A DNA stretch of 64,000 bases, from IMG/VR virus record IMGVR_UViG_3300042923_000275, positions 4,059-68,058 of that record; one strand, written 5' to 3'. The notes beneath the pieces were generated by a model. The model searched no databases. It was given only the letters and a program-made list of their open reading frames with translations, and had not been told where the DNA came from. Below are positions 1 to 64,000 of this stretch, one piece after another. Positions within the stretch are counted from its first letter, which is position 1. Every line of letters begins with the position of its first letter. The stretch comes from a virus. The position numbers and the translations under genes were made by a program.

Positions 1-217
1 ATATCCACACAAATCGCTCCTAAACCTAAACAAACACCTACCACGCTGGTCTCTATCTGATATTTTCTGCATACATGTCGGACATGTAATCTGACCTCTG
101 TGGACGAACCACCCACGGTATAACCTATATACCTCGAATGGCTCATCACCAGTAATTACGACATTCGGTCTGTTACCACACCTATAGCACGCCATCGGTG
201 GTCTGAACCCATCTACT

Positions 218-466
218 TCAGTAATCGTGGTCCTTCTCCTCACGTGGCATCAATCTCCTCCTATTTGGGTTGAAATCGATTGTTATGATCCCGGACTCAA
301 ACAAGCGATTAATAAATTCTCTAGTCTCATTCGGGTTGAAAGTAATATTACAGCAACCACGGGACCTTATTGTCATCTCTCCGCGCTCCGTTATCTCGAT
401 GCGCTTTGAGTCACACCTACCTAGTATGTCATTCACTTCAAATTGGAATATACCACCGTACATCAC
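218..466 (-). CDS. hypothetical protein
   Basis: 82-aa ORF; its ATG overlaps the upstream stop (ATGA) and it follows a GGAGG SD. Confidence 0.6.
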   Translation of the reverse strand: MMYGGIFQFEVNDILGRCDSKRIEITERGEMTIRSRGCCNITFNPNETREFINRLFESGIITIDFNPNRRRLMPREEKDHDY

Positions 467-1104
467 TCATCCTCCGAATCATAGGCCTCATTACCACTCT
501 TCCCATTGGTGGCTACGACATGTTGGGCTATCTTATATAATTCCTTACGCTCGATCGTATAGCCATACCCTAGGAATCTGGGATAGCGCACCAGTGAGTT
601 CATTGGGAATATTCCATCCAGATTCAATAGGTTATATACTAAGTATTTATGCTTGATATCATACTGCGTGGTATTGAACATTGTGATCATTATATTGCCA
701 TCGTCGTCGGTCCATATAGCACATTGAGCAACCGTAAAATCGAACGATTCAAGGAGATCACACACAGACTTCTGATTTGGGTTGTCACGTACAATTAACT
801 GTATTGGGGGCAGGTCTGTGACCTCGTATGTAATCGTGGTGAATGCAGTTAATTTACCCGACAGTGGACGTATGATCTCTCTGATATATAGCGACATCCT
901 ACTGCCCGGATCGTTCTTATTACAGATGAAGAACACGTCGATGTCTTTTGGCGTTTTGTTGTTGTCGATAAAATCACGTACCGCCCCACCAGCGATGATA
1001 GCACCATTACCAAGTAGGTGTCTATATTTGAATCTCAGTCCTGTCTCGTTCTCGAATTTTTCAAGTTCCATAGTACGAAAATTACTTGGCATGTCCTTGA
1101 TCAT
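463..1104 (-). CDS. nucleotidyltransferase, CCA-adding/poly(A) polymerase head-domain-like
   Basis: IAGGAVRD...KDIDVF and FDFT motifs; start set at the ATG after GGAGGA. Confidence 0.7.
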   Translation of the reverse strand: MIKDMPSNFRTMELEKFENETGLRFKYRHLLGNGAIIAGGAVRDFIDNNKTPKDIDVFFICNKNDPGSRMSLYIREIIRPLSGKLTAFTTITYEVTDLPPIQLIVRDNPNQKSVCDLLESFDFTVAQCAIWTDDDGNIMITMFNTTQYDIKHKYLVYNLLNLDGIFPMNSLVRYPRFLGYGYTIERKELYKIAQHVVATNGKSGNEAYDSEDE

Positions 1105-1342
1105 GTCTATTCCTCCATCTGGCCTCAATGGCCTTATTTGCCCTATCTGATATGTGGATGCGAATGACAGCCCTGACTTGCCTGAACTTGATTGGGTTTA
1201 TTAGCGGTAATCTATATAATAGATCCTTATGTACCGTGGATTTCCGCAATTTCATCGCTGTTGCTGTGTCTCTGATTGTGTCATGAGTATCTATAATATG
1301 GCGTGCTACGTCCAATACCCTTAACACGATATAGTCTCTCAT
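1082..1342 (-). CDS. spoIIID: SpoIIID-like sporulation transcription regulator (HTH)
   Basis: MRDYI...T(I)R..A....KSTVHKDL..RLP.INP closely follows the B. subtilis SpoIIID pattern. Confidence 0.85.
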   Translation of the reverse strand: MRDYIVLRVLDVARHIIDTHDTIRDTATAMKLRKSTVHKDLLYRLPLINPIKFRQVRAVIRIHISDRANKAIEARWRNRHDQGHAK

Positions 1343-1739
1343 GGTCGAATCCCCCTATTTGTCTCCTACATCGACATAATCCATTAAGATCAGCGCTGAT
1401 ATAAGTGCCGCGACTCCCGAACCGAACGATGTTGACATTACAACGATCGGACATTGTATGCGACTCGCATGATAGGATGTATATAACAATAGGACAGCGG
1501 CGAACATCATGAACAACCCATACTGATTCTTCACGTCATACCTCCTGAAGTAGTGGTCGGGTCCGGCCTTCCGGACCCGCCATGTCAGTCTTCAGCGAAT
1601 TGACTCAGTCTAGGTCAACTTACCAACCGCGAAACCAGCGGCAAAGCCGACAACAGCACCGATAAGGTCAAATGGAATACTAACAATATAATATTCCCCA
1701 ACTTTGATATCAAGAGACATCTGATACCATTTCGTCATT

Positions 1740-1922
1740 TTATGTATCACCTCCCGTCATTTGGAATAGGTTGCAACAACACTCGCCAGATTCTACAAAC
1801 ATAACGCACGGACATGATGTATCGTCCGTCTTCTCTGGTCGGCATGGGCAATAACCATTATTGTTGCGTAGAGCACGTCTGATGGCCTCTACAGTCCTCT
1901 TGTCTGGATTTAACTGAAACAT
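1740..1922 (-). CDS. ferredoxin-thioredoxin reductase catalytic-subunit-like protein
   Basis: LNPD...GYCPC...CPC...GECCCNLF cysteine pattern (CPC/CPC/CxC). Confidence 0.75.
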   Translation of the reverse strand: MFQLNPDKRTVEAIRRALRNNNGYCPCRPEKTDDTSCPCVMFVESGECCCNLFQMTGGDT

Positions 1923-1924
1923 TC

Positions 1925-2236
1925 CTACTGCCTCCAATACTCGCAGTACTCATTTGGTGTGACTATGCGCGTATCTCCTATATGACATAGGTTCTCATCT
2001 CGGTAAGAACAGGTACTACAACATTTTATGATACACAGGGTTGGGTTGCTGTTTGTGAGCATCGACATGGCTATCTCCAGGCCATTATATAGGCCGATTT
2101 GATAGATGTCAGCACTCTCGGAATTTGATACAAGTCCAGCTTGACTATCCCTAAGTACCCTGATGCGCTCAATTACTTGTTGTATCTGTCTGAGTTGTAC
2201 CGCTGGTAGCGATAAATCTACTATATTTGTGCCCAT
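1925..2236 (-). CDS. hypothetical protein (GLYNGLE motif, Cys-rich C-terminus)
   Basis: ORF track; motif shared with 2805..3248. Confidence 0.6.
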   Translation of the reverse strand: MGTNIVDLSLPAVQLRQIQQVIERIRVLRDSQAGLVSNSESADIYQIGLYNGLEIAMSMLTNSNPTLCIIKCCSTCSYRDENLCHIGDTRIVTPNEYCEYWRQ

Positions 2237-2281
2237 TATGTCACCTCAGATATTCGTCGCTGTCCCATATTCTATGTTATT

Positions 2282-2320
2282 GAGAAGGCCACCCCGTCTT
2301 CATCTCAGGGTGGCCTTCTC
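2282..2320. terminator. 13-bp perfect inverted repeat (terminator or processing hairpin)
   Basis: GAGAAGGCCACCC...GGGTGGCCTTCTC in an intergenic gap; no clear U-tract. Confidence 0.45.
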
Positions 2321-2367
2321 TACATGATCAAAGGAGGTGCACCACCTTGCCTAAGGGTAGGGCCTGA

Positions 2368-2646
2368 TTATTTCGCTTCTTCTGCGGCCTCTTTCACGAC
2401 AGTGGGCTTAGGAGCCGGATACTGCACGAGATCAATCGATTGGATGTCGTTAATAGCGGTTTCAGCATCCAGGGAGCCGTTGGCTACACGCAACATGGTT
2501 TCAGCTACCATAGCGGTGACCTGGGTGTTATCGATGTTCTCAGCGGCAAATTCAACTACTTTGGCTTGCTCAACCTTCGCATTGGCGGCATAATAGGCTA
2601 CAGTGTTAATATGTTTCTTGATTTTGGCGGTCAATTTGATAGACAT
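2368..2646 (-). CDS. hypothetical protein
   Basis: 92-aa ORF with a strong GGAGGT SD. Confidence 0.7.
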   Translation of the reverse strand: MSIKLTAKIKKHINTVAYYAANAKVEQAKVVEFAAENIDNTQVTAMVAETMLRVANGSLDAETAINDIQSIDLVQYPAPKPTVVKEAAEEAK

Positions 2647-2804
2647 TTTGATATCTACCTCCGTTAATTATGTACTAGGCGGCGGCACGCTTACTTACCT
2701 GACAGCCGAGAGGCGAACCCGGCAATGATATCAGCGCACCGCCATTCCTGCACTCATAATATTGCACGGTGGGGGCTGTCTACTAAACAGCCATTGGCGA
2801 TTCG

Positions 2805-3248
2805 CTACCGCATCAATTCGTACGATTTACGGCTCTCGTCTAATTCCTCTTCCGAGAGTTCTGATGTCTCCGATGTCGATGTTCTGGCACGACATTCACG
2901 ACATATGATCGATTCCACTGGCCCGTGCTCATCTTCCATCAGTTCTGACTTCATATGACGTACTAATGTCCCACATTCAGCGCATGCGATATCTACAATC
3001 TCGTCGCATTCAACTGGTATCTGTGGTACATCATTCAAAACTTCAACCTTATTGTTTGCTGTCGCTTGCATAAATCGTGGCTTACGATCGAACAGCACGG
3101 CGCACGCTAGTTCTAATCCATTATATAGCCCGATGTTGTACACATCCATACCATCGCCTTTATCGGCAGGTTCAGCCTGTGATGCCTTTAGACCTGATAC
3201 CCTGCAGATTCTCCGCTCAAGTTCTCTCATACTAACTTTCTTTTTCAT
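2805..3248 (-). CDS. hypothetical protein with GLYNGLE motif and CxxC-CxxC zinc ribbon
   Basis: CAEC...CREC; AGGAGG SD. Confidence 0.65.
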   Translation of the reverse strand: MKKKVSMRELERRICRVSGLKASQAEPADKGDGMDVYNIGLYNGLELACAVLFDRKPRFMQATANNKVEVLNDVPQIPVECDEIVDIACAECGTLVRHMKSELMEDEHGPVESIICRECRARTSTSETSELSEEELDESRKSYELMR

Positions 3249-3574
3249 CTATTGCCCTCCTGTCTCTGTTCGGTATATGTCTCTCAATGATGCACCTTGG
3301 ATAATCACGATAGAAATCTTCCTTATTATCGTATCCATGTTCCGCGATGTGCGGATAGGTCATGGTACCGACCGATCTACCACAACACCCACATATCTCG
3401 CGCCTACTGAGTTCACCGGATATCGCCATCATAGATGTATATCTATTGTTTACCATGCTCGATATTATCTGGGTGGAGACATATGATCTATCTGATACTC
3501 TGGTCATAATAAAATCATGGCCACGTAACCCCAGAATACGATCACGGATATTATGACAAATAGACACCCCTGGT

Positions 3575-4540
3575 TCATGCCGCGTCACGCACGATGGAAT
3601 ATGCCAAATCCAGCATATCAGCACCACTAATGATCGATTCGAACTTACGTTCATAGGTACGATTCGTGACAGTAGTAGTAGGACCGAATGGACGGTGATC
3701 GGAGAAATCTGCAACAGCATTGATAATACCCCACGCACTACCACGGAGATTACTTAAGTCCGGTCTAGTGTTATACACTTCCTTCAGTAGTGCACGTGAT
3801 TCCTCTACCATCTTGATTCTGATATCTGAGAATTCAGGCTTGATCGGCATCAACTGCGCGATAAAGTTATCTAACCACGTCGGTTGAATCTTCATCATCG
3901 CCAACTTGTCCGCTTCGGCACGCAGGTGATCCATATACGTATCATACATGGCTAACGTACGTCTCGCCTCATCCATCTTACCCTTGATATCTCCGGTGTG
4001 TGTGGTAGACCACATCCTGTCGGCACTTCTGATAGCCATGTTAAGAGTATTATTGCACACTACACGGATCGGGGTTATGAATGCCTTTGCAGAACTCTTA
4101 CCGTCATGACTGTTGGTGAATACTAGGTACGGCTGTATACTATCACCAACGATGATACGTTCCGGCATCCTGGCTAGTAACCATACGGTACGACCACCAT
4201 TTAGGCTTCCGGCTGTCTCGTACGTGATCTCACCACTGCCCATTCCTAGTAATGCATCAGTGAAATCAAATGCATCGGTATTTTGAATGATCTTATATTG
4301 TTTCGACACGATACCGAACACGGCATTGTCTGTGTTACGGGTGTTCGCCAGATACCCAGGGATTTCTTCATATTGTCTCTCGATTCCGCAATATAGATGT
4401 ATGGGCTTCTGCTCCACCATCCAATCTAAACCAGCATTATGTAATGCCTCTTCAGATGTCGGCGCGGAGTCGACACTCACGCCAAGACCATGCCATGGAA
4501 CTTCTCTAACATAGAACATTGTCTCAACATTAGCCGCCAT
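3575..4540 (-). CDS. DUF932-family (phage/plasmid-like, TIGR03299-type) protein
   Basis: MAANVETMFYVREVPWHGLG, YETAGSL..G, NSHDG, TPIRVVCNNTL motifs. Confidence 0.85.
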   Translation of the reverse strand: MAANVETMFYVREVPWHGLGVSVDSAPTSEEALHNAGLDWMVEQKPIHLYCGIERQYEEIPGYLANTRNTDNAVFGIVSKQYKIIQNTDAFDFTDALLGMGSGEITYETAGSLNGGRTVWLLARMPERIIVGDSIQPYLVFTNSHDGKSSAKAFITPIRVVCNNTLNMAIRSADRMWSTTHTGDIKGKMDEARRTLAMYDTYMDHLRAEADKLAMMKIQPTWLDNFIAQLMPIKPEFSDIRIKMVEESRALLKEVYNTRPDLSNLRGSAWGIINAVADFSDHRPFGPTTTVTNRTYERKFESIISGADMLDLAYSIVRDAA

Positions 4541-4544
4541 ATTG

Positions 4545-4730
4545 CTATCCCTCCAGCTCTTGTTTAAGAGTGGTTATTAGCGCGGATGCCGCAACACGTG
4601 ACATCACAGCGAAATTACGCTCATCGCTGTCGTATCCGAGTTGAATGTCGAGATTCTTGATAAACTCGATCTGAGCGGATGTCACACCGATATCATCGAA
4701 CCCAATCTTTCTGTTCGCGTTATTGCACAT
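4545..4730 (-). CDS. hypothetical protein
   Basis: ATG 8 nt after GGAGG; the longer start in the track arises from the tandem repeat. Confidence 0.55.
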   Translation of the reverse strand: MCNNANRKIGFDDIGVTSAQIEFIKNLDIQLGYDSDERNFAVMSRVAASALITTLKQELEG

Positions 4731-5049
4731 CGTCCTCGCCTCCATCATGTATATTGTCCTCGCCTCCATCATGTATATTGTCCTCGCCTCCATCATGTAT
4801 ATCATCGTTCCACTTCTCTATTTTAACCATGCGTTCCGGGACACTAACTTGTATTCTATTATCGTCCACTGTGGCGGAATACTCAAAGGTTATACGGTCT
4901 CCTGTCTCATCGTAATTTGTAACATTATCGAATTGCTCACGTTCCCTGGTAGCAATATACATTATTTCAATATGATCATACGAATTACTTTCCGGAGTTA
5001 ATAGAACCGCAGGATAACGCACCTTCATGACACACCCCCTCCGATACAC
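4720..5049 (-). CDS. hypothetical protein ending in (IHDGGED)x3
   Basis: ORF track; overlaps the thyX end; the tandem repeat encodes its tail. Confidence 0.5.
   Translation of the reverse strand: MYRRGCVMKVRYPAVLLTPESNSYDHIEIMYIATREREQFDNVTNYDETGDRITFEYSATVDDNRIQVSVPERMVKIEKWNDDIHDGGEDNIHDGGEDNIHDGGEDDVQ
4732..4802. repeat. 24-bp tandem repeat x3
   Basis: GTCCTCGCCTCCATCATGTATATT at 4732, 4756 and 4780 (third copy 23 nt). Confidence 0.95.
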
Positions 5050-5656
5050 AATGCGGCCCAGCCTTCTGGAACAGAGCAGGTGCTACTTCCTTTACCTGAC
5101 GTAGCATCTCATTAGCCATATTCCTAATCTCCCATTGAGCGCGACTACAGCACCGCTTGGAGAAGAAATGCAGTAATTCCCTGGCATTCATGGTTATGAT
5201 AATACGTGTCTCGGTGGCATTGGTCATAACATACCTGGCATCTTCCTTTGGGATGCCGAGCGACACCAATTCACGATATGCTTTATCGATTCTCGTACTG
5301 ATATCCTCGAAAACACGTCGTGCCTTCTGATTGATAAAGATAGATGGAGGGGTAATAATGTCCTTGTTGGCACTATCTACGTATCGTTGTGATTGTTGTG
5401 AGTATGATGCGACACGGTGACGTACTAGCTGATGAGACAGTACACGTGATACACCGTCAACAGCAAAGGTAAATGACGCATGTTCAAATGTCGAGAGATG
5501 TCCCATAGATGCGACACGGGTTACTAAACCAGTAACCTGCTCATCGGACATTGTGTCCAAAAGTTCCTTCGCGGTGGAAGGAGAGTAACATAGTCGCGCT
5601 GATATCGCGACAGCACGTTCTGGATTTGGCGTATGAGATAATAATACTACGTTCAA
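4985..5656 (-). CDS. thyX: FAD-dependent thymidylate synthase
   Basis: GHLSTFEH, RHRVASYSQQSQRYV, EDARYV and AQWEIR motifs; TTG start overlaps the upstream TGA. Confidence 0.95.
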   Translation of the reverse strand: MNVVLLSHTPNPERAVAISARLCYSPSTAKELLDTMSDEQVTGLVTRVASMGHLSTFEHASFTFAVDGVSRVLSHQLVRHRVASYSQQSQRYVDSANKDIITPPSIFINQKARRVFEDISTRIDKAYRELVSLGIPKEDARYVMTNATETRIIITMNARELLHFFSKRCCSRAQWEIRNMANEMLRQVKEVAPALFQKAGPHCVSEGVCHEGALSCGSINSGK

Positions 5657-6069
5657 GATACCACCCCATTCATATTTTTGATTATGTAATGACACGCGTG
5701 GATAGGATTTCGGAATACTACGTCAGCCAATGCCTTAATATATACCGGATGTTTCTCCCATGGTGATACGACGAGCAGTATCTTGTCGAATTTGCTGGCG
5801 ATCTCCATCTCGATCGGTGTTCCAATAGAAATACTGTCGGCATCAAAGATTAGCAGAACCACATCGCATTGGGATATGGCATAATCATTGATGTTCTTGA
5901 TCGTACGCTCGGCATCACCACCGTACGCGAATGCTTTGGTAGGGTTGTATACCGTAATACCGCTGCGACTCAACATACTGACCAAATCGTTTCTCCTCTT
6001 AACTACGTCGGGGTTGGCTAGGTCGATAGGGCCACCTAAATAAACGCTAGTAACTGGCTTACACAACAA
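5653..6069 (-). CDS. nucleoside 2-deoxyribosyltransferase / nucleotide N-glycosidase-like protein
   Basis: VYLGGPI...YNP...D..AI..CD...SIGTPIE pattern. Confidence 0.75.
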   Translation of the reverse strand: MLCKPVTSVYLGGPIDLANPDVVKRRNDLVSMLSRSGITVYNPTKAFAYGGDAERTIKNINDYAISQCDVVLLIFDADSISIGTPIEMEIASKFDKILLVVSPWEKHPVYIKALADVVFRNPIHACHYIIKNMNGVVS

Positions 6070-6357
6070 TCAGCACCTCCTGCGGATTTCTTCGCCGTAG
6101 ATATCGGACTGTCGGCGTTGTCTGCTAAACTCGCGCAATCCGACCTTCCTTCGTGAAGAATGGAGGTATGGAAAATCACCCTTAACTACCTTGGAGTGAT
6201 ATGCATATATTATAAGAGGGATATCTTTCTTTTGGCTTACAGTCTGGGTATCGTATCTGCAGAGTTCTCCGACTAAACAGCCGACCTCTGAAGACCTTTA
6301 GACGATATTTGAAATGCGTATGCAAACGAGCATTAGAAACAATCACCGAGGTGTAAT

Positions 6358-6894
6358 ATGGCACGATTGATAAAGGGACCGGAAACCGATCAACACCTAA
6401 AAGCATTTGAACTATACTATGGTATGGGTTCTAGCAGATCGTTACCAGCATTAGCCAAGGAAGTAGGAATGTCGGAGACAGCCGTTAAGGGATGGAGTAG
6501 GACGTTCAACTGGACCAAGAGAATAGAAGATAGAGATCAAGAAGTAGCACACGAATTAAATCGTAAGGCCGCGAAGATAGCCGCCACGAGGAAGATGGCC
6601 TATCTGGATACTATAAACATAGGAATGGAACAATTCGCAGAGGGGTTACGCAATAATACAATACAAGTTAGGTCGGTAGGAGACGCTGAAAAACTCGTTA
6701 ATATGTATATGAAATTGATCGGTGAGACTCAGATACACCAGACCAACGTAATGGTCGTCACCGCCGCTGATATTATCAAAGCAGAAAAGCAGGTGAGAGA
6801 CGTTGGAGGAACAACACTCGATATCGACCTCAGTGACTATTCCATTAGTGATGCCGGAGAAGTCGATAGTCCAGAAAATAATAGACTCAATTGA
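6358..6894 (+). CDS. terS: terminase small subunit (HTH)
   Basis: AFELYY..G.SRSL..LA...W...FNW..R; directly upstream of TerL. Confidence 0.75.
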   Translation: MARLIKGPETDQHLKAFELYYGMGSSRSLPALAKEVGMSETAVKGWSRTFNWTKRIEDRDQEVAHELNRKAAKIAATRKMAYLDTINIGMEQFAEGLRNNTIQVRSVGDAEKLVNMYMKLIGETQIHQTNVMVVTAADIIKAEKQVRDVGGTTLDIDLSDYSISDAGEVDSPENNRLN

Positions 6895-8401
6895 TGTATC
6901 ACAGAGTCCGTGGATAGCTAGATGTACGTCCGATAGAAATCTGGCAGTAAAAGTCTACATGAAGTGTAAATACGAACCATGGTTCTTTATGGATAATTTC
7001 GTCTGGACCAATGACCCACAGCTTGCATCTGCTATAGAAGCGTTAGCCGAGGAACTTGGTATAGACGTAGACGCCTCCGACATCCCATCTATTGTAAGAT
7101 TTAGGTTGTTTGATTATCAAGTAGAAACTATAAAGCGCATAGTCAACATCCGCCAGAACTCGATCTCATTTAATAACTCCGTTATAGAGAAGTGTCGCCA
7201 GATGGGCTTATCGTGGCTCCTGACGGCCTTGGAATTATGGGCCATCAGCTTCTGGGACGGGGTATCGATACTCAACATATCGCGTAAAGAGGACGAAGTA
7301 GACGACGGCGGAGATAATGCGACATTTAAGTCCCTACACGGTAAGATCAAGTTCATGTGGGATAGATTGCCGCCGTTTCTGAAACCTAGTTTGGTTTTTA
7401 AGTTCCTAACCATCCGACATGACGATAGGGACTCATTCATAAAAGGCGAATCCGCGAATATCAATGCTGGTCGTGGTGGTACATTCAAGTTCGTATTGAT
7501 AGATGAAGCCGCACACGTACCAAAATCGGAAAGCGTATTCGAATCTGTTAAACAGGCGTGCAAGAGAGGAATTTGTCTAAACTCAACACCAAATGGCAAG
7601 TCGAATGTATTCGCCCGTATAAGGTTCTCACCGAAGACCACATTCAATCTTATAACTCTACACTGGAAGTTACATCCACATAGAGATAATACATGGTACG
7701 AACTCCAGAAGAGAGATATGACCGAGGAACAGGTAGCACAGGAATTAGATATAAGCTATGATAAGTCAGTTAAGGGCCGCGTTTACCCTGAATTTGATTA
7801 TCAGACACATGTCAAGGACGACATTAAATATAATCCTGCATTGCCTACGTACGTATCGTGGGACTTCGGCCTACGAGATGCTACATCATTGATATTCTAT
7901 CAAATAGATCCATATAATAATGTGTTCGTATTCGATGAACTTGAGAACTCAGGCAAAACCATAGATTGGTACGCCAAGAGATTCAAAGAAAAGAACTACC
8001 CTACTAGGGCGCATTATGGTGACCCTGCTGGTAAGCAGAAGAATCTCATAACTGGATATAGTGTAATACAGGAATTGAGTTCGAAATTTGGTATCAATGT
8101 CATTACCCGTGCTGTTAGTGTTATAGATAAAATACGTGCAGTACGTAAATTCCTAAAAGGTAGTGCGAAGGGTCCGCGTTTATTTGTTAGTAGTAAATGT
8201 GTCAATTTCATCGACTGTATTACCAATTATAAATATCCGGATGCTAAAGAGGGTAAGGAACTATCAGAGACTCCGGTACATGATTGGACATCCCACAGCA
8301 TGAACTCGTTCGAATACTTCGTTATCAATAAGTTCCCGGCATTACTGAGAATCACCAAAACAAGAAATTATACGGATAACCGTATGGCCGCTAGGAGGTA
8401 A
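6803..8401 (+). CDS. terL: terminase large subunit
   Basis: KCRQMGLSW Walker A-like, LIDEAAH Walker B, STPNG, WDFG nuclease motif; start uncertain (alternative ATG 6851). Confidence 0.92.
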   Translation: MEEQHSISTSVTIPLVMPEKSIVQKIIDSIDVSQSPWIARCTSDRNLAVKVYMKCKYEPWFFMDNFVWTNDPQLASAIEALAEELGIDVDASDIPSIVRFRLFDYQVETIKRIVNIRQNSISFNNSVIEKCRQMGLSWLLTALELWAISFWDGVSILNISRKEDEVDDGGDNATFKSLHGKIKFMWDRLPPFLKPSLVFKFLTIRHDDRDSFIKGESANINAGRGGTFKFVLIDEAAHVPKSESVFESVKQACKRGICLNSTPNGKSNVFARIRFSPKTTFNLITLHWKLHPHRDNTWYELQKRDMTEEQVAQELDISYDKSVKGRVYPEFDYQTHVKDDIKYNPALPTYVSWDFGLRDATSLIFYQIDPYNNVFVFDELENSGKTIDWYAKRFKEKNYPTRAHYGDPAGKQKNLITGYSVIQELSSKFGINVITRAVSVIDKIRAVRKFLKGSAKGPRLFVSSKCVNFIDCITNYKYPDAKEGKELSETPVHDWTSHSMNSFEYFVINKFPALLRITKTRNYTDNRMAARR

Positions 8402-8406
8402 TAACA

Positions 8407-10017
8407 TTGGATAGAGCCGATTTCGTATTAGTCCCAAACACACAAAATGTTGCGCCAATAGTGGACATATGGCAACCAGCGGTGAGACCACAGACTATAG
8501 CCTTATACTCGAATTCGTGGGTCCCCATCGAACATAGGCGCAGATTAGCCGCATATAAGTTATATCATGCTGTATATAACAACTCGCATAAGAACTTCAT
8601 GGAGAGACAAGGGATATTGGAGTTTGGTGATGCGGCGTTAGTAGTGGAGACATTGCGCGATGCGCTGATCGGTGTATCTGGAATAAACATAACAGCCGAT
8701 GACATAGAGACAAGTGAGTCCTCGCTCAAGAGAGTAAAGAGGTTGCGTAAATGGTGGAAGGCGGAATTACTCGATAGTAAGATATTTGAAAATGAGACCA
8801 ATTGCACGGTATTAGGTGATTCCGTTTACCGTCTCAGGATGTCCGTCAAGAAGGGTAAAAAGAAGACGGTTAAAGTCGATACATTTGATCCAGGATTCTT
8901 CTTCCCTGAGTTTGACGAAGATGGCGATTTAATAAAGGCACATCTGGCGTGGGAAGAAGAATATATACGGAACAACGGAGAAAATGGCAAGAGAGTCTAT
9001 AAGGAGACATATGTACTTATCGATGATAGATGTTTCGTCACAGCCGGATACTACGAGCCGATGCGTGAAGATAGTTCGCCGAATAGTGATTGGTTTGATC
9101 TTGATGATCTAACACTTATATCATATAAGGTTGACAACAATGGTGCTGAATATGATAACATGGACCTGCAGATCGATTTTATACCCATTATATATATTCC
9201 AAATATTAATGTACAGGGAGAACCATTCGGTAAATCCGATTTGGCTAGAGCACTCGATATCTTCTCAGAGATAGCTAACAGCAATACCGATATGGCATCT
9301 AATACATCTCTCCTAGGTTCACCACCGTTAGTCCTGAAGTCAGATGGGCAATATGGCGAAGTAGATGATAATGGACAGTCTAGTGTCACTACTGTTGGAC
9401 CCGGACAGGTCATAGAGGTAGGGCCAACTGGTGATGCGTTCCTATTGGAAGTCCACAATATGAACGCCGCAATCGATTCCTACTTGAAGGGACTAGACAA
9501 GAAATTATTTGAGGTCACTAGGGCGACGAAATTGGCGGCTGGTAAGATGGAAGGATCTATTATTCCGTCCGGCATATCGTTGAGATTGATGCAAAATCCG
9601 TTGGTACAGGCAACATTGCCGAAGCGTATAGGTAGGACACACAAATTCCTACTCATGTTGAAATTCGTACAGAAGTTATTCGCCAAGTTCGGTGAGCCTG
9701 ACGATATGGCATTATTCGCTGATGATGATTATTCTCACATCGATATCGAATTCAGCGATATATTCCCAACAGACAGGTCACAGGCTATTAATGACCTAGC
9801 CGTTGCATATACAGCTGGATTCTTATCTTTAGAGACAGCAGTACGCATGTGCAACAGGCTCGGTATTGATATCGATGATGTCAAGAAGGAAGTTGAGCGT
9901 ATCAAGAAGGAACGAGAGGAAATGAACACTTTCGTAAATACTGATGGTACACAACACAGTAACGCTCAAACTAACAAAGACGGAGATATGGTAAACGATG
10001 GTGAGGAACCTAACTAA
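8407..10017 (+). CDS. portal protein (SPP1-like)
   Basis: Follows TerL; 536 aa; PIIYIPN...FGKSDL, SGISL, LSLETA features. Confidence 0.85.
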   Translation: MDRADFVLVPNTQNVAPIVDIWQPAVRPQTIALYSNSWVPIEHRRRLAAYKLYHAVYNNSHKNFMERQGILEFGDAALVVETLRDALIGVSGINITADDIETSESSLKRVKRLRKWWKAELLDSKIFENETNCTVLGDSVYRLRMSVKKGKKKTVKVDTFDPGFFFPEFDEDGDLIKAHLAWEEEYIRNNGENGKRVYKETYVLIDDRCFVTAGYYEPMREDSSPNSDWFDLDDLTLISYKVDNNGAEYDNMDLQIDFIPIIYIPNINVQGEPFGKSDLARALDIFSEIANSNTDMASNTSLLGSPPLVLKSDGQYGEVDDNGQSSVTTVGPGQVIEVGPTGDAFLLEVHNMNAAIDSYLKGLDKKLFEVTRATKLAAGKMEGSIIPSGISLRLMQNPLVQATLPKRIGRTHKFLLMLKFVQKLFAKFGEPDDMALFADDDYSHIDIEFSDIFPTDRSQAINDLAVAYTAGFLSLETAVRMCNRLGIDIDDVKKEVERIKKEREEMNTFVNTDGTQHSNAQTNKDGDMVNDGEEPN

Positions 10018-10087
10018 GGTATGAGGGGCAGTTGCTCTACATATAAATAGCCTCGTGGGCGTAAAGCACGATTCGAAAGGGGTAGAC

Positions 10088-10804
10088 ATGAAACCGGAAA
10101 ATTTATTTGTCTCTGGCGATTCCCTAGATGAATTGGGGTTCACCTTCGGTCTCCAACGATTTAATGGAGAAGGCGGCGATGGAGGGGATGAAGGAGACGG
10201 TAGTGGCGGTGACGACGGAGAAGGCGGCGATGATGGTAAAGGCGATGGTGGGGACGACAAGACTACCGTCCCATATAATCGGTTCAAAAAGGTAAATGAT
10301 CGTAAGAAACTGCTGGAAACCGAAAACGGCACACTTAAGACCCAATTGACTGATGCACAGAATCAGGCGAAAGGGAAAGAAGAGGCTGATGCGTCGCTAC
10401 GGAAAGAGAAGGACGATGAAGTCAAATCGCATTCGACCACCAAGGAACAACTCAAACGTGCAAGACTTGAGAATGCATTCATTATCGAGTCCGCCAAAGC
10501 AGGTGTGAATTGGGCCGACCTCGACGACGCTATGCGTCTGGCTGATTTCTCAGAAGTGGAGATCGGCGATGAGGGTGTTGATCGTGACGACATGTCCGCT
10601 CTCGTTAAAGGGTTGGCGAAGAAGAAACCACATCTACTTAAATCAATAGATGGAGGTCCAAACTTTCCCAATGGTAAGCCACCTAAGAGGGGTGGCGAAA
10701 AGACTCCTGAACAGCTTGCTCAGGAACGAGCACTAGAACGTGCGAACCGTCGTAACGGCGTTTCTAGTTCTGCTGGCGGAGCAAACCCATGGGCTACAAA
10801 GTAA
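10088..10804 (+). CDS. capsid scaffolding protein
   Basis: LQRF then G/D-rich linker, VPYNRFKKVN, coiled coil, KPHL; precedes capsid genes. Confidence 0.8.
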   Translation: MKPENLFVSGDSLDELGFTFGLQRFNGEGGDGGDEGDGSGGDDGEGGDDGKGDGGDDKTTVPYNRFKKVNDRKKLLETENGTLKTQLTDAQNQAKGKEEADASLRKEKDDEVKSHSTTKEQLKRARLENAFIIESAKAGVNWADLDDAMRLADFSEVEIGDEGVDRDDMSALVKGLAKKKPHLLKSIDGGPNFPNGKPPKRGGEKTPEQLAQERALERANRRNGVSSSAGGANPWATK

Positions 10805-10820
10805 TAGGAGGTAAACAACA

Positions 10821-11198
10821 ATGAGAATTGCTCTTAAGTCTAGTTCTGTCGAGGCAAAAACACCTAATATTCTCGATTCCGATCAAGTCCGGTTCGTATC
10901 TAATGGTGTAACTATCGACGCCGCTACCGTTACTGCGGTCGACGGAGTAAAGGTATTACCGATGGGAACAGTCCTTGGTAAAATCACCCTAAGTGGGAAA
11001 TATGGCCCATACGATTCTGCGGCAGTAGATGGTCGTGCAGTTCCGGTTTGCATGCTATATCCGGATCAAGCTGATGTTACAGATGGTGATGGCGCTTTCG
11101 GTGCTATCGACCATGCACGTGTCATCAAATCAAGATTACCAGTTGCGCCTGACGCCACGGTGATTGAGAAATTGAATCATATTTCGTTCGTTGACTAA
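10821..11198 (+). CDS. head decoration protein
   Basis: GTVLGKITLSGKY.PYD.AA.DG motif; between scaffold and major capsid. Confidence 0.8.
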   Translation: MRIALKSSSVEAKTPNILDSDQVRFVSNGVTIDAATVTAVDGVKVLPMGTVLGKITLSGKYGPYDSAAVDGRAVPVCMLYPDQADVTDGDGAFGAIDHARVIKSRLPVAPDATVIEKLNHISFVD

Positions 11199-11223
11199 TC
11201 TTACTAAATAGGAGGAACTAAAC

Positions 11224-12261
11224 ATGAAGACAATTCTTGAGGTATTCAACGACCAGGAATTGCTGGCATATGCCCGTGCATTTCCAGTACCGCAAAATTT
11301 CATCGGCCCAACTCTGTTCCCGGCTAAACCTACTAACAGTCTTGATTTCAAATATGTAAAGGGTTCTCAACAGCAGCCTGTAATGGCTAACGTACAGACC
11401 TTTGGTGCTGAAGCCAGCATTGCTGACCGTGAATTTGGATACAGCTACATTGAGGGATCCATTCCGCCCATCAAGCGGAAAATCGTCATCAATGAGAAGG
11501 AAATCATTCAATATAACATGCCGCGCCTCGATACCGATGATCAGGAACAGGCAGTCGACAACATCTACAATGACGTCGATAACATGATCACCGCCGTTCA
11601 GAACCGTATCGAATGGATGCGCATGAAAGCACTCGTCGATGGCAAGATCGTCCTCGATGAATTAGGTGTCAAGCTTGAAGTCGATTACGGCTACGTCGCA
11701 GAACAGAAAGAGACGCTGGTAGCTGGCGCAATGTGGTCCGACCACGCCAACTCCAATCCGATCGATGATATTCGCCGCTGGTGCGATGAAACTGAAGTAC
11801 GTACCGGGACTCGTCCTACACGTGCTCTGACCACTAACTCAGTAATGGGCCACATCTTGCTGAATGCCAAACTCCGCCTGATGGTTCACGGCGATCAAGG
11901 TTCCATCAAACCCATCACTTGGACAGACGTCCAGGCTATCTTCTCCGCATTCAATATCCCATTCCCTGCTACGTACGAAGCAACCGTGCGTTCCCAGGCG
12001 AGAAATGGTAATATCACGTCCGAACGTCTACTGCCAGTAGACAAATTCCTGCTGTTGCCTCCGCAAGCACTCGGTAACACATTATTCGGCCCAACTGCGG
12101 AAGCACTTAACAACCATAATATTGACCGCCGTCTGGCTCCTGGTATTATCGCTCAGGTCTACAAGACCGATGAGCCACCTGCTCACTGGACAAAAGCCGC
12201 CGCCGTGTCCTTGCCGACATTCCCTAACGCCGATGCGGTATTCATTGCCGACGTAATCTAA
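11224..12261 (+). CDS. major capsid protein (lambda gpE-like family)
   Basis: 345 aa; LFP, R.EWMR.KAL..G, VDYG, W.....PI.DI; strong SD. Confidence 0.88.
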   Translation: MKTILEVFNDQELLAYARAFPVPQNFIGPTLFPAKPTNSLDFKYVKGSQQQPVMANVQTFGAEASIADREFGYSYIEGSIPPIKRKIVINEKEIIQYNMPRLDTDDQEQAVDNIYNDVDNMITAVQNRIEWMRMKALVDGKIVLDELGVKLEVDYGYVAEQKETLVAGAMWSDHANSNPIDDIRRWCDETEVRTGTRPTRALTTNSVMGHILLNAKLRLMVHGDQGSIKPITWTDVQAIFSAFNIPFPATYEATVRSQARNGNITSERLLPVDKFLLLPPQALGNTLFGPTAEALNNHNIDRRLAPGIIAQVYKTDEPPAHWTKAAAVSLPTFPNADAVFIADVI

Positions 12262-12323
12262 TAAGTGAACCTGATGGGTGGTCCGAATGGGCCACCCTTG
12301 GGTATTGAGAAAGGAGAATACCA

Positions 12324-12569
12324 ATGTTTGTTGTACTAACGAAGAAGGTAAATCTCGGTGGTGGAAAGTTCCTACTACCCGATGGTGGTAAAGCGCATCA
12401 AGTTACCGATACTCTGGGTAATGAACTGATCAAGCGCGGTGCGGCTACTAAGGTACAGCCGAAGACCGAATATGTCGCCGCCTCCACACCGCCAGTCGTA
12501 GACCCCGACAAGAAGTCAGGTGACGACGGTAACGATGGTGACGACGACGGGGACGATGACGAGGAGTAG
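12324..12569 (+). CDS. small virion protein with acidic tail
   Basis: ORF after major capsid; AAGGAG SD. Confidence 0.65.
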   Translation: MFVVLTKKVNLGGGKFLLPDGGKAHQVTDTLGNELIKRGAATKVQPKTEYVAASTPPVVDPDKKSGDDGNDGDDDGDDDEE

Positions 12570-12580
12570 TTCGATAGGCG

Positions 12581-12967
12581 GTGACCCAAATGGCACATAT
12601 CACACCAGAAGAAATGAAATTGCTATCCGGAAGTGATGCCATTAAGGCCATGGAACCGGAGAACATTCAAGTCTATATTGACGGTGCTACATCGATACTG
12701 GACAGCTACGTATTTGACCAATCGAAGAGCGGATTCTCAAATGCCATAAAGTTGGCGTCGGTATTGCTGGTAGACCATATCGCCTTCTCGAACATCGGTG
12801 GTGGTGCATTCAATGAAGAGAGAATGCGCGACATATGGTATGTAAGGGGAGACAAAGGGTTATCCAAGAAGATAAGTGAGGTCGAGATCATACTGAGCGC
12901 ATTTATTGTGTCTGGTGGTAGTGTTGGCAATAGGCGCATTCGTATGCATAGGATGGTTAGGAAGTGA
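12581..12967 (+). CDS. head-tail adaptor (putative)
   Basis: Size and synteny. Confidence 0.6.
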   Translation: MTQMAHITPEEMKLLSGSDAIKAMEPENIQVYIDGATSILDSYVFDQSKSGFSNAIKLASVLLVDHIAFSNIGGGAFNEERMRDIWYVRGDKGLSKKISEVEIILSAFIVSGGSVGNRRIRMHRMVRK

Positions 12968-12975
12968 TATAATCC

Positions 12976-13857
12976 ATGAATGATGAACAGCGTGTGAGGG
13001 TAGTTATCAAGACTGAGGAAGAATTGATTGCCATCTACAAGGATGCCTACATCAAACTTCTTGAAAAACTCGATTATAATACCCTACGTAACATGGATAA
13101 TCGCCACCTACAGGCGTTACTATCCGATGTCCGCAGCATACTGAAATCACTATCATCAGATACACGTAAATGGGTCGATGGTAATGTCCCGGACCTATAT
13201 AATGTCGGCGTGGATGTATCCAAGGAACGTATGTCTGAGATTGGTATCGGAGGCTCCTTCGCGAAGATTAATCGCTCTGCTATAGAAATATTGTCGGAAG
13301 ATATGTTCAATGAATTAGCCTCTGGCATGAGTAATGTCAGTAGGCAGATTCAGACGGACATACGAAAGATCGCGTTCCAATCGTTGCAGAAGAGACTAAT
13401 GTTCGGTCAATCAGCCTCCATCACGTCTCAAGAGATGTTTGAGGATATGAAGAAGAACGGTTTAACTGCACTGAAGGATAGGGCCGGGAAGCGCTGGAAC
13501 CTATTGACATATTCTACTATGGTTGTCAGGACCAAGACGAGAGAGATAGTCACACGCGGTACTATCAATACCATGTTGGCGGCAGGAGATAAATATAAGG
13601 ATCAGTTGCTATTCGACCTAGTTCAGGTATCGTCTCATGTCGGTTCGTGTGAGATATGTCTACCGTATCAAGGTAAAGTGTACTCACTCACTGGAAATCA
13701 TAATGGATATAATAAAATACCTAGAATAACCCCGTTCCATCCGAATTGTAGGCACGTCCTTACTCCATTCTTCGAAAAACTATATGATGGTAACATCGAG
13801 GAATTGAGGAGTATTAGCAAATCGGAGGTGAACATAAATGTCTCATCACCTGTTTAG
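12976..13857 (+). CDS. minor capsid / MuF-like head morphogenesis protein
   Basis: DRAGKRW...Y..MVVRT, SSH..SCEIC.PYQG, PFHPNCRH. Confidence 0.85.
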   Translation: MNDEQRVRVVIKTEEELIAIYKDAYIKLLEKLDYNTLRNMDNRHLQALLSDVRSILKSLSSDTRKWVDGNVPDLYNVGVDVSKERMSEIGIGGSFAKINRSAIEILSEDMFNELASGMSNVSRQIQTDIRKIAFQSLQKRLMFGQSASITSQEMFEDMKKNGLTALKDRAGKRWNLLTYSTMVVRTKTREIVTRGTINTMLAAGDKYKDQLLFDLVQVSSHVGSCEICLPYQGKVYSLTGNHNGYNKIPRITPFHPNCRHVLTPFFEKLYDGNIEELRSISKSEVNINVSSPV

Positions 13858-14119
13858 AGATGTTGTGTCGTTCGAAGCAAAGAGTGACAACCAATTCTAC
13901 GCCAGCGGCTATGCGGCGGCTATATCGGTCAATTGCCACAAGACGGGCAGACAGACACTGGTTAGGAATAACAAGAATGAAGAAGTAGTGTCGAGAGATA
14001 TGTACATGTTCCCGTCGAACATAAATGTACGTCCAGAGGACAAGGTCGATGGGAACAAGGTCATATCGACGTCCCCGTGTCGAGGTATTTCACGGTCCTA
14101 TATTGAGGTGTTCATATAA
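13838..14119 (+). CDS. head closure / head-tail joining protein (putative)
   Basis: Synteny; LVRN..NEEVVS motif. Confidence 0.6.
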   Translation: MSHHLFRDVVSFEAKSDNQFYASGYAAAISVNCHKTGRQTLVRNNKNEEVVSRDMYMFPSNINVRPEDKVDGNKVISTSPCRGISRSYIEVFI

Positions 14120-14589
14120 TGGCTAGATATAGCAGTTCCAAGAGTGACGGTGTATTGTCTATAAGTTGCGACATATCGGAGGCACTGGGTTTCTTAGAAG
14201 AAGCCGAGAGGACGGTCATGGTCGCGGCAGAGAAGGGAATGGCTGTCGCTACTCTCGACTTGTTGGGAGAAGGAATGAGGAACGCACCAATATTAACTGG
14301 TGACTTGCGCGGTTCCGGTAGTGCGCGTGTAAATGGCAGACCTGCCGGACATACCGAAAATAATAATGGTAGTAATGAGGTCGTAAATGATAGCTTCAAG
14401 CCTACCGGATTATCAACTATCCTACATGGTGAGGTCGGGTTCGATCTAGAATATGCCATGAATCAACACGAATCGATGCATTACAAACATCCTCGTGGAG
14501 GTAAGGCGAAGTTCCTAGAGGACCCACTGAAGCAGAAATCCGATCAATATGTCGGTATCATCGGAGATGCTGTCAAAGGAGTGTTGTAG
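14119..14589 (+). CDS. HK97 gp10-like tail completion protein
   Basis: API.TGDLR.S, YA..QHE, GGKAKFLE.P. Confidence 0.75.
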   Translation: MARYSSSKSDGVLSISCDISEALGFLEEAERTVMVAAEKGMAVATLDLLGEGMRNAPILTGDLRGSGSARVNGRPAGHTENNNGSNEVVNDSFKPTGLSTILHGEVGFDLEYAMNQHESMHYKHPRGGKAKFLEDPLKQKSDQYVGIIGDAVKGVL

Positions 14590-14961
14590 ATGGACTTAAT
14601 TGAAACTATAGCAACATACTTGTCGGCACATGGTATCTCCGAACCAATACATGGACTGACATTACCAACCGGACCTGACACGGTAGTTGCGATCTGCGAC
14701 ACTGGTGGGTATAAGCCGGAGATTCAGTCGACCACCAGATATCCGACATTCGAGGTATTATGCAGGTCCATAGATTATGTTACTGCAAAGACCATATCGA
14801 TGTCGATATTCGATTTATTGCATGATCAACAATTCCTAAAGTTAAGTGAGGATATTGTAGTCATAGCATCAGAGGCGATGTCGGACCCAACCCCGATGGG
14901 CCAAGATGAAAATGATAGATGGATAGTTGCTTGCAATTACAGATTTACTATTAGGAGGTAG
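14590..14961 (+). CDS. tail terminator / minor capsid-like protein
   Basis: DTGG, P.F.VL.R, GQDENDR...NY motif. Confidence 0.7.
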   Translation: MDLIETIATYLSAHGISEPIHGLTLPTGPDTVVAICDTGGYKPEIQSTTRYPTFEVLCRSIDYVTAKTISMSIFDLLHDQQFLKLSEDIVVIASEAMSDPTPMGQDENDRWIVACNYRFTIRR

Positions 14962-14966
14962 AAACG

Positions 14967-15818
14967 ATGAGTACTATAAACGTTGAACTTGGAACATGCC
15001 GCTCCCAATGGGGCGTAATGGCACCATTTCAAACCAAGGGCGGCGTAGAGGTATCATACGCACCGGAATATCATGAGGTATTTTTGGACATGTATGGTAA
15101 ATCTCCCGTTGAGCAGGTATTGATTGGCGAGGTCATGAAGGCAAAGGTGCCAATCGCCGAAACTACCTATAACAACCTGAAGGCCGCGATTCCAGCCGCC
15201 ACAGAAGTCGCTGGTGTCGATGGCAAAAAGAAATTGACGATCGGTCGCTTACCGGGATGGAAGTTGAGTCAAGTAGCCGCACCACTCGTATTGCATCCGC
15301 TCACATATGACGATGCAGTAAAGAATTATGATATTACCCTCCACAAGGCCGTCCCCACTGGAGAGATCAAATTCCTATTTGAATTCGACAAGGAACGTAT
15401 TTATGAGGTGACTTTCGTCGGTCTCGTCGACACTGACCGTACTGCTGGTGATTTTATCGGTGTAATTGGTGATTCCAGTATTGCGGCAGACATTGTCGCC
15501 CCGGTGGTATCTACTATTGTTCCAGCTGATAGTGCCGTTAGCGTCGCACTCGCCGCTCCTGTGGTATTAACATTCTCGAAGGATATTAACTCCGACACTA
15601 TCAACACCGCTAATATCCTGGTAGTCAATGATGCGACTGGGGATCATGTTGCTGGCTCGATCTCATATGATATCGCCACCAAGTCGGCAACATTCATTCC
15701 GTCTGTAATGTTTGCCGCCAGCACCAAGTTCGTTGTTATCGTAACGACGAACGTACGTGGAGCAAATGGAATTGCATTGACTGTTCCTTATGTGAGCACG
15801 TTCACGACTACAGCCTAA
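14967..15818 (+). CDS. major tail tube protein with C-terminal Ig-like domain
   Basis: TKGGVE tube motif; C-terminal APVV...P.D.A..V.....V.LTFS.DI Ig-like pattern. Confidence 0.8.
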   Translation: MSTINVELGTCRSQWGVMAPFQTKGGVEVSYAPEYHEVFLDMYGKSPVEQVLIGEVMKAKVPIAETTYNNLKAAIPAATEVAGVDGKKKLTIGRLPGWKLSQVAAPLVLHPLTYDDAVKNYDITLHKAVPTGEIKFLFEFDKERIYEVTFVGLVDTDRTAGDFIGVIGDSSIAADIVAPVVSTIVPADSAVSVALAAPVVLTFSKDINSDTINTANILVVNDATGDHVAGSISYDIATKSATFIPSVMFAASTKFVVIVTTNVRGANGIALTVPYVSTFTTTA

Positions 15819-15830
15819 TCGATATCGTAG

Positions 15831-15856
15831 TAGGGGCCGTTGAGATACGGCCCCTA
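15831..15856 (+). terminator. hairpin after the major tail gene
   Basis: TAGGGGCCGT-TGAGAT-ACGGCCCCTA followed by an AT-rich tract. Confidence 0.5.
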
Positions 15857-15885
15857 TTAATATTAATGAAAAGGGGTATGAGGAA

Positions 15886-16329
15886 ATGGAAACAAATACA
15901 AACGTTGCCCTTAGCGTACCAGTAAAGAGAGTATTCACAATCGGCTCCAAGACCTATGCTATTAGAAAGATGCATGTTGGTCGATATGCCGAACTACTTG
16001 GAAATATGGATAGTCTACCAGTTAAATTGAAGGAAATGTTCCCAGATGCGAATGTGGCGGACATGAGAGAGAATCTGGACAATCTGGATATCGAATCAGC
16101 ACTGAAACATTTGCCCAAATTTATGCAATTCGCCGCCATGGAGATATCAAAGATCATGTCCATCGCCACAGGCATTCCTGAGGAAGTAATACTTGGTAAT
16201 GATGATACTCCGGAAGATGAGATCTTCGGTCTCGACGAATTCCTGAGGCTGATTAATACCGTTGCCGCGATCAACAATTTCTCTGAGGTGGCAGAACAAT
16301 TAAAAAAACTCATGACACTCAGGGAGTAG
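15886..16329 (+). CDS. tail assembly chaperone (gpG-like)
   Basis: Between tail tube and tape measure; A AAA AAA slippery site at 16302-16308. Confidence 0.75.
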   Translation: METNTNVALSVPVKRVFTIGSKTYAIRKMHVGRYAELLGNMDSLPVKLKEMFPDANVADMRENLDNLDIESALKHLPKFMQFAAMEISKIMSIATGIPEEVILGNDDTPEDEIFGLDEFLRLINTVAAINNFSEVAEQLKKLMTLRE

Positions 16330-16343
16330 AAGAAGGTTCCACC

Positions 16344-16703
16344 ATGGACCCTGAGGACGTGCGGTTCTACCATGAGAATTGGTTACAAGAACTGATAGCA
16401 TGGGGATTATCACATGGCATATCGAAGTCGGAACTATTAGACACGTACTACCCGGATGAGATATTGTTGATACGGAAATTCGCCGAAATGCATAGGGCCA
16501 GAGATATGATGGTATTACTGAACATAGTACACAACCCACACTCTGAAGACCCACAAGCATTGCGCGATAGACTTGGTAGTATGTGTGGTCCAGGTATTTG
16601 TAGCAGTAACCAATATTGGAAGAAGACCAAACTCAATGAAACACAGTTCGAACAATTGCGTAATGCTATGTCAGAGGCGAGGTCGCATAAGAGGGGTGGG
16701 TGA
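16344..16703 (+). CDS. tail assembly chaperone frameshift extension (gpT-like)
   Basis: In the -1 frame relative to 15886, and open from the slippery site onward. Confidence 0.7.
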   Translation: MDPEDVRFYHENWLQELIAWGLSHGISKSELLDTYYPDEILLIRKFAEMHRARDMMVLLNIVHNPHSEDPQALRDRLGSMCGPGICSSNQYWKKTKLNETQFEQLRNAMSEARSHKRGG

Positions 16704-19700
16704 GGTACATGGCGTTCAAGGCTGGCTCAGTAGTAGTAGATATAGTAGGTAAGGCCGATGCCCTCCGTCGAACCTTCAGGGAAGCCAAGGATTCCGTTAA
16801 GGATTTTGGTAACCAAGTAAAGGAGACGGATAGTCAAGTAAAGAAGATCGGACAGAACATAGTGTCCTCTATGTCGGAGCCGAAATCAATGTTCGGCTGG
16901 CTCAATAAGGTCGGTAAGACATTAAAGGACATAGACTATGTTGCTGGTCGTGGATTCATCAACACTGGTAAATCGGCTAAACAGATGGTATCAGAAGTAG
17001 AGAAGGCATCGGCTAATTTAATTCAGGCGCAAGGTAGGTTGTCATTAGCGTCTGAAAACTATGCTGTCGCGGCCTTGAATGCCATGAGTGCTGACCTAAA
17101 AGGAGCGAAGGGGAAAGAGACATCCGCAAGGAAGTCTCAGGAGGCCGCACGTGCCAAGGTAGAGGAAGCACGGTCTGCCTTGGCGTCCGCTAGGGCAATC
17201 GATACAAACACTCAATCGACGGATCGAAATTCGCGGTCAAAGGAAAAGCAGACCGGGGCGTCGCGCAAGGCTCAGATGGCTGACTTAGACCTGATATTCG
17301 CCGCTATGTATGCGCAGGTTGCACTAGCAGGAATGATCAGTAGGTTAGAAAATATATATACCGTTGGCAGTAGAACTCGTATGGCATTAATGGGATTAGA
17401 ATCGACAGTACGCGGATTAGGCGTGAGTGTTGACGCTACAAAGGATACATTCAAATATTTCCAACAAGACGGATTGATGTCAGACCAGGAAATATCTAGT
17501 TCTATGAAGAATCTATTACACATGGGCTATACTATAGAGGACACGAAGACCATAATGGATGCATTTAAGGATTCTGCGGCATTTGGTCGACAAGCGTCAT
17601 TAGGATTCGGTGAAGCCATCGTACGCACTACTGAGGGTATGAGATTGGGATTATCTACTTTATCTGATGGTGCTGGTATGGCAAAGAACTTAGGTCAGAT
17701 ATTGGCCGAGAATGGATATGCGGCGGAAGATTTATCTCGTGCCACTACTGATGCTGGAGTAAGACAGGCACTATTAAATGGCATTATGAAAGAAACATCT
17801 ACATCTGCTGGTGATGCGGCCAAAATGGCTAAGGACCTAACTGGTACGATGTCCAGGTTGGGAGCAGAGAGCAACAAGTTATCAACATCAATATTAGTTG
17901 CATTATCTGGGGTGTTGAATAGTATAGCCCAGACGCTAATTCCGGTAATAACCGCGATCAAAGATTGGATAGATGCGCATCCTAGATTGTCTGCGGCTAT
18001 AATCATAACGATTGGCATAATGCTTGCATTAGTATCAGCATGTCTGATATGGCAATTCATATTTCCTATGTTGATGAAAGGATTTAAGGAATTAATTGGC
18101 ATATTGACATTTATGACAAGTCCGATGGGGTTAATAATCGCGGCAGTAATAGTACTCGCAACTGTCATAGCGGCAAATTGGGACATAATATTGTCCGCAT
18201 GTAAGGAATTATATCAAGGATGGACATCCTATTTCGGATTAATGTGGAATTACATAAAGAGTTTCGCATCGTCCGTCGGTGACATATTTAGTTCATTAGG
18301 TAAGATTATAATGGGAGCTATGACATTCGATAAATCAAAAGTGGAGGACGGAATATCTGGACTAAAACAAGGATTAGTAGATGCCGCTACTACATTTGTT
18401 GATAGTTCACGTGCAACTACTGATGTAATATCAGGTACGGCTAATGTATTATTCAAAAAGCTCGATCCTGTGAAACTGTTTAGTAATACCTGGGATAAGG
18501 TTCAAGGTATATTCGACCCGGTGAATGTAGACCTGAGTGATAAGAAAGCAAATCCTAGAGGATCTGGTGTTGGTGGAGAAAAGAATAAGAAGGCCACTGG
18601 TCCATCTCCATATCAGATAGCCATGAGACAGTATGATCATCAAGTTACCATGGATGAACTATCTGAGTATGACCAAAAATTAAAGGCATTAGCACTCATC
18701 GGTAAAACAGTACAAATGACAGCCGAAGAGCAAATGGATTGGGAAGAGAAGGTATATAACCTTGTTAAGGCAAATAACGAGGATCTAAAGAGATATGCAA
18801 CTGAGTATATGAATTATCAGGTTGCCACAGGCCAGAAGACTGTAGAACAACAGTCGGATTTTATTGAGGAACAACTAAAAAACGAAAAAGACAAGTATGC
18901 CAAAATTCAATTAATGCAACAGGCTTATGATCTGAGACAAAAACTTAAGCAATATGATAACGATTATTTTGATTATCAAGTCAAGATAGGTAAGAAGACA
19001 TTACAAGATAAACTCGACCGTATTAATCAAGAAATATTAGCGGAGACGGATAAGTTTAAGAAGTTGGCGCTACTTAATAATAAATTTGATACGGAAACCA
19101 AACTATACAATGATCAAGCATATGCGTCTGTGTCCAAACTCATGAACGAGGTATACGACGGCACTAACCGATCTATTGATAGTGTGGTTAATGACATCAA
19201 GAAGATCGAGAAGTATTACAGATCACTCGGTGCCGCTGGTAAAGAGGCCGCAGATATGGCATCAGATGCTATCAAGGAACTACAGGACAATACTGACGAT
19301 TGGGTCGATGGTGTACTCGATGGGCTAGCCAAGGTGACATTGGGATATGAGAAATTCGGAAATTTCATAGACAATCTATTTGCCGAGATAGCGGTCTCAT
19401 GGGTTAAATATCAGCTCAAACAGATCCTCGGTAATGTACTTGGTGGGCTATTTAATAGCATGCCATGGATGTCGGGCAAGGCGCACACTGGTGGGTATAT
19501 CTCACGTAGTTCCGGTATAGTACAGAAGTATCATACTGGCGGTATTATCGGAGGACTTGAATCTGATGAGAGGGTATTAATAGGCCAGACAGGTGAGAGG
19601 GTATTGAGTCGCAAGGAAACTGCGGCATATGAGGCTGGTAAGAGGGTCGCAGGGAATGGTGGCTCCGGTGGCGGTGTTACTAATATATATAACGTTCAGG

Positions 19701-19825
19701 CCATGGATGCCGCATCGTTCCAGGACTTCGCGGCTAGACATCGTAATATATTTGGTGCGGCGGCGGCACAAGATTTAATAGAAGGTGGGGCAATGAAGAA
19801 AGCCCTTGCATCTAGGAGGGGTTAA
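16700..19825 (+). CDS. tape measure protein
   Basis: 1041 aa helical; AAFGRQASL, hydrophobic segment, HTGG...GERVL C-terminus. Confidence 0.9.
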   Translation: MRYMAFKAGSVVVDIVGKADALRRTFREAKDSVKDFGNQVKETDSQVKKIGQNIVSSMSEPKSMFGWLNKVGKTLKDIDYVAGRGFINTGKSAKQMVSEVEKASANLIQAQGRLSLASENYAVAALNAMSADLKGAKGKETSARKSQEAARAKVEEARSALASARAIDTNTQSTDRNSRSKEKQTGASRKAQMADLDLIFAAMYAQVALAGMISRLENIYTVGSRTRMALMGLESTVRGLGVSVDATKDTFKYFQQDGLMSDQEISSSMKNLLHMGYTIEDTKTIMDAFKDSAAFGRQASLGFGEAIVRTTEGMRLGLSTLSDGAGMAKNLGQILAENGYAAEDLSRATTDAGVRQALLNGIMKETSTSAGDAAKMAKDLTGTMSRLGAESNKLSTSILVALSGVLNSIAQTLIPVITAIKDWIDAHPRLSAAIIITIGIMLALVSACLIWQFIFPMLMKGFKELIGILTFMTSPMGLIIAAVIVLATVIAANWDIILSACKELYQGWTSYFGLMWNYIKSFASSVGDIFSSLGKIIMGAMTFDKSKVEDGISGLKQGLVDAATTFVDSSRATTDVISGTANVLFKKLDPVKLFSNTWDKVQGIFDPVNVDLSDKKANPRGSGVGGEKNKKATGPSPYQIAMRQYDHQVTMDELSEYDQKLKALALIGKTVQMTAEEQMDWEEKVYNLVKANNEDLKRYATEYMNYQVATGQKTVEQQSDFIEEQLKNEKDKYAKIQLMQQAYDLRQKLKQYDNDYFDYQVKIGKKTLQDKLDRINQEILAETDKFKKLALLNNKFDTETKLYNDQAYASVSKLMNEVYDGTNRSIDSVVNDIKKIEKYYRSLGAAGKEAADMASDAIKELQDNTDDWVDGVLDGLAKVTLGYEKFGNFIDNLFAEIAVSWVKYQLKQILGNVLGGLFNSMPWMSGKAHTGGYISRSSGIVQKYHTGGIIGGLESDERVLIGQTGERVLSRKETAAYEAGKRVAGNGGSGGGVTNIYNVQAMDAASFQDFAARHRNIFGAAAAQDLIEGGAMKKALASRRG

Positions 19826-19828
19826 ATT

Positions 19829-20167
19829 ATGGCGACATGGACATGGATGCCAGATCTCGCGGATTTTACAGAAGGTGTACGAACGAAGACGTTAATATCT
19901 GACATGGGAGGTAGACGTAAACGGTATCCTAAGGGTACACCACTGAGAACGTTCAATTTGAAATATACGAGTATTAGTGATGATGTCGCGGACCAAATGC
20001 TTCAATTCTTCTATGACCAGCATGGTGAGGCATATGCATTCGATCTAATCCACCCAAAGACCGGACAACTGATTAGAGTATGTTTTGATATGCCGGACAT
20101 GGACAAGAGTTCGTTCTACTTCATTATTGCAACTACCGGAATAAAAATGATAGAGGAGTTGCTATAA
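19829..20167 (+). CDS. distal tail protein (lambda gpM-like)
   Basis: TWTW.P, FF..H.G..AF; follows the tape measure gene. Confidence 0.65.
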   Translation: MATWTWMPDLADFTEGVRTKTLISDMGGRRKRYPKGTPLRTFNLKYTSISDDVADQMLQFFYDQHGEAYAFDLIHPKTGQLIRVCFDMPDMDKSSFYFIIATTGIKMIEELL

Positions 20168-20796
20168 TGAGAGAGGTAGCCACTGACTTACAGACAAGAC
20201 TAGAAGAAGATACAGTTAGACTTGCTAATCTACTGGTAATTGTGCTGGACGAGACCACATTATATGTTACAGATCACGATCAGCAGGTTCCATTCTTTGA
20301 CGAGGCCGATATACCACAAGTATTTATGCCTGTTCCATTTAAGGTCGGTCAAATAGAGACTAATTCTGATGGTAAATTCTCCCAAGTAAACCTAAGCCTA
20401 GACAATGTTACTAGAGAATTCTCACTAATGATGCGTAGTATCGACTTCGAAGGCAGAAAGGCCATGATATGGAAAATATGCCTAGATGAATTAGACGATC
20501 CTGCAAATAAAATAAAATTCTTCGAAGGATTTATAGACAAGCCGGATATAAACGAAGCCAAATTTCAAGTAACCATATTATCGGCCCCGGAGGTTATGAG
20601 ATATAGAATACCATACCGACTATATAGAAGAACCTGTCCTTGGGTATTTGGTTCTACACAATGTCCATATCCGAGTCCTGTTGGTAAAGTATGTAACAAG
20701 ACGTTCGCAAATTGTGGTTCATATGGCATGACTATATATTTCGGTGGATTTCGTAAATTACCAGTGACACAGGATGTGAGGGGTATGAATGGATAA
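20167..20796 (+). CDS. tail tip protein (lambda gpL-like, Cys cluster)
   Basis: C-terminal CPW...C...CNKT..NC....FGGF. Confidence 0.75.
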   Translation: MREVATDLQTRLEEDTVRLANLLVIVLDETTLYVTDHDQQVPFFDEADIPQVFMPVPFKVGQIETNSDGKFSQVNLSLDNVTREFSLMMRSIDFEGRKAMIWKICLDELDDPANKIKFFEGFIDKPDINEAKFQVTILSAPEVMRYRIPYRLYRRTCPWVFGSTQCPYPSPVGKVCNKTFANCGSYGMTIYFGGFRKLPVTQDVRGMNG

Positions 20797-21226
20797 TTTA
20801 GTGGATATCGCGTCGAGATATGTTGGGATACCATATAAGCACGGGGGTAATAGTATTAACGGAATTAGTTGTATATTCCTGGTCCACAATATTCTACACG
20901 AATCTGGTTTAGAATCACCAGCAGAATCCTTCATATCGGTAGGAGAGGATTGGGATAAGGCTGACCCGACAATAATGAACAGGGAATTGAATAAAATCGG
21001 CCAAGAAGTCATAGATGATCTCATGCCATTGGATGTCGTAATGTTCGCATTGACAGATGATGCTGAGATCGTCTCTCATGTCGGAGTTATGATAGATAAG
21101 ACGAGATTTATTCATGTATGTGATGGTGTAAAGTCGAAAGTTAGTAAAATAACACATCCATTTTGGCGTAGTAAATATAGAGGCGCACGAAGGGTGGCGG
21201 TAACGGATGGGAAAACGCGGAGGTAA
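20789..21226 (+). CDS. NlpC/P60 tail protein (gpK C-terminal-like)
   Basis: YVGIPY.HGG...GISC, HVGV, FIH. Confidence 0.85.
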   Translation: MDNLVDIASRYVGIPYKHGGNSINGISCIFLVHNILHESGLESPAESFISVGEDWDKADPTIMNRELNKIGQEVIDDLMPLDVVMFALTDDAEIVSHVGVMIDKTRFIHVCDGVKSKVSKITHPFWRSKYRGARRVAVTDGKTRR

Positions 21227-24200
21227 GATAATTGGCGCGATAGTTGGTGCTGTGACATTTGGTGCAGGAAGTGTAATGTTCGGTTCGTCATTCCTGGCAT
21301 CTGCTGTCACAGGAGCGGCACTCGGTAGTGCATATGACCAATATAAAGCGGCTAAGGACATGGCTGACCAGAGTAATAGGCTTAGTTCTGCTAATACTAA
21401 TTCAGAGAACTTGCCATTGGCATTAATTTATGGTACTTGTAGATATGGTGGTAATGTCGTATATGACAGCAATAATAGTAGTGCGCAAGTAGAAGACCTT
21501 TATGTATGTATAGGAATATGTGAGGGAGAAATTCACTCTATTCGCGATGTTAAATTCAATGAGAAACCAGTTAATACTTATAAAGGTTGTGATTATAGAG
21601 CATATCTCGGAACTAGTGTCCAGACAGCCGATAGTATCAATCCAGATGAGAATTACAGCAATACAGCATACATAGCGGCGCATATTCACGCCAGTAAGAG
21701 CCTAACTGGTAATCCACAGATTACATGTATAGTAGATGGTCTAAAAGTATTGATGTATAATAATGGTACATGGTATCGCGCATTTAGTAGAAATCCAGTG
21801 TGGGCATTATATGACATCATGTCTAACGACCGATATGGCATGGGAATATCTGCTACTAGATTTGATATTGATAGTTTCATAGAGGCCGCAGCATATTGTG
21901 ACGAATTGATACGCGAACCGGATGGTACTTTCGCGCCTAGATTTACATTCGATGCAATATTTAATGATCCGACAGACGCCGAACAGATAATCTCGGCAAT
22001 TGCCGCATCATTTCGCGGATTTGTAATCGAGTCAAATGGTAAATATTCAGTCAGAATAGAGAGGCCAGAAGTACCTATACAATCATTCGTTGAAGGGGAA
22101 ACCATAATAGATGGTAGTATGAGACTATATAGACCGTCTTTATATGATATACCAAATAGGCTAATTGTAGAATTTACAGATCCTGTGCATTGGAGTACCG
22201 ATTCGTACCCAATCGACAGTGATTCCGATATATTAAAGCGCAAGGGTATCTACCCTAAAACTCTCCCATTTGTAGGAGTGACCAGAAGGAATCAAGCGAT
22301 ACGTAATGGTCAGTTTGCGTTCAACACAATGACCAAATGTCGTGATTTCGTGGAATTTCGTGCGCCGATGGATATGGTTGAGGCTCAGGCCGGAGATGTA
22401 ATATTAGTCACCCATTCGATACCTGGATATGTAGATCAGCCTATGCGTATAATGCAATTAGTATATCATGATGATGCAAACGAAATAGGCATAGTAGCGC
22501 GTCAGTATAGTACAGAAGTGTTCGTTGATGATATCGTATTATGGACTCCTGGAGAGCGTCCGACGGCATTCAATCCTGCGATAGACCCACCAAATATCAC
22601 GAATATAGAAGTATCAGAACATTGGAGGACTAGTATCAACAATGGTGCTGGTGTTGTCGTAGATTTAGATGTTACATGGACACCAGCATACACTCAATAT
22701 TATTCACATTCTGATGTATACGTATCGTGTACTAATCCAGCATGGGATGAGATATATGATACATGGGAGACCCTTAATACTCCATATGATAATCTCGATG
22801 CCCCTGCTACATTCAGATATGTCGGTAAGGCGATAGACAAGATCACACTACCCAATTTACTGACAGGAGAGAAATATACAATCAAGATCGTACCATATGG
22901 TACTCTAGGTGCTGTGCCTGATTTCGATGATGCTCCGCTTAAGACTTATACTATAACTGGTAAAACATATTTACCGGATACACCTAGGGGATTGTCGGTA
23001 TTAATAACCGATAGATGCCTATGGTCATTTCACGAATCTACCCAGAACGACATCAACTTCCATGAATTACGCACCAATGTCAACCCCGGTACTGATGATG
23101 GGTTGTTACTTCGAATAACTACACCAAATACATATGGATTGGTAACTCCAAATAGCCGTACTGGTACCGTATTCCTATATTCTCACAACACATCGGATAA
23201 ATATTCTAATCCTGCCGTACTAGATTATAATAAACCAAAACCTATCGCACCTGTCTTGACTATAGATAAGATATTTCGTGGCATCACAATGTCGACAGGT
23301 TCTTTGCCTCCGTTCTGTATAGGTGTGAATTTTCATGTGTCTAATGGAGATACCGATCAAGTATTCTTTTCTGGAAACAATACATATACCTATATTGGTG
23401 TTGGTATTCTGACGATTAGAGCCGCATTTGTCGACATATTTGGTGAGGGAGATATGTCGGAACCAACAGAGATTACAGTAATTCCCACAATAGACCCAGA
23501 ATGGATAAAGAATGAATCGCTATCTCTGGAAATGATGGATACTGTAATTAAAGATGCGGTGGCAAAGGCTCAGGCTGGTGTCGATCTCACACAATTTGAG
23601 GAGATGATAGCACAGCGTGTGAGCTATACTGTATTTAACGAAAATATTAATGCATTAGTGCAAGCTGATAACTCCAATGCGAGTGCAATACAGCAAACGT
23701 CCGAATCTATTACCAATACAGTAGCAGATCTCAATATGCCGCCCGATCAGACAGGATTCAATGCAATATCGCAACTGAAGCAGACCGCAGATGCAATAAC
23801 ACTAACAGTCTCAGGAAATCGCGAGACCCAAGACGGTGTAAACACAGAAGTTCAGAGCCAAATAAATCAGACCGCAGGTAGTGTAACATCCGTTGTTACA
23901 GAACTGAATAAGCCATTGGATCAATGCTCATATACAGCCATTGCTCAGACATTAAATAATTTACAGTTTCGTGCATCAGATGGTACTATGAAATCTCTAT
24001 TAAACATATCGCCAGAGGCGATTAGTATAATATCTCAATTTATACATATAAATGGAGATGTATTGATTGATGATAATATTATAGTCGGCAATATGTTAGC
24101 AGCAGATAGTATCACGGCAGACAAGATGAATATAACCTCACTCAGTGCGATAACGGCCACGATTGGTGTATTACGTACTGCGGCAACTGGGGCAAGAACA

Positions 24201-24272
24201 GAGATAAGAGATAATTTAATACAGGTATATGACGCGAACAATATATTGAGGGTCAGAATGGGGGTATGGTAA
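21207..24272 (+). CDS. central tail fibre / host specificity protein (gpJ-like)
   Basis: LIYG, ICEGEI, NPVW.LYD....RYGMG, YCDE, C-terminal LRVRMGVW. Confidence 0.85.
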   Translation: MGKRGGKIIGAIVGAVTFGAGSVMFGSSFLASAVTGAALGSAYDQYKAAKDMADQSNRLSSANTNSENLPLALIYGTCRYGGNVVYDSNNSSAQVEDLYVCIGICEGEIHSIRDVKFNEKPVNTYKGCDYRAYLGTSVQTADSINPDENYSNTAYIAAHIHASKSLTGNPQITCIVDGLKVLMYNNGTWYRAFSRNPVWALYDIMSNDRYGMGISATRFDIDSFIEAAAYCDELIREPDGTFAPRFTFDAIFNDPTDAEQIISAIAASFRGFVIESNGKYSVRIERPEVPIQSFVEGETIIDGSMRLYRPSLYDIPNRLIVEFTDPVHWSTDSYPIDSDSDILKRKGIYPKTLPFVGVTRRNQAIRNGQFAFNTMTKCRDFVEFRAPMDMVEAQAGDVILVTHSIPGYVDQPMRIMQLVYHDDANEIGIVARQYSTEVFVDDIVLWTPGERPTAFNPAIDPPNITNIEVSEHWRTSINNGAGVVVDLDVTWTPAYTQYYSHSDVYVSCTNPAWDEIYDTWETLNTPYDNLDAPATFRYVGKAIDKITLPNLLTGEKYTIKIVPYGTLGAVPDFDDAPLKTYTITGKTYLPDTPRGLSVLITDRCLWSFHESTQNDINFHELRTNVNPGTDDGLLLRITTPNTYGLVTPNSRTGTVFLYSHNTSDKYSNPAVLDYNKPKPIAPVLTIDKIFRGITMSTGSLPPFCIGVNFHVSNGDTDQVFFSGNNTYTYIGVGILTIRAAFVDIFGEGDMSEPTEITVIPTIDPEWIKNESLSLEMMDTVIKDAVAKAQAGVDLTQFEEMIAQRVSYTVFNENINALVQADNSNASAIQQTSESITNTVADLNMPPDQTGFNAISQLKQTADAITLTVSGNRETQDGVNTEVQSQINQTAGSVTSVVTELNKPLDQCSYTAIAQTLNNLQFRASDGTMKSLLNISPEAISIISQFIHINGDVLIDDNIIVGNMLAADSITADKMNITSLSAITATIGVLRTAATGARTEIRDNLIQVYDANNILRVRMGVW

Positions 24273-24273
24273 C

Positions 24274-24567
24274 ATGCCCCAAGGTTTACAGGTATTCAAT
24301 TCGAGTGGTGTGTTAATAGTAGACATGACTGATAGACTGACGAGAACCATCGGCGAGATCGATACTGGTGTCAGTAATGGTTCATTCATCGATCCATATC
24401 TGTCTACTGGTACACCATGGTTCTTCACTTTACCGTCGTTCGATGGATTTAGTGTCGTAGATGCACCATGTTCGATTACTATATCAGGAAATACAATATC
24501 ATGGATATTTGATCTATCTGATGGTGCTGTGGCATCTAGTAGAAAAATTATATACGGGGTGTATTAG
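24274..24567 (+). CDS. small tail tip protein
   Basis: MPQGLQVFN..G pattern directly after the gpJ-like gene. Confidence 0.65.
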   Translation: MPQGLQVFNSSGVLIVDMTDRLTRTIGEIDTGVSNGSFIDPYLSTGTPWFFTLPSFDGFSVVDAPCSITISGNTISWIFDLSDGAVASSRKIIYGVY

Positions 24568-24569
24568 CT

Positions 24570-25238
24570 ATGGCGACCGCTGGCATAGAAGTGAGGAATA
24601 ACAATAACATATTGCAGATAACTGATTCTTTCAGGAATTTGCGGCTGATATCTAAGGGAATTATTGTTCTACCATATGATCAATATGCGGCGTACACGAG
24701 TGCTAGTCTTACGATACAGCAAGATCAATTTTTAGCATTTAGATGTATTACTAGTGATAAGGTTGTCGGTGTGCATAGACAATATCCAGATAGTGGACTC
24801 ACTAGAATATGGTTTACAGGAAACAAGGAAGCACAAATAGAGTACTATGTATTTGGGTATGCGGTAACACAACCAGGAAATTGCTTCGAGATATATGATA
24901 GATTGGGTCGATTGGTATTCTCGGATGGGTCTAGGTTCATGAAAGTAATAACGTCGGTATCCGGAACGAATAGTAATTTTAGTAATGGAGCCATAATAAC
25001 AACTACGCCTTATAGTTCACTGCTTACTGGTGCTGTATTGCTAGGAGAACATTGCTTCCGTAGGCTATATCCCAATTCTGGTCTATCATATATGTATATC
25101 GAGCAATTATTTAACTTCAATAGTGGCGTGATTACATCGAAGAGTATCGTGGTCGCTCAATATGGTGGTGGTCCTGAATATCATTTACGTGTGCGTCCTA
25201 ATTATAGTTTCACTATCCTAGATGTTACTGGTCTATAG
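24570..25238 (+). CDS. tail tip accessory protein
   Basis: GIEVRN....QI, YYVF, EIYD..G.LVFS pattern. Confidence 0.6.
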   Translation: MATAGIEVRNNNNILQITDSFRNLRLISKGIIVLPYDQYAAYTSASLTIQQDQFLAFRCITSDKVVGVHRQYPDSGLTRIWFTGNKEAQIEYYVFGYAVTQPGNCFEIYDRLGRLVFSDGSRFMKVITSVSGTNSNFSNGAIITTTPYSSLLTGAVLLGEHCFRRLYPNSGLSYMYIEQLFNFNSGVITSKSIVVAQYGGGPEYHLRVRPNYSFTILDVTGL

Positions 25239-25276
25239 CAATGCGTCAGCAAATAACTTGTAAGGGGCTGATATGA

Positions 25277-26269
25277 ATGGCAATATTCGATATAGAAACA
25301 TGGGGTCCAAAATCGAACCCTAAAGATTCGATTCAGAAGATCATAGACTGTCTAATATCCCTGAGAGACAATGGTATTGCCATACCAGGGCTGCATGCAT
25401 CTAAGCATGCTTCTAGTGGTGAAGATCCGTTGATAGCGGCTGATATCGGTGCCGAGACTCCAATTGGAGCACAAACTAAAGCAGATCTCGCTCAATCGAA
25501 CGCCATAACCACAGCCGCCTCCGATGCCACTACTAAATCTGAGTCCGTCAGAACGGAATTGAATACACATGTTGACAATACAGATAATCCGCATATAGTA
25601 ACATCTGAACAAGTAAATACATATAATAAACTTACCATAGACAACAAGGTGACGACCGCAGTAACTGGCATGACAACCTATGTCGATACTCAAATAGCAA
25701 ACCTTGTTGGGTCTTCTCCAGAGACTATGAACACATTAAATGAGCTAGCGAACGCATTAGGTGATGATCCAAATTTTGCTACTACGATGTCTAACCAAAT
25801 AGGCTCCAAAGAGACACCAGCAGGAGCACAGCTCAAAGCAGATACAGCATTAGCGTCTGCGAATTCATATACCGACACACAAATAGCTACCAGGGAGACA
25901 CCAGCAGGAGCACAATCGAAAGCAGATGCCGCCAAGACCAGTGCGATCCAGGAGGCAACCACGCAAATCGGTGCTGTACAGACGATATTGACTAGTCATA
26001 CAGGTGATACGAACAACCCACATGCCACCACCGCCGCACAATTAGATGCCTATACGAGATCTGAAGTCGATACAAATATATTAAATAGTATCAATGGTAT
26101 ATTTGGTACTCCTCCTATAGAACTTAATACACTTAGCAAGATATCTACTGCAATAGATAATGATCCGAATTTCGCGACCACTGTGTCAGATAGAATTGGT
26201 GCCATAGAGCAAGAAGTACATAGCAGTATGAGTCCGATGGTTGCGTCTATAATCTTCGGTGGTGGTTGA
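25277..26269 (+). CDS. tail fibre protein with internal repeats
   Basis: ETPxGAQxKAD x3, NPH repeats x2, LNEL/TL...DPNFATT x2. Confidence 0.75.
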   Translation: MAIFDIETWGPKSNPKDSIQKIIDCLISLRDNGIAIPGLHASKHASSGEDPLIAADIGAETPIGAQTKADLAQSNAITTAASDATTKSESVRTELNTHVDNTDNPHIVTSEQVNTYNKLTIDNKVTTAVTGMTTYVDTQIANLVGSSPETMNTLNELANALGDDPNFATTMSNQIGSKETPAGAQLKADTALASANSYTDTQIATRETPAGAQSKADAAKTSAIQEATTQIGAVQTILTSHTGDTNNPHATTAAQLDAYTRSEVDTNILNSINGIFGTPPIELNTLSKISTAIDNDPNFATTVSDRIGAIEQEVHSSMSPMVASIIFGGG

Positions 26270-26389
26270 TATATCCGACCTCGTGGAGAAGATCAGACAA
26301 TATTGTTTAGGTACTTCTAATTATAGAGCAGAAGAAGCCATCGAGTTCGCAAATGGAATATTGACCATCATTGAGGAGGTTGGGTAGTA

Positions 26390-26725
26390 ATGGCAGAAAT
26401 ATTGGGGTTATTTTCTCAAGGTATATTAACGACCGCTTATCAGACTATATATACAGTACCTGCTGGCGAGACGTTTATTCCAAAGACCATATCATTCTGT
26501 AATATCGGTAGCGATATTGGTTCTGTCTCTATTAATTTCGTTGCTGGTGGAGAGGTAGCCGCAGAGAAGAATTATATAGTAAAGGATCGCACTGTGGTTC
26601 CGCCAGACACTGGATTTCTTAATTCAGATATGTTTCTACAATCTGGTTTTACTATTCAGGCTAAATGCAATACAAACAACTTGATTAATTATCAGGTGTC
26701 AGGGGTGAAGATAACCAATGGCTAA
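26390..26725 (+). CDS. hypothetical tail-associated protein
   Basis: IYTVPAG motif; GAGGAGG SD. Confidence 0.65.
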   Translation: MAEILGLFSQGILTTAYQTIYTVPAGETFIPKTISFCNIGSDIGSVSINFVAGGEVAAEKNYIVKDRTVVPPDTGFLNSDMFLQSGFTIQAKCNTNNLINYQVSGVKITNG

Positions 26726-27575
26726 TGTTGCAGTAGCTTCTAATGCAAGATTCATACCTGTACCACAGATGCCTGTAGGTATTCCGTTCCTTTGGTTTAC
26801 TGATAATTTTCCAGAGGGAACATTGAAATGCAATGGTCAGACATTTAGTGCTACTGAATATCCAGAGTTAGCCATGAAATATCCACTATTACAACTCCCA
26901 GATATCCGTGGTGTCACCCCCAGAGGCATGGACGAAGGCAGAGGATTGAATCCAGATGCCAGTGGATTACCTGTTGGTAGTTATCAAGCAGACCAGTTCA
27001 AGGCCCATACACATTATAATGGTTCTACGAGTGGTGGTTCTAATGTTGGTGGCGTATCATTTGCAGGTAATTTTTCAGGAATGAGTACTGGTTCTTCTGG
27101 TGGCACAGAGACAAGAGGTAAATGCGTCCTTTGCTATTGGCTAGTTTATGCTAGAACAATGTATTATGACTTAGCTGTCGAAGGTGGTAACGCCTACATG
27201 TTAGGCGGACATCAATCGAACTACTATGCTAGTAAGCAAGACCTGACTAATGCTCTTATCATTCAAGAAGCGTGGCAAACACCTACCTTACTGAACGGAT
27301 GGGTCAATTATGGAAGCGTATATGCTCCTGCTGGATTTTATAAAGATCCTTTAGGAATTGTCCATTTGCGCGGTGGTGTCAAGTCTGGAACAATCGGACT
27401 GAACGTGTTTACATTACCAGTTGGATACAGGCCAGCGTTTGATCTAGTCTTTGTTACATCTTCCAATGCTTTACAGGGCCAAGCGGTAGTTAAAGCTAAT
27501 GGTGATATAGCACTTATGATAGGTAGTTCTGTATCATTTTACTTAGATCATATATCGTTTAGAGCCGAAGGGTAG
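26718..27575 (+). CDS. tail fibre protein with tail collar domain
   Basis: PVG....W....P.G.LKCNGQ, LPDIRG..PRG.D.GRG, ETR; C-terminal LLNGW...LPVGYRP. Confidence 0.8.
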   Translation: MANVAVASNARFIPVPQMPVGIPFLWFTDNFPEGTLKCNGQTFSATEYPELAMKYPLLQLPDIRGVTPRGMDEGRGLNPDASGLPVGSYQADQFKAHTHYNGSTSGGSNVGGVSFAGNFSGMSTGSSGGTETRGKCVLCYWLVYARTMYYDLAVEGGNAYMLGGHQSNYYASKQDLTNALIIQEAWQTPTLLNGWVNYGSVYAPAGFYKDPLGIVHLRGGVKSGTIGLNVFTLPVGYRPAFDLVFVTSSNALQGQAVVKANGDIALMIGSSVSFYLDHISFRAEG

Positions 27576-28625
27576 GTGGAAATAGTGAGTAAATTCACGA
27601 GCATGTTGTCAGACTGGGCGCACAACATAGGATTTTACCCAAAAGGTAATCTAAAGTCTACTAATGTACAAGATGCGATAAACGAAGTAGCGACTATGTT
27701 TCCTGGAAGAAACAAAATAATCAATGGAAACTTTGATGTGTGGCAACGAGGAACATCTTTTACAAATAGTATTTATACAGCAGACAGATGGGGCGTAAGG
27801 GCATACGGCAGTGTTGGTGGTACTCAAACGATATCTCGACAGGCTTTTGATGTTGGTCAAACAGAAGTTCCCAATAACCCGACATATTTCCATCGGATTG
27901 ACAACGTAAATGCCATATCAAACACCTATATATATCAAAAAATAGAAGATGTTGGAACGTTTGCTGGAAAAACTGCAACACTTTCCTTTTACGCACGATA
28001 TTCAACGCCTCAATTAATGACGGTTACTGCTACTCAAATATTTGGCAGTGGTGGAAGTTCGCAAGTTTCTACACCTGCAATACAATTCACGCCAACTGCA
28101 TCGTGGAAAAAATTCACTATACAAATGGCAATTCCTAGTATTAGTGGTAAAATAATTACAACAAATCACAATTTACATATTCAAATTACCACATCTGCTA
28201 TACCCAATGGCACCTTTGATTTGGCGCAAGTACAATTAGAGGAAGGAAATGTTGCTACACCTTTTGAACAAAGACACATTCAACAAGAATTAGCGCTATG
28301 TCAAAGGTATTATAGAAAGAAAGTAGCTACTGTCGCTGCACAAGCGTTTGGCATTGGTCAAGTATTAGCTACAAACACAGTTTACATGTATGATGCTTTC
28401 CCTGTAGAAATGAGAAAGATACCAGGACTTTCGGTTAGTTCTCTACAATCATCAACTGCAACTGGGACTGGCATTACTGCAAATACAGCCAATATTGCAA
28501 ATGCAACAGAATATGGTTGTACTATTGCACTAGTAATGGCTTCATCGTCATTTGTTACTGGAGATGCCTCTATTGTCAGTTCAATCGGAGCAGGTTCGTT
28601 TATAGCATATGATGCAGAGTTATAG
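27576..28625 (+). CDS. tail fibre / receptor-binding protein with carbohydrate-binding-like domain
   Basis: RNKIINGNFDVWQRG, ADRW, VQLEEG..ATPFE.R....ELALCQRYY. Confidence 0.8.
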   Translation: MEIVSKFTSMLSDWAHNIGFYPKGNLKSTNVQDAINEVATMFPGRNKIINGNFDVWQRGTSFTNSIYTADRWGVRAYGSVGGTQTISRQAFDVGQTEVPNNPTYFHRIDNVNAISNTYIYQKIEDVGTFAGKTATLSFYARYSTPQLMTVTATQIFGSGGSSQVSTPAIQFTPTASWKKFTIQMAIPSISGKIITTNHNLHIQITTSAIPNGTFDLAQVQLEEGNVATPFEQRHIQQELALCQRYYRKKVATVAAQAFGIGQVLATNTVYMYDAFPVEMRKIPGLSVSSLQSSTATGTGITANTANIANATEYGCTIALVMASSSFVTGDASIVSSIGAGSFIAYDAEL

Positions 28626-28640
28626 AAAGGAGAATAAAAC

Positions 28641-30011
28641 ATGTCTAACTTAACTAGCGCATTAGGAGATAAAACAGTTGTCTATCTTCCTGTAAGAGAT
28701 ACTGGCGCAAAAAACTATATTGCAGAAGGTATGAAGCTTACGCCTAATGGTTTATCTGTAGATATTTCTCCTGGTATTGCTAATATCGAACGCTCTTATC
28801 AAGAGATAACAGAAACATTAAATCAATCCTTAGAACCACGAATGGTTTCCTTAGTTTACGCACAAAAGACAGTCTATTCGGATTGCCCAATGGTTGGTAA
28901 AGTTAACGCTGTGTTTCCTGAGCCTGACAATAACACAGTAGCACAATGGAGAATTGATGGTAGCTCAACGATTCCTAATTATGCTGTAGGTAAGTCTGCT
29001 ATCGCTGTAGCCAATAATCTTACTAAAGTTGGTACTGTAAATCAAGTTGATGGTTGGATTGGATACGCAGGACAAGGTGATGGTAGTACTGGGTATTACA
29101 CAAGCGCTAATAGTACAGGATTTCCTGCCGGAGCAAATGCCAGAGAAATAGACATATTACTAAAGATCAATGCGATAAATATAGCCAATCAGTCAGTTTG
29201 GTTTTATGGTACGGCTGGAACTGCAAACTACTCACTCTATATGAGGATTGAGAATGCTAGGCTAAAACTCTCAAATGCAAGTTCCGTATGGGATACTGGG
29301 TTCGATGTTGAACTAGGAAAAGAATATATAATAGTTACGACATATGACGGAGTTACACTTAGTGTTTATATTAATGGGTATTTTGTCTATAGTGTGGCTA
29401 TTACGTTAGCAACTGTTAATAGTGTATTTTATATTTTGAATATAGCTACATTAACGAACGGCTTATCTATGGTTGATTTTGTTGAAATCCGTAATTCTCT
29501 ACGTACTCCTGCACAAATCTCAGAGATATCCAGTAAACTTCTACTTCCTAACCGCTACTATCCTGACGCAAGTAAACCAGAGTATACTGACATTCGTTCT
29601 ATCCTTCCTACTAATAGTATTTCATTAGGGTTCATCAGAACTTCATCTACTGCTGTTACAACTTATAATGATACTGATCATCAATATGGACGCAGAGAGG
29701 GCGCAACAGGTGGAAACAGAAAGGTCTTTCTTGGGTGGAAGTCGTTTAGTGGGTCAACTACCCTGATTTGGGATAACCCTTTTGACACTCGCAAGATTAA
29801 AACGTATTACACTTGGGCGAAGGATGCAAACGGGGCGAATGAATGCGACGTTGTAGACATTCTTTTCAATGTTAACAATTATGGAATATTGCCTACTATG
29901 ACTTCTTCTAATCGAATAAGCATTACAACTCAACCAATGGGTGTTGTTCAGTTCAATGGTGCATGGCAAACATCTGGTTACATTGGCTGTTATGCGGAGG
30001 TGATAGAGTAG
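28641..30011 (+). CDS. tail protein with LamG/ConA-like domain
   Basis: IVTTYDG..LSVYING beta-sandwich motif. Confidence 0.65.
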   Translation: MSNLTSALGDKTVVYLPVRDTGAKNYIAEGMKLTPNGLSVDISPGIANIERSYQEITETLNQSLEPRMVSLVYAQKTVYSDCPMVGKVNAVFPEPDNNTVAQWRIDGSSTIPNYAVGKSAIAVANNLTKVGTVNQVDGWIGYAGQGDGSTGYYTSANSTGFPAGANAREIDILLKINAINIANQSVWFYGTAGTANYSLYMRIENARLKLSNASSVWDTGFDVELGKEYIIVTTYDGVTLSVYINGYFVYSVAITLATVNSVFYILNIATLTNGLSMVDFVEIRNSLRTPAQISEISSKLLLPNRYYPDASKPEYTDIRSILPTNSISLGFIRTSSTAVTTYNDTDHQYGRREGATGGNRKVFLGWKSFSGSTTLIWDNPFDTRKIKTYYTWAKDANGANECDVVDILFNVNNYGILPTMTSSNRISITTQPMGVVQFNGAWQTSGYIGCYAEVIE

Positions 30012-30063
30012 AGAATATATTATATTTAGTTGGTAAATATTGGATTCGGAGCGTGATTAAGAC

Positions 30064-30624
30064 ATGATACTTGAGTTTTTTCACAGGACATGGAAGACTA
30101 TCTCAGATATCCAGATCGTGGCAACAGCTGTCACTATTGGAACCATAGGAACAGAAATATGCGGTAACAATTTCTGGGCGGTTTTATTGCTGGCGTATGC
30201 AGCTATATTCGTCGACACCATCACTAAATGGATATCAATATCTAAGAAATATTATGTTGATACCGCTGGATGTGATTTAATCGACGTTAGTTGGATTCAA
30301 GTAATTCACGGTATACTCGGTGAGGCATGGGGTCCGAAATATCTTGCTAGTAGATGTTTTAGTCGTATCATCGAAAAAATATTTACATATACCGTTCTTA
30401 TTACGTTGTGTTATGCGGCTGGAAAATGGTTGCCGACGCTCGATCTGTTCGGATTGAAATTCAGCCCATCTGCTGTATTTCCGGCATCAGCCAGTATAAG
30501 TGTGTTTCTTATTGAGATGTCTTCCATCAATGAAAATCTCAGGGAAATGGGTCAAACTGCGATATCAGATATGTTAACCAAAATAGTTGACTTCGTGATC
30601 AATAAAATAACATCTAAGATATAG
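30064..30624 (+). CDS. holin (putative)
   Basis: Several TM segments; DTITK, IEMSSINENL..MG; precedes the endolysin. Confidence 0.75.
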   Translation: MILEFFHRTWKTISDIQIVATAVTIGTIGTEICGNNFWAVLLLAYAAIFVDTITKWISISKKYYVDTAGCDLIDVSWIQVIHGILGEAWGPKYLASRCFSRIIEKIFTYTVLITLCYAAGKWLPTLDLFGLKFSPSAVFPASASISVFLIEMSSINENLREMGQTAISDMLTKIVDFVINKITSKI

Positions 30625-30637
30625 GAGGTGTGCAGAT

Positions 30638-31228
30638 TTGTTTAGCAAAATCAGCCTTAATGAATTGAGATCTATTGTAAAAGATGATATCAATAACCTA
30701 TATATCGCCGCAAGCGAATCGGCATATCATAGGCCGATGATATATTTACATTGGTCAGCTGGTCCATATGGGCTATTCTTTCGTGATTATGATATTAATA
30801 TAGATAGTGACGGAGAATATTACGTCCCCGATCTTGTACTATCTGACCATGATTCCCACACATGGCGTAGGAATGCTGGTGCCGTCGGAATATCATTTGC
30901 TGCATGTCAAGATGCCGTATGTTTAGCCGACGCATCTGGTCCGAACGATATCGATTTCGGAAAGTACCCACCAACCGTCGAGCAAATAGAAGCTATGTCT
31001 AAGTGTGTTGCTGTAATATGCTCAATACTCGGTATTCCTGTTACATATGAATACGTCCGCACACATGCCGAGCAGGCTATTGAGGATGGTTATGGCGTAG
31101 GTAGCGGAGACAGCGAGACGCGATGGGATTTGTTATTTCTTCCTCTCCCGGATGAAGGAGATAAGAGTGGTGGGGATATCATAAGAGGAAAGGCTAATTG
31201 GTATCTAAATAATGGACTGAACGTATAG
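30638..31228 (+). CDS. endolysin, amidase-like
   Basis: IYLHWSAG, HTWRRN..AVGI, PT.EQIE, RTHAE, RWDL. Confidence 0.75.
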   Translation: MFSKISLNELRSIVKDDINNLYIAASESAYHRPMIYLHWSAGPYGLFFRDYDINIDSDGEYYVPDLVLSDHDSHTWRRNAGAVGISFAACQDAVCLADASGPNDIDFGKYPPTVEQIEAMSKCVAVICSILGIPVTYEYVRTHAEQAIEDGYGVGSGDSETRWDLLFLPLPDEGDKSGGDIIRGKANWYLNNGLNV

Positions 31229-31375
31229 TGACGCGGTGCCGCCAACGATCGATGACGGCCTCGACGTACGGTCCGACGGCCTCGTCGTTCGTTATAGAGT
31301 GAGCGTCCGGTGCACTCGGACCGTTTGGTGTTATTTGAAGGTTGACGGGTAGAATAATAAAGGTGGTGTATAGAG

Positions 31376-31888
31376 ATGGAGTTGGAATGCATTTTCGTAA
31401 CGTCTGGTCGTCATCCCGAAACTGAAAAACTCATATGCAAGGCAACTGGTGGTATGTATAGCCATGCGGCGTGTCGTATTATGATTGAGGGCAAACCAAG
31501 GATTATAGAGGCGACAATGGACAGAGGTGTCCATATTTCTGATGGTTCTATATTCGACGATTGTGAGACCATACAGATTATACCGTTTCAAATAACAGAA
31601 GCACAGAGGTTAGCAATAATCGACAAGGCATTTGAACTCGTTGGAAAGCCATATGGCAGAGATGATTGCATTATCGGTGGAACTATGGATGTTCTAGGCG
31701 AAGGTCCGGCGTCAATTGCAGAACATATATTCGGAGATGACGGTACGGAGAACTGTAGTTCAACTCTAGCTCAGTTAATTCGTGTTCTGTTTCACGATTT
31801 CGCCATCAATATTCACTCGTCCAAACTGACACCAGAAGCTGTACGCTCTAGGGTCGAAATATTACATAGGGAGGCGCTTTGTCATTGA
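31376..31888 (+). CDS. permuted papain-like (YaeF/YiiX, C92) amidase
   Basis: YSHA, IIEA...GV, VGKPY, CSS in His-before-Cys order. Confidence 0.7.
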   Translation: MELECIFVTSGRHPETEKLICKATGGMYSHAACRIMIEGKPRIIEATMDRGVHISDGSIFDDCETIQIIPFQITEAQRLAIIDKAFELVGKPYGRDDCIIGGTMDVLGEGPASIAEHIFGDDGTENCSSTLAQLIRVLFHDFAINIHSSKLTPEAVRSRVEILHREALCH

Positions 31889-32313
31889 TAAGAAGACTAT
31901 GGGTATTCTTGCTTGTCTGCTCATTGTTGCTGTTGTCGTCTGGTATATGTTCGGCGCGGGAGTACATGATCACAGACCAAGAACTGACCAGATTGGAAAC
32001 TATATTTCAACAGCTGGAACTCAACAACAAGACGCGATTAGCGACCTCAGAGAAGGTCAAGCAGGACTTAAAATCTCAGAGGATTCAGCTGGAAGAATAT
32101 CAAAAGGAATTGGAGGAATTGCGCACTCAATTGAGAAAATCGAGTCTGAAATCGGATCAGGCGATGATAAAACTAGAGATGACGCAAGTCTTATTGAAGA
32201 ATGCCAACGAATCGCTAGACAAATTAGAGCGAGAGATGAGATCAAAGAATAGGAAGTTAACATTCCAACGAGATTTTCTATTTGCTGGTCTGATTTGGGC
32301 GTTGGTGAAATAA
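31879..32313 (+). CDS. signal-peptide coiled-coil protein (spanin-like, outer gene)
   Basis: Hydrophobic N-terminus, long heptad region, hydrophobic C-terminus. Confidence 0.55.
   Translation: MSLIRRLWVFLLVCSLLLLSSGICSAREYMITDQELTRLETIFQQLELNNKTRLATSEKVKQDLKSQRIQLEEYQKELEELRTQLRKSSLKSDQAMIKLEMTQVLLKNANESLDKLEREMRSKNRKLTFQRDFLFAGLIWALVK
31899..32252 (+). CDS. TM-anchored coiled-coil protein nested in the preceding gene (spanin-like)
   Basis: 117-aa same-strand ORF in another frame, with an N-terminal TM helix. Confidence 0.5.
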   Translation: MGILACLLIVAVVVWYMFGAGVHDHRPRTDQIGNYISTAGTQQQDAISDLREGQAGLKISEDSAGRISKGIGGIAHSIEKIESEIGSGDDKTRDDASLIEECQRIARQIRARDEIKE

Positions 32314-32321
32314 TAAATTAG

Positions 32322-32354
32322 GACCCCAAGGTTCTATTCGCCTTGGGGTTTTTT
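32322..32354 (+). terminator. intrinsic terminator of the late operon
   Basis: ACCCCAAGG/CCTTGGGGT stem followed by a T-run, at a convergent junction. Confidence 0.75.
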
Positions 32355-32849
32355 CATATTCGTTAGCTTCTCAAATTTCTTGCCTACCCTACTCATTATG
32401 TTATTTACTCTACCATGGTGGATACCTAGCATGTCGGCGACATCTCTATATGAGAATGCTTTATCTTTAATTAATAGGAATACCTCCTTCTCTCGTGGTG
32501 ATAACACTGCTAAATATTCCTTTATTATCTCATTGTCCTCAGGATCATGGTCATCTCTCCTATGTAGAAAGTCGCACGAGCATCCAAATATCCTACTCAT
32601 CATGTCTGGTTCCATCAGAATTTCGCGTTGTTCTGTGGCCCATTTGGTAACTTTATGTATTCTATCTGGATATTTCCTTTGCTCTATATATCGTATGATG
32701 AAGCCAATATCTTGAAGCATTGTATTAATATGGCATAGGTCGTAATTTTCTTCAGGTGATCGTCGGTTCTCCGGTATTCCCTGTATTCGATCTCTGGCTG
32801 CCTCGACTATTCTATGCGTTCTTCTGTACTGACGTAGTAATTCTTTCAT
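32334..32849 (-). CDS. Xpf-like phage sigma factor / late positive regulator
   Basis: MKELL.QYRRT N-terminus and LSPREKEVFLL....FSY..VA.MLG region 4, as in PBSX Xpf. Confidence 0.75.
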   Translation of the reverse strand: MKELLRQYRRTHRIVEAARDRIQGIPENRRSPEENYDLCHINTMLQDIGFIIRYIEQRKYPDRIHKVTKWATEQREILMEPDMMSRIFGCSCDFLHRRDDHDPEDNEIIKEYLAVLSPREKEVFLLIKDKAFSYRDVADMLGIHHGRVNNIMSRVGKKFEKLTNMKKPQGE

Positions 32850-33085
32850 TCTCTACCACTTCCTTCAGTACGTTCGTCACCTTGTTCATCCTTGCGTCCA
32901 ATTCCTCCATTTCCATGCTGTCGGCCTTGCCTTCAAGTATTAGTTGTTGCTTCCTTGCCAGTAGTCTGTTGAATAGCATCATTGGCATTGTTGATCATAC
33001 CTCCACTCACTATGTTGGTTACTCTACCTCCAAATATCTCTATGATATATCTCACACACGGTTTATCCCATATAAGCATCTCAAA

Positions 33086-35662
33086 TCACCATCCATACGA
33101 TATTTTATTGGTTCCTATAAATGCTTCCACGGCTGACACAAACGATGTTGTTACCGATATCATACATTGTGTCATTATCTCTACTTCCTCCTCTCCTGTG
33201 TGTACCAATATGTTCACTACTGTATTTCCTGTGCTACATTCACATTCGTGTTTGAGTGCGGCCAATGTCATCAGGTGTGGTGTTAATCCTAGATCGATCA
33301 ATACGGATCTACAGTATACGTTATTTCTTTCTATCACGGCTATGTCAGACATTACCAATCCCGTTTTACCCATATATTCGTTATACCTTCCTTTAATTAC
33401 CACCATCTTTCCTTCTGCGTTCTTAATGATGCTATCGTACTGCCTAAATACGTCGCTAAACACGGTGCAATCGAAGCTAGTGTTCTCTGATTCTACGGTA
33501 ATGAACGCCATCTGTCCTTTCTTCGACTGTTGTACACGTACCGTTTTTAGGATGCCAGCGATGCCCTTATCGTAATCGCCGAATTGATCGAATCGAGTAG
33601 TCGCGCCGAATCTACGAATATGTTCATCGGCTGTACTGAATGGCGTGCCGGATACATAGAAATTCAATAACTCTTTCTCGTGTTGGATCTTGTCCTCTTG
33701 ACACATAGGTTTGATGATATCTGGTTGTATATACTTCTTATTATATCTCGATTCCAACTCATCTATGAGGTATGCTCTATCATCAAATATGTCAAATGCC
33801 CCAGATAATATTAGTGTCTTCTTCGCCGCTGAGTTACACTCCTTGGGAGCCATACGGTCGCAAAAATCCTCGAAACTCCTAAAGTAGCCACTCGCATTTC
33901 TTTCCTTAATAATTGCCTGTACCGTCTTTCCGCCTATGCCCTTGATACCAGTGAGACCAAACCGCACTGCGAAGTTATCAACCTGGAACCCAGTATAACT
34001 GTAGTTTATATGTGGCGGTAATAGTGGTATTCCCAATGATTTGATCTCGCCTATCACGTTTGCCAGTTTATCATTTGTGTCTAAGAATGAGTTCGCCTCG
34101 GCGGACATATATTCCATTGGATAATAACACTTCAGATATGCGGTACGATATGTAATGAGTGCATATGCCGTACTATGTGATTTGTTGAAGCCGTATCGTG
34201 CGAATGTCTCTATCTGGTGCGCTACGTCCTCCACGATCGACTTATCGTATCTCTTCTCAATAGCCCTATCTATGAATTTCCCTTTCTCCTTTGCCATTAG
34301 ATCCTTGTCTTTTTTACCCATTGCCTTTCTCAGTTTGTCTGCTTCTGCGGCTGAATATCCAGCCATCACCATCGATATTCTCATGACCTGTTCCTGATAT
34401 AGTATTACTCCCCATGTGGGTTTCAATATTAGCTCCAGATCAGGATGTTGGTAAGTAACCACCTCACGGCCTAACTTGCGGTCGATATATATCTTATCCA
34501 TCTTCGCATCTAATGGGCCGGGACGATATAGAGCCAATAATGCAATTATATCATTGAATGATGATATGTGCATCCTCTTTACTACCGATGTGATACCCTG
34601 ACCCTCTAATTGAAATACCGATCTGGTCTTACCATTTCTAAGCATCTTATATACGTTAGGATCTTCTAGATTTATATCCTGTATAGTGAAATTTGGTTCA
34701 TGTTTCCTTATTGTCTTGACAGTCTCTGCTATTACTGATAGTGTACGCAAACCTAGTATGTCCATTTTTAGTAATCCAGCTTCTTCTGCATCATGTTTGT
34801 CTAGCTGAACAGTCATATGTGATGAGTCTACTTCTGCGGCATCTTTCTTTCCTTTGGCGAACAACGGTACCAGAGTAGCCACTGGGACATCGCAGATTAT
34901 GACACCTGCGGCATGCTTCGATTCATTACGGTGCAATCCCTCTAGTTTCAGACATGTTTCCCAGAATCTTGGGTAACGCGAATTGATGTTGTCTACCAAT
35001 TTACGGAAATCTGCGTATTGCTCGTAGATATCGGTGATAGTGGTATCGTCATCCTCCTCCTCTTCATTAGGAGTGACATCCTTTATGCGGTTTACTTCAT
35101 CCCACCCTATCTTCATTACTTTTCCGACGTTCTCTAGCAATGAATTGCGTTTCAGAGTACCGTATGTCATAATCTGTGCCACGTAATCAGAACCATATCT
35201 CTGGATTATGTAATCGACTACTTCTCCTCTGCGGTACTGACAGAAGTCAATATCAACATCAGGCATCTCTGGGCGCTCAGGATTCAGAAAACGCTCGAAG
35301 ATCAGGTCATATTCTAGAGGGTCAAATTCCGTTATTCCTAAACAGTATGCCACCACCGCACCGCCAGCAGAGCCACGTCCAGGACCGACTGGTATATCAC
35401 GGAGCCTAGCGGCATTGATCAGGTCCCATACGATCAGAAAATACGAACTGAAGCCCATGTCGTCTATGACTTTTAGCTCGTAGTCTATCTTATCTCTTAG
35501 TTGGGTAGTTATTGTACCATATAATCTTGATGCCCCCTTGTATGTGAGGTATCTTAGATAATTCGTCGGATTGTGCATACTTCCCATATCACCAGTAGGT
35601 ACTTGAGAGATGTTACAACACACATCCTTGGCGTCCTGTTGTTGTAAGTATGTCTCACTCAT
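33086..35662 (-). CDS. dnaE: DNA polymerase III alpha (DnaE), catalytic/C-terminal part
   Basis: GPGRGSAGG, FERFLNPER..MPDVDIDF, KMDILGL, YQEQVM, FNKSH, OB fold. Confidence 0.92.
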   Translation of the reverse strand: MSETYLQQQDAKDVCCNISQVPTGDMGSMHNPTNYLRYLTYKGASRLYGTITTQLRDKIDYELKVIDDMGFSSYFLIVWDLINAARLRDIPVGPGRGSAGGAVVAYCLGITEFDPLEYDLIFERFLNPERPEMPDVDIDFCQYRRGEVVDYIIQRYGSDYVAQIMTYGTLKRNSLLENVGKVMKIGWDEVNRIKDVTPNEEEEDDDTTITDIYEQYADFRKLVDNINSRYPRFWETCLKLEGLHRNESKHAAGVIICDVPVATLVPLFAKGKKDAAEVDSSHMTVQLDKHDAEEAGLLKMDILGLRTLSVIAETVKTIRKHEPNFTIQDINLEDPNVYKMLRNGKTRSVFQLEGQGITSVVKRMHISSFNDIIALLALYRPGPLDAKMDKIYIDRKLGREVVTYQHPDLELILKPTWGVILYQEQVMRISMVMAGYSAAEADKLRKAMGKKDKDLMAKEKGKFIDRAIEKRYDKSIVEDVAHQIETFARYGFNKSHSTAYALITYRTAYLKCYYPMEYMSAEANSFLDTNDKLANVIGEIKSLGIPLLPPHINYSYTGFQVDNFAVRFGLTGIKGIGGKTVQAIIKERNASGYFRSFEDFCDRMAPKECNSAAKKTLILSGAFDIFDDRAYLIDELESRYNKKYIQPDIIKPMCQEDKIQHEKELLNFYVSGTPFSTADEHIRRFGATTRFDQFGDYDKGIAGILKTVRVQQSKKGQMAFITVESENTSFDCTVFSDVFRQYDSIIKNAEGKMVVIKGRYNEYMGKTGLVMSDIAVIERNNVYCRSVLIDLGLTPHLMTLAALKHECECSTGNTVVNILVHTGEEEVEIMTQCMISVTTSFVSAVEAFIGTNKISYGW

Positions 35663-36582
35663 ATTGCCGCTCCGTTCCGCTGGTTGATTAGCCAAGCGTT
35701 GAAATCATTATCGTCCGTCGGTATCTGGAATTTAGGTAGTCTGATGTTTCCGTATTCTATTATATCGTCATCGCAACTGTCGACTATATGCTGAGTATTC
35801 GATAAATATTCCGGTTTGTAAATCATAGACATTTCCTCTGTGGTTAATAGATGGTAATTCGTACCATCAAACTTGAATTTCCGTGGGTCTACCAGATTCT
35901 GACCTGTACCGATACACAATGCTACATCGTGAGCAAATGCATCCTCAGCGTTCAGGTAGTGAGAATCCTGTGTCGCAATGATTGGTATACCATAGTGCTT
36001 AGAGAAATATTCATATATGTCAGATACCATTTTCTCCTGTGGTAGGTCGTGATTCTGCACCTCTAGGTAGAAATCACTACCAAATCTCGATGCATATTTC
36101 TCTATAACCGCCTTACATCCATCTATATCCTCTTTGAATATAAGATTCGCAAATTTACTACCTATACATGCCGTGGTTACTATGATGTTATTACCGTCCA
36201 TTCCGAATAGTAACTCTTCGTCTATGCGCGGCTTGTAGTAAAATCCCTCTTTGAATCCTAATGAACACATCTTAATTAGTTGCTCATATCCCCTACGATT
36301 CTTGGCAAGAACTATCAGGTGATGATATACTGATTCACCCTTCTTCGATGTCTTATCGCTCATACTAATCGGTGCCACATAGAACTCACAGCCGATAATA
36401 TGTTTGATACCAGCTTCTCTACATTCCTTATTAACCTTCACTAGAGAATACATGTTACCATGTTCGGTTACAGCTACTGCTTTGTGCCCTATAGATTTGA
36501 GTTTATTTACCATTTCCTCTACCTTTATTGCTCCATCGAGCAGACTGTAGGTAGTATGTACGTGCAAATGCGAAAAATTCAT
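35659..36582 (-). CDS. dnaE: DnaE N-terminal PHP domain encoded as a separate ORF
   Basis: HLHVHT.YSLLDG, TEHG, GCE, KPRID, DSHY. Confidence 0.9.
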   Translation of the reverse strand: MNFSHLHVHTTYSLLDGAIKVEEMVNKLKSIGHKAVAVTEHGNMYSLVKVNKECREAGIKHIIGCEFYVAPISMSDKTSKKGESVYHHLIVLAKNRRGYEQLIKMCSLGFKEGFYYKPRIDEELLFGMDGNNIIVTTACIGSKFANLIFKEDIDGCKAVIEKYASRFGSDFYLEVQNHDLPQEKMVSDIYEYFSKHYGIPIIATQDSHYLNAEDAFAHDVALCIGTGQNLVDPRKFKFDGTNYHLLTTEEMSMIYKPEYLSNTQHIVDSCDDDIIEYGNIRLPKFQIPTDDNDFNAWLINQRNGAAI

Positions 36583-36660
36583 TCCTCTCCACCTCCTGTA
36601 TAAATATAGTAAGTGCGCCGCTCGGACGCTAAATCCAAACGGCGCACTCAGAACGGTTGC

Positions 36661-37236
36661 TTATTTACCCGACGAACCAAATCCGGTGTCACCACGTTCC
36701 GATTTACTCAGTTCATCTACCTCTTCGATTGGCGGTACACATCTGAAATGAAATATCACTTGCGCGTATCTCTCTCCTGCGATAATCCGTATAGGGACCT
36801 CACCGAGGTTAATCATAACGGCCTTCAGTTCACCACGGTATCCGGTATCGATCGTACCAGTAACGACGTGGAATTTCGGCATGTTTGATTCATCGTTGGC
36901 AAATTTCCTCAGGCGTAGTTTCAGTTTCTCCCATAGGCTATATCGGTTGATCATCGCCCTTAATTCATTATCTTCCCATCTAGATGCACTCGATCTACCC
37001 TCTATAGTAGCCCACAGGTGTTCAGGTATTTCTAATGAGATACCGGTCGATACAGTGCGTCTCTCACCCGGCATTATGATCATATCTTCGGTACACGGTA
37101 GATCGTATCCTACGTCACCGTCTTTCTTGATCTTGATCAGATCATATATTTTGGCCTTCTCGTCCCTCTTCACCTTTACTGGCTTTGCGTTTACTAGCTG
37201 ATACAATGCCTGTATCATTAGTGAGGAATTATCCAT
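36661..37236 (-). CDS. dut: trimeric dUTPase with an insertion
   Basis: GYDL, GRSS, GTIDTGYRGE, ERYAQ, RGDTGFGSSG. Confidence 0.9.
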   Translation of the reverse strand: MDNSSLMIQALYQLVNAKPVKVKRDEKAKIYDLIKIKKDGDVGYDLPCTEDMIIMPGERRTVSTGISLEIPEHLWATIEGRSSASRWEDNELRAMINRYSLWEKLKLRLRKFANDESNMPKFHVVTGTIDTGYRGELKAVMINLGEVPIRIIAGERYAQVIFHFRCVPPIEEVDELSKSERGDTGFGSSGK

Positions 37237-37238
37237 CG

Positions 37239-39122
37239 TTACTTGCCTCCGATATTCTTAAATTTTCTATATACGAAGTCTAATGTACGCCGTGCCTCAC
37301 TCCACTTCGATACCATACTGAAATACCCAATGATTCGTGTAACCCAATCCTGGATTTCGGCTCCGCATTCGGCGCAGGTACCATCATTGCCGACCATAGA
37401 CGAGTGTCCGTTGGCGCAGATACCGAATCCAAAATTGACACCGAGATGTTCGACACCGACTGATGCATGAAACTCAATCATATGTAGCATCTGTGTCTCG
37501 GACATCTTATCCTTGATATTCTGGTGCAATATTCCGCCACCAGATAGCATACTCATAAACTTCCCGGTTAGTACTGCCCTTTTGGTAATCGTGGCATCGA
37601 CAATTAGTGGTATGTATTGATTACTATATAGGTCGTATTTCATTCCATATAGGATTCTGTCGGCCCTTGCCAGCGTAACACACGCACTTTCTCCAGGGAT
37701 TTCTTCGACATTGAAGCTATATCCACTGCGGTTGCTGAACATCGTGGCCTTCATCTCGATGAATTCTAATACCCTAGTGGTAAATTGTTCACCGTCCGGT
37801 GTGAGTATATTATGTCCCATCAGTTCACACATTTCATAGATTCCGGTGATGCCGATGGTGGAAAACAACTGGTTGATGTTGAACCATTCTACTGGCTTAC
37901 TGAAGAATGTTAGGAATCCCTGTCGGATACGACGCGCCAATATTCCATCACGATGAACCATTAACAATTTGTAGCATACTTCCAGCTGGTCACTTAACGC
38001 CATGAAGAACACATCATCACATTTATCCGATAGATGTGCGATTCGTGGCAAATTGAGTGTCACTACGCGGTGTGAACCGATATTCATTCCACCATTACCA
38101 AATGAGTCGGCCCTGAACTTCATCTGCTCAAAGCTACTAGAATATCTACAGCATGTGGCTAATTTCGCGCCATCATTGATGTAAATATTAAAGCAACCCT
38201 TCTTGGCATTGTTCATCGCCGTCCACGACAGAAATTCGCGGTCCATGATTCTTCTATCTTCGTCCACCATGAGATTAATAGTCATGACCGGGAACCTATA
38301 TGGTAGGCCAGTTCTCGGATCTCCGCTTGAGAACCATTCGCCTATGATCTGTTGTACGTGCATTATGTATTCAAGATCGGCCTTCTCGTCGTTAGGCCAA
38401 TACTTATCTCCGAACAACTTCTCCAAGTTGTATTTATCGAAGAGGCTGACATTAGTAAATGGTGATTCACCACTTCTGAATGGTTTGTTCATTGAGTGGA
38501 CGAATCCCTGGAACAGGTTAACTATCTCTTTATCTGACAATGATTCCTGTTTGGCGAAGTACGCTAGGTTGATTAACATATCCGATGGTACGGTAGCACC
38601 AGCAAATTCTTGAGACATCTTATGGGTACATTCCTTGACTTGCTCCATGAAACTCTTTGCTGTCTTCGGTGGTAAATCGTGTAATTGCCCATATGGATTA
38701 CCGGATTGCATGATCATGTCCGTAGAGAATGCCCAACAATATGGTACCTGGATCTTAATGCCTGACGGATCATGGAATTTCACATCGCCCGACCAGATAC
38801 TATACATCAATTCCGTTGCAGTAGCCTCACCATACATCTTCTTTGCATATCTCCACAACAGATAATACCCTTCAGCCTTCATGACTCCCTTTGCTATTTC
38901 CGATGCGTATACAGCTGGTGATTTGTATTCGTTGGAATTTGCATTGGCATCGACAGTCATATCAGATATGTTCGACCGGAAGAAGCTGTGTGACATAGCA
39001 CCTATGTCCATCTTGTCTCTAGATATTCCCTCTAGAGATAATAGTTGTTTACCTGCTGGTGTGGCCTCAAATGCGTCATACGCTCTGTCAAACCCTGGTT
39101 CAAATGTGAGAGTTATATCCAT
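37239..39122 (-). CDS. nrdD: anaerobic (class III) ribonucleotide reductase
   Basis: TCCR finger loop, GSHRVVTLNLPR, EEIPGES, CxxxH...CxxC, TRIIGYF glycyl loop. Confidence 0.92.
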   Translation of the reverse strand: MDITLTFEPGFDRAYDAFEATPAGKQLLSLEGISRDKMDIGAMSHSFFRSNISDMTVDANANSNEYKSPAVYASEIAKGVMKAEGYYLLWRYAKKMYGEATATELMYSIWSGDVKFHDPSGIKIQVPYCWAFSTDMIMQSGNPYGQLHDLPPKTAKSFMEQVKECTHKMSQEFAGATVPSDMLINLAYFAKQESLSDKEIVNLFQGFVHSMNKPFRSGESPFTNVSLFDKYNLEKLFGDKYWPNDEKADLEYIMHVQQIIGEWFSSGDPRTGLPYRFPVMTINLMVDEDRRIMDREFLSWTAMNNAKKGCFNIYINDGAKLATCCRYSSSFEQMKFRADSFGNGGMNIGSHRVVTLNLPRIAHLSDKCDDVFFMALSDQLEVCYKLLMVHRDGILARRIRQGFLTFFSKPVEWFNINQLFSTIGITGIYEMCELMGHNILTPDGEQFTTRVLEFIEMKATMFSNRSGYSFNVEEIPGESACVTLARADRILYGMKYDLYSNQYIPLIVDATITKRAVLTGKFMSMLSGGGILHQNIKDKMSETQMLHMIEFHASVGVEHLGVNFGFGICANGHSSMVGNDGTCAECGAEIQDWVTRIIGYFSMVSKWSEARRTLDFVYRKFKNIGGK

Positions 39123-39565
39123 TTACCGTCATCCCCCTTGACATAATACTTCTGATTGCTAGACGCTAAAGGTCCCTCCTTTTTTCTTAACTTATCAATA
39201 TATGCGCCTGTTTTGATTACATCGCACACATTTTTCACTTTATTTGGTATTTGACTTATGGTACTACCTGTATATAGCCACACCTTTTTATTGGTATCCT
39301 TTGCCGCTTGAGCTATTTCTATCAACGCATCTACTTGTTCCATAGGCTCTCCACCTGTTAATACCACGCACGTCGCGACCTCATTCCTGAACATGTCTGC
39401 TATGACGAAATTGACATCGACCTCAGTGCCACTATCCTTTGGTTGTAATGATTCGTTATGGCACCCAGTACATCCTCTACTACATCCAGCAAAGAAAATT
39501 GTGTGGGCCACATTATCTGGCCCACCATTTATCATATCACAATCGTCTATACCACCTATGCGCAT
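39113..39565 (-). CDS. nrdG: class III RNR activating radical-SAM protein
   Basis: GCSRGCTGCHN, TGGEP, WLYTG, SSNQ. Confidence 0.92.
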   Translation of the reverse strand: MRIGGIDDCDMINGGPDNVAHTIFFAGCSRGCTGCHNESLQPKDSGTEVDVNFVIADMFRNEVATCVVLTGGEPMEQVDALIEIAQAAKDTNKKVWLYTGSTISQIPNKVKNVCDVIKTGAYIDKLRKKEGPLASSNQKYYVKGDDGKWI

Positions 39566-40081
39566 TTATATACCCCCATACACATTACATAGATTCACTA
39601 TTGACTTTGCCATAGATTCAGATGTACTCGCGTGTCTCACTATAATATTATAGTTGAGGAAACCACGCAGGGCCAACTCTACTATCCTATGCGTATCGGT
39701 GTAGTAGTCGTTCAACCTATGTAATATTATATCGATACTATCATCTGCCCGTCCACGATCCGATAGTCGTGATATCGACACGTCGCTGTTGACAACTAAA
39801 CAAAATATATCACATTTTCCTACCCAATGCGACAACAGTATCGCCTGTTCTATCGTCCTCGGAAATCCGTCCAGCACGAAACCATTAGGCGAGTGATTAT
39901 CAATGGCACTTTTTATTTGCCGTCGCATTGCAGATTCGTCAGCCATCCGACCGATCGGGGTATTCAGTGATCTTGAGATATCTCCCGACGATATATATGA
40001 TAGGCCGCACTCATTTGCTATTATTTTGCCAACGGTGCTCTTCCCGGAACCGGGAGGACCAACCAATACTATCTTCATCAT
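39566..40081 (-). CDS. adk: adenylate-kinase-like NMP kinase
   Basis: GPPGSGKST, SSGD, LDGFPRT..QA, RGRADD. Confidence 0.85.
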   Translation of the reverse strand: MMKIVLVGPPGSGKSTVGKIIANECGLSYISSGDISRSLNTPIGRMADESAMRRQIKSAIDNHSPNGFVLDGFPRTIEQAILLSHWVGKCDIFCLVVNSDVSISRLSDRGRADDSIDIILHRLNDYYTDTHRIVELALRGFLNYNIIVRHASTSESMAKSIVNLCNVYGGI

Positions 40082-40344
40082 TTTATCTTCTCCTCCAGTA
40101 TGCATATCGCTCCGCCAACCGTTACCCCGTATTTGATGACTACGCACTCATCCTCGATGTCTCTGACGAATAGGTAGTTATCATCTTCCTCTTTCAATAA
40201 CTCCATTCGGTTTATAATGCCATCGAACATAACGTTTGCTATCTCTTTGACACATTCCTTCTGTGTGTCCGACTCATTGAATAATCTCTGACTGTTTCTG
40301 AGGTATTTGATCAGGCCACACACTGATATCTGCGATCTGGGCAT
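40078..40344 (-). CDS. hypothetical protein
   Basis: ORF track; GAGGA SD; stop coupled to the adk start. Confidence 0.6.
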   Translation of the reverse strand: MPRSQISVCGLIKYLRNSQRLFNESDTQKECVKEIANVMFDGIINRMELLKEEDDNYLFVRDIEDECVVIKYGVTVGGAICILEEKIK

Positions 40345-40354
40345 ATATATCCTC

Positions 40355-42931
40355 CTATACTAATTGAATTCTCGCATTATTATCGTGAGCATAGGCATTA
40401 TATATTTGGTCGTCCTTACGACCGCGATTCTTGTCTAGATAGATCAATAGGTTGCCCTTCTGTAGTCCGACGGCTTGTATCTGCTCATCCGTCTTCTGTT
40501 GCATAGTTATAAACACGTCTGAGTCCTGTGCTATTTCATAGCCGCCATATACATCCTCTGCTTGTGCCAAATCTTTGTTCTTCCCCTGCTTGCCTAATTG
40601 CGCAACATTTAATACCCCGATGTTTAACTCACCAGCCATCTCTTTCATGGTCTTCGATATTACACCTAATTCCTGGTACCTCTTTTCCGTCCTGCGCCCG
40701 GAGTACATTAATTGGATGTAATCGAATGCCACTACTCTCACTCCTTCAGATAGGACATATTTTCTAGTAATAGCCACTGCTTCCTCTATTGATCTCCCCT
40801 GTTCACATATGAATAGCGGCGATTGCCTTACTTTCAGCGCCCATTGTTGTAACATGTCATGTTGATCGGCCGTTAATGTACCGTCCATCATGGCATCCTG
40901 TGAGATACCACTTAATATTGCAAGATTTCTTAATGTCAATTCTTCGGCCGCCATCTCATACGAGAACCACAACAAAGGTGCCTGTTCTACTACCGCTATA
41001 TTGGTACACATCTCAGCTAGTAATTTTGATTTGCCGACACCTTGGTTAGCCGATATAGTGTGTAGTCTCTTTGGTTGTATTCCTCGTAATTGTTGAGATA
41101 ATGCATTCAACCTGTCACCAATATGAATACCTACCATCTTGTCTGGATTCATCATCCGGTCCTGAATTATGCTCATCGCCATGTCAATTTGTCTGCCGGA
41201 ATCGGCAACCTTATCATTGCCACTATTAACTATGATATTTGTTACCCTAGAATTAAACATTTCTATCGCCTGAGACGAATCGACATTGAGGTCATTCATT
41301 GAGCACCTCAATTCCTGAGCCAACATTGTTATCTTGCGTCTCATTGCCTTGTCCTCGACGTCATGTATGTGCCAATCGATGTTAGTGCCTAATATCTGTC
41401 CGATCTCTCGAATATATTCACCATTTTCGAGATGCCCAGCTATACCGCAGTTATTGGCTGTACCGATGACTGTCTCTATGCTGATATCTACTCCGCGCTT
41501 ATTGCACATATCTAGAAGCACCTGATATATCATCCTATGCTTTGCTAGATAGAAATCATCCACCTTTATCCTCTCTGCGACCTCTATTAGTCTATCCTTA
41601 TTTCTAATACACTCGCTGAGAATGATCTTTTCTCCGTCTACCGAATATAGCTGGAATTTGTTATCCCCGTTAGATTTGAAGAAATCTTCAACATAGGTCA
41701 TATCCAAGTTGAGTCGTGTAGCGATATCAGATATTGCCAATTTTCTCTCAATCTGGTCCGCATTGTTCACGAATGTCTGTACCTCTCTTAGTACATCCAT
41801 CCTCTCCGTCATTGTGGTAGTAGGCTTGTCTCTGAACACCTTGTCTATCACATATTGGATAGCATATACGGAATTATCTAATACCTCCTGCATCCTGGTG
41901 CGACCGAATGCGTTGAGAAATTCATCTGGATCGTATCCATGTATGTTTGCCACCCTGATTCTGATATCAGGTCTATTAGGCCCAAGATATTTATTGACTA
42001 TCAGCGATGTGGCATTTATTCCTGCGTCATCACCATCCAACAACAGGATGACTTCCTTGATCTTGAATGCTTGTAATAATTTGATTGTCTCATCGTTGAA
42101 TATCGTGCCCTTTAATCCTGCAGTGTTCTTAAACCCATGTTGGTGCATCTTGGCTACGTCGCCCTGTCCCTCGACGAGTATCAACTTGCCACCATTCTCT
42201 CGTACATATTTCCTGGCGATGTGGAATCCGTATATAGTATATTCATACAATGGCGAGTATTTAGATGTACCAATATACTTAGGGTCTTTCTCGTTCTTCC
42301 TTGTGAATGGTCTACCATATATCCGTACTGGCCTACCATATGGGTCGAAATCCGGGAACACTAGCGCATCGAAGAATATGTCATTTCGGTCCAATTCTAG
42401 CGATTTGAAGTCAGGCGATGTCGGAGAAGGACACGACGAATACCCGATTCTAAACTCCTTGATTATGTCATCGGTAAATCCGCGACCATGGAGATATTCT
42501 AGTTTTGATCTCGATATCTGATTTGACTCACTGAACAGACTATATTGGGCCGCCATCACGACTGAGTCCATGACACCGACCAGCCGTTCCCTTTCCTTCT
42601 CTTCTGGTGTCATATCTTGTAGGTACGGAGTCATGTCCATCCCGGATATCTCTGCATATTTGTGTATCGACTCGATGAATGACATGTTATATAACTTCAT
42701 CAGGAAACCGAACTCATCGTCGCCATCGTGGCAACCGAAGCAATAATACAACCCCTTAGATGGAGTTACCATTAGCGATGGTGTGTTCTCCTTGTGGAAG
42801 CAACATGACACTTTATATAGATCATTATTTACCTTCTCAAGTGGTAGTCCACACGATTGCATCAATTCCACTAGTGGTTTATCTGTCCTCAGCGCTGATT
42901 TCACTTGTTCTAGGTCTCGGAATTTACGCAT
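40355..42931 (-). CDS. fused DnaG primase - DnaB helicase
   Basis: CHC2 finger (CCFH...CFGC), TOPRIM (VEGQGD, DGDDAG), Walker A (QGVGKS), DYIQLM. Confidence 0.92.
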   Translation of the reverse strand: MRKFRDLEQVKSALRTDKPLVELMQSCGLPLEKVNNDLYKVSCCFHKENTPSLMVTPSKGLYYCFGCHDGDDEFGFLMKLYNMSFIESIHKYAEISGMDMTPYLQDMTPEEKERERLVGVMDSVVMAAQYSLFSESNQISRSKLEYLHGRGFTDDIIKEFRIGYSSCPSPTSPDFKSLELDRNDIFFDALVFPDFDPYGRPVRIYGRPFTRKNEKDPKYIGTSKYSPLYEYTIYGFHIARKYVRENGGKLILVEGQGDVAKMHQHGFKNTAGLKGTIFNDETIKLLQAFKIKEVILLLDGDDAGINATSLIVNKYLGPNRPDIRIRVANIHGYDPDEFLNAFGRTRMQEVLDNSVYAIQYVIDKVFRDKPTTTMTERMDVLREVQTFVNNADQIERKLAISDIATRLNLDMTYVEDFFKSNGDNKFQLYSVDGEKIILSECIRNKDRLIEVAERIKVDDFYLAKHRMIYQVLLDMCNKRGVDISIETVIGTANNCGIAGHLENGEYIREIGQILGTNIDWHIHDVEDKAMRRKITMLAQELRCSMNDLNVDSSQAIEMFNSRVTNIIVNSGNDKVADSGRQIDMAMSIIQDRMMNPDKMVGIHIGDRLNALSQQLRGIQPKRLHTISANQGVGKSKLLAEMCTNIAVVEQAPLLWFSYEMAAEELTLRNLAILSGISQDAMMDGTLTADQHDMLQQWALKVRQSPLFICEQGRSIEEAVAITRKYVLSEGVRVVAFDYIQLMYSGRRTEKRYQELGVISKTMKEMAGELNIGVLNVAQLGKQGKNKDLAQAEDVYGGYEIAQDSDVFITMQQKTDEQIQAVGLQKGNLLIYLDKNRGRKDDQIYNAYAHDNNARIQLV

Positions 42932-43574
42932 TAAAATGCCTCCTAGCCAAATTTTCTAGACGAGCATTCTCTTTCCGTTGCTCCCATCGTGCCATTATAG
43001 ATATTTTCTCTATCATACCCATATTGCTATCGCTCTGTTTGATTATGGGGTTAACCGCTTTGTTATCTAATTCGGACATACGCCTCATGTGTGCTTGCTT
43101 CTCCGACCATTCTCTCTGACATATTGCATACACATACGGTATCGTATATACACCAGCCTCTTTTGCTATCTTGACCGCCCTCGGTAGTTGCGATGCCATA
43201 CCGTCACTACATTTCGACAATTCTATCATTTGTAGCAACGCATCATAATTGTAATCTCCACATAATAGGCTGTTCTGCAAATATTCAAATACGGTGCCGA
43301 ACATGGTATCTAATATGTTCGGTGGATTGCTACTGCGTTTATTCGTAATTCTTCTGAGCGCCGGATAGTGATATGTGAAATCTGCATACCTATCTAGCTT
43401 GTCAGGCTTCGCCTTAGATATCATGTCCTCCATCATCTTTAATATCGGGTTTGGGTAATATGTTAGTATAGCCTGTTCCATGTGTATGGCCTCATTGGTT
43501 GATATATCTGCCCTCTCAGGCCATTTGCTATATAGTAACCTCGCTATCTTCCTGGCGTCCCCAGATAGATACAT
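42924..43574 (-). CDS. hypothetical replication-region protein
   Basis: 216-aa ORF coupled to its neighbours. Confidence 0.7.
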   Translation of the reverse strand: MYLSGDARKIARLLYSKWPERADISTNEAIHMEQAILTYYPNPILKMMEDMISKAKPDKLDRYADFTYHYPALRRITNKRSSNPPNILDTMFGTVFEYLQNSLLCGDYNYDALLQMIELSKCSDGMASQLPRAVKIAKEAGVYTIPYVYAICQREWSEKQAHMRRMSELDNKAVNPIIKQSDSNMGMIEKISIMARWEQRKENARLENLARRHFNA

Positions 43575-44149
43575 CAGTCCTTCACCTCGAACAGTTTGAT
43601 GCCAGCAGATTTGATGATCTGTATAGCCATTTCGGACGGTGTTACATCATTACTACTGTGTATCAGTTTAGTGTCGATGATAGCCTTATCTGCATATTCA
43701 TCATAGTATTTATTATTAATATCGAGTATGTTTCTTAATGACTGTTTTTCCAATGGGTTCTGATTAACTCTCGTTCTGTGCCTGATTTGCAATGTCTCCG
43801 GGTGTGCAACCAGCACGAATTGGATCGCGCCATACATCGATGCCAGTTTCTCGAATACTGATAGGCCACCAGATTCATATGACTCAGGGAACATCAGCTT
43901 CTCGGTTGTGACGAATCTATCGAATATTAAGGTTCTGTCCGAGTCGTGGTTGTGAAAGTGTTCCATGATCTTCAGTACCGACGCGTATTGTTTGTGCATC
44001 ATGTTACCACGCTCCGCCATCGACATACCAGTGTCCGTCGGCAATCCGGATAGCTTAATCAGAGTATGATATGATATCATGTCCTGTAATGCACGTACTA
44101 CCGATGTCTTTCCAACCAATTCTCCACCCTCAATAATAACGATAGGCAT
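43574..44149 (-). CDS. thymidylate-kinase-like dNMP kinase
   Basis: IIEGGELVGKTS P-loop, IFDRF. Confidence 0.75.
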   Translation of the reverse strand: MPIVIIEGGELVGKTSVVRALQDMISYHTLIKLSGLPTDTGMSMAERGNMMHKQYASVLKIMEHFHNHDSDRTLIFDRFVTTEKLMFPESYESGGLSVFEKLASMYGAIQFVLVAHPETLQIRHRTRVNQNPLEKQSLRNILDINNKYYDEYADKAIIDTKLIHSSNDVTPSEMAIQIIKSAGIKLFEVKD

Positions 44150-44155
44150 ATCATT

Positions 44156-45601
44156 CTACCCCCTATTTATTATGAATCTTGGTTCTGTTTGGTACATTCG
44201 TAACCTACAATTGAAATGATCTTCTAAATACCTACATTTATCATGATATTCTCTGACTATTGGTAATGGCTTGTCATATAATCTCAACGTTCGACCAACA
44301 CGCTGTAATGCTCGTACAGATGATTTACCACGACCAGCCAATAATATACTATCAAGTGGTTTGATATCTAGCCCCTCATCAGCAATTGTCGTGGCAATTA
44401 GACACTTTAGGTTTCTGTTACGCATCTCGCGGATGGCATCACCACGTACCGTACTGGAATCATTTCCCTGTAGGAACTCGTGTGGTATACCCTCTCTCTT
44501 TAGCATCGCCGATAGGATTTGACCATGCTTAATCTGCTTTACTAGTATCATACTGATCCTGTGCTGATTATATAGGTCTACGGCGTCCTGTACTACTATC
44601 TCATTATTTGCCTCGTTTTCTACCACCCATTGCTTGTATATCTGGTCATATGTACCGTGCACTGGTGCGCCTGTTACTGTTCTGACATTGATGGTAGGTT
44701 GCATCAAGTAGTTCATGTCAATCAGTTCGCTTGCCGACATCCTGAACACTTGGTGTCCATATGCGGCTTCTAGCATTATGTCCGCGCCATCATCTCTCCA
44801 TGGCGAAGCCGAAAAACCAACATAGTGTTCCGCGTTACGAACAAGCGATGCGACTTCAAAAGCCGAATCACTCGCGACACGATGCACCTCGTCTTGGATG
44901 AGCAACCCGACACTATCAATGAACCTTCGTAAAACTTGTTCTTTCCCATTGATATCCGTGTCGTCATTCTCGTCCTCTTCGGAATACGAGTCCTTTTTAT
45001 AATGAGTGCCCAAGATACGTGCCACTGTTTGGATCGTTCCGACAGTGATATCCCTGACATCTAGCACACCATCTCCTATCTGTCCGCAATCGTAATTCAT
45101 GAATTCACTATATGCTTCTCTGGCCTGTCTAAGTAAATCCTTGGTATGCACTAGGAATAGTGTTGGTGTGTTTAGTTGTGCAGTGATTATACAGGCCACT
45201 GGCGTCTTACCTCCGCCAGTGGCTATCCGAACTATCGACCTTTTAGCGTCTATTGCGGCCTGTGCCGCACTGAATTGATACCAGCGCGGTTCGAGTATAC
45301 TCGACATATCCAGAGGACTACCATGCACCGATCTCGTTGAGTTATCCTCTACGATCGTCTCATACCCCAAGCATAGCAACTTCGACTGAATCCTGTGCAA
45401 TAATCCTACCGGGAATGTGTTATACCTAGATTTATAGAGGCGTTTATATCCGTCCCAACGTCTCTTCTTAAATAGAGCACTATGTTCCGCCCCTTGAACT
45501 CTAAAAGAGCATTCATCACTCAATATCTGTTTGATTGAGTCCGATATCGGTGACTTGATTCTTGCTGTTGTGTTATCGATTGATATGGTAATGAAATCCA
45601 T
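44156..45601 (-). CDS. superfamily 2 helicase (UvsW-like)
   Basis: ATGGGKT, DEVH, SASP.R.D, EGLD, QRVGR.LR. Confidence 0.9.
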   Translation of the reverse strand: MDFITISIDNTTARIKSPISDSIKQILSDECSFRVQGAEHSALFKKRRWDGYKRLYKSRYNTFPVGLLHRIQSKLLCLGYETIVEDNSTRSVHGSPLDMSSILEPRWYQFSAAQAAIDAKRSIVRIATGGGKTPVACIITAQLNTPTLFLVHTKDLLRQAREAYSEFMNYDCGQIGDGVLDVRDITVGTIQTVARILGTHYKKDSYSEEDENDDTDINGKEQVLRRFIDSVGLLIQDEVHRVASDSAFEVASLVRNAEHYVGFSASPWRDDGADIMLEAAYGHQVFRMSASELIDMNYLMQPTINVRTVTGAPVHGTYDQIYKQWVVENEANNEIVVQDAVDLYNQHRISMILVKQIKHGQILSAMLKREGIPHEFLQGNDSSTVRGDAIREMRNRNLKCLIATTIADEGLDIKPLDSILLAGRGKSSVRALQRVGRTLRLYDKPLPIVREYHDKCRYLEDHFNCRLRMYQTEPRFIINRG

Positions 45602-45602
45602 T

Positions 45603-46025
45603 CTACCATCTGCTCCTATCCTGATTGGATGCATTCCTAGCCTGACCTACACTCTGCGCGTGCCCTTCCTTCACCTTTATTTCTCTGACAGTGATCATTC
45701 TAGATGATGTTTTGATCTTTACGTCCACTGCCTTAAGGATCCTCTCAAGTGCATCGCGCTTATCCATCATCAGTGTTTTGGCCTCTTTGCTGTTTTCACC
45801 AGTGATACTTCTTGTGTAGTGTACCGCGTAGTTATACAGTTCTGTCAGATAGGAATAATAATTCGTATATCTACGCAACTTCTCATCTAGGGTATTTAGG
45901 GCATCCAATCCCTCTGGCTGTTTCTCTACCTCTTCGGTGTAGTATTTGGCTAGTTGGTCCAGCATGTCCGAGAAGCCGATATACATTAAACTGGTCACTG
46001 TTACAGGCAATTTATCTTGTTCCAT
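45603..46025 (-). CDS. hypothetical coiled-coil protein
   Basis: ORF track; GGAGGT SD. Confidence 0.65.
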   Translation of the reverse strand: MEQDKLPVTVTSLMYIGFSDMLDQLAKYYTEEVEKQPEGLDALNTLDEKLRRYTNYYSYLTELYNYAVHYTRSITGENSKEAKTLMMDKRDALERILKAVDVKIKTSSRMITVREIKVKEGHAQSVGQARNASNQDRSRW

Positions 46026-46521
46026 TTCGCACCTCCATCTTTATTCGTTCCTTTACGTCCTTGGCAACCTTATCGCAATATTCGTTCTCAGGGACTCCAG
46101 TATGACCGTCGACATGTGCCCATTCGATCTTTATACCATGGTGTCTCCATATGTGCGCCACCAATGAATCGAGTTTCATGAACATCCTGGCATTTGGTCG
46201 TAACCCGTCTTCGCCCTTACCGACCCATCCTTTAGACTTCCATTTATGTATCCATCCGTCATTGAAGGCGCCAATGATATAATATGAGTCTGACACTACT
46301 AGAATCGATTCCACGGCACATCTGTTCATGCCTATGTATGCCATCAACATCTCGATCCCACCGATTACGGCCTGTAGTTCCATTGCGTTGTTCGATGTTA
46401 TTGGTTCACCTCCATATGAATTACATACTACTACGCCATCTTCCTTAAGGAGTGCGCACCAGCCACCGGGACCTAGACTATTTCCACATGACGAGCCATC
46501 TCCCCAAATTTCAAAATTCAC
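46012..46521 (-). CDS. rnhA: ribonuclease HI
   Basis: DGSS.GN..GPGGW, NNAMEL.A, DSYY, V.GH.G...NE.CD. Confidence 0.9.
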   Translation of the reverse strand: MNFEIWGDGSSCGNSLGPGGWCALLKEDGVVVCNSYGGEPITSNNAMELQAVIGGIEMLMAYIGMNRCAVESILVVSDSYYIIGAFNDGWIHKWKSKGWVGKGEDGLRPNARMFMKLDSLVAHIWRHHGIKIEWAHVDGHTGVPENEYCDKVAKDVKERIKMEVRNGTR

Positions 46522-46536
46522 GCCGTTTCACCTCTT

Positions 46537-47208
46537 CTATTTGTGTATTCCATAGAACGTTTTATGCGCTAAATCGACGCAATTATCACGATAGAATCTT
46601 ACAAAGTCATTGAGGTGCATGATAACCCAACCGCTACCATCTGCTTCATCCTCGAATCCGAATCTCCAGAATATAGTGTATAATTTAGATTGTCTAATGC
46701 CACGGAATCGTCGATCCATTATATATGACTTCTTTATTATGTAGTTCTTGTGATTTTTGGATTTACGTTTTAGCATGATATCATCATAATGCGGATTAAT
46801 ATATTCACATTGTTGTTCGAAGATATGAAGTAATCTCTCCGGCATCGCTATAAATTTATGTATCTCACCGAATAGGGTGAATGCCAATATTGGCATCTTG
46901 TTACTCTCTTCTGACCTAGTGAGTAATTTCTGTAGCCATTCGATCTTGATTGTGTATTCCTTATCGTTAGGATCGTCTGGTGTCATTGTCTTGCATTCAC
47001 ATAACCAATATCCGGAATTTTTGTCTTCCGTGTCCCTAACATCACACCAACCGAATACACTACTTACTCCAGACATAGGCACCCGGAACCAACCAAGTGC
47101 CTTTGCTATTGCTATTTCGAACGCTTTCCCACGTTCTTTATTGTTCTTATTCCTCTGAGCCTGTGGAGTCTTCGGACGCGATAAATGTGCCATCTTTCTT
47201 CGCCTCAC
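46537..47208 (-). CDS. PD-(D/E)xK nuclease, Holliday junction resolvase-like
   Basis: RGK.FE..IA...RVP.SG...D...ECK. Confidence 0.7.
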   Translation of the reverse strand: MRRRKMAHLSRPKTPQAQRNKNNKERGKAFEIAIAKALGWFRVPMSGVSSVFGWCDVRDTEDKNSGYWLCECKTMTPDDPNDKEYTIKIEWLQKLLTRSEESNKMPILAFTLFGEIHKFIAMPERLLHIFEQQCEYINPHYDDIMLKRKSKNHKNYIIKKSYIMDRRFRGIRQSKLYTIFWRFGFEDEADGSGWVIMHLNDFVRFYRDNCVDLAHKTFYGIHK

Positions 47209-48199
47209 TTACAACTTCATTAAGCATATCATGGATATCTTCAAATAGTGCTTTGTCGTTGTTAATCTCCGCAAACATTAATGCTTTACCCTGCCACTTC
47301 TTATCCCACTTCTCGGTCTTGAAGTAATACATAGAACTAGCCTGGTCTATTACCCCCCAAGCGATAGCCATCTCGATTATGCCGACTCTACTGTCTAGGC
47401 CTTTATAATAGTGAAGTGGGATTGACGCGGCCTTAAACGGAGGCGCATACTTATTCTTAACAACCTTGACCTTTAGATTGTGTCCAACCTGTAGTTTCCC
47501 CTCTTTGATTGGTTCACCTCTGCGTGCCTCGATACGTAAGGATGCGTAGAATTTCAGTGCTCTGCCTCCGGTAGTATACTCAGGACTACCATACATGACA
47601 CCTGGCTTCTCGCGTACTTGGTTGATGAAAATGACTGAAGTACGAGATTTTCTAGCTGATGTAGCTAGGATTGGGATCAATTCGGACATCATATTCGCTA
47701 ATGCAGCACGTTGAGACCCATCATCAAGCTTCTTGCCTAATAGGATTTTTGGTGTGAGGGCGGCAACGGAATCGACTACTATAACATCAAAGAGTTCCGA
47801 TTCGACCATATTTTTAATTATATGCATCGCCTGCTCACCGTAGTCCGGTTGATGAAACGATAATTCCTTGATGTTGACTCCGATAAGTTCTGCCAAAGAT
47901 AGGTTTAGTGCATGTTCTGCGTCCTCAAAATGACAGACTCCACCTAATTCCTGGGCCTTCGCAATAATATGTAGCGCAACAGTAGTTTTCCCGGCTCCTT
48001 CTCCACCATAGATCTCGATGATACAGCCGCGTGGTATTCCACCAACTCCGATAGCTTCATTCAGTCCGTGAATATCTGTTTTAATGATCATAGAATCGTC
48101 AATTGGTGGTGTGTCTCCTAGCATCATGACATTTGTGGTGAATTCCTTATTCGTCTTCTTCAAGAACTTATCTAGTTCTACCTTTCTCTTGTCATCCAC
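47147..48199 (-). CDS. recA: RecA/UvsX recombinase
   Basis: GGIPRG.IIEIYG.EG.GKTT, VVDSVAAL, FINQVR, GGRALKFYAS. Confidence 0.95.
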   Translation of the reverse strand: MDDKRKVELDKFLKKTNKEFTTNVMMLGDTPPIDDSMIIKTDIHGLNEAIGVGGIPRGCIIEIYGGEGAGKTTVALHIIAKAQELGGVCHFEDAEHALNLSLAELIGVNIKELSFHQPDYGEQAMHIIKNMVESELFDVIVVDSVAALTPKILLGKKLDDGSQRAALANMMSELIPILATSARKSRTSVIFINQVREKPGVMYGSPEYTTGGRALKFYASLRIEARRGEPIKEGKLQVGHNLKVKVVKNKYAPPFKAASIPLHYYKGLDSRVGIIEMAIAWGVIDQASSMYYFKTEKWDKKWQGKALMFAEINNDKALFEDIHDMLNEVVSEAKKDGTFIASEDSTGSEE

Positions 48200-48272
48200 T
48201 TTAACGCATCTCCTTCATAGATATCAAGCCGCAACCATTTCGATTGCGGCCCGATTCGAACCTATTTGTTTA

Positions 48273-49400
48273 TTATTTGCCGATCGCCTTAGCAAGTAGG
48301 GCATCGAGTTGTGCGTCTGTGTACGCCCGTAGGTCGAAGCTCGGATTAGGATTGGTTACTTCCCTCATGACCTCTACAACCCGTTGATAATTCTTGAATT
48401 CAGGGTTCTCGCGGATCACTTTATCGATCGCGGCTAGCTTCTCTTCACGCGATTGTGCATTGTTGGTTGGCGGAGTCGGTGGCGTCGGCAATGATTGCTC
48501 TGGTGCTGGTGAGGCCGTCGTTGGCGTCGTCGGCGTAGTTGTCTGTGCTGGCTGAGTCGGCGTTACAGGTGGCGTCACGGTCGTCGGCTGGACCGTCGAT
48601 TGCACAGGTGTCTGGGCAGGTGGCTGAGATACAACTGCTGTGCCTCCAGATATCAACTGATTCTGGATTGTTTGGCACATCCCCTTTAGATCCGCCATAC
48701 GTGCATTATTTGCCGCCCATGTAATCCATCCGGTGTCAATAGTAAACACTTCATGTAGCGTTTTCCCCTTATGCTTACTGAACGGCAACTTGAATGCCAA
48801 TGCCTCTTCGAGAGTGTAGATCTTCGGCGTGGTGATCGCGTCGAAATCGATACCGATATCGGCCAGTTCACGGCGAATTTGATCTTCCGGTGTCGGCTGG
48901 AACTCAGGTAAGTTATACAAATCCCACGGAATAGCTTCTTCGCTGCAGCCAGCTGGCAACCCCGGTTGACTACCCATTACTGGAGCGGCGAACCAGTTGG
49001 TCTCGCGGCCTGTCCCGACCTTACTAATCATCACGTCGTATCCTGATAGATGACCTGAAGTAAAGTGAAGTGCCTCAAGCTGATCCTTTAATTTGTTGCC
49101 GAAAGCGAATTTTTTCACCGCCCCATCGTCATATGACCACACATTGATCACATTCCGGAACGATACTGGTGCATTGGCGCGGTTGTTGTCGAATTTGCAA
49201 TTACCGGGACACACATACGATCTCATTGTTTCCGTTTCGTCCGCATTCACTTTAGTGATTTTGTGTTGAGGCACACTCAACGGCTGTTGATCGCCGAACA
49301 ATAGGACGCGTACACGTCTAGGTGCGCCAACTTGTACTACCAGATAATCGTTGCTACCTTCTGATTGATTTTGTTGATATGGATTTGTTCCCCAAGCCAT
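48273..49400 (-). CDS. putative single-stranded DNA-binding protein with extra domains
   Basis: gp32-like N-terminus (NVW..D, GYDV.I.K.G.G.ET), PF.KHKGK.L module, P/T/Q-rich linker; upstream of recA. Confidence 0.6.
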   Translation of the reverse strand: MAWGTNPYQQNQSEGSNDYLVVQVGAPRRVRVLLFGDQQPLSVPQHKITKVNADETETMRSYVCPGNCKFDNNRANAPVSFRNVINVWSYDDGAVKKFAFGNKLKDQLEALHFTSGHLSGYDVMISKVGTGRETNWFAAPVMGSQPGLPAGCSEEAIPWDLYNLPEFQPTPEDQIRRELADIGIDFDAITTPKIYTLEEALAFKLPFSKHKGKTLHEVFTIDTGWITWAANNARMADLKGMCQTIQNQLISGGTAVVSQPPAQTPVQSTVQPTTVTPPVTPTQPAQTTTPTTPTTASPAPEQSLPTPPTPPTNNAQSREEKLAAIDKVIRENPEFKNYQRVVEVMREVTNPNPSFDLRAYTDAQLDALLAKAIGK

Positions 49401-49512
49401 AATATTCCTCCTTAAATTTCGGACGGACTGATGCCGTCAAGATCGGGAGTCTTCTGAACTCCGTATATAATATCGATCTGCTTCTCTTGTCTGCTAAACA
49501 GAATATCTTTAG

Positions 49513-49549
49513 AAAAAGTGAGACTCACCGTTAGCGTCAGGTGAGTCTC
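49513..49549 (-). terminator. intrinsic terminator
   Basis: GAGACTCACC/GGTGAGTCTC 10-bp stem, then a U-run on the minus strand. Confidence 0.7.
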
Positions 49550-49571
49550 GAAGGATGGGAGAGTAATGAAA

Positions 49572-49777
49572 ATATGTGGGTTAGGATTTGCACCTAACAT
49601 GAGATATCTGCGTGTTAGTCGGCACTCATAACGAGGATATATGGTTTCATGATTTTCACGCAGTTTATTGGCTGTCCTACCTTCCGGCTATTTACCCGAC
49701 TTGTCTTACAGCGTAGGCTCGTGCATCAGCCATCCCTTAACCATTATTCGGCGTTTACCTATTCCGCCACCACATAT
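49572..49777 (-). ncRNA. tRNA-like RNA with a large central insert
   Basis: ATATGTGG/CCACATAT terminal stem, D-arm-like GGCGGAATAGGTAAACGC, T-arm-like GTTAGG-TGCAAAT-CCTAAC. Confidence 0.65.
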
Positions 49778-49783
49778 CTACCA

Positions 49784-50860
49784 TTACGGTAATTCTACCT
49801 TATATTGACGGAGATCAACGATCTCGCTATGTTTGGGTCCAGTACCAATCATAGTTACTGGCACGCCGCTTTCGTCTTCGACTTTTTTAATGAAGTGTTT
49901 TGTTTCCTGAGATAACAAGTTGTAGTCGGTGACACCATAATCGCGGTAATTGATATAATTCACGAAATTCATTGCGATCTGTGTCGGCCTGTTGATCATT
50001 ACCATATATTGTAATCGATCGAAGTCGAATTCGAAAATTCTGCGTACCTTCTGAGTGACAGTAGTCCTCTCCAATAATGGTTTCGGTGAGCCTGACATCG
50101 CAGTAATTTCACCCCATGTGAGTTCTTTGCCACCCATCGGACCGGACCATCCGATCTGTTCGCCACGTTCATTGAATTGATTGCCGACGCGGATTGGATG
50201 ACACCTCATTACGGCAATTACGTGATCGATAGCCTGAATTGGAACGCCGCAATCTGCTACAACCTGACCAACATGTGTCTGTCGAGATGTCGTGTACGGA
50301 TATGCCATTCCGTAATTGATATCGAGGTCAAAACCCTGTGACCCCTCGATCATTACCATGTGATTTTGTTCGATATGGTTATTGATCTCATACTCAGTAT
50401 CAGACAAATACAGACGCAATGATTCGACATCGCGTGCAAGCATTACATTTCCCCCACGCATGATTTTGTCGGCTTGTGCCGCACCGCAGCCCTTTTGAGT
50501 CGAAGAAATATGACCAAGTGCTTCCGCTTCGATTTTCTTGTGTTTATCATTGATAATCATAGCACGAGGGTGAATATGTAGCCTGTGACCGCACAAGAAT
50601 TCACTGAGTTCGCGCTCAAGAATACTCAGTGTAATACCAGCGCCTGGACCGATGAACAATTCTGTACGTCCATTCACTACTGCCTGTGGGATTTGCTGTA
50701 CCATAAATGGTTTTCCTTCATCGCTCACCCATGTATGACCAGCATTGGTATAGAAGTTACAGATGGCGGCATCATAGTTATCCTTGATCGCCATATATCC
50801 GACAAATTTGCCTTTGCCCTCGGACCCTGCCTGACCACCAAATAATACATTAGTTGACAA
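49784..50860 (-). CDS. purZ: PurZ-type 2-aminoadenylosuccinate synthetase (PurA family)
   Basis: GSEGKG (Ser at the PurA catalytic Asp), NAGHT, PIRVGN, TTVT..RR, NFVN in place of TKLD; TTG start after GGAGGT. Confidence 0.75.
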   Translation of the reverse strand: MSTNVLFGGQAGSEGKGKFVGYMAIKDNYDAAICNFYTNAGHTWVSDEGKPFMVQQIPQAVVNGRTELFIGPGAGITLSILERELSEFLCGHRLHIHPRAMIINDKHKKIEAEALGHISSTQKGCGAAQADKIMRGGNVMLARDVESLRLYLSDTEYEINNHIEQNHMVMIEGSQGFDLDINYGMAYPYTTSRQTHVGQVVADCGVPIQAIDHVIAVMRCHPIRVGNQFNERGEQIGWSGPMGGKELTWGEITAMSGSPKPLLERTTVTQKVRRIFEFDFDRLQYMVMINRPTQIAMNFVNYINYRDYGVTDYNLLSQETKHFIKKVEDESGVPVTMIGTGPKHSEIVDLRQYKVELP

Positions 50861-50909
50861 TGGAACAACCTCCAATATTCTGAATTTCCTGCGATTATTA
50901 TATCGTCTG

Positions 50910-52127
50910 TTATGCTTCGTTTGCTAAATTCGCGATCTTGCGCTTGTTCAGTGACGGTTTAGTAAAGGACACATTGGCACAATTATCGATCATAGTCATA
51001 ATAATTTTCTGTCCCTTTACCTCCGGATGTTTCTCCAGTTTGGTTTTTTCCAATTTGAGACAGTCATTTAATACATGTTCCAACTCGAACGCCGACATTA
51101 TTTCCCTTACTGCATTAACTGGATATTCCTTACGGCGTTGTTGGCTGAAGTAGAACTCAGAATCTCCAACCACCAGAGTATTCTTGCGGTCGGCTATCAT
51201 GAGATTCTTGATCGCCACTTCTATTTCTCCTAGCTTCCCTTCTATAGCCTTCTTCTGATATGTAAGTATTTCTTTTTCTTCCCACAGTGCTAATGCATCG
51301 TTTTCGTCAACGATAGCCGTCTTCATGATAAGTGCCTGTTTATATGTATTACAATCTCCACGTAGATCGCAATATCTACAATACTCATTTAACTTCTCTT
51401 TGAATTCCTTATCGTATAACATCTGTTGCCATACGTTCTCAATAAATTTGATAGTATCTTTTCTCTGTTGGTCAGTTCTCGTCGATCTGAATTCGCCATG
51501 TAACGGCTGGTCTAAGATTAATATGACGTTCTTTGCCCATGGATATAGCTGTCTTGCCACTATATCATATATGCTCATTTGTAGATGGTTTTCTACTTCA
51601 TCATGGCTAAATGGTTGTATGTTTGTTTTATAGTCCCTAATAATAATAGTATCCTCATTGAGTTTATTAACTCGGTCGATGAATCCCAATATTGGCACAT
51701 TACCGACATACATTGGCGTCCCCGTGTCCGTCTTCACATCGTATCCGAATTGCACCTCCACCCCGATGATCTCCCCTGCAAATGGTTCGTCTCTAGATAA
51801 GTATGCATCGATGATCTCGATACCTCTATTATAGAAATCGAAATCAGTCAGCTTATATTCCTGCCAGTATGCATCAAATAGCTTTCGAGCATCCTCGAAA
51901 TTCTGCTTGGCTGGTTCGTTCGCTAGATGTTCAAAAACCTCATGGATGATACGACCAAACATTGTGAATACAGTATCTGTTCTTGGTGCGTTGTTTATAT
52001 AGGTATTTGCCCATTGTCTCGGACACTGGAGATACGCCCCCAATCCGGAAGATGAAGTACGGTCAAGTTTGTTTGGTTCAATGATATCACCGTCTTTGAT
52101 TGCGTCCTCTATTGTCTTATTACTCAA
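50910..52127 (-). CDS. PD-(D/E)xK exonuclease, Cas4/AddB-like with 4 Cys
   Basis: CPR, G.IIH..FE, GFIDR...DYKT, CRYC....C. Confidence 0.85.
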   Translation of the reverse strand: MSNKTIEDAIKDGDIIEPNKLDRTSSSGLGAYLQCPRQWANTYINNAPRTDTVFTMFGRIIHEVFEHLANEPAKQNFEDARKLFDAYWQEYKLTDFDFYNRGIEIIDAYLSRDEPFAGEIIGVEVQFGYDVKTDTGTPMYVGNVPILGFIDRVNKLNEDTIIIRDYKTNIQPFSHDEVENHLQMSIYDIVARQLYPWAKNVILILDQPLHGEFRSTRTDQQRKDTIKFIENVWQQMLYDKEFKEKLNEYCRYCDLRGDCNTYKQALIMKTAIVDENDALALWEEKEILTYQKKAIEGKLGEIEVAIKNLMIADRKNTLVVGDSEFYFSQQRRKEYPVNAVREIMSAFELEHVLNDCLKLEKTKLEKHPEVKGQKIIMTMIDNCANVSFTKPSLNKRKIANLANEA

Positions 52128-52149
52128 TATAATCCCTCCATATATAATA

Positions 52150-52183
52150 AAATGCCCTACGAGTGTTATATCGTAGGGCATTT
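52150..52183 (-). terminator. 13-bp hairpin with AT-rich tail
   Basis: AAATGCCCTACGA/TCGTAGGGCATTT. Confidence 0.5.
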
Positions 52184-52221
52184 CTTGGACGCTAAACTGA
52201 GATGTTGTATTGTTCTACATC

Positions 52222-52536
52222 TTATATCTTGATCCCATCTTTGGGCGTCAGTTTCTTCTCTATCATAGTTATCTTACCGTCGGTGATGGCCATGCCGAGT
52301 ACCTTATCATTCTTCTCAAGTATATATAATATCTTTCCATTAGTGACGTCTATATACTTGTGCATAGAGCCGATCGGCAACTCCTGTGTAGACTCTAATT
52401 TCATAAATGGTCTAGGCTTATCCACACTGGTCATCCCGACGGTGTGTTCCGGTGTATTAGCCATCGCTATCGACATTGTACATACGATCATGATCGCGAT
52501 TAGGAAATTTATGGTGGCTCTGAACATAAATATCAT
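52222..52536 (-). CDS. hypothetical exported protein
   Basis: Signal-peptide-like N-terminus. Confidence 0.55.
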   Translation of the reverse strand: MIFMFRATINFLIAIMIVCTMSIAMANTPEHTVGMTSVDKPRPFMKLESTQELPIGSMHKYIDVTNGKILYILEKNDKVLGMAITDGKITMIEKKLTPKDGIKI

Positions 52537-52919
52537 CCCCTATTATTCCGAATATACCATATGAGGTGCAAGATGAGCATTATAGATATAATATAAAATA
52601 CTACCGGATCGATCGTCGGTATAAAGAATTTTACCTTCTGCACGCGCAATAGCGTATGACATTTCTCAAGTACTAAACATTAGACTATTTCATTGATTTT
52701 AATTCCAATATTACGAATAGTATAGTGACGAACGATACGATATACAGCATACTATCAAATATCATGGGGTTGATAGCAATATCGAACATAATAGACCTCC
52801 TACGATTATCATGAACAGTATGATTGGAACATTCTTTCCAAATTTTGTGTATATCTCGTCTGCCCGTCTGCTATCTTCATCGCTCCAACTACTAAATAAC
52901 AATTTCATATAATGAAATC

Positions 52920-53288
52920 TCATACCGCATCAACCGCCTTCATAGATGATTCACTATTGTATCCGAACGTACCGTTGTCATATCCGATATGCCAATACCA
53001 AATGGCACCTCTCCTGTGGTAGTTACCAAGTATAGTACCAGCACCATATTTATAATGCATTATCCGATCTCCAACCTTGAACCTATCACTCTTCAGTCCC
53101 TTGATAATCCACCAACCATCAATCGAACAGCCCGGATATAATTCGACTATCTTATCCCGTATTGCTCTATTTATTTCGTCTTCTGCGATATTATCCGGTA
53201 ATTCGATTTTCAATCGGTAGCTTACATTCATCTTGGTGATCGCGTCTATGTGGTATAAAATGTTATAACCCACCACAAATTCACTCAT
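52920..53288 (-). CDS. hypothetical protein with SH3-like C-terminus
   Basis: FKVGDRI.H.KYG.GTI motif; GGAGG SD. Confidence 0.6.
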   Translation of the reverse strand: MSEFVVGYNILYHIDAITKMNVSYRLKIELPDNIAEDEINRAIRDKIVELYPGCSIDGWWIIKGLKSDRFKVGDRIMHYKYGAGTILGNYHRRGAIWYWHIGYDNGTFGYNSESSMKAVDAV

Positions 53289-53290
53289 AT

Positions 53291-54388
53291 CTATGCCTCC
53301 CATATACAATCTCTTAATGGTTTGTCGATATCGCGAAATCGTTTAAACCTCGGCAGGTAATACGCATCCAGTGTACCTTCTGGGAAATACGTGATCTCAA
53401 TTGGTAATCCTATATACATTCCCTTATCTCCAGATATCTCAGCACGTAATTCGTCACTTATGCCAGATGACACCTTACCAACATATGTTAGTTCCATACT
53501 TTCAATATCTGGGAATGTTTTGAATACATCTTGTAGATCATAATATTTAGTATGTCGTAATTGCTCGGCGGTAGCCGTTCCGGTCGGTATGTATTGTGCC
53601 ACGATTAGACTACCAATCCAGCCATTCGTGAAATACCTATTGACAGCCATAACCGGGCCATTTTTGTCTACGAGTTTGCGTCCGTTTTTCATCACCTGGG
53701 TGAATTGGTCCGGTTCCGTATAGCCGACAATTATAACATCCGCGTCCTTCTCGGCCTTGATTTTATACCATGTGTTTTCACGCTTCTTACCAGGGATGTA
53801 GAGTGAGGATAGATTCTTTAGTACAATACCCTCGCGACCGTTCGCTAATTCTGTATCGAGCAATTGTTTCTTCGCGTCTGCGCCATAGACCATTGGTAGT
53901 AGTATAACGTATTCACTATCGATGGTCTTCATTATGAATTCCGCCATTTCGTATCGGAATTGTAGGTCGGAATTGATCATCAGATTATTCCTGAACTGTG
54001 GGCAATCAAACACAATAAATGTAAGACCGCCACGCTCAGTTTGTAATCTCAATGCTCTCGCCACATCACTACCAAGCACATTGCTGGTTTTGTTGTAACT
54101 CTCATATCCATCGTCTTCTATGAATGCCACTTCACCGTCGATTATAAAGCTCAGTTCGGTGCTACACTCTAGAGCCTGTACTATATGCGGTAATAGATCG
54201 GTATATTCGGTACGTTCACCGTCATTTCTGCCAGCACCGCGACCATATAACCTGACTATGCCCTCGGTCTTCTCGGCTATTAACCGAAAACCGTTAATCT
54301 TGCGCTGTCCAACATATCGATCGTCGGACATGAGCTGTGGGATTTTATTTTCCTTAGCTGGCTTTGCTCCCATTGCATCAATAGGCAT
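53291..54388 (-). CDS. ATP-dependent DNA ligase
   Basis: RKINGFR (motif I), IIDGE, FD, EGIVLK, W.KIK, PRF.RFR. Confidence 0.9.
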   Translation of the reverse strand: MPIDAMGAKPAKENKIPQLMSDDRYVGQRKINGFRLIAEKTEGIVRLYGRGAGRNDGERTEYTDLLPHIVQALECSTELSFIIDGEVAFIEDDGYESYNKTSNVLGSDVARALRLQTERGGLTFIVFDCPQFRNNLMINSDLQFRYEMAEFIMKTIDSEYVILLPMVYGADAKKQLLDTELANGREGIVLKNLSSLYIPGKKRENTWYKIKAEKDADVIIVGYTEPDQFTQVMKNGRKLVDKNGPVMAVNRYFTNGWIGSLIVAQYIPTGTATAEQLRHTKYYDLQDVFKTFPDIESMELTYVGKVSSGISDELRAEISGDKGMYIGLPIEITYFPEGTLDAYYLPRFKRFRDIDKPLRDCIWEA

Positions 54389-54400
54389 TGTTGCTACCTC

Positions 54401-54847
54401 CTATAATATGTATATTTTTACCATTTGTCTACCAAACTTAAGTGCCTCTTCGTGAGTATTCATGAACTTATCTATACGATTTCCTTTGATCGCCCCTCCA
54501 ACGTCTGCCGCAACCATCACCCCATGTCCGTTGGCGTATATCTTACTCCCTAACCTAAGTACATTCGGGTCGACCGCCACCATACCAACCTCGGCTCTAA
54601 CTCCGGTAGCAGTTATACCATCTGTCTTACCGCAACAGACCTCACATGGGCAATACGCGGTCATCTCGACAGTAATCGTGCGTATCTCACCACGTGAGGC
54701 CATTTGTTCGATCCGTTCTCTATATGTAGGTTCTTTTATTTCTTCGTATATATGCGGCTCGGTGATGTTATTTGCGACCTCAGGATTACAAGATAATAGT
54801 GATATTATAATCGCTACTCCTGCTGTACCTCTGAGGAATCTTCGCAT
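54401..54847 (-). CDS. 3D-domain cell-wall protein, possible lipoprotein
   Basis: TAYC, TATG, VAVDP, AADVGGAIKGNRID; LLSC after a hydrophobic N-terminus. Confidence 0.85.
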   Translation of the reverse strand: MRRFLRGTAGVAIIISLLSCNPEVANNITEPHIYEEIKEPTYRERIEQMASRGEIRTITVEMTAYCPCEVCCGKTDGITATGVRAEVGMVAVDPNVLRLGSKIYANGHGVMVAADVGGAIKGNRIDKFMNTHEEALKFGRQMVKIYIL

Positions 54848-55239
54848 CCGTCAACCTCCTTGACCATCTCCATATGATTTAGTGGCATTGCCTTCAATTT
54901 CCATTTGTGTTTGCGATTCTGTTCCGACAATTGTATTACTAAGTAACATGATGGGCATTGGGCTGTGATGATATCACCAAATTGATCGGATTTCACTACT
55001 CTTTTCAGACTCATTGGTTCGCCACATGATAGACAACATAGATTACGCAATTCCGCATCCCGGATATCGGCCCATGCCACTATTGGCTCTGATAAATACT
55101 CGTCCGACTGTATCCTGTGGTTATTTGTTTTACAATCCACACACTTGACCTTCGATGCTGTGGCAAATTTCGTTACTTCAACACTTTTGCCACATACGAC
55201 GCACGGACATGTCTTGGTTTCGTCGTATCCTGTAGTCAT
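54814..55239 (-). CDS. zinc-ribbon hypothetical protein
   Basis: Four CxxC pairs. Confidence 0.65.
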   Translation of the reverse strand: MTTGYDETKTCPCVVCGKSVEVTKFATASKVKCVDCKTNNHRIQSDEYLSEPIVAWADIRDAELRNLCCLSCGEPMSLKRVVKSDQFGDIITAQCPSCYLVIQLSEQNRKHKWKLKAMPLNHMEMVKEVDGCEDSSEVQQE

Positions 55240-55241
55240 TT

Positions 55242-55994
55242 TTAGTTAATCCTCCTATCAATAACTGATTGAATCTCCTCGGTATAATGTTCACACCACG
55301 ACTTCCTGAGTCTTTTCAAGTACTGTGATACACAGGCAGTAGATACTCCCCATTCATCGGCTATTTCGCGCTGATATGATACCGAATTATCTCTGTCTAC
55401 GCCATTATTTATAGTATCGAATAGCTGTAACACTCGTCCACTTAATTTGGCTCGAAACTCCTGTATAGACATTCCATCCATTACCATTTCTTCCACCAAT
55501 TGCTCAGTTCTGGTGGCGAATACATTATCATCCTTAACCTCAGAACCAGTGATCTGTACTACATCTACGCGATGGCTATGACACTTGGGGCATACCCATT
55601 CCGTAAACTTCTTAATTACCACATCATGCTTCTTAAGGGTTTTTGTCGGTCTGCATGTGTGACCACAATCCAGACATGTCTGTTTCGTATTACCGAATAC
55701 CTGTTGTCTGAAGTATGAGCGCACTTTCCAAATTCCTTTATTGATTAGATAGATTATTGGATTGCCGATGCTCATATCTACTTCTGATATGGCGTGTGCG
55801 ACGCCTATCATGAATTCCTGTGAGACGTCATCATTCTCGGCGAGTCTATTCTTATTCATATATCGCGCAATAGCACGTGGCATGTGATAGCACCGTATCA
55901 TGACGAGTAGATCATTAGTGGCTCGTTCGTCGCCTAATTTAGCTAATTTCAACAGACGTAGGCAATTTATTTCAACATCAACATTAATAGCCAT
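55242..55994 (-). CDS. sigma-70-family factor with a zinc-ribbon insertion
   Basis: AK.GD..A..L, DD..QE..IG region 2; QREIA..WGVS..CVSQ region 4; start uncertain (alternative 56018). Confidence 0.75.
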   Translation of the reverse strand: MAINVDVEINCLRLLKLAKLGDERATNDLLVMIRCYHMPRAIARYMNKNRLAENDDVSQEFMIGVAHAISEVDMSIGNPIIYLINKGIWKVRSYFRQQVFGNTKQTCLDCGHTCRPTKTLKKHDVVIKKFTEWVCPKCHSHRVDVVQITGSEVKDDNVFATRTEQLVEEMVMDGMSIQEFRAKLSGRVLQLFDTINNGVDRDNSVSYQREIADEWGVSTACVSQYLKRLRKSWCEHYTEEIQSVIDRRIN

Positions 55995-56047
55995 AATCTC
56001 ATCTCCCACGGGCGGCATTATCTTAGCCGCCCATCCTTCATACTTTA

Positions 56048-56518
56048 TTAGCCAACTATTTCTGTTTTGGTGGCTACTGTACGTTTTTCTTTCAATCGGT
56101 CATTACGGCGCGCTTTAGTAAATGCCTGTTGACATGACTTGCAACGAGTCACCTGGAATGCATCCTGTACCTTAATAATTCTCTCGGCTCCACAGTCCTT
56201 GCAATTGATTGCTGTAGTCTTGCCGTGTAGAACCGTCCCATCTCCGGTGGTGGTCATTGTAGTCTTTGGTTTCTGCTTTGGAATTACATCAGTGTCACCT
56301 ATAGAGGCCTGTTTAGTGGTCTTCGCTGGTTTTTCCTTTTTGATGGTGTCGGTGGCCTGTGCTACTGTTTTCTGTTGGTCGGTGGTAATTTCGTCTTGTG
56401 GTACCACCAGAGACTTCTTGATTTTTGCCCCGCAGGTATCACATCTGAGAAAACCACGTACTCCTTCAACTAGATTACCAGTACATCCAGCGAGTATACA
56501 CTTATGATTCGATTCCAT
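56048..56518 (-). CDS. zinc-ribbon hypothetical protein (paralog of 60679..61227)
   Basis: C.DCG..R.IK.QD.FQVTRC..CQ; GGAGGT SD. Confidence 0.75.
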   Translation of the reverse strand: MESNHKCILAGCTGNLVEGVRGFLRCDTCGAKIKKSLVVPQDEITTDQQKTVAQATDTIKKEKPAKTTKQASIGDTDVIPKQKPKTTMTTTGDGTVLHGKTTAINCKDCGAERIIKVQDAFQVTRCKSCQQAFTKARRNDRLKEKRTVATKTEIVG

Positions 56519-56547
56519 CTAGTAGACCTCCTTTATTATCTGCGAGT

Positions 56548-56602
56548 GGCCTCGTCAGCGTGGACACTATCCACGGACCGGACTCAGTGTCCGGTTTCGG
56601 CC
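56548..56602 (-). ncRNA. type II hammerhead ribozyme
   Basis: GGCC-GAAA-CCGGA..TCCGG-TC-CGTGGA..TCCACG-CTGACGA-GGCC. Confidence 0.92.
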
Positions 56603-56668
56603 TACTGACTTCCTTGATCTGCTTTCCTACTTCCGATATCCTTATCAGAGGGATAGCTTTTTTTCGAC

Positions 56669-57010
56669 TTACGTCTGGGTATCGTGCTTGTATATCTCAT
56701 CAGCTAAACACCCAATAATCTCGTTCAATCGGTCAATTTGCTGAGTGGTAAGTAAGTCTTCGATACCCATCATTCCGCTCAAACTTCGTACGATCGCAAC
56801 CGATTTCTTAAATATCCGTTTCCCCCGGAGTCCTTCGATATCTATTTCCCAATCGATTGTTGTACCTGTTCTCAATGCTTCCATAAAAGATGTTGCTTCA
56901 TTAAATTTCTTATCTCTAGTTAGTGCCTTGAGAATGCGTACGGACTGTATGTATATTTCTACCCGTGCCCTCTCCGCGAGACGTGATTCTATGGATTGTG
57001 ATTCGTTCAT
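56669..57010 (-). CDS. hypothetical protein
   Basis: AAGGAGGT SD. Confidence 0.7.
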   Translation of the reverse strand: MNESQSIESRLAERARVEIYIQSVRILKALTRDKKFNEATSFMEALRTGTTIDWEIDIEGLRGKRIFKKSVAIVRSLSGMMGIEDLLTTQQIDRLNEIIGCLADEIYKHDTQT

Positions 57011-57131
57011 CGTACACCTCCTTCTTCGATCAGTCCTGCCATCCGCCCTACAATATTCGCGGTGGGTTGGATGCCTCGTTCTGAGGCGGCTTTGCGTATC
57101 GTCCGTGGTCTGCGATTGCGCCGCTGTACGC

Positions 57132-57275
57132 TTACTTAACGTACTTGCCTATTTCTACTGTTAGTAGATCGAATTCAGCCAATTCCTCTTTTGTGAATGC
57201 GTCACGGTTGTTATCGTGTATTGCTATCTTGATGGCCTGTATCAGTAGTTTGCGCTGTGTGACATTCAGTTTCAT
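57132..57275 (-). CDS. hypothetical protein
   Basis: MKLNVTQ start after GAGGAG. Confidence 0.5.
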   Translation of the reverse strand: MKLNVTQRKLLIQAIKIAIHDNNRDAFTKEELAEFDLLTVEIGKYVK

Positions 57276-57429
57276 GTTTAATCTCCTCTCATATTTCAGA
57301 TACTCGATATATCTCGTGTATTTGTTCTTATAGATTGCAAATACGTAACGGGCTTGCTTAGCAGATGTGACGACTATACCAGACCTCATTACGTTGGCTA
57401 TGTGTTGTGCGTACGTTATCTGGTTGTAT

Positions 57430-57675
57430 TCAAGATCGTAAGTACGGTAGTACACGTACATCCTCCAATCCACCCTCTGTGTTCATAATCTCCACAAGCT
57501 GGTCGGCGGTGTGTTCTCTGATGTAGACTGTTTCGCGTGTGTAGGGACCACAGTCGCATCTAGTTCCGACGTAATGTCCACTCCCTGAGTGCATTGATTC
57601 GAATTTGAATTCGTGACCACATTCATCACATGTTCTCGATGCCCCTAAGGCAATCGTCTCTTTTGGAAAGGCCAT
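57430..57675 (-). CDS. hypothetical Cys-containing protein
   Basis: CDEC...CDCGPYTRE; AGGAGGT SD. Confidence 0.7.
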   Translation of the reverse strand: MAFPKETIALGASRTCDECGHEFKFESMHSGSGHYVGTRCDCGPYTRETVYIREHTADQLVEIMNTEGGLEDVRVLPYLRS

Positions 57676-57704
57676 GTTACTAACCTCCTATACTCTCTGA
57701 CATT

Positions 57705-57764
57705 GGACTCGTCAGCGTGGACACTATCCACGTACGTGGACCGGACACGGCCCACGTTTCGTCC
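57705..57764 (-). ncRNA. type II hammerhead ribozyme
   Basis: GGAC-GAAA-CGTGG..CCACG-TA-CGTGGA..TCCACG-CTGACGA-GTCC (GUA site). Confidence 0.9.
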
Positions 57765-57929
57765 TAGGTATGCTTACTTGGCTACCGCATTCACAATGAA
57801 TGCTCCTACCAGTAACATTCCACCGACAACTATCAATGAAGTGATCATGCTAGCATCTACGATAACGTCACATTTATCGCTATCTTCGTACTGACCTTCC
57901 TCATATTGATGTCGGCTTCCCCTCATGGG

Positions 57930-58094
57930 CTACTTCTTCTTCTCGTAGATTTGGACTTGTACTGTGTATACCTCATTGCCGATTTTCACGTCTTGGCGCT
58001 CATACCATCCTTCCTTACCGGAAGTGAATGTCTTTGCGGTGGTCTCCGCATCGATGGTGATACCAATGTGGTTGCTCTCTTTTACTACTTTCAT
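57930..58094 (-). CDS. small hypothetical protein (54 aa, not in track)
   Basis: MKVVKESNHIG...YEKKK, read manually after AAAGGAGGG. Confidence 0.6.
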   Translation of the reverse strand: MKVVKESNHIGITIDAETTAKTFTSGKEGWYERQDVKIGNEVYTVQVQIYEKKK

Positions 58095-58124
58095 GTAAAT
58101 ACCCTCCTTTATCTCTGCGGCCTT

Positions 58125-58178
58125 CGGCTCATCAGTACGGACTCTATCCGTAGACCGGACTCAGGTCCGGTTTCGCCG
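58125..58178 (-). ncRNA. type II hammerhead ribozyme
   Basis: CGGC-GAAA-CCGGAC..GTCCGG-TC-TACGGA..TCCGTA-CTGATGA-GCCG. Confidence 0.92.
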
Positions 58179-58268
58179 TTGCGAGGCTTGTTGTTATCGT
58201 TAGCGCACCACCACCACCGATTACACTATGGGTATCGTATGCCTGATCTTGAGCGCTAAACACCGATT

Positions 58269-58508
58269 TTAAAATTTGATGCTCTGAATCGCTACGCATT
58301 GGTCTGTAGCCTTAGAGAGTATATCAGCTCCTATTAATGCCATTATAGGCATGACATTTGGGCATCCTGTCTGCATACACGTTATGATGAACTTGATCTG
58401 GTTATTTTCTTCTAGCATGGCACATTTGATCACCAGATAGCTCCCACAGTCAGGACAGATTTTATCAACCAGTAACCCTTCGTAGTCGCTCAGGTCATCA
58501 ATTCTCAT
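58269..58508 (-). CDS. zinc-ribbon hypothetical protein
   Basis: CPDCG...C...C. Confidence 0.6.
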   Translation of the reverse strand: MRIDDLSDYEGLLVDKICPDCGSYLVIKCAMLEENNQIKFIITCMQTGCPNVMPIMALIGADILSKATDQCVAIQSIKF

Positions 58509-58509
58509 C

Positions 58510-58695
58510 TTATACCTCCCCCTCCGACTTACTTAAAGCCTCAGTTTCACATCTCTGAATTTGACCCCACGCCGCTTCTTCTGATATTTCGGTACCGAAG
58601 ACCGTATTACCAGTCTTGGTGTCCGTAATGCGATAGAACCATGGTACGTTTAGAAAGTGATCGACCCTTTTGACCTCTTTTATAAACCTGTTCAT
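58510..58695 (-). CDS. hypothetical protein
   Basis: ORF track; coupled to the upstream stop. Confidence 0.55.
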   Translation of the reverse strand: MNRFIKEVKRVDHFLNVPWFYRITDTKTGNTVFGTEISEEAAWGQIQRCETEALSKSEGEV

Positions 58696-59066
58696 TCCTT
58701 CGACTCCTTTACTTTAATTAGATATTTACGTGCCTCGCGTAACTTGTATGCCATGTCTAGATCGCGTCCACGTCCGTTGATTAGTTCGGTATCCGTGTAT
58801 CTTTTATATCTCTTGATTATCGAGTTTATCTCGTGGTCTATTGATTTGATCGCGAAATCTAGAAATGATATTGTGGTACTCTCGTATACGTACTTACTTC
58901 TGCTAGTGTTTATTGCTAGCATCACCGCGCTCTTGAACAGCATAAGTTGTGATTTCTCGTTGTCATCTTCGGATTCATCGATAGTCGCTATAATTACCTC
59001 TACAGCACTTAAGATATCCTTCATTTGGTTGTCTTCTAAATAAGGCATTCTCCCCATCGTTACCAA
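58692..59066 (-). CDS. hypothetical protein
   Basis: ORF track; GAGGAG SD; exact start uncertain. Confidence 0.6.
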   Translation of the reverse strand: MVTMGRMPYLEDNQMKDILSAVEVIIATIDESEDDNEKSQLMLFKSAVMLAINTSRSKYVYESTTISFLDFAIKSIDHEINSIIKRYKRYTDTELINGRGRDLDMAYKLREARKYLIKVKESKE

Positions 59067-59085
59067 CTCCTCTATTTCTAATATC

Positions 59086-59138
59086 GGCTCATCAGCACTG
59101 GTTTACCAGTGGACGTGGACCGGAGTCCACGTTTCGCC
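59086..59138 (-). ncRNA. type II hammerhead ribozyme
   Basis: GGC-GAAA-CGTGGAC..GTCCACG-TC-CACTGG..CCAGTG-CTGATGA-GCC. Confidence 0.92.
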
Positions 59139-59140
59139 AT

Positions 59141-59632
59141 CTATGCTCTGATCAGTTCGAGCCGTGTGCGTGATATCAGCTCTAATACCTGCATAAGTGG
59201 ATAGTCCTCATCTACATTCCCGGTCTTACGACCCTCGATATTCCTGGCTAAGCCGTCTAATTGGAGTACGGAATCAATGCCGACGCCGAGGTCTATGTCC
59301 TGGGATGTTACGGTGCTTATTAGCCATTGTAGAGCTGCAATAATACGTGGTGTGTTTCCCTCGTCGTCGATTATATCTCCTATGTCATAATCCCTGTAGT
59401 CCGAGACCATTTCATTTAGCCAGTCTTGCAGTACAGTGACGGAATTCTCATATTCCCAATACGCATCCGGCTTGGTTATGATGTTTAGAGCATCGCATAG
59501 TGCCTCCTGCCTAGATATCAATCCCTCTAATTCGTATCCATCTTCCGATGCCTCTTTACCCATCTCCTCTATATCTCGGTCAACATCCTCTTGTAACCCA
59601 CGTAATTCCCTTAAGTAGTCTAATGTGTTCAT
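59141..59632 (-). CDS. acidic hypothetical protein
   Basis: AGGAGGT SD; D/E-rich. Confidence 0.7.
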   Translation of the reverse strand: MNTLDYLRELRGLQEDVDRDIEEMGKEASEDGYELEGLISRQEALCDALNIITKPDAYWEYENSVTVLQDWLNEMVSDYRDYDIGDIIDDEGNTPRIIAALQWLISTVTSQDIDLGVGIDSVLQLDGLARNIEGRKTGNVDEDYPLMQVLELISRTRLELIRA

Positions 59633-59661
59633 TTCATTACCTCCTATTTCCCTGCGGCTTC

Positions 59662-59717
59662 AGGCTCGTCAGTGCGGACACTATCCGCAGACCGGACCTT
59701 GTGATCCGGTTTCGCCT
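59662..59717 (-). ncRNA. type II hammerhead ribozyme
   Basis: AGGC-GAAA-CCGGA..TCCGG-TC-TGCGGA..TCCGCA-CTGACGA-GCCT. Confidence 0.92.
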
Positions 59718-60076
59718 TACTTGATTGGCGGTACGTACCGCTCATTGCGGTGACCACAATCTGGGCACATCAGCTGTGCGAACACTCCCTTCTCTACGCC
59801 TACCACCTGATATCTTACTATACCACACATCGTGCAGTTTGGCGGTTGATACCTCTCCAGTATTACCTCATCTATGTTGTATTTCGAGTATGTCACTACC
59901 AAGATATCGCCATTCGGCATCTCGGCTCTGTGATCGTCGACCCATTTTCCTTTGTTGTCCATAACGTACCGCTTCGCCACGGCTATCACGGCCTCGCGCA
60001 CGTCGTTCAAGCTGATTGTTTCCCCACGCCTAGAGCATGTACGGTGGAGGATTGCACGCCATCTCGAAGCTGTCAT
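59717..60076 (-). CDS. hypothetical protein with C-terminal zinc ribbon
   Basis: CTMC...CPDC; GGAGGG SD. Confidence 0.65.
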   Translation of the reverse strand: MTASRWRAILHRTCSRRGETISLNDVREAVIAVAKRYVMDNKGKWVDDHRAEMPNGDILVVTYSKYNIDEVILERYQPPNCTMCGIVRYQVVGVEKGVFAQLMCPDCGHRNERYVPPIK

Positions 60077-60157
60077 AGTATTTTCCCTCCGATATATTTG
60101 ATAACTAGCCTAACCGATCTCCAAGCCAATCTAGCCGCTAGGTTCTGTCTGAGCATG

Positions 60158-60664
60158 TTACCTATCCTCCTCCACAATCTGAGATGCCGCCTTAAAGCTA
60201 TGTTCCATGGCTATGTAGGAATGGTGGATTACTGCATCTGTATGCTTTAACTTCTCTGTGATTAAGCTAGCCACCAGAGCGGCGGCGATGTGTGCGGATA
60301 CGGCGTGACGATGTGCAGTTGCCGCATCAAGGTGAGCCTCAGCCACTAGATAGGCCCCAGCTACCAAATCGCTGTTAGCCTTAGCCGCATCGCTGGCATT
60401 CCAGGCATGTCTGTTGGCCTCGAAGTAGTTGTTTTCCTCTGCGGCCTTAACTGCATCTGCTTGATCGCGTTCAGCTTGCTCGAATGGATGCTCGGTATTC
60501 CTGTCCCGTCTCATTTCCCTCCTGTATCTGAGACCATTGGAGTCTCGATCACCATGTTTCCCCTGGCACGTGGTGAAGGCCATATTGGTGGTGTTACCTC
60601 GCCACCCATGGAGGCCGGACCGAGATAGTCCTGCACCCATGGCTGGCGAGGTGGATTGCTCCAC
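60158..60664 (-). CDS. Ala/His-rich helical protein related to the U-free genes
   Basis: TEHPF and DAATAH..A..AH.AAA motifs; start uncertain. Confidence 0.6.
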   Translation of the reverse strand: MEQSTSPAMGAGLSRSGLHGWRGNTTNMAFTTCQGKHGDRDSNGLRYRREMRRDRNTEHPFEQAERDQADAVKAAEENNYFEANRHAWNASDAAKANSDLVAGAYLVAEAHLDAATAHRHAVSAHIAAALVASLITEKLKHTDAVIHHSYIAMEHSFKAASQIVEEDR

Positions 60665-60678
60665 CTCACCTGATTCGC

Positions 60679-61227
60679 TTATTCCTTTGAGGCTTGGTCG
60701 GCTTTGAACTTGGCTAGCAACTCGGCGGCGAGAGCGGCATCTGCTTCCTTGGCTAGGCGTATCTCGGCGCGTTTGTCTTTCCTCTTCTCAGCGCGCTTGG
60801 CATTGCGGATCTTCTTCTGACACTCCTCGCATCTGGTGACCTGGAAGGAGTCTTGGATTTTGACCGTTCTGGTGGTTCCGCAATCCTGGCAGGTAATCTC
60901 GGTGGTTTCTCCAACCAGCTTGCGTCCGTTCGGTAGGATTGTCACCTTGGTCTCTACGGTTGGCTTGGTGAGCTTGCGATGTAGTTTGGCGATTGCGGCT
61001 AGATGGGCGATCACGGCATCTGCGTCAAGTACCGGGGCGTCGAGGACGACTGTCATGCTCTCGATTGTCTCTTTGATCTCAGTGATTTGCTCTGCCGTCA
61101 GCGTGTTGGTGTCTACCTCGGTGGTCTCGATGGTTTGGGTCTCGGATTGGTTGTTTTCCTCGGCGATCTTGACGGCTTGGTCGATTTCGGTGGTGGTGAC
61201 TTGGTTGTTCTCGTTGTGCTTTTTCAT
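60679..61227 (-). CDS. zinc-ribbon/coiled-coil hypothetical protein
   Basis: AAAGGAG SD; C.DCG..R..K.QD.FQVTRC..CQ. Confidence 0.75.
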   Translation of the reverse strand: MKKHNENNQVTTTEIDQAVKIAEENNQSETQTIETTEVDTNTLTAEQITEIKETIESMTVVLDAPVLDADAVIAHLAAIAKLHRKLTKPTVETKVTILPNGRKLVGETTEITCQDCGTTRTVKIQDSFQVTRCEECQKKIRNAKRAEKRKDKRAEIRLAKEADAALAAELLAKFKADQASKE

Positions 61228-61471
61228 AGGTGTCTCCTTTCGTCACGCCCGCAATCTTAGTAGATGGCTGGCGTGTTGCACCGATTGTACGGCTGGTGCG
61301 CGCTCTATTCGGTCACGGCGTCTTCGTCGTGCCGCAGGGGCGTCGAACTCGGTTTCCCTTCGTTCGGTGCTCCTGCCGCGCGGCGATGGTTTCCCCGCCG
61401 GGTCTCGTTGGGTCGGTTTCCCTTTAGGTCTCGGTGGGTCCGTTTCCCCTCTCGTCCGTCGCGGGTTCGCT

Positions 61472-61565
61472 TTGGTCCGTTAGCTCTTTAGTCCTTTAGT
61501 AGACGAAAGCCTTTGGTCCTTTTGAGTGTTAGTCCTTTAGTCGCATGAAGGGTTTAGTCCTTTAG
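61472..61565. repeat. 12-bp direct repeats (TTAGTCCTTTAG) with a 41-bp period
   Basis: Exact copies at 61488, 61529 and 61554; variants at 61472 and 61513. Confidence 0.8.
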
Positions 61566-61634
61566 CGAGTGAAAGGGCAGGTTCCCGGTCTGCTGTTGTC
61601 TGCTCGGCCCTGTTGGGCTTGGCGTGGTGCTGTT

Positions 61635-61691
61635 GGCCCTGTCGGGTCGCGCGGGCGTCGGGCCTGTCTCCCGGCGTCCGCGCCGCCCGGC
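61635..61691. repeat. GC hairpin repeat, copy 1
   Basis: Arms identical to 62813..62867; loop differs. Confidence 0.85.
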
Positions 61692-61725
61692 TGGGTGGCG
61701 GCGGGGTGGGTCTTCTCGCGTCCCG

Positions 61726-62736
61726 CTACTCGGTGGCGCGTCGGGCGTGGTCTGCGGCTTGGCGGGCGTGGTCGGCTGTCCTCCTTCCTCTCTCCTCGGC
61801 GTCGTGCCCGTCGTCGGTGGTCTCGCGTGCGTGGGCCTGTGCTCTGGCGGCCTCGGCGTGGGCGCGTGCGGCGTGGATGTGTGCTCGGCGTGTCTTGGCC
61901 TCCTCGGCGGCCTCGCTGGCCCTCTCTGCCGCCGCGCTGGCTTGGTCGGCGGCCTCGCTGGTGGCCTCGCCTCCGTCCCTGCCGCCCGCCTCCTGCTCGG
62001 CTTGGGCCTCGGTGGCGGCCCGGTTGGCGGCGTGGTGTGCGGCGGTGGCGGCCTCCTCGGCTGTGTCCTCGCTCTCGTCCCGCTCGGCGTCGTCGGTCCG
62101 CTCGGCGTCGGCTCGTCCTGCGGCGGTCTCGTGCGCGTGGGCGGCCCGTCTGCTGGCCTCGGCGGCCTCGTCCCGTGTCGCGTCGCTGGCGGCCTGTGCG
62201 GCCCTGCGTGCTCGGCGGTCCGGGTTGGCCTCGTCGGCGTTGTCGCTGGCGGCCTGTGCGGCTCCGGTGGCGGCCTCCTCGGCTGTCCGGGCGGCGTCCC
62301 GTGCGGCGTCTGCCTCGGTGGTCGCCTCCTCGGCCTCGTCGGCGGCCTCCTCGGCCCGGCGGGTGGCGTGGCTGGCGGCCTGGGCGGCCCGGTGTGCGCT
62401 GGCGGCGGCCCGGTGTGCGTGGGCCGCCCACCCGTCGCTGGCGGCGGCCTCGGCCTCGCTGGCGGCCTCGTGGGCCTCGGCGGCGGCCTCGTGGGCGCGG
62501 TTGGCGGCCCTGTGGGCGCTGGCTGTGTCCGGGTGCTCGGCGTCGCCGTGTGCGCGTGCGGCCTCGGCGTGTCGGGTGGCGGCGGTGCGGTGTGCCGTGG
62601 CGGCCTCCTCGTGTGCTCCTCGGCTGGTGTCGGCGGCCTCGTGGGCCTCGCGTGCGGCCTCGCTGGCCTGTCTCGCCGCCTCGGTGGCGGCTGTGGCCCC
62701 GTGGCTGGCTCTCTCGGCTGTCTGTGCGTGTGTCGT
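61726..62736 (-). CDS. nearly U-free Ala/Glu/Arg/His-rich protein (336 aa, putative ACG start; not in track)
   Basis: GAGAGGAG SD, 9 nt, then ACG ACA; GCC/GAG-periodic frame; only T-containing codons are TGG, ATC and the TAG stop. Confidence 0.7.
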   Translation of the reverse strand, partial: TTHAQTAERASHGATAATEAARQASEAAREAHEAADTSRGAHEEAATAHRTAATRHAEAARAHGDAEHPDTASAHRAANRAHEAAAEAHEAASEAEAAASDGWAAHAHRAAASAHRAAQAASHATRRAEEAADEAEEATTEADAARDAARTAEEAATGAAQAASDNADEANPDRRARRAAQAASDATRDEAAEASRRAAHAHETAAGRADAERTDDAERDESEDTAEEAATAAHHAANRAATEAQAEQEAGGRDGGEATSEAADQASAAAERASEAAEEAKTRRAHIHAARAHAEAARAQAHARETTDDGHDAEERGRRTADHARQAADHARRATE

Positions 62737-62812
62737 GGCGTCCCTCTCCTCTCGCGCCGTCCGGTGTCCCCGGCTCGGCGGCGCGCCTTGGCTGTGGCGG
62801 CGCGCTGGCCCC

Positions 62813-62867
62813 GGCCCTGTCGGGTCGCGCGGGCGTCGGGGTGGTCCCGGCGTCCGCGCCGCCCGGC
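62813..62867. repeat. GC hairpin repeat, copy 2
   Basis: GGCCCTGTCGGGTCGCGCGGGCGTCGGG-loop-CCCGGCGTCCGCGCCGCCCGGC. Confidence 0.85.
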
Positions 62868-62892
62868 GGCGGCTCGGTGGTGTGGCGGCCCG

Positions 62893-63609
62893 CTACCGCG
62901 CCCCGGCGCGGGCGGCGGCCCTCTGTGCGCGGGCGGCGGCGCGGTGGGCGTCGGCGGCCTCGGCGTGGGCTGTCGCGGCGTCCTCCTCGGCGGCCTCGTC
63001 TGCGGCCTCGCTGGTGGCCTGTGCGGCGCGGCTGGCGTCCTGCGCGGTCCGCCCTGCCTCCTCGGCGGCCTCGGCGGCCCGCTCGGCGGCGGCCTGTGCG
63101 GCGTCCTCCCTGCCCTCGGCGCGGGCGCGGGCGGCGTCGCTGGCGGCGGCCTCGGCTCTGTCTGCGGCGTCCTCGGCGGCGCGGCGGGCGGTCTGTGCGG
63201 CGTCGAACGGGTGTTCGGTGGCGCGGGCGGCTCGCTCGGCCTCCTCGGCGGCGCGGGTGGCCTGGGTCTCGGCGGCCTCGGCGTGTCCTGCGGCGGCCTC
63301 GGCGTCCTCCGCGCTGGTCGCTCTGGCGGCCTCGGCGGCGGTCTCTCTGGCGGCGGCGGCGGCCTGTGCGGCCCTCTGTGCGCGGGCGGCCCCTGCGCTG
63401 GTGGGTGCGGCCTCGGCGGCTTGGGCCGCGCGCTGGCTGGCGGCCTCTGCCCTGTCTGCGGCCTCGGCGGCGTCCTTCGCGGCTCCGGTCCTGCGGGCAT
63501 CCTCGGCTGGCTGGCTGGCCTCGCGGGCCGCCCGGTCGGCTGTGGCGCGGGCCTCTCTGGCCTCGGCTCTGCGCTGGGCGGCGGTGGGGCGGCTGTCGGT
63601 CTGTGTCAC
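62893..63609 (-). CDS. nearly U-free Ala/Glu/Arg-rich protein (238 aa, GTG start)
   Basis: GAGAGGAG SD, 9 nt, then GTG ACA; T only in GTG, one GAT, TTC (HPF) and TAG. Confidence 0.75.
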   Translation of the reverse strand: MTQTDSRPTAAQRRAEAREARATADRAAREASQPAEDARRTGAAKDAAEAADRAEAASQRAAQAAEAAPTSAGAARAQRAAQAAAAARETAAEAARATSAEDAEAAAGHAEAAETQATRAAEEAERAARATEHPFDAAQTARRAAEDAADRAEAAASDAARARAEGREDAAQAAAERAAEAAEEAGRTAQDASRAAQATSEAADEAAEEDAATAHAEAADAHRAAARAQRAAARAGAR

Positions 63610-63890
63610 GGTGGTGTGCTCCTCTCGTCGGCGTCCGCTGTCTGCGGCTCGTCGTGCCCGGCTTGCTGGCGCGCCGGGCGGCGCGTGGGCTGTGTGCGTG
63701 TCCGGTGGACCTCCTGTGGCGGCCCTCGTGGCTGGCCTCCCGGCGGCCTCGGCGGCTGGCCCGCGTGCGTTAGCCCGTCGGCGGCCTCTGTGGGCCTCTC
63801 CGGGCCTCCCGTGCGCTCCCGTGGCCTGTCGCCCTGCCGGGCGGGTGTCTGCCGGGCTGGCGGCCCGGCGGGGCGCGCGGCCCCACCACC

Positions 63891-63919
63891 AGCACAACAC
63901 AGCCGCGCGCCCGTGTCAA
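63891..63919 (-). promoter_or_regulatory. candidate early promoter: TTGACA-17 nt-TGTGCT
   Basis: Perfect -35 at 63919-63914; non-consensus -10 preceded by TGTG; lies just upstream of the A-free segment. Confidence 0.45.
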
Positions 63920-64000
63920 GGGCCGTGGCGGGCCGTCCTGGGCTGTGGCGGGCGGTGGGACGCAGGGGCGTTCGCCGCGCTCCACGGACCTCCGCCGCGC

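Follow-up and report, generated by a model that had tools for sequence, protein, structure and literature searches.

The closest described systems are the phages with a Z genome, in which 2-aminoadenine (Z) takes the place of adenine: S-2L, phiVC8/VP5, the SH-Ab 15497-like phages, and the PurZ0 phages Wayne and Ghobes. They share with the phage studied here a PurZ-type synthetase that has Ser where PurA has Asp. This Ser is reported to occur in all 147 phage PurZ-group sequences and the dutZ gene in all 98 PurZ0 genomes, and a Dut-like enzyme is a feature that the PurZ0 phages and our phage have in common (PMC12884076). The polymerase sets our phage apart from the Z-genome phages, as it is of the DnaE type, separate from its PHP domain, and not DpoZ; none of DatZ (HD-type), MazZ and DpoZ was found among the phage proteins scanned. 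Z in the template is reported to lower expression both in an E. coli cell-free system driven by T7 polymerase (35–85% less protein) and in human cells (PMC10786293). Tan et al. 2022, as cited there, found that a single Z blocks T7 RNA polymerase and Pol II by up to 92% (PMC10786293). We found no paper that addresses how a host polymerase first reads a Z-T-G-C genome, and an island like the one described below is not mentioned in those parts of the Z-phage literature that could be searched.

The early region at the left end of phage T7 carries the host-polymerase promoters A1–A3 and has 0.3/Ocr as its first gene, and in both T5 and T7 the first-expressed genes lie within or beside terminal repeats. 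The present locus would resemble the T7 region in having a strong host-type promoter that reads inward from a few hundred nucleotides off a possible genome end, in having a small acidic helical protein as its first product, and in having leading DNA shaped by the avoidance of host action. T7, however, avoids restriction sites and not one base on one strand; gene A of our phage showed no similarity to Ocr or to anything else it was compared with, and a genome end is not shown. The first-step-transfer (pre-early) region of T5 is likewise a discrete first-expressed block in a terminal repeat, and our island has about twice the depth of its flanks, but the phage has no T5 homologs, its repeat status is inferred from contig depth only, and the T5 region is not base-purged. 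Messages written without a motif or nucleotide at the cost of codon choice are known as ACA-less mRNAs that survive MazF and as G-less cassettes for in vitro transcription. Those are engineered or concern a 3-nt motif, whereas here an entire base is lacking across 2.3 kb of natural DNA, non-coding sequence included. An earlier note on this DNA knew of no described equivalent, and our literature search turned up none for the purge of a single base from one strand over about 2.3 kb.

Composition and contiguity of the purged block

The window, i.e. the whole stretch of DNA analysed, comprises 64,000 nt and corresponds to positions 4,059 to 68,058 of the 68,058-nt contig IMGVR_UViG_3300042923_000275. 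The phage is a soil phage. Positions are those of the window unless a contig position is named, and the features are collected in Table 1.

Table 1 Features of the island, its surroundings and the two enzymes discussed in the text.
Feature	Position	Strand	Remarks
Central GC-rich control region, start	63885..64000	.	about 450 nt in total, contains A, continues in contig 1–333
Promoter-like site	63891..63919	-	TTGACA (63919–63914), 17-nt spacer ending in TGT, TGTGCT (63896–63891); by eye
Purged block	61580..63884	-	template (+) strand with 10 A in 2305 nt; predicted minus-strand RNA almost U-free
5' leader of gene A	63610..63884	-	275 nt, 2 U, weak codon periodicity
Gene A	62893..63609	-	GAGGAG, 9 nt, GTG, 238 codons, TAG
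A–B spacer	62749..62892	-	U-free; includes a copy of the ~75-nt post-TAG element at 62813–62885
Gene B, putative tandem paralog of A	61726..62748	-	340 codons, TAG stop, in frame with A
Tail after gene B	61580..61725	-	U-free; second copy of the post-TAG element at 61635–61709
Direct repeat cluster TTT[A/G]GTCC[T/G]TT	61471..61565	+	4–5 copies
Three GGTTTCC direct repeats	61351..61421	+	between island and next gene; fourth variant by eye near 61441
Next gene	60679..61227	-	182 aa, zinc-ribbon-like; partial purge
PurZ-like synthetase	49784..50875	-	GSEGKGK, Ser in place of the PurA Asp
Dut-like enzyme, candidate DutZ	36661..37236	-	31% identical to the Dut domain of the Wayne DmtZ-DutZ fusion

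The + strand of the purged block has exactly 10 A beside 460 T, 983 G and 852 C, which confirms the earlier claim that A had been purged from this strand while T stayed common. With A and T taken as equally likely, the binomial probability of 10 or fewer A is 4.4e-122. The block is 80% G+C in a phage genome of 45% G+C, and sliding base counts per strand, which the earlier note had proposed, gave 1, 1 and 3 A per 500-nt bin in the block versus 94–199 in the bins up to 60500. The sense strand of the island is also reduced in A (19% versus about 30%). The right edge of the block is razor sharp, with 8 A within 63885–63901 and then 2 A over the adjoining 275 nt, and the left edge is a gradient across about 1.2 kb.

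The ten A lie at 61728, 61877, 62430, 62895, 63206, 63207, 63499, 63608, 63709 and 63772. Their proposed assignment on the minus strand to two TAG stops, the GTG start, TTC, TGG, ATC and GAT was correct. The assignment of AGGAGGT at 63709 as the Shine–Dalgarno sequence did not hold, as it precedes the GTG by 100 nt; the functional sequence is GAGGAG, 9 nt ahead of that codon.

A segment at a contig end that lies 35 points of G+C off the remainder could be an assembly chimera or a sequencing artefact. The end of the window is indeed the contig end, but this is an assembly cut: an identical 127-nt overlap joins the two ends, and the contig closes on itself. A 67,920-nt contig of run X1 spans 59000–64000 with 0 differences, the left edge is crossed by a 34,216-nt contig (X2) and a 33,429-nt contig (X3), and a 9,809-nt contig of X2 runs from 62884 to 8.7 kb past the window end. 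Each of the three runs carries a flag as a potential source, and they are hence not fully independent. As contigs of three runs bridge the block edges with 0 differences, the segment is real and non-chimeric, as had been claimed, and we give an artefact practically no credence.

The GC-rich island runs on across the junction into contig 1–754. The central control region, which carries a second copy of the GCTGTGTTGTG motif, is followed just beyond the junction by a second A-free stretch (contig 334–754, 421 nt, 0 A). The sense strand of this stretch is 44% C, 29% A and 26% G, and its best frame is rich in Pro (31 of 145 residues). Neither codon periodicity in it nor a predicted transcription start at its beginning was detected.

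It is conceivable that the island is mainly a structure at the DNA level, i.e. a direct terminal repeat of a linear genome and/or a region controlling its packaging or replication, with the frames secondary and the strand asymmetry serving end processing, recombination or origin function. In two runs, pieces of the island are covered 1.6–2.0 times as deeply as the flanks (X3, 1709–2037 versus 1020; X2, 730–838 versus 465), as a collapsed terminal repeat gives, and both edges bear unique repeat clusters: the GGTTTCC repeats, and the cluster at 61471–61565, whose 9-mer core recurs only once elsewhere in the genome, inverted, at contig 323–331 on the edge of the second A-free stretch. These depths, however, are means per contig, obtained from contigs without read ends, and may reflect library bias. 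Such a structure predicts neither the in-frame synonymous purge nor the 3-nt and 21-nt periodicity nor the third-position purge of the next gene described below, and a terminal repeat would also be compatible with a Z-free template. We therefore regard the structural explanation as improbable. No Rfam match was found in the island or in contig 1–4500.

Genes A and B in a predicted, almost U-free message

The predicted product of gene A is rich in Ala, Glu, Arg and Asp, has a pI of 5.0 and is modelled with good confidence as four long helices (pLDDT 87). Gene B has no canonical start codon; its 5' region shares 74% column identity with that of gene A, with ACG opposite the GTG of A, and the ~75-nt element follows the TAG of each gene. 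Period-3 power in the frame of the two genes is 69–76 times the mean, and the repeat spacings in frame 1 are mostly multiples of 3, many of them 21 nt. Every frame is open by necessity in a U-free strand, which limits what the open frame says for gene A. Given the periodicity, the Shine–Dalgarno sequence, GTG and TAG of A, and the paralogy, we take A and B as probable genes; their expression is inferred from the DNA alone, and the coding status of gene A rests on these signals without the backing of a homolog. They would encode acidic, all-helical Ala/Glu/Arg proteins whose role is unknown.

Searches with gene A returned no Pfam or PHROG family, no fold match of the model at E ≤ 0.001 in PDB or BFVD, no homolog in IMG/VR, and none among 1.84 billion representatives, the last possibly due to HMMER filtering of biased composition. 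Composition-adjusted BLASTP detects no resemblance of the A protein to the B protein (E 17), nor of the 168-aa downstream protein to B (E 3); the paralogy of A and B rests on DNA. Stop usage is ordinary (TAA 42, TAG 25 and TGA 22 in 89 greedy ORFs) and there are no tRNAs; thus there is no sign of TAG recoding.

The four-fold degenerate codons of the island genes end in T in 0 of 353 cases and in A in 62 of 353, and just one of the 97 two-fold codons ending in a pyrimidine has T. Leader, spacer and tail are purged alongside the coding sequence. The next gene has a third-position U of 0.07, compared with 0.15–0.32 in the 21 other downstream minus-strand genes measured. As synonymous sites and spacers are free of U and the next gene is partly purged, the constraint acts on the nucleic acid, which the earlier note had inferred.

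A purge of this kind might instead be a mutational footprint, in which strand-biased deamination, spontaneous or enzymatic, turned A or Z of an exposed strand into G and raised the G+C content of the region, with the present frames as survivors. Z deaminates directly to G, and the non-coding second stretch does fit the pattern of blind hypermutation, resembling ordinary phage DNA with every T changed to C, Pro-rich best frame included. Genes A and B do not fit it. The conversion of T to C in an ordinary gene would yield Pro-rich products, and the low Pro content of gene A (4 of 238 residues, 1.7%) and of the open frame after its stop, which holds gene B and the spacer (13 of 388, 3.4%), therefore speaks against blind A-to-G hypermutation (T-to-C in the sense strand) of these genes. 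The Pro avoidance noted earlier is thus borne out, and so is the preference for selection that was drawn from it, which is also supported by the strong period 3 and the repeat spacings. The Shine–Dalgarno sequence, start and stops are kept. Shuffled versions of the A/B mRNA fold more strongly than the mRNA itself (z of +1.8 to +5.6 for the native sequence in 6 of 7 windows). Selection is also favoured by the sharp edge beside the promoter-like sequence and by the graded loss of third-position U in the next gene. Moreover, transcription would expose the non-template strand, yet that strand keeps its A. We consider a mutational origin of the island very doubtful.

An R-loop origin was considered and discarded, as the predicted RNA is rich in C and not in G.

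PurZ, the promoter-like site and the proposed Z-free template

The phage synthetase matches PHROG 1211 (E 2e-66) and shows the change typical of the phage PurZ group, in which Ser takes the place of the catalytic Asp (GDEGKG to GSxGKG): the archaeal PurA structures 5k7x and 2d7u have GDEGKG, and the phiVC8 PurZ structure 6tnh (same protein as 6fm1) has GSTGKG. It scores 221.8 bits with the NCBIfam PurZ model NF038379, under the curated cut-off of 300, and 275.9 against a cut-off of 368 with the archaeal-type PurA model NF003295. Z-genome phages are expected to have an enzyme that removes dATP, either DatZ or, in PurZ0 phages, DutZ/DUF5664. The Dut-like enzyme aligns with the Dut domain of Wayne at E 6e-15 and is 39% identical to that of vB_BpsS-140; its substrate is unknown. 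Since the phage encodes both a Dut-like enzyme and a PurZ in which the diagnostic Ser replaces Asp, the adenine of the phage DNA is probably Z, although its presence in the virion is inferred from these genes. In short-read assemblies Z reads as A.

The purge sets in sharply 7 nt after the promoter-like site, with a predicted transcription start near 63884. The TTGACA is the only one in the 3,231-nt GC-rich region. By the criteria of sigma-70/sigma-A promoters, the -35 element scores 6/6, the spacer is 17 nt and the TG motif is present, whereas the second hexamer scores 3/6 and has no A. A consensus scan lists no minus-strand promoter at 63891–63919, because this hexamer has no A at position 2. 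The site departs from the sigma-70 type in its -10 element but may still work like a promoter, a function that is inferred. The non-template strand is A-free across the 20 nt upstream of the predicted start.

In the likeliest reading, the island is a Z-free template for the first operon of the phage, a proposal that is untested and to which we give a little less than even confidence. The virion DNA would carry Z in place of adenine, and the island, at the head of an operon transcribed leftward (minus strand), would have been recoded to spare the transcription machinery any reading of Z. The -35 element, a perfect TTGACA, would be read via the major groove, where Z resembles A. Over the 20 nt that precede the predicted start, the non-template strand carries no A; this stretch takes in the -10-like element, which sigma would read as single-stranded non-template DNA. 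From the start onwards the template strand is practically free of A/Z for 2.3 kb. Host polymerase could then produce the first transcripts from the infecting Z-DNA without loss of speed, and would be spared the stalling that could set off transcription-coupled repair. The price would be a U-free code of 12 amino acids, yielding the two predicted acidic proteins, with the following gene freed of U wherever its protein permits. Somewhat more tentatively, we propose that Z-DNA is a true barrier to the host transcription machinery or a trigger of transcription-coupled repair, and that the answer of the phage is a Z-proof boot operon, with a Z-less -10 and a Z-less template, whose first proteins are forced into a 12-letter alphabet.

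Directly observed are the purge with its strand and sharp onset, its reach into synonymous as well as non-coding positions, the codon structure, and the hallmark residue of PurZ. Z in the virion, the transcription start, the early timing and the hindrance of host polymerase by Z are inferred. Several points stand against a Z-free template. The transcription costs given in the literature relate to T7 and human polymerases and to no bacterial one; the remaining genome also needs transcription from Z templates; and the -10-like hexamer lacks the position-2 A that sigma-70-type promoters need. The PurZ score under the NCBIfam cut-off, the failure to find DatZ, MazZ or DpoZ, the missing canonical start of gene B, and the lack of a predicted start and of periodicity in contig 334–754 weigh in the same direction, as does the absence of an island from the other PurZ DNA surveyed below.

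Selection might also act on the RNA and not on the template, with the link to PurZ a coincidence. A U-free, GC-rich message would evade a U-dependent ribonuclease, for which host decay of the RNase E/Y type, a toxin or Cas13-like nuclease, or a shut-off nuclease of the phage are candidates, and would be immune to intrinsic terminators, since these depend on a run of U. The purge coincides exactly with the part presumed to be transcribed, whether it codes for protein or not, and 60000–64000 holds 1 terminator-like site versus 5.7 expected from shuffles, with none on the minus strand. Left unexplained are the A-free non-template strand at the untranscribed -10 and discriminator, the lowered A of the sense strand, and the occurrence in a PurZ phage, as just 209 of 50,697 phage records hold PurZ-like genes; nor did a candidate nuclease emerge. 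Selection on the RNA alone appears unlikely, though it stays possible.

If the Z-free template is real, this would be the first natural gene block recoded around a virus's own DNA modification, and DNA modification could dictate codon and amino-acid usage. It would offer a ready rule for expressible cassettes to designers of Z-DNA vectors, and a natural experiment on proteins without Leu, Ile, Val, Met, Phe, Tyr, Trp and Cys. A natural operon stripped of Z on exactly the read strand would make the question of Z transcription directly testable. Whatever the mechanism, genes A and B would specify natural proteins of about 12 amino acids without U in their codons, which bears on the folding of reduced alphabets.

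Other PurZ phages and the relatives of this one

None of ten complete PurZ phage genomes (VP5, Wayne, JeffCo, Kokobel2, vB_BpsS-140 and five IMG/VR contigs) has a base-free strand or an island similar to that of our phage; the minimum of A or T per 300 nt in them is 24–71. A PurZ alignment search gave 24 IMG/VR, 58 metagenome and 5 genome loci, in none of which was a base-poor window of 200–300 nt detected, and a similar island is absent from the 82 partial loci (19 IMG/VR, 58 metagenome and 5 genome). With no island in the ten genomes or the 82 loci, Z phages as a rule manage without one. The closest PurZ relatives (P0002–P0005) are 64–86% identical, one of them on a 59.7-kb contig, and their contigs were outside the survey. 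Single-protein scans of IMG/VR with PurZ, the 182-aa neighbour, the ligase and gene A found no relative.

A mild T-poor spot in the relative G005 is an ordinary strand switch. The DHH neighbour has distant relatives only, at most 46% identical and on short contigs, and its matches among named phages are all phages of Bacillota.

The A-depleted island and its read support

The island is a GC-rich block (window 61580-63884) from which A is nearly absent on the + strand, the template of the minus-strand genes. The earlier note had counted only 10 A in it with T still common, and our recount gave 10 A, with T at 460, G at 983 and C at 852. Under equal odds of A and T, the binomial probability of 10 A or fewer would be 4e-122. 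G+C is about 80% in the island versus about 45% in the rest of the window. The right edge is abrupt, as 63885-63901 holds 8 A and the adjoining 275 nt of the island just 2. The left edge is graded, with A on the + strand going from about 20% near 60000 to 4-11% at 61100-61500. About 450 nt with A lie beyond the right edge, followed by a second A-free stretch, and the GC-rich island runs on across the cut at the contig end.

Features of the phage genome (window coordinates unless marked contig)
Feature	Position	Strand	Detail or basis
DnaE-type polymerase (Pol III alpha); separate PHP protein	33086-36582 (polymerase)	minus	replication arm
NrdD and activase; primase-helicase		minus	replication arm
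Helicase, UvsX-like recombinase, RNase H		minus	replication arm
Exonuclease, ligase		minus	replication arm
Adenylate-kinase-like protein, Dut-like protein, ThyX		minus	replication arm
DHH phosphoesterase, sigma-like factor	32334-32849 (sigma-like factor)	minus	replication arm
PurA homolog (PurZ-like)	49784-50875		PHROG 1211, E 2e-66
Gene A	63609-62893	minus	GAGGAG, 9 nt, GTG, 238 codons, TAG
Promoter-like site	TTGACA 63919-63914, 17 nt ending TGT, TGTGCT 63896-63891	minus	read by eye
Control region with A	63885-64000 and contig 1-333		base counts
Second A-free stretch (outside the window)	contig 334-754		0 A in 421 nt on the + strand; base counts

The genome is a single 68,058-nt contig, of which the window is the final 64,000 nt. 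As 127 nt are identical at both its ends, the contig stops at an assembly cut, and the underlying map is circular or terminally redundant. Three soil-metagenome runs (X1, X2 and X3; three samples, three studies) contain 98-100% of the words sampled from window 59000-64000. A 67,920-nt contig of X1 matches this 5-kb span throughout, without one difference. In X2, a 34,216-nt contig covers 59000-62475 and a 9,809-nt contig reaches from 62884 to 8.7 kb beyond the window end, and in X3 the left edge is crossed by a 33,429-nt contig. Since each run is flagged as a possible source, the three lack full independence. These contigs, which bridge the island edges, nevertheless rule out a chimeric join, named beforehand as a possible refutation; an assembly or sequencing artefact can be practically dismissed on the same evidence.

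The k-mer depth of the island contigs in X2 and X3 (window 61683-63970) is 1.6-2.0x that of the flanking 33-34-kb contigs (contig means, without read ends), which could reflect a collapsed direct terminal repeat or coverage bias. This depth and the repeat clusters unique to both island edges would suit a role of the DNA itself, as a terminal repeat, packaging or origin region. In-frame purging of synonymous sites would not follow from such a role, which we regard as improbable, though it is not exclusive, being compatible with a template free of 2-aminoadenine (Z).

Two short direct-repeat families lie between the island and the next gene (window 61351-61565), GGTTTCC in three to four copies and TTT[A/G]GTCC[T/G]TT in four to five. 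The latter has one inverted copy at contig 323-331, the far edge of the control region, and its 9-mer core is otherwise absent from the genome. These repeats may serve as iterons, as operators or as packaging sites.

Genes A and B and the level of the constraint

As a U-free strand can hold no stop or canonical start codon, open frames alone prove nothing here. One minus-strand frame is distinct, with G at 0.59-0.67 of first positions, C at 0.46-0.53 of second and 0.56-0.61 of third positions, and period-3 Fourier peaks at 69-76x the mean. Gene A is followed downstream in the same frame by its tandem paralog, gene B. Their 5' regions have 74% column identity, Shine-Dalgarno sequence included, and B has ACG where A has GTG. 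Gene B might have a U-free non-canonical start, be reached by read-through from A, or be untranslated. Elsewhere in the genome, in which no tRNA genes were found, TAG serves as an ordinary stop. A copy of one element of about 75 nt follows the TAG of each gene. Repeat families within A and B are spaced mostly by multiples of 3 nt, often 21 nt (a heptad). The predicted products are acidic (pI 5.0 for A, 5.3 for B), rich in Ala, Glu, Arg, Asp and Thr, and very low in Pro and Gly. AlphaFold, run on the single sequence, predicted four long helices for A (pLDDT 87); the searches made gave no family, homolog or fold match to A. The coding RNA folds less than shuffled controls in 6 of 7 windows of 300 nt (z +1.8 to +5.6).

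The constraint acts on nucleic acid, as the earlier note had claimed. The third base is A in 62 and T in none of the 353 four-fold-degenerate codons of the two genes, and it is T in just 1 of the 97 two-fold Y-ending codons. Purging extends to parts with little or no codon periodicity, namely the 275-nt leader, the spacer between A and B, the 146-nt tail and the second stretch. The next gene (60679-61227), which encodes 182 aa with a zinc-ribbon-like motif, retains its hydrophobic residues, with U at position 2 of 0.22, and its third-position U is 0.07 versus 0.15-0.32 in the 21 other minus-strand genes measured downstream.

Blind T-to-C conversion predicts Pro-rich products. Genes A and B avoid Pro, and the argument made from this against blind hypermutation holds. 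A mutational footprint of Z-to-G deamination does not fit the two genes; it fits the non-coding second stretch, which is non-periodic and does resemble blind T-to-C conversion. We consider this origin of the island very unlikely. The best frame of the second stretch is Pro-rich (31/145) without codon periodicity, and the stretch follows a minus-strand ATG at contig 767-765.

A PurZ-like protein and a possible Z-free template

TerL, portal and major head genes lie on the + strand, and the minus strand forms a long replication arm. The PurA homolog resembles PurZ, the synthetase of Z. Its nearest named relative is from Bacillus phage vB_BpsS-140 (49% identity), and it matches 209 of 50,697 phage records, every one below 60% identity, which take in the known Z-phage groups of Arthrobacter, Vibrio and Acinetobacter. 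Its P-loop is GSEGKGK. The corresponding motif is GDEGKG in archaeal PurA structures, and phiVC8 PurZ likewise has Ser there in its structure. According to PMC12884076 (2026), this Asp-to-Ser change is present in 147/147 phage sequences of the PurZ group, and DutZ, a Dut-like dATP/dGTP hydrolase, in 98/98 PurZ0 genomes. The Dut-like gene of this phage is 31% identical to the Dut domain of the Wayne DmtZ-DutZ fusion. The PurZ-like protein scores 221.8, below the curated PurZ cut-off of 300, and no DatZ, MazZ or DpoZ was found in this genome. We believe it likely, with some doubt remaining, that the virion DNA carries Z. As the DHH protein matches exclusively phages of Bacillota, the host is probably a Firmicute.

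The DnaE-type polymerase, whose PHP domain is a separate upstream protein, is unusual for a PurZ phage, the majority being described with family A DpoZ. The sigma-like factor (NCBIfam "positive control sigma-like factor", PHROG 1190), encoded at the structural-gene junction, might serve to recognize later promoters on Z-DNA.

The predicted start from the promoter-like site is at about 63884, the first base of the purge. Its TTGACA is a perfect hexamer and occurs only once in the 3,231-nt GC-rich region. The site is not listed by the consensus promoter scan, as its second hexamer, which resembles TATAAT with each A substituted, is without A. The 20 nt upstream of the predicted start have no A on the non-template strand. 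The GCTGTGTTGTG core has a second copy at contig 301-312. The promoter assignments at the purge edge are inferences from sequence. A purpose at the RNA level only, such as escape from a U-dependent nuclease or the absence of intrinsic termination, accounts for the purge of the transcribed part. We think it unlikely, as it leaves both the A-free -10 region and the link to PurZ unexplained.

Our best explanation, a tentative one in which Z in the virion, the transcription start, early timing and hindrance of the host polymerase by Z are all inferred, is that the island is a Z-free template for the first operon. Should Z replace A in the virion DNA, the island's + strand would be a Z-free template, and the -10 region would be Z-free too, on the strand that sigma reads single-stranded. 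The extra amino group of Z sits in the minor groove, and the major grooves of Z and A are alike; the -35 region would be read via the major groove. Transcription-coupled repair acts on the template strand only, which would suit a purge confined to one strand of a first operon under heavy transcription. PMC12944874 raises this repair as one possible cause of poor Z-DNA transformation. According to PMC10786293, Z-substituted coding regions gave 35-85% less protein in an E. coli cell-free system with T7 polymerase and 12-19-fold lower protein in human cells, and a single Z gave up to 92% block (Tan et al. 2022, as cited there).

Several points speak against the Z-free template. The published costs of Z do not concern bacterial polymerase, the remaining genome must still be transcribed from Z templates, the promoter-like site is non-canonical, and the island is rare among PurZ phages. 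Moreover, the second stretch begins 117 nt downstream of the predicted start of a different, canonical-looking site (TATACA-17-TATAAT, contig 917-889).

Distribution and neighboring elements

No base-free island was found in 10 complete PurZ phage genomes scanned (minimum 24-71 A or T per 300 nt), 19 other IMG/VR PurZ loci, 58 metagenome PurZ loci (471 kb total) or 5 genome PurZ loci, including a whole 68.7-kb Halobacillus contig. This 68,714-nt contig of a Halobacillus seohaensis assembly, without a base-free stretch, has near its end a PurZ-like frame that is 45-46% identical with one in-frame TAA, and may be a phage or prophage.

The earlier note knew of no described equivalent, and our full-text literature searches likewise yielded no report of Z phages with a strand lacking one base or an early block free of the modification. 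The nearest known cases are the leading regions of T7 and T5, which are poor in motifs, and engineered messages, which are free of motifs. To our knowledge none of these concerns a whole base on one strand.

The two minus-strand genes after the island (60158-60664 and 60679-61227) have an N-terminal motif in common (BLASTP E 3e-4, 34% identity over 68 aa), underlain by a 39-nt DNA repeat (60416-60454 and 61138-61176; 77% identity). Two further proposed hammerhead ribozymes had no Rfam match at E <= 0.1. Three minus-strand candidates for type II hammerhead ribozymes (RF02276) at 59652-59717, 59079-59139 and 58122-58178 scored 35.3, 34.4 and 33.0 bits (E 2e-4 to 1e-3), all below the gathering score of 37. 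The first two are flanked by small genes of the operon that follows the island.

Follow-up and report, generated by a model that had tools for sequence, protein, structure and literature searches.

A nearly thymine-free island in a phage with a PurZ-type gene holds two coding frames, one of them with ACG as its candidate start codon

The pre-early (first-step-transfer) region of phage T5 and the early left end of phage T7 are short blocks that head the early genes, and both have an ordinary base composition. The G-less cassette is a man-made, non-coding transcription template from which one base is missing. The AUU start of infC is a non-canonical bacterial start codon, and to our knowledge no natural gene of a bacterium or a phage has been annotated with an ACG start. 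Programmed UAG read-through and stop recoding in phages concern coding stretches that lie in one frame and are split by a single TAG codon. In work by Tan et al. in 2022, transcription by T7 and human polymerases reportedly blocks at 2-aminoadenine (Z). The available text of PMC12944874, published in 2026, treats transcription from dZ templates as an open issue. In E. coli, initiation at ACG was detectable, in the weakest class, that of 0.1% to 1% of AUG, and an ACG-started GFP carried an N-terminal methionine, according to the available text of bioRxiv 10.1101/063800.

The window analysed here is a stretch of 64,000 nucleotides that corresponds to bases 4059 to 68058 of a 68,058-base IMG/VR virus record; positions are counted within the window unless stated otherwise. 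The record has a 127-base end repeat, which looks like a circular assembly overlap. In PHROG scans the genome was recognized as that of a siphovirus, with genes for terminase, portal, capsid, tape measure and tail fibres on the plus strand (6358-31228), and a minus-strand block with genes for a sigma factor, polymerase, NrdDG, primase-helicase, recombinase, exonuclease and ligase. The following gene bears on the chemistry of the phage DNA:

49784..50875, minus strand: homolog of the PurZ-type succino-amino-deoxyadenylate synthase (phrog_1211, E = 2.1e-66)

The encoded protein obtained 221.8 bits with the NCBIfam PurZ model, below the cut-off of 300, and 275.9 with the archaeal-type PurA model, for which the cut-off is 368. 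The closest cultured PurZ, that of Bacillus phage vB_BpsS-140, was 49% identical. Judging from the relatives of PurZ and of the capsid protein, the host is probably a soil member of the Bacillota. The P-loop residues Gly17-Ser18 were invariant in 14 aligned relatives, and the serine matches Ser23 of S-2L PurZ, a conserved residue described in the available text of PMC8342488 as adjoining the 2-amino group of dGMP. In having a PurZ-type homolog with this serine, the genome resembles those of the Z-genome phages S-2L (a cyanophage), phiVC8 (a vibriophage) and SH-Ab 15497 (an Acinetobacter phage; PMC8342488, available text). It differs from theirs in its PurZ score below the cut-off, in a replicase of the Pol III alpha type, and in that DatZ and MazZ were not recognized: a Pfam scan of ORFs gave no member of the HD or MazG families. 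Among the proteins present were one of the Dut family, one resembling adenylate kinase and a DHH phosphoesterase. The PurZ-type gene makes it probable that Z takes the place of A, and the phage DNA thus probably holds Z instead of A.

The larger finding is a T-free island in the minus strand at 61580-63884, where a base count gave 10 T in 2305 bases, with 20% A and about 37% to 43% C. The GC content is about 43% genome-wide, as compared to 80% at 62001-64000, where the AT skew is -0.89. Across the 68-kb genome, A on the plus strand was the only base missing from runs of at least 80 bases, and such runs were confined to this island and to one more block, 421 bases long, at genome positions 334-754, outside the window. 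The available text of PMC8342488 reports no T-free island in the Z-genome phages, and our literature searches did not find an island of this kind described. From upstream to downstream, the island and its surroundings contained:

63914..63919, minus strand: TTGACA, a perfect -35-like hexamer, as read in the sequence
63891..63896, minus strand: TGTGCT at the -10 position, with 17-nt spacing and no A on the non-template strand; putative promoter element
63610..63884, minus strand: T-free 5' leader, not coding-like, with AGGAGGT at 63715-63709 and ACG at 63699
63619..63626, minus strand: Shine-Dalgarno sequence GAGAGGAG of gene 1, followed by the 9-nt spacer CACACCACC
63607..63609, minus strand: GTG start of gene 1, followed by ACA, as read in the sequence
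62893..63609, minus strand: gene 1, with a GTG start, 238 codons and a TAG stop, supported by codon periodicity
62821..62865, minus strand: conserved GC hairpin past the TAG of gene 1, without a U tract, from alignment and folding
62746..62753, minus strand: Shine-Dalgarno sequence GAGAGGAG of gene 2, followed by the 9-nt spacer AGGGACGCC
62734..62736, minus strand: ACG, candidate start of gene 2, followed by ACA and aligned with the GTG of gene 1
61726..62736, minus strand: gene 2, with 336 codons, a TAG stop and ACG as candidate start, supported by codon periodicity
61643..61689, minus strand: second copy of the post-stop hairpin, past the TAG of gene 2, from alignment and folding
61488..61564, minus strand: three exact copies of TAAAGGACTAA directly past the T-free block, from a motif search
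60679..61227, minus strand: next gene, T-minimised, for a zinc-ribbon protein
60158..60664, minus strand: gene of ordinary composition, a likely paralog of gene 1, with TEHPF and DAATAH..A..AH.AAA in common

Of the 10 T of the island, one belonged to the GTG start of gene 1, two to the TAG stops, two to a TTC codon, and one each to a TGG, an ATC, a synonymous GAT, AGGAGGT and a TAA in a different frame. Inside genes 1 and 2, T was confined to codons for Phe, Trp and Ile and to the one synonymous GAT. The third-position frequency of T was 0.00 in genes 1 and 2, 0.07 in the zinc-ribbon gene, 0.13 to 0.30 further along the early strand, and up to 0.45 in the late genes. The avoidance of T was near-absolute over the genes, leader and spacers of one transcription unit; since it spans coding as well as non-coding parts and decays downstream, the property follows the transcription unit.

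No full sigma-70 site was found in a consensus promoter scan, because the -10 position contains no A. Upstream of the T-free run, the nearest T is at 63885; the run begins at 63884, about 7 bases past TGTGCT, so that 63884 would be about the expected +1 if TTGACA and TGTGCT serve as a promoter. The leader contains 2 T in 275 nt. The fold of the post-stop hairpin at 62821-62865 was not better than that of shuffled sequences (z = -1.4), and a 28-base stretch of the post-stop hairpin had 0 matches in JGI metagenome contigs. The 3 matches to TAAAGGACTAA were equalled in 5 of 100 shuffles. There was no Rfam match in 61200-64000, and the DNA of the island had zero similarity matches in 50,697 phage records.

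The region was listed for 3 sequencing runs, all of DNA, none of RNA and all from soil, representing three studies that may include the source sample. It was identical, with zero differences, in the Logan contigs of these runs, and no variant was seen at the ACG or elsewhere in 60000-64000. A chimeric assembly was ruled out by a 67,920-base contig from run X1, which spans the island, and by the phage-type motifs on both sides. Hypermutation of ordinary phage DNA from A to G was likewise dismissed, as the content of C is too high, and an origin in R-loops predicts avoidance of A in the sense strand, which the observed frequency of A contradicts. Unitig depth in the island was 1.7 to 2.0 times that of the flanking contigs in runs X2 and X3, whereas X1 was uninformative, and the island may lie in a terminal repeat, as in T5. 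The likeness to the T5 pre-early region and the T7 early left end extends to host-type promoter features and small proteins of unknown fold, whereas those regions have an ordinary composition and no sequence similarity to the island.

In T-free sequence stop codons are impossible in every frame, and an open frame is therefore uninformative in itself. Coding and non-coding parts were separated by their position-specific base composition. Codon periodicity was pronounced in gene 2 (chi-square, p = 3.2e-41) and in gene 1 (p = 7.6e-33), whereas it was absent from the leader at 63884-63610 (p = 0.11), the spacer at 62892-62737 (p = 0.46) and block 0 (p = 0.47). The frequency of G at codon position 1 was 0.67 in gene 1 and 0.62 in gene 2, and that of C at position 3 was 0.61 and 0.60, respectively. 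In windows of 90 bases, the phase was constant along each gene from the proposed start and faded at the TAG codons. For gene 2, it was constant from about 62730 to about 61770, and at a resolution of 30-nt steps the signal appeared at about 62730 and was absent in the 156 nt upstream. Genes 1 and 2 are two separate coding frames, and gene 2 is as coding-like as gene 1. The first-pass annotation had proposed a hidden gene at 62736..61726, which is borne out by these data as a coding-like frame. Reading of the frame also verified that its 336 codons are open to an in-frame TAG and contain no ATG, GTG or TTG, and that it is missed in an ORF list based on the common start codons.

The gene 1 product is rich in Ala, Glu and Arg and has one Phe, located in the TEHPF motif, while the gene 2 product uses only twelve kinds of residue apart from a single Trp (62430) and a single Ile (61877). 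An AlphaFold2 model of the gene 2 protein, computed with no alignment, consisted of five long helices with a mean pLDDT of 74. A Foldseek search of this model against the PDB returned nothing at E <= 0.001 and only generic coiled coils. Pfam and NCBIfam gave no match to either protein, gene 1 had no match among 5.8 billion proteins, and the best score in the ESM Atlas was 0.78, which is below use. Zero IMG/VR relatives were found for gene 2, the zinc-ribbon gene, the ligase and the TEHPF paralog.

The gene of ordinary composition downstream of the island is present in the public gene calls in a 141-aa form (ORF 60161-60583). Smith-Waterman comparisons of gene 1 with this ORF yielded z values of 4.2 to 5.0, and the score was reached by 0 of 1000 and 1 of 1000 shuffles. 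The single TTC in gene 1 encodes the Phe of the TEHPF motif that is common to the two proteins, and at the corresponding helix break gene 2 reads EHPD. Genes 1 and 2 were weakly similar to each other (z = 2.1 to 2.4; score reached by 8 of 300 and 21 of 1000 shuffles). These similarities were seen only by shuffle-controlled Smith-Waterman alignment; composition-adjusted BLASTP gave no match between any two of the three sequences (gene 1, gene 2 and the paralog). A protein search with the paralog found only itself, and an exhaustive HMMER search gave 4 further matches, three of which were inspected, found to be tandem-repeat proteins and judged spurious.

We compared the start regions of the two genes in an alignment. 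About 45 nt before the two starts could be aligned, the Shine-Dalgarno sequence was identical at 8 of 8 positions, the spacing was 9 nt in both, and the 5 bases past the start codon (ACACA) were identical, whereas only 2 of 9 bases were identical in the spacers. The claim that the start region of gene 2 mirrors that of gene 1, with the same Shine-Dalgarno sequence, the same spacing and a following ACA, thus held in full, including the positions given. The sequence GAGAGGAG occurs 2 times in the 2305-nt island, each time 9 nt before the GTG or the ACG. A small hairpin is found in both cassettes, and its stem differs between them by one compensatory pair (CCGC...GCGG versus CCGG...CCGG). Both initiation regions fold worse than shuffled sequences, 181 of 200 and 157 of 200 of which folded at least as well.

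T is absent from every frame in the 464 bases past the stop of gene 1 (62894 to 62431), which makes ATG, GTG, TTG, CTG and ATH codons impossible there. Fresh initiation would hence need a codon without T, and ACG is the natural candidate because it is free of T and differs from ATG at a single base. The ACG at 62736 is the sole candidate for independent initiation of gene 2, and it occupies the homologous start position. An ACG was located 5 to 10 nt past 4 of the 16 AGGAG motifs in the island and is thus not rare in this setting, so the weight rests on the duplicated cassette and not on the combination of a Shine-Dalgarno sequence and an ACG alone. A second such pair had been noted in the leader, and AGGAGGT at 63715-63709 is indeed followed 9 nt later by an ACG at 63699-63697 in frame with gene 1, but the segment 63699-63610 has no coding periodicity, and a start at this site has no support.

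No orthologs of gene 2 were found for comparison of the start codon; the comparators were the cassette of gene 1 and a similar one at the first T-poor gene of the PurZ phage G012, both with GTG, and the ACG therefore looks derived. No second case of ACG was seen in G012 or in another PurZ phage, G044, the first genes of which start with GTG or ATG. The candidate site resembles the non-canonical starts studied in E. coli in being a near-cognate codon one base from AUG with a strong Shine-Dalgarno sequence at normal spacing. It differs from starts of the infC type in that the apparent reason is the removal of T from the whole transcript and not autoregulation. That ribosomes start at the ACG at 62736 is plausible, at a little less than even odds.

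The reading that we consider best, with a probability of roughly 0.45, is that gene 2 is an independent, ACG-started gene in the T-free early head of a PurZ-type phage. The segment 61580-63884 would open the early region on the minus strand of a siphovirus with a complete 68-kb genome and a PurZ-type gene, and in this segment an almost T-free sense strand leaves the template strand almost without A or Z. Genes 1 and 2 would encode long, all-helical proteins rich in Ala, Glu, Arg and His, made from the twelve amino acids that can be encoded without T. Gene 2 would most likely be translated independently, via a copy of the ribosome-binding cassette of gene 1 in which ACG has replaced GTG, and the initiator tRNA would give low-level initiation at this codon.

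It was also noted that genes 1 and 2 lie in one frame behind a single TAG, an arrangement that was missed in the first reading. Due to this arrangement a start codon is not strictly needed, and gene 2 could instead be a C-terminal extension of gene 1, reached by occasional read-through of the TAG at 62895-62893 across a 52-codon linker, with the ACG serving as an ordinary Thr codon. The 388 codons open from the TAG share the frame of gene 1, for which the chance is about 1 in 3, and the absence of T, and hence of stops, between the genes is compatible with passage of the ribosome. Two coding stretches in one frame with a single TAG between them are also what is seen in phage UAG read-through. 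The differences from those systems are such that we hold this account to be decidedly unlikely: TAG is a common stop, used by 22 of 65 genes including those for the primase-helicase and the ligase; the genome has 0 tRNA genes and no suppressor tRNA; the 156-nt linker is non-coding-like (p = 0.46), so that the signal is not continuous across the stop, and it carries the same hairpin as is found past the stop of gene 2 itself; and a full Shine-Dalgarno cassette is retained ahead of the ACG. It is rather improbable, but less so, that gene 2 is an untranslated paralog that lost its start to the T-removing pressure and was kept as a stretch of T-free transcript or DNA. The ACG differs from GTG at 2 of 3 bases, much like the unconserved spacer, and the openness of the frame proves nothing here. 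Non-coding T-free stretches of 156 to 421 nt in this genome and of 216 to 421 nt in two other phages have been maintained, and T-free DNA must thus be valuable without coding. Yet the periodicity of gene 2 equals that of gene 1 with an unbroken phase over 1 kb, whereas the non-coding T-free parts have none; the Shine-Dalgarno sequence and the first codons are conserved; and the in-frame stop has been kept, as have the two internal T in the Trp and Ile codons of the frame. That the periodic stretches are not genes at all and arose by expansion of GCC- or GAG-like triplets in a non-coding GC-rich element would fit their low-complexity composition, the lack of homologs in sequence searches and the fact that none of the five tested ORF forms was in the public protein collection. 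We regard it as highly improbable, since the periodicity is explained without any tandem structure, the periodic parts are bounded exactly, and twice, by a Shine-Dalgarno-start cassette and an in-frame TAG, and there is protein-level similarity to a neighbour of ordinary composition, including the retained Phe codon.

We also surveyed other PurZ phages. We started from 80 IMG/VR loci covering 10 kb on either side of a PurZ relative (1.43 Mb), which contained one A-poor island. The records of 45 of the 80 loci were taken further, contigs over about 100 kb and short ones having been left out, and 23 of these were selected by PurZ similarity and completeness and examined whole; with the addition of vB_BpsS-140 this gave 24 genomes. 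Runs of at least 100 bases without A or T were identified in 2 of these 24 other PurZ genomes, in a survey that consisted of PurZ phages only. The G012 genome (44.6 kb) contained a run of 216 bases within a T-poor segment of about 1.1 kb, and G044 (91.3 kb) contained runs of 116 and 333 bases followed by about 0.7 kb of T-poor sequence. As in the phage studied here, the genes that follow have the T-free strand as their sense strand and the property fades downstream, and the T-free parts begin directly past an AT-rich promoter-like segment. The fully T-free parts of G012 and G044 are non-coding leaders, with periodicity p values of 0.46 and 0.58. The zinc-ribbon gene has its homolog in the first T-poor gene of G012. 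Among 6 loci with zinc-ribbon relatives there was no T-free island of at least 100 nt; one locus had a 71-nt T-free run directly upstream of the match. Of the 24 other PurZ genomes, 22 had no such island, among them that of the closest cultured phage (vB_BpsS-140), and phages with Z-DNA thus do not need one.

The PurZ-type gene, and with it the alternative that the template rather than the RNA is at issue, was missed in the first reading. It had been concluded there that avoidance of U extends even to start codons. The avoidance of T is real and near-absolute and the ACG is homologous to a GTG, but avoidance of U in the RNA and of A in the template are indistinguishable by sequence, and what is avoided may be not U in the RNA but A, in the form of 2-aminoadenine, in the template DNA. 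We tentatively suggest, as somewhat short of an even bet, that T is avoided because the host RNA polymerase reads template Z poorly on incoming DNA. An unmodified host RNA polymerase would in that case depend on a first transcript that has been kept free of template Z. The avoidance could also have been selected for the sake of the RNA, if messages free of U escape U- or AU-directed RNases belonging to the host, a defence system or the phage, or are free of U-tract terminators, with the link to PurZ being accidental. A T-free run that starts close to the expected +1 and extends over transcribed but non-coding parts agrees with such a cause, as does a survey that covered PurZ phages only. All 3 islands seen belong to PurZ-type phages, however, profile scans did not recognize an RNase gene next to the island, and the template-side and RNA-side causes predict the same sequence; we consider the RNA-side cause unlikely.

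The steps can be combined into a 'boot sector' model, in which poor reading of template Z would have led to a first transcript without A or Z in its template, to a forced twelve-residue alphabet devoid of hydrophobic residues and to the replacement of GTG by ACG, and in which the helical proteins would adapt the host machinery to Z-DNA. All of these propositions are doubtful when taken jointly. In this model GTG would have given way to ACG as the only near-cognate start free of T, and if initiation at ACG is true, gene 2 would be a natural phage gene with a start codon shaped by nucleotide-level selection.

The products of genes 1 and 2 are natural proteins of twelve residues, without Leu, Val, Met, Tyr and Cys and with only a single Phe, Trp or Ile each, which bears on folding with minimal alphabets. 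T-free genes such as these are invisible to gene callers, as there are no stops in any frame and starts are lacking. The island shares with the G-less cassette that the transcription unit never needs one nucleotide, and differs from it in being natural and in encoding proteins in a twelve-residue alphabet. A natural transcription unit on the kilobase scale that excludes one base and yet codes for proteins represents a new kind of genome feature, and it offers a directly testable answer to the question of how an unmodified host reads the first genes of a phage with Z-DNA.

The T-free island on the minus strand (window 61580-63884) was flanked on both sides by sequence features, some of them lying outside the window in the phage's own record, L003:

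Window 63891-63919, minus strand: promoter-like site just upstream of the island, a perfect TTGACA, 17 nt, then TGTGCT.
L003 334-754, minus strand, outside the window: further T-free block of 421 bases, about 320 bases upstream of the promoter-like site.
L003 about 312-322: one inverted copy of TAAAGGACTAA, upstream of the promoter-like region.
Window 61488-61564, minus strand: three exact direct copies of TAAAGGACTAA, directly past the island.
Window 61350-61475, minus strand: GGGAAAC(G/C)GACCC-type repeats, within the T-poor leader that precedes the zinc-ribbon gene.

The non-template strand contained no A at the -10 position of the promoter-like site. A word related to this site, TGTGGTAATGG, was also noted 400 bases upstream. 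With three copies past the island and one upstream of the promoter-like region, the TAAAGGACTAA word therefore brackets the island, and its copies could be operator or promoter sites.

The 421-base block contained an ATG to TAG frame of 145 to 149 codons, but codon periodicity was not found in it (p = 0.47, chi-square on codon-position composition), and the block is therefore probably non-coding. A T-free leader of 450 bases was identified in the 91-kb PurZ phage G044 (L165 6900-7470, plus strand; G044 86900-87470), where an AT-rich segment as well as a GC hairpin preceded it. No coding periodicity was detected in this leader, although it contained GAAAGGAG, followed after 4 nt by ACG ACG.

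Two early proteins, paralogous to each other, had in common a zinc ribbon at the C-terminus (CxxCG...QD.FQVTRCxxCQ), with a basic tail behind it:

Window 60679-61227, minus strand: zinc-ribbon gene, next after the island.
Window 56048-56518, minus strand: its paralog.

In another PurZ phage, G012, the first gene to follow the T-free leader encoded a zinc-ribbon homolog, and that leader contained a word similar to the GGGAAAC(G/C)GACCC-type repeats (L086 about 19067-19111, minus strand).

In 2 soil sequencing runs, X2 and X3, the word depth of short unitigs inside the island (window 61608-63970) was 1.7 to 2.0 times that of the long flanking contigs, with values of 730 to 838 versus 465 to 523 in X2 and 1709 to 2037 versus 1020 in X3. 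The raised depth could reflect a long terminal repeat or GC bias, or DNA poor in 2-aminoadenine (Z) might be converted more easily during library preparation.

The replicase (window 33086-36582, minus strand) was of the Pol III alpha type and was encoded by two separate genes, one for the PHP domain and one for the polymerase. It is neither PolA nor PrimPol, the types usually discussed for Z-genome phages.
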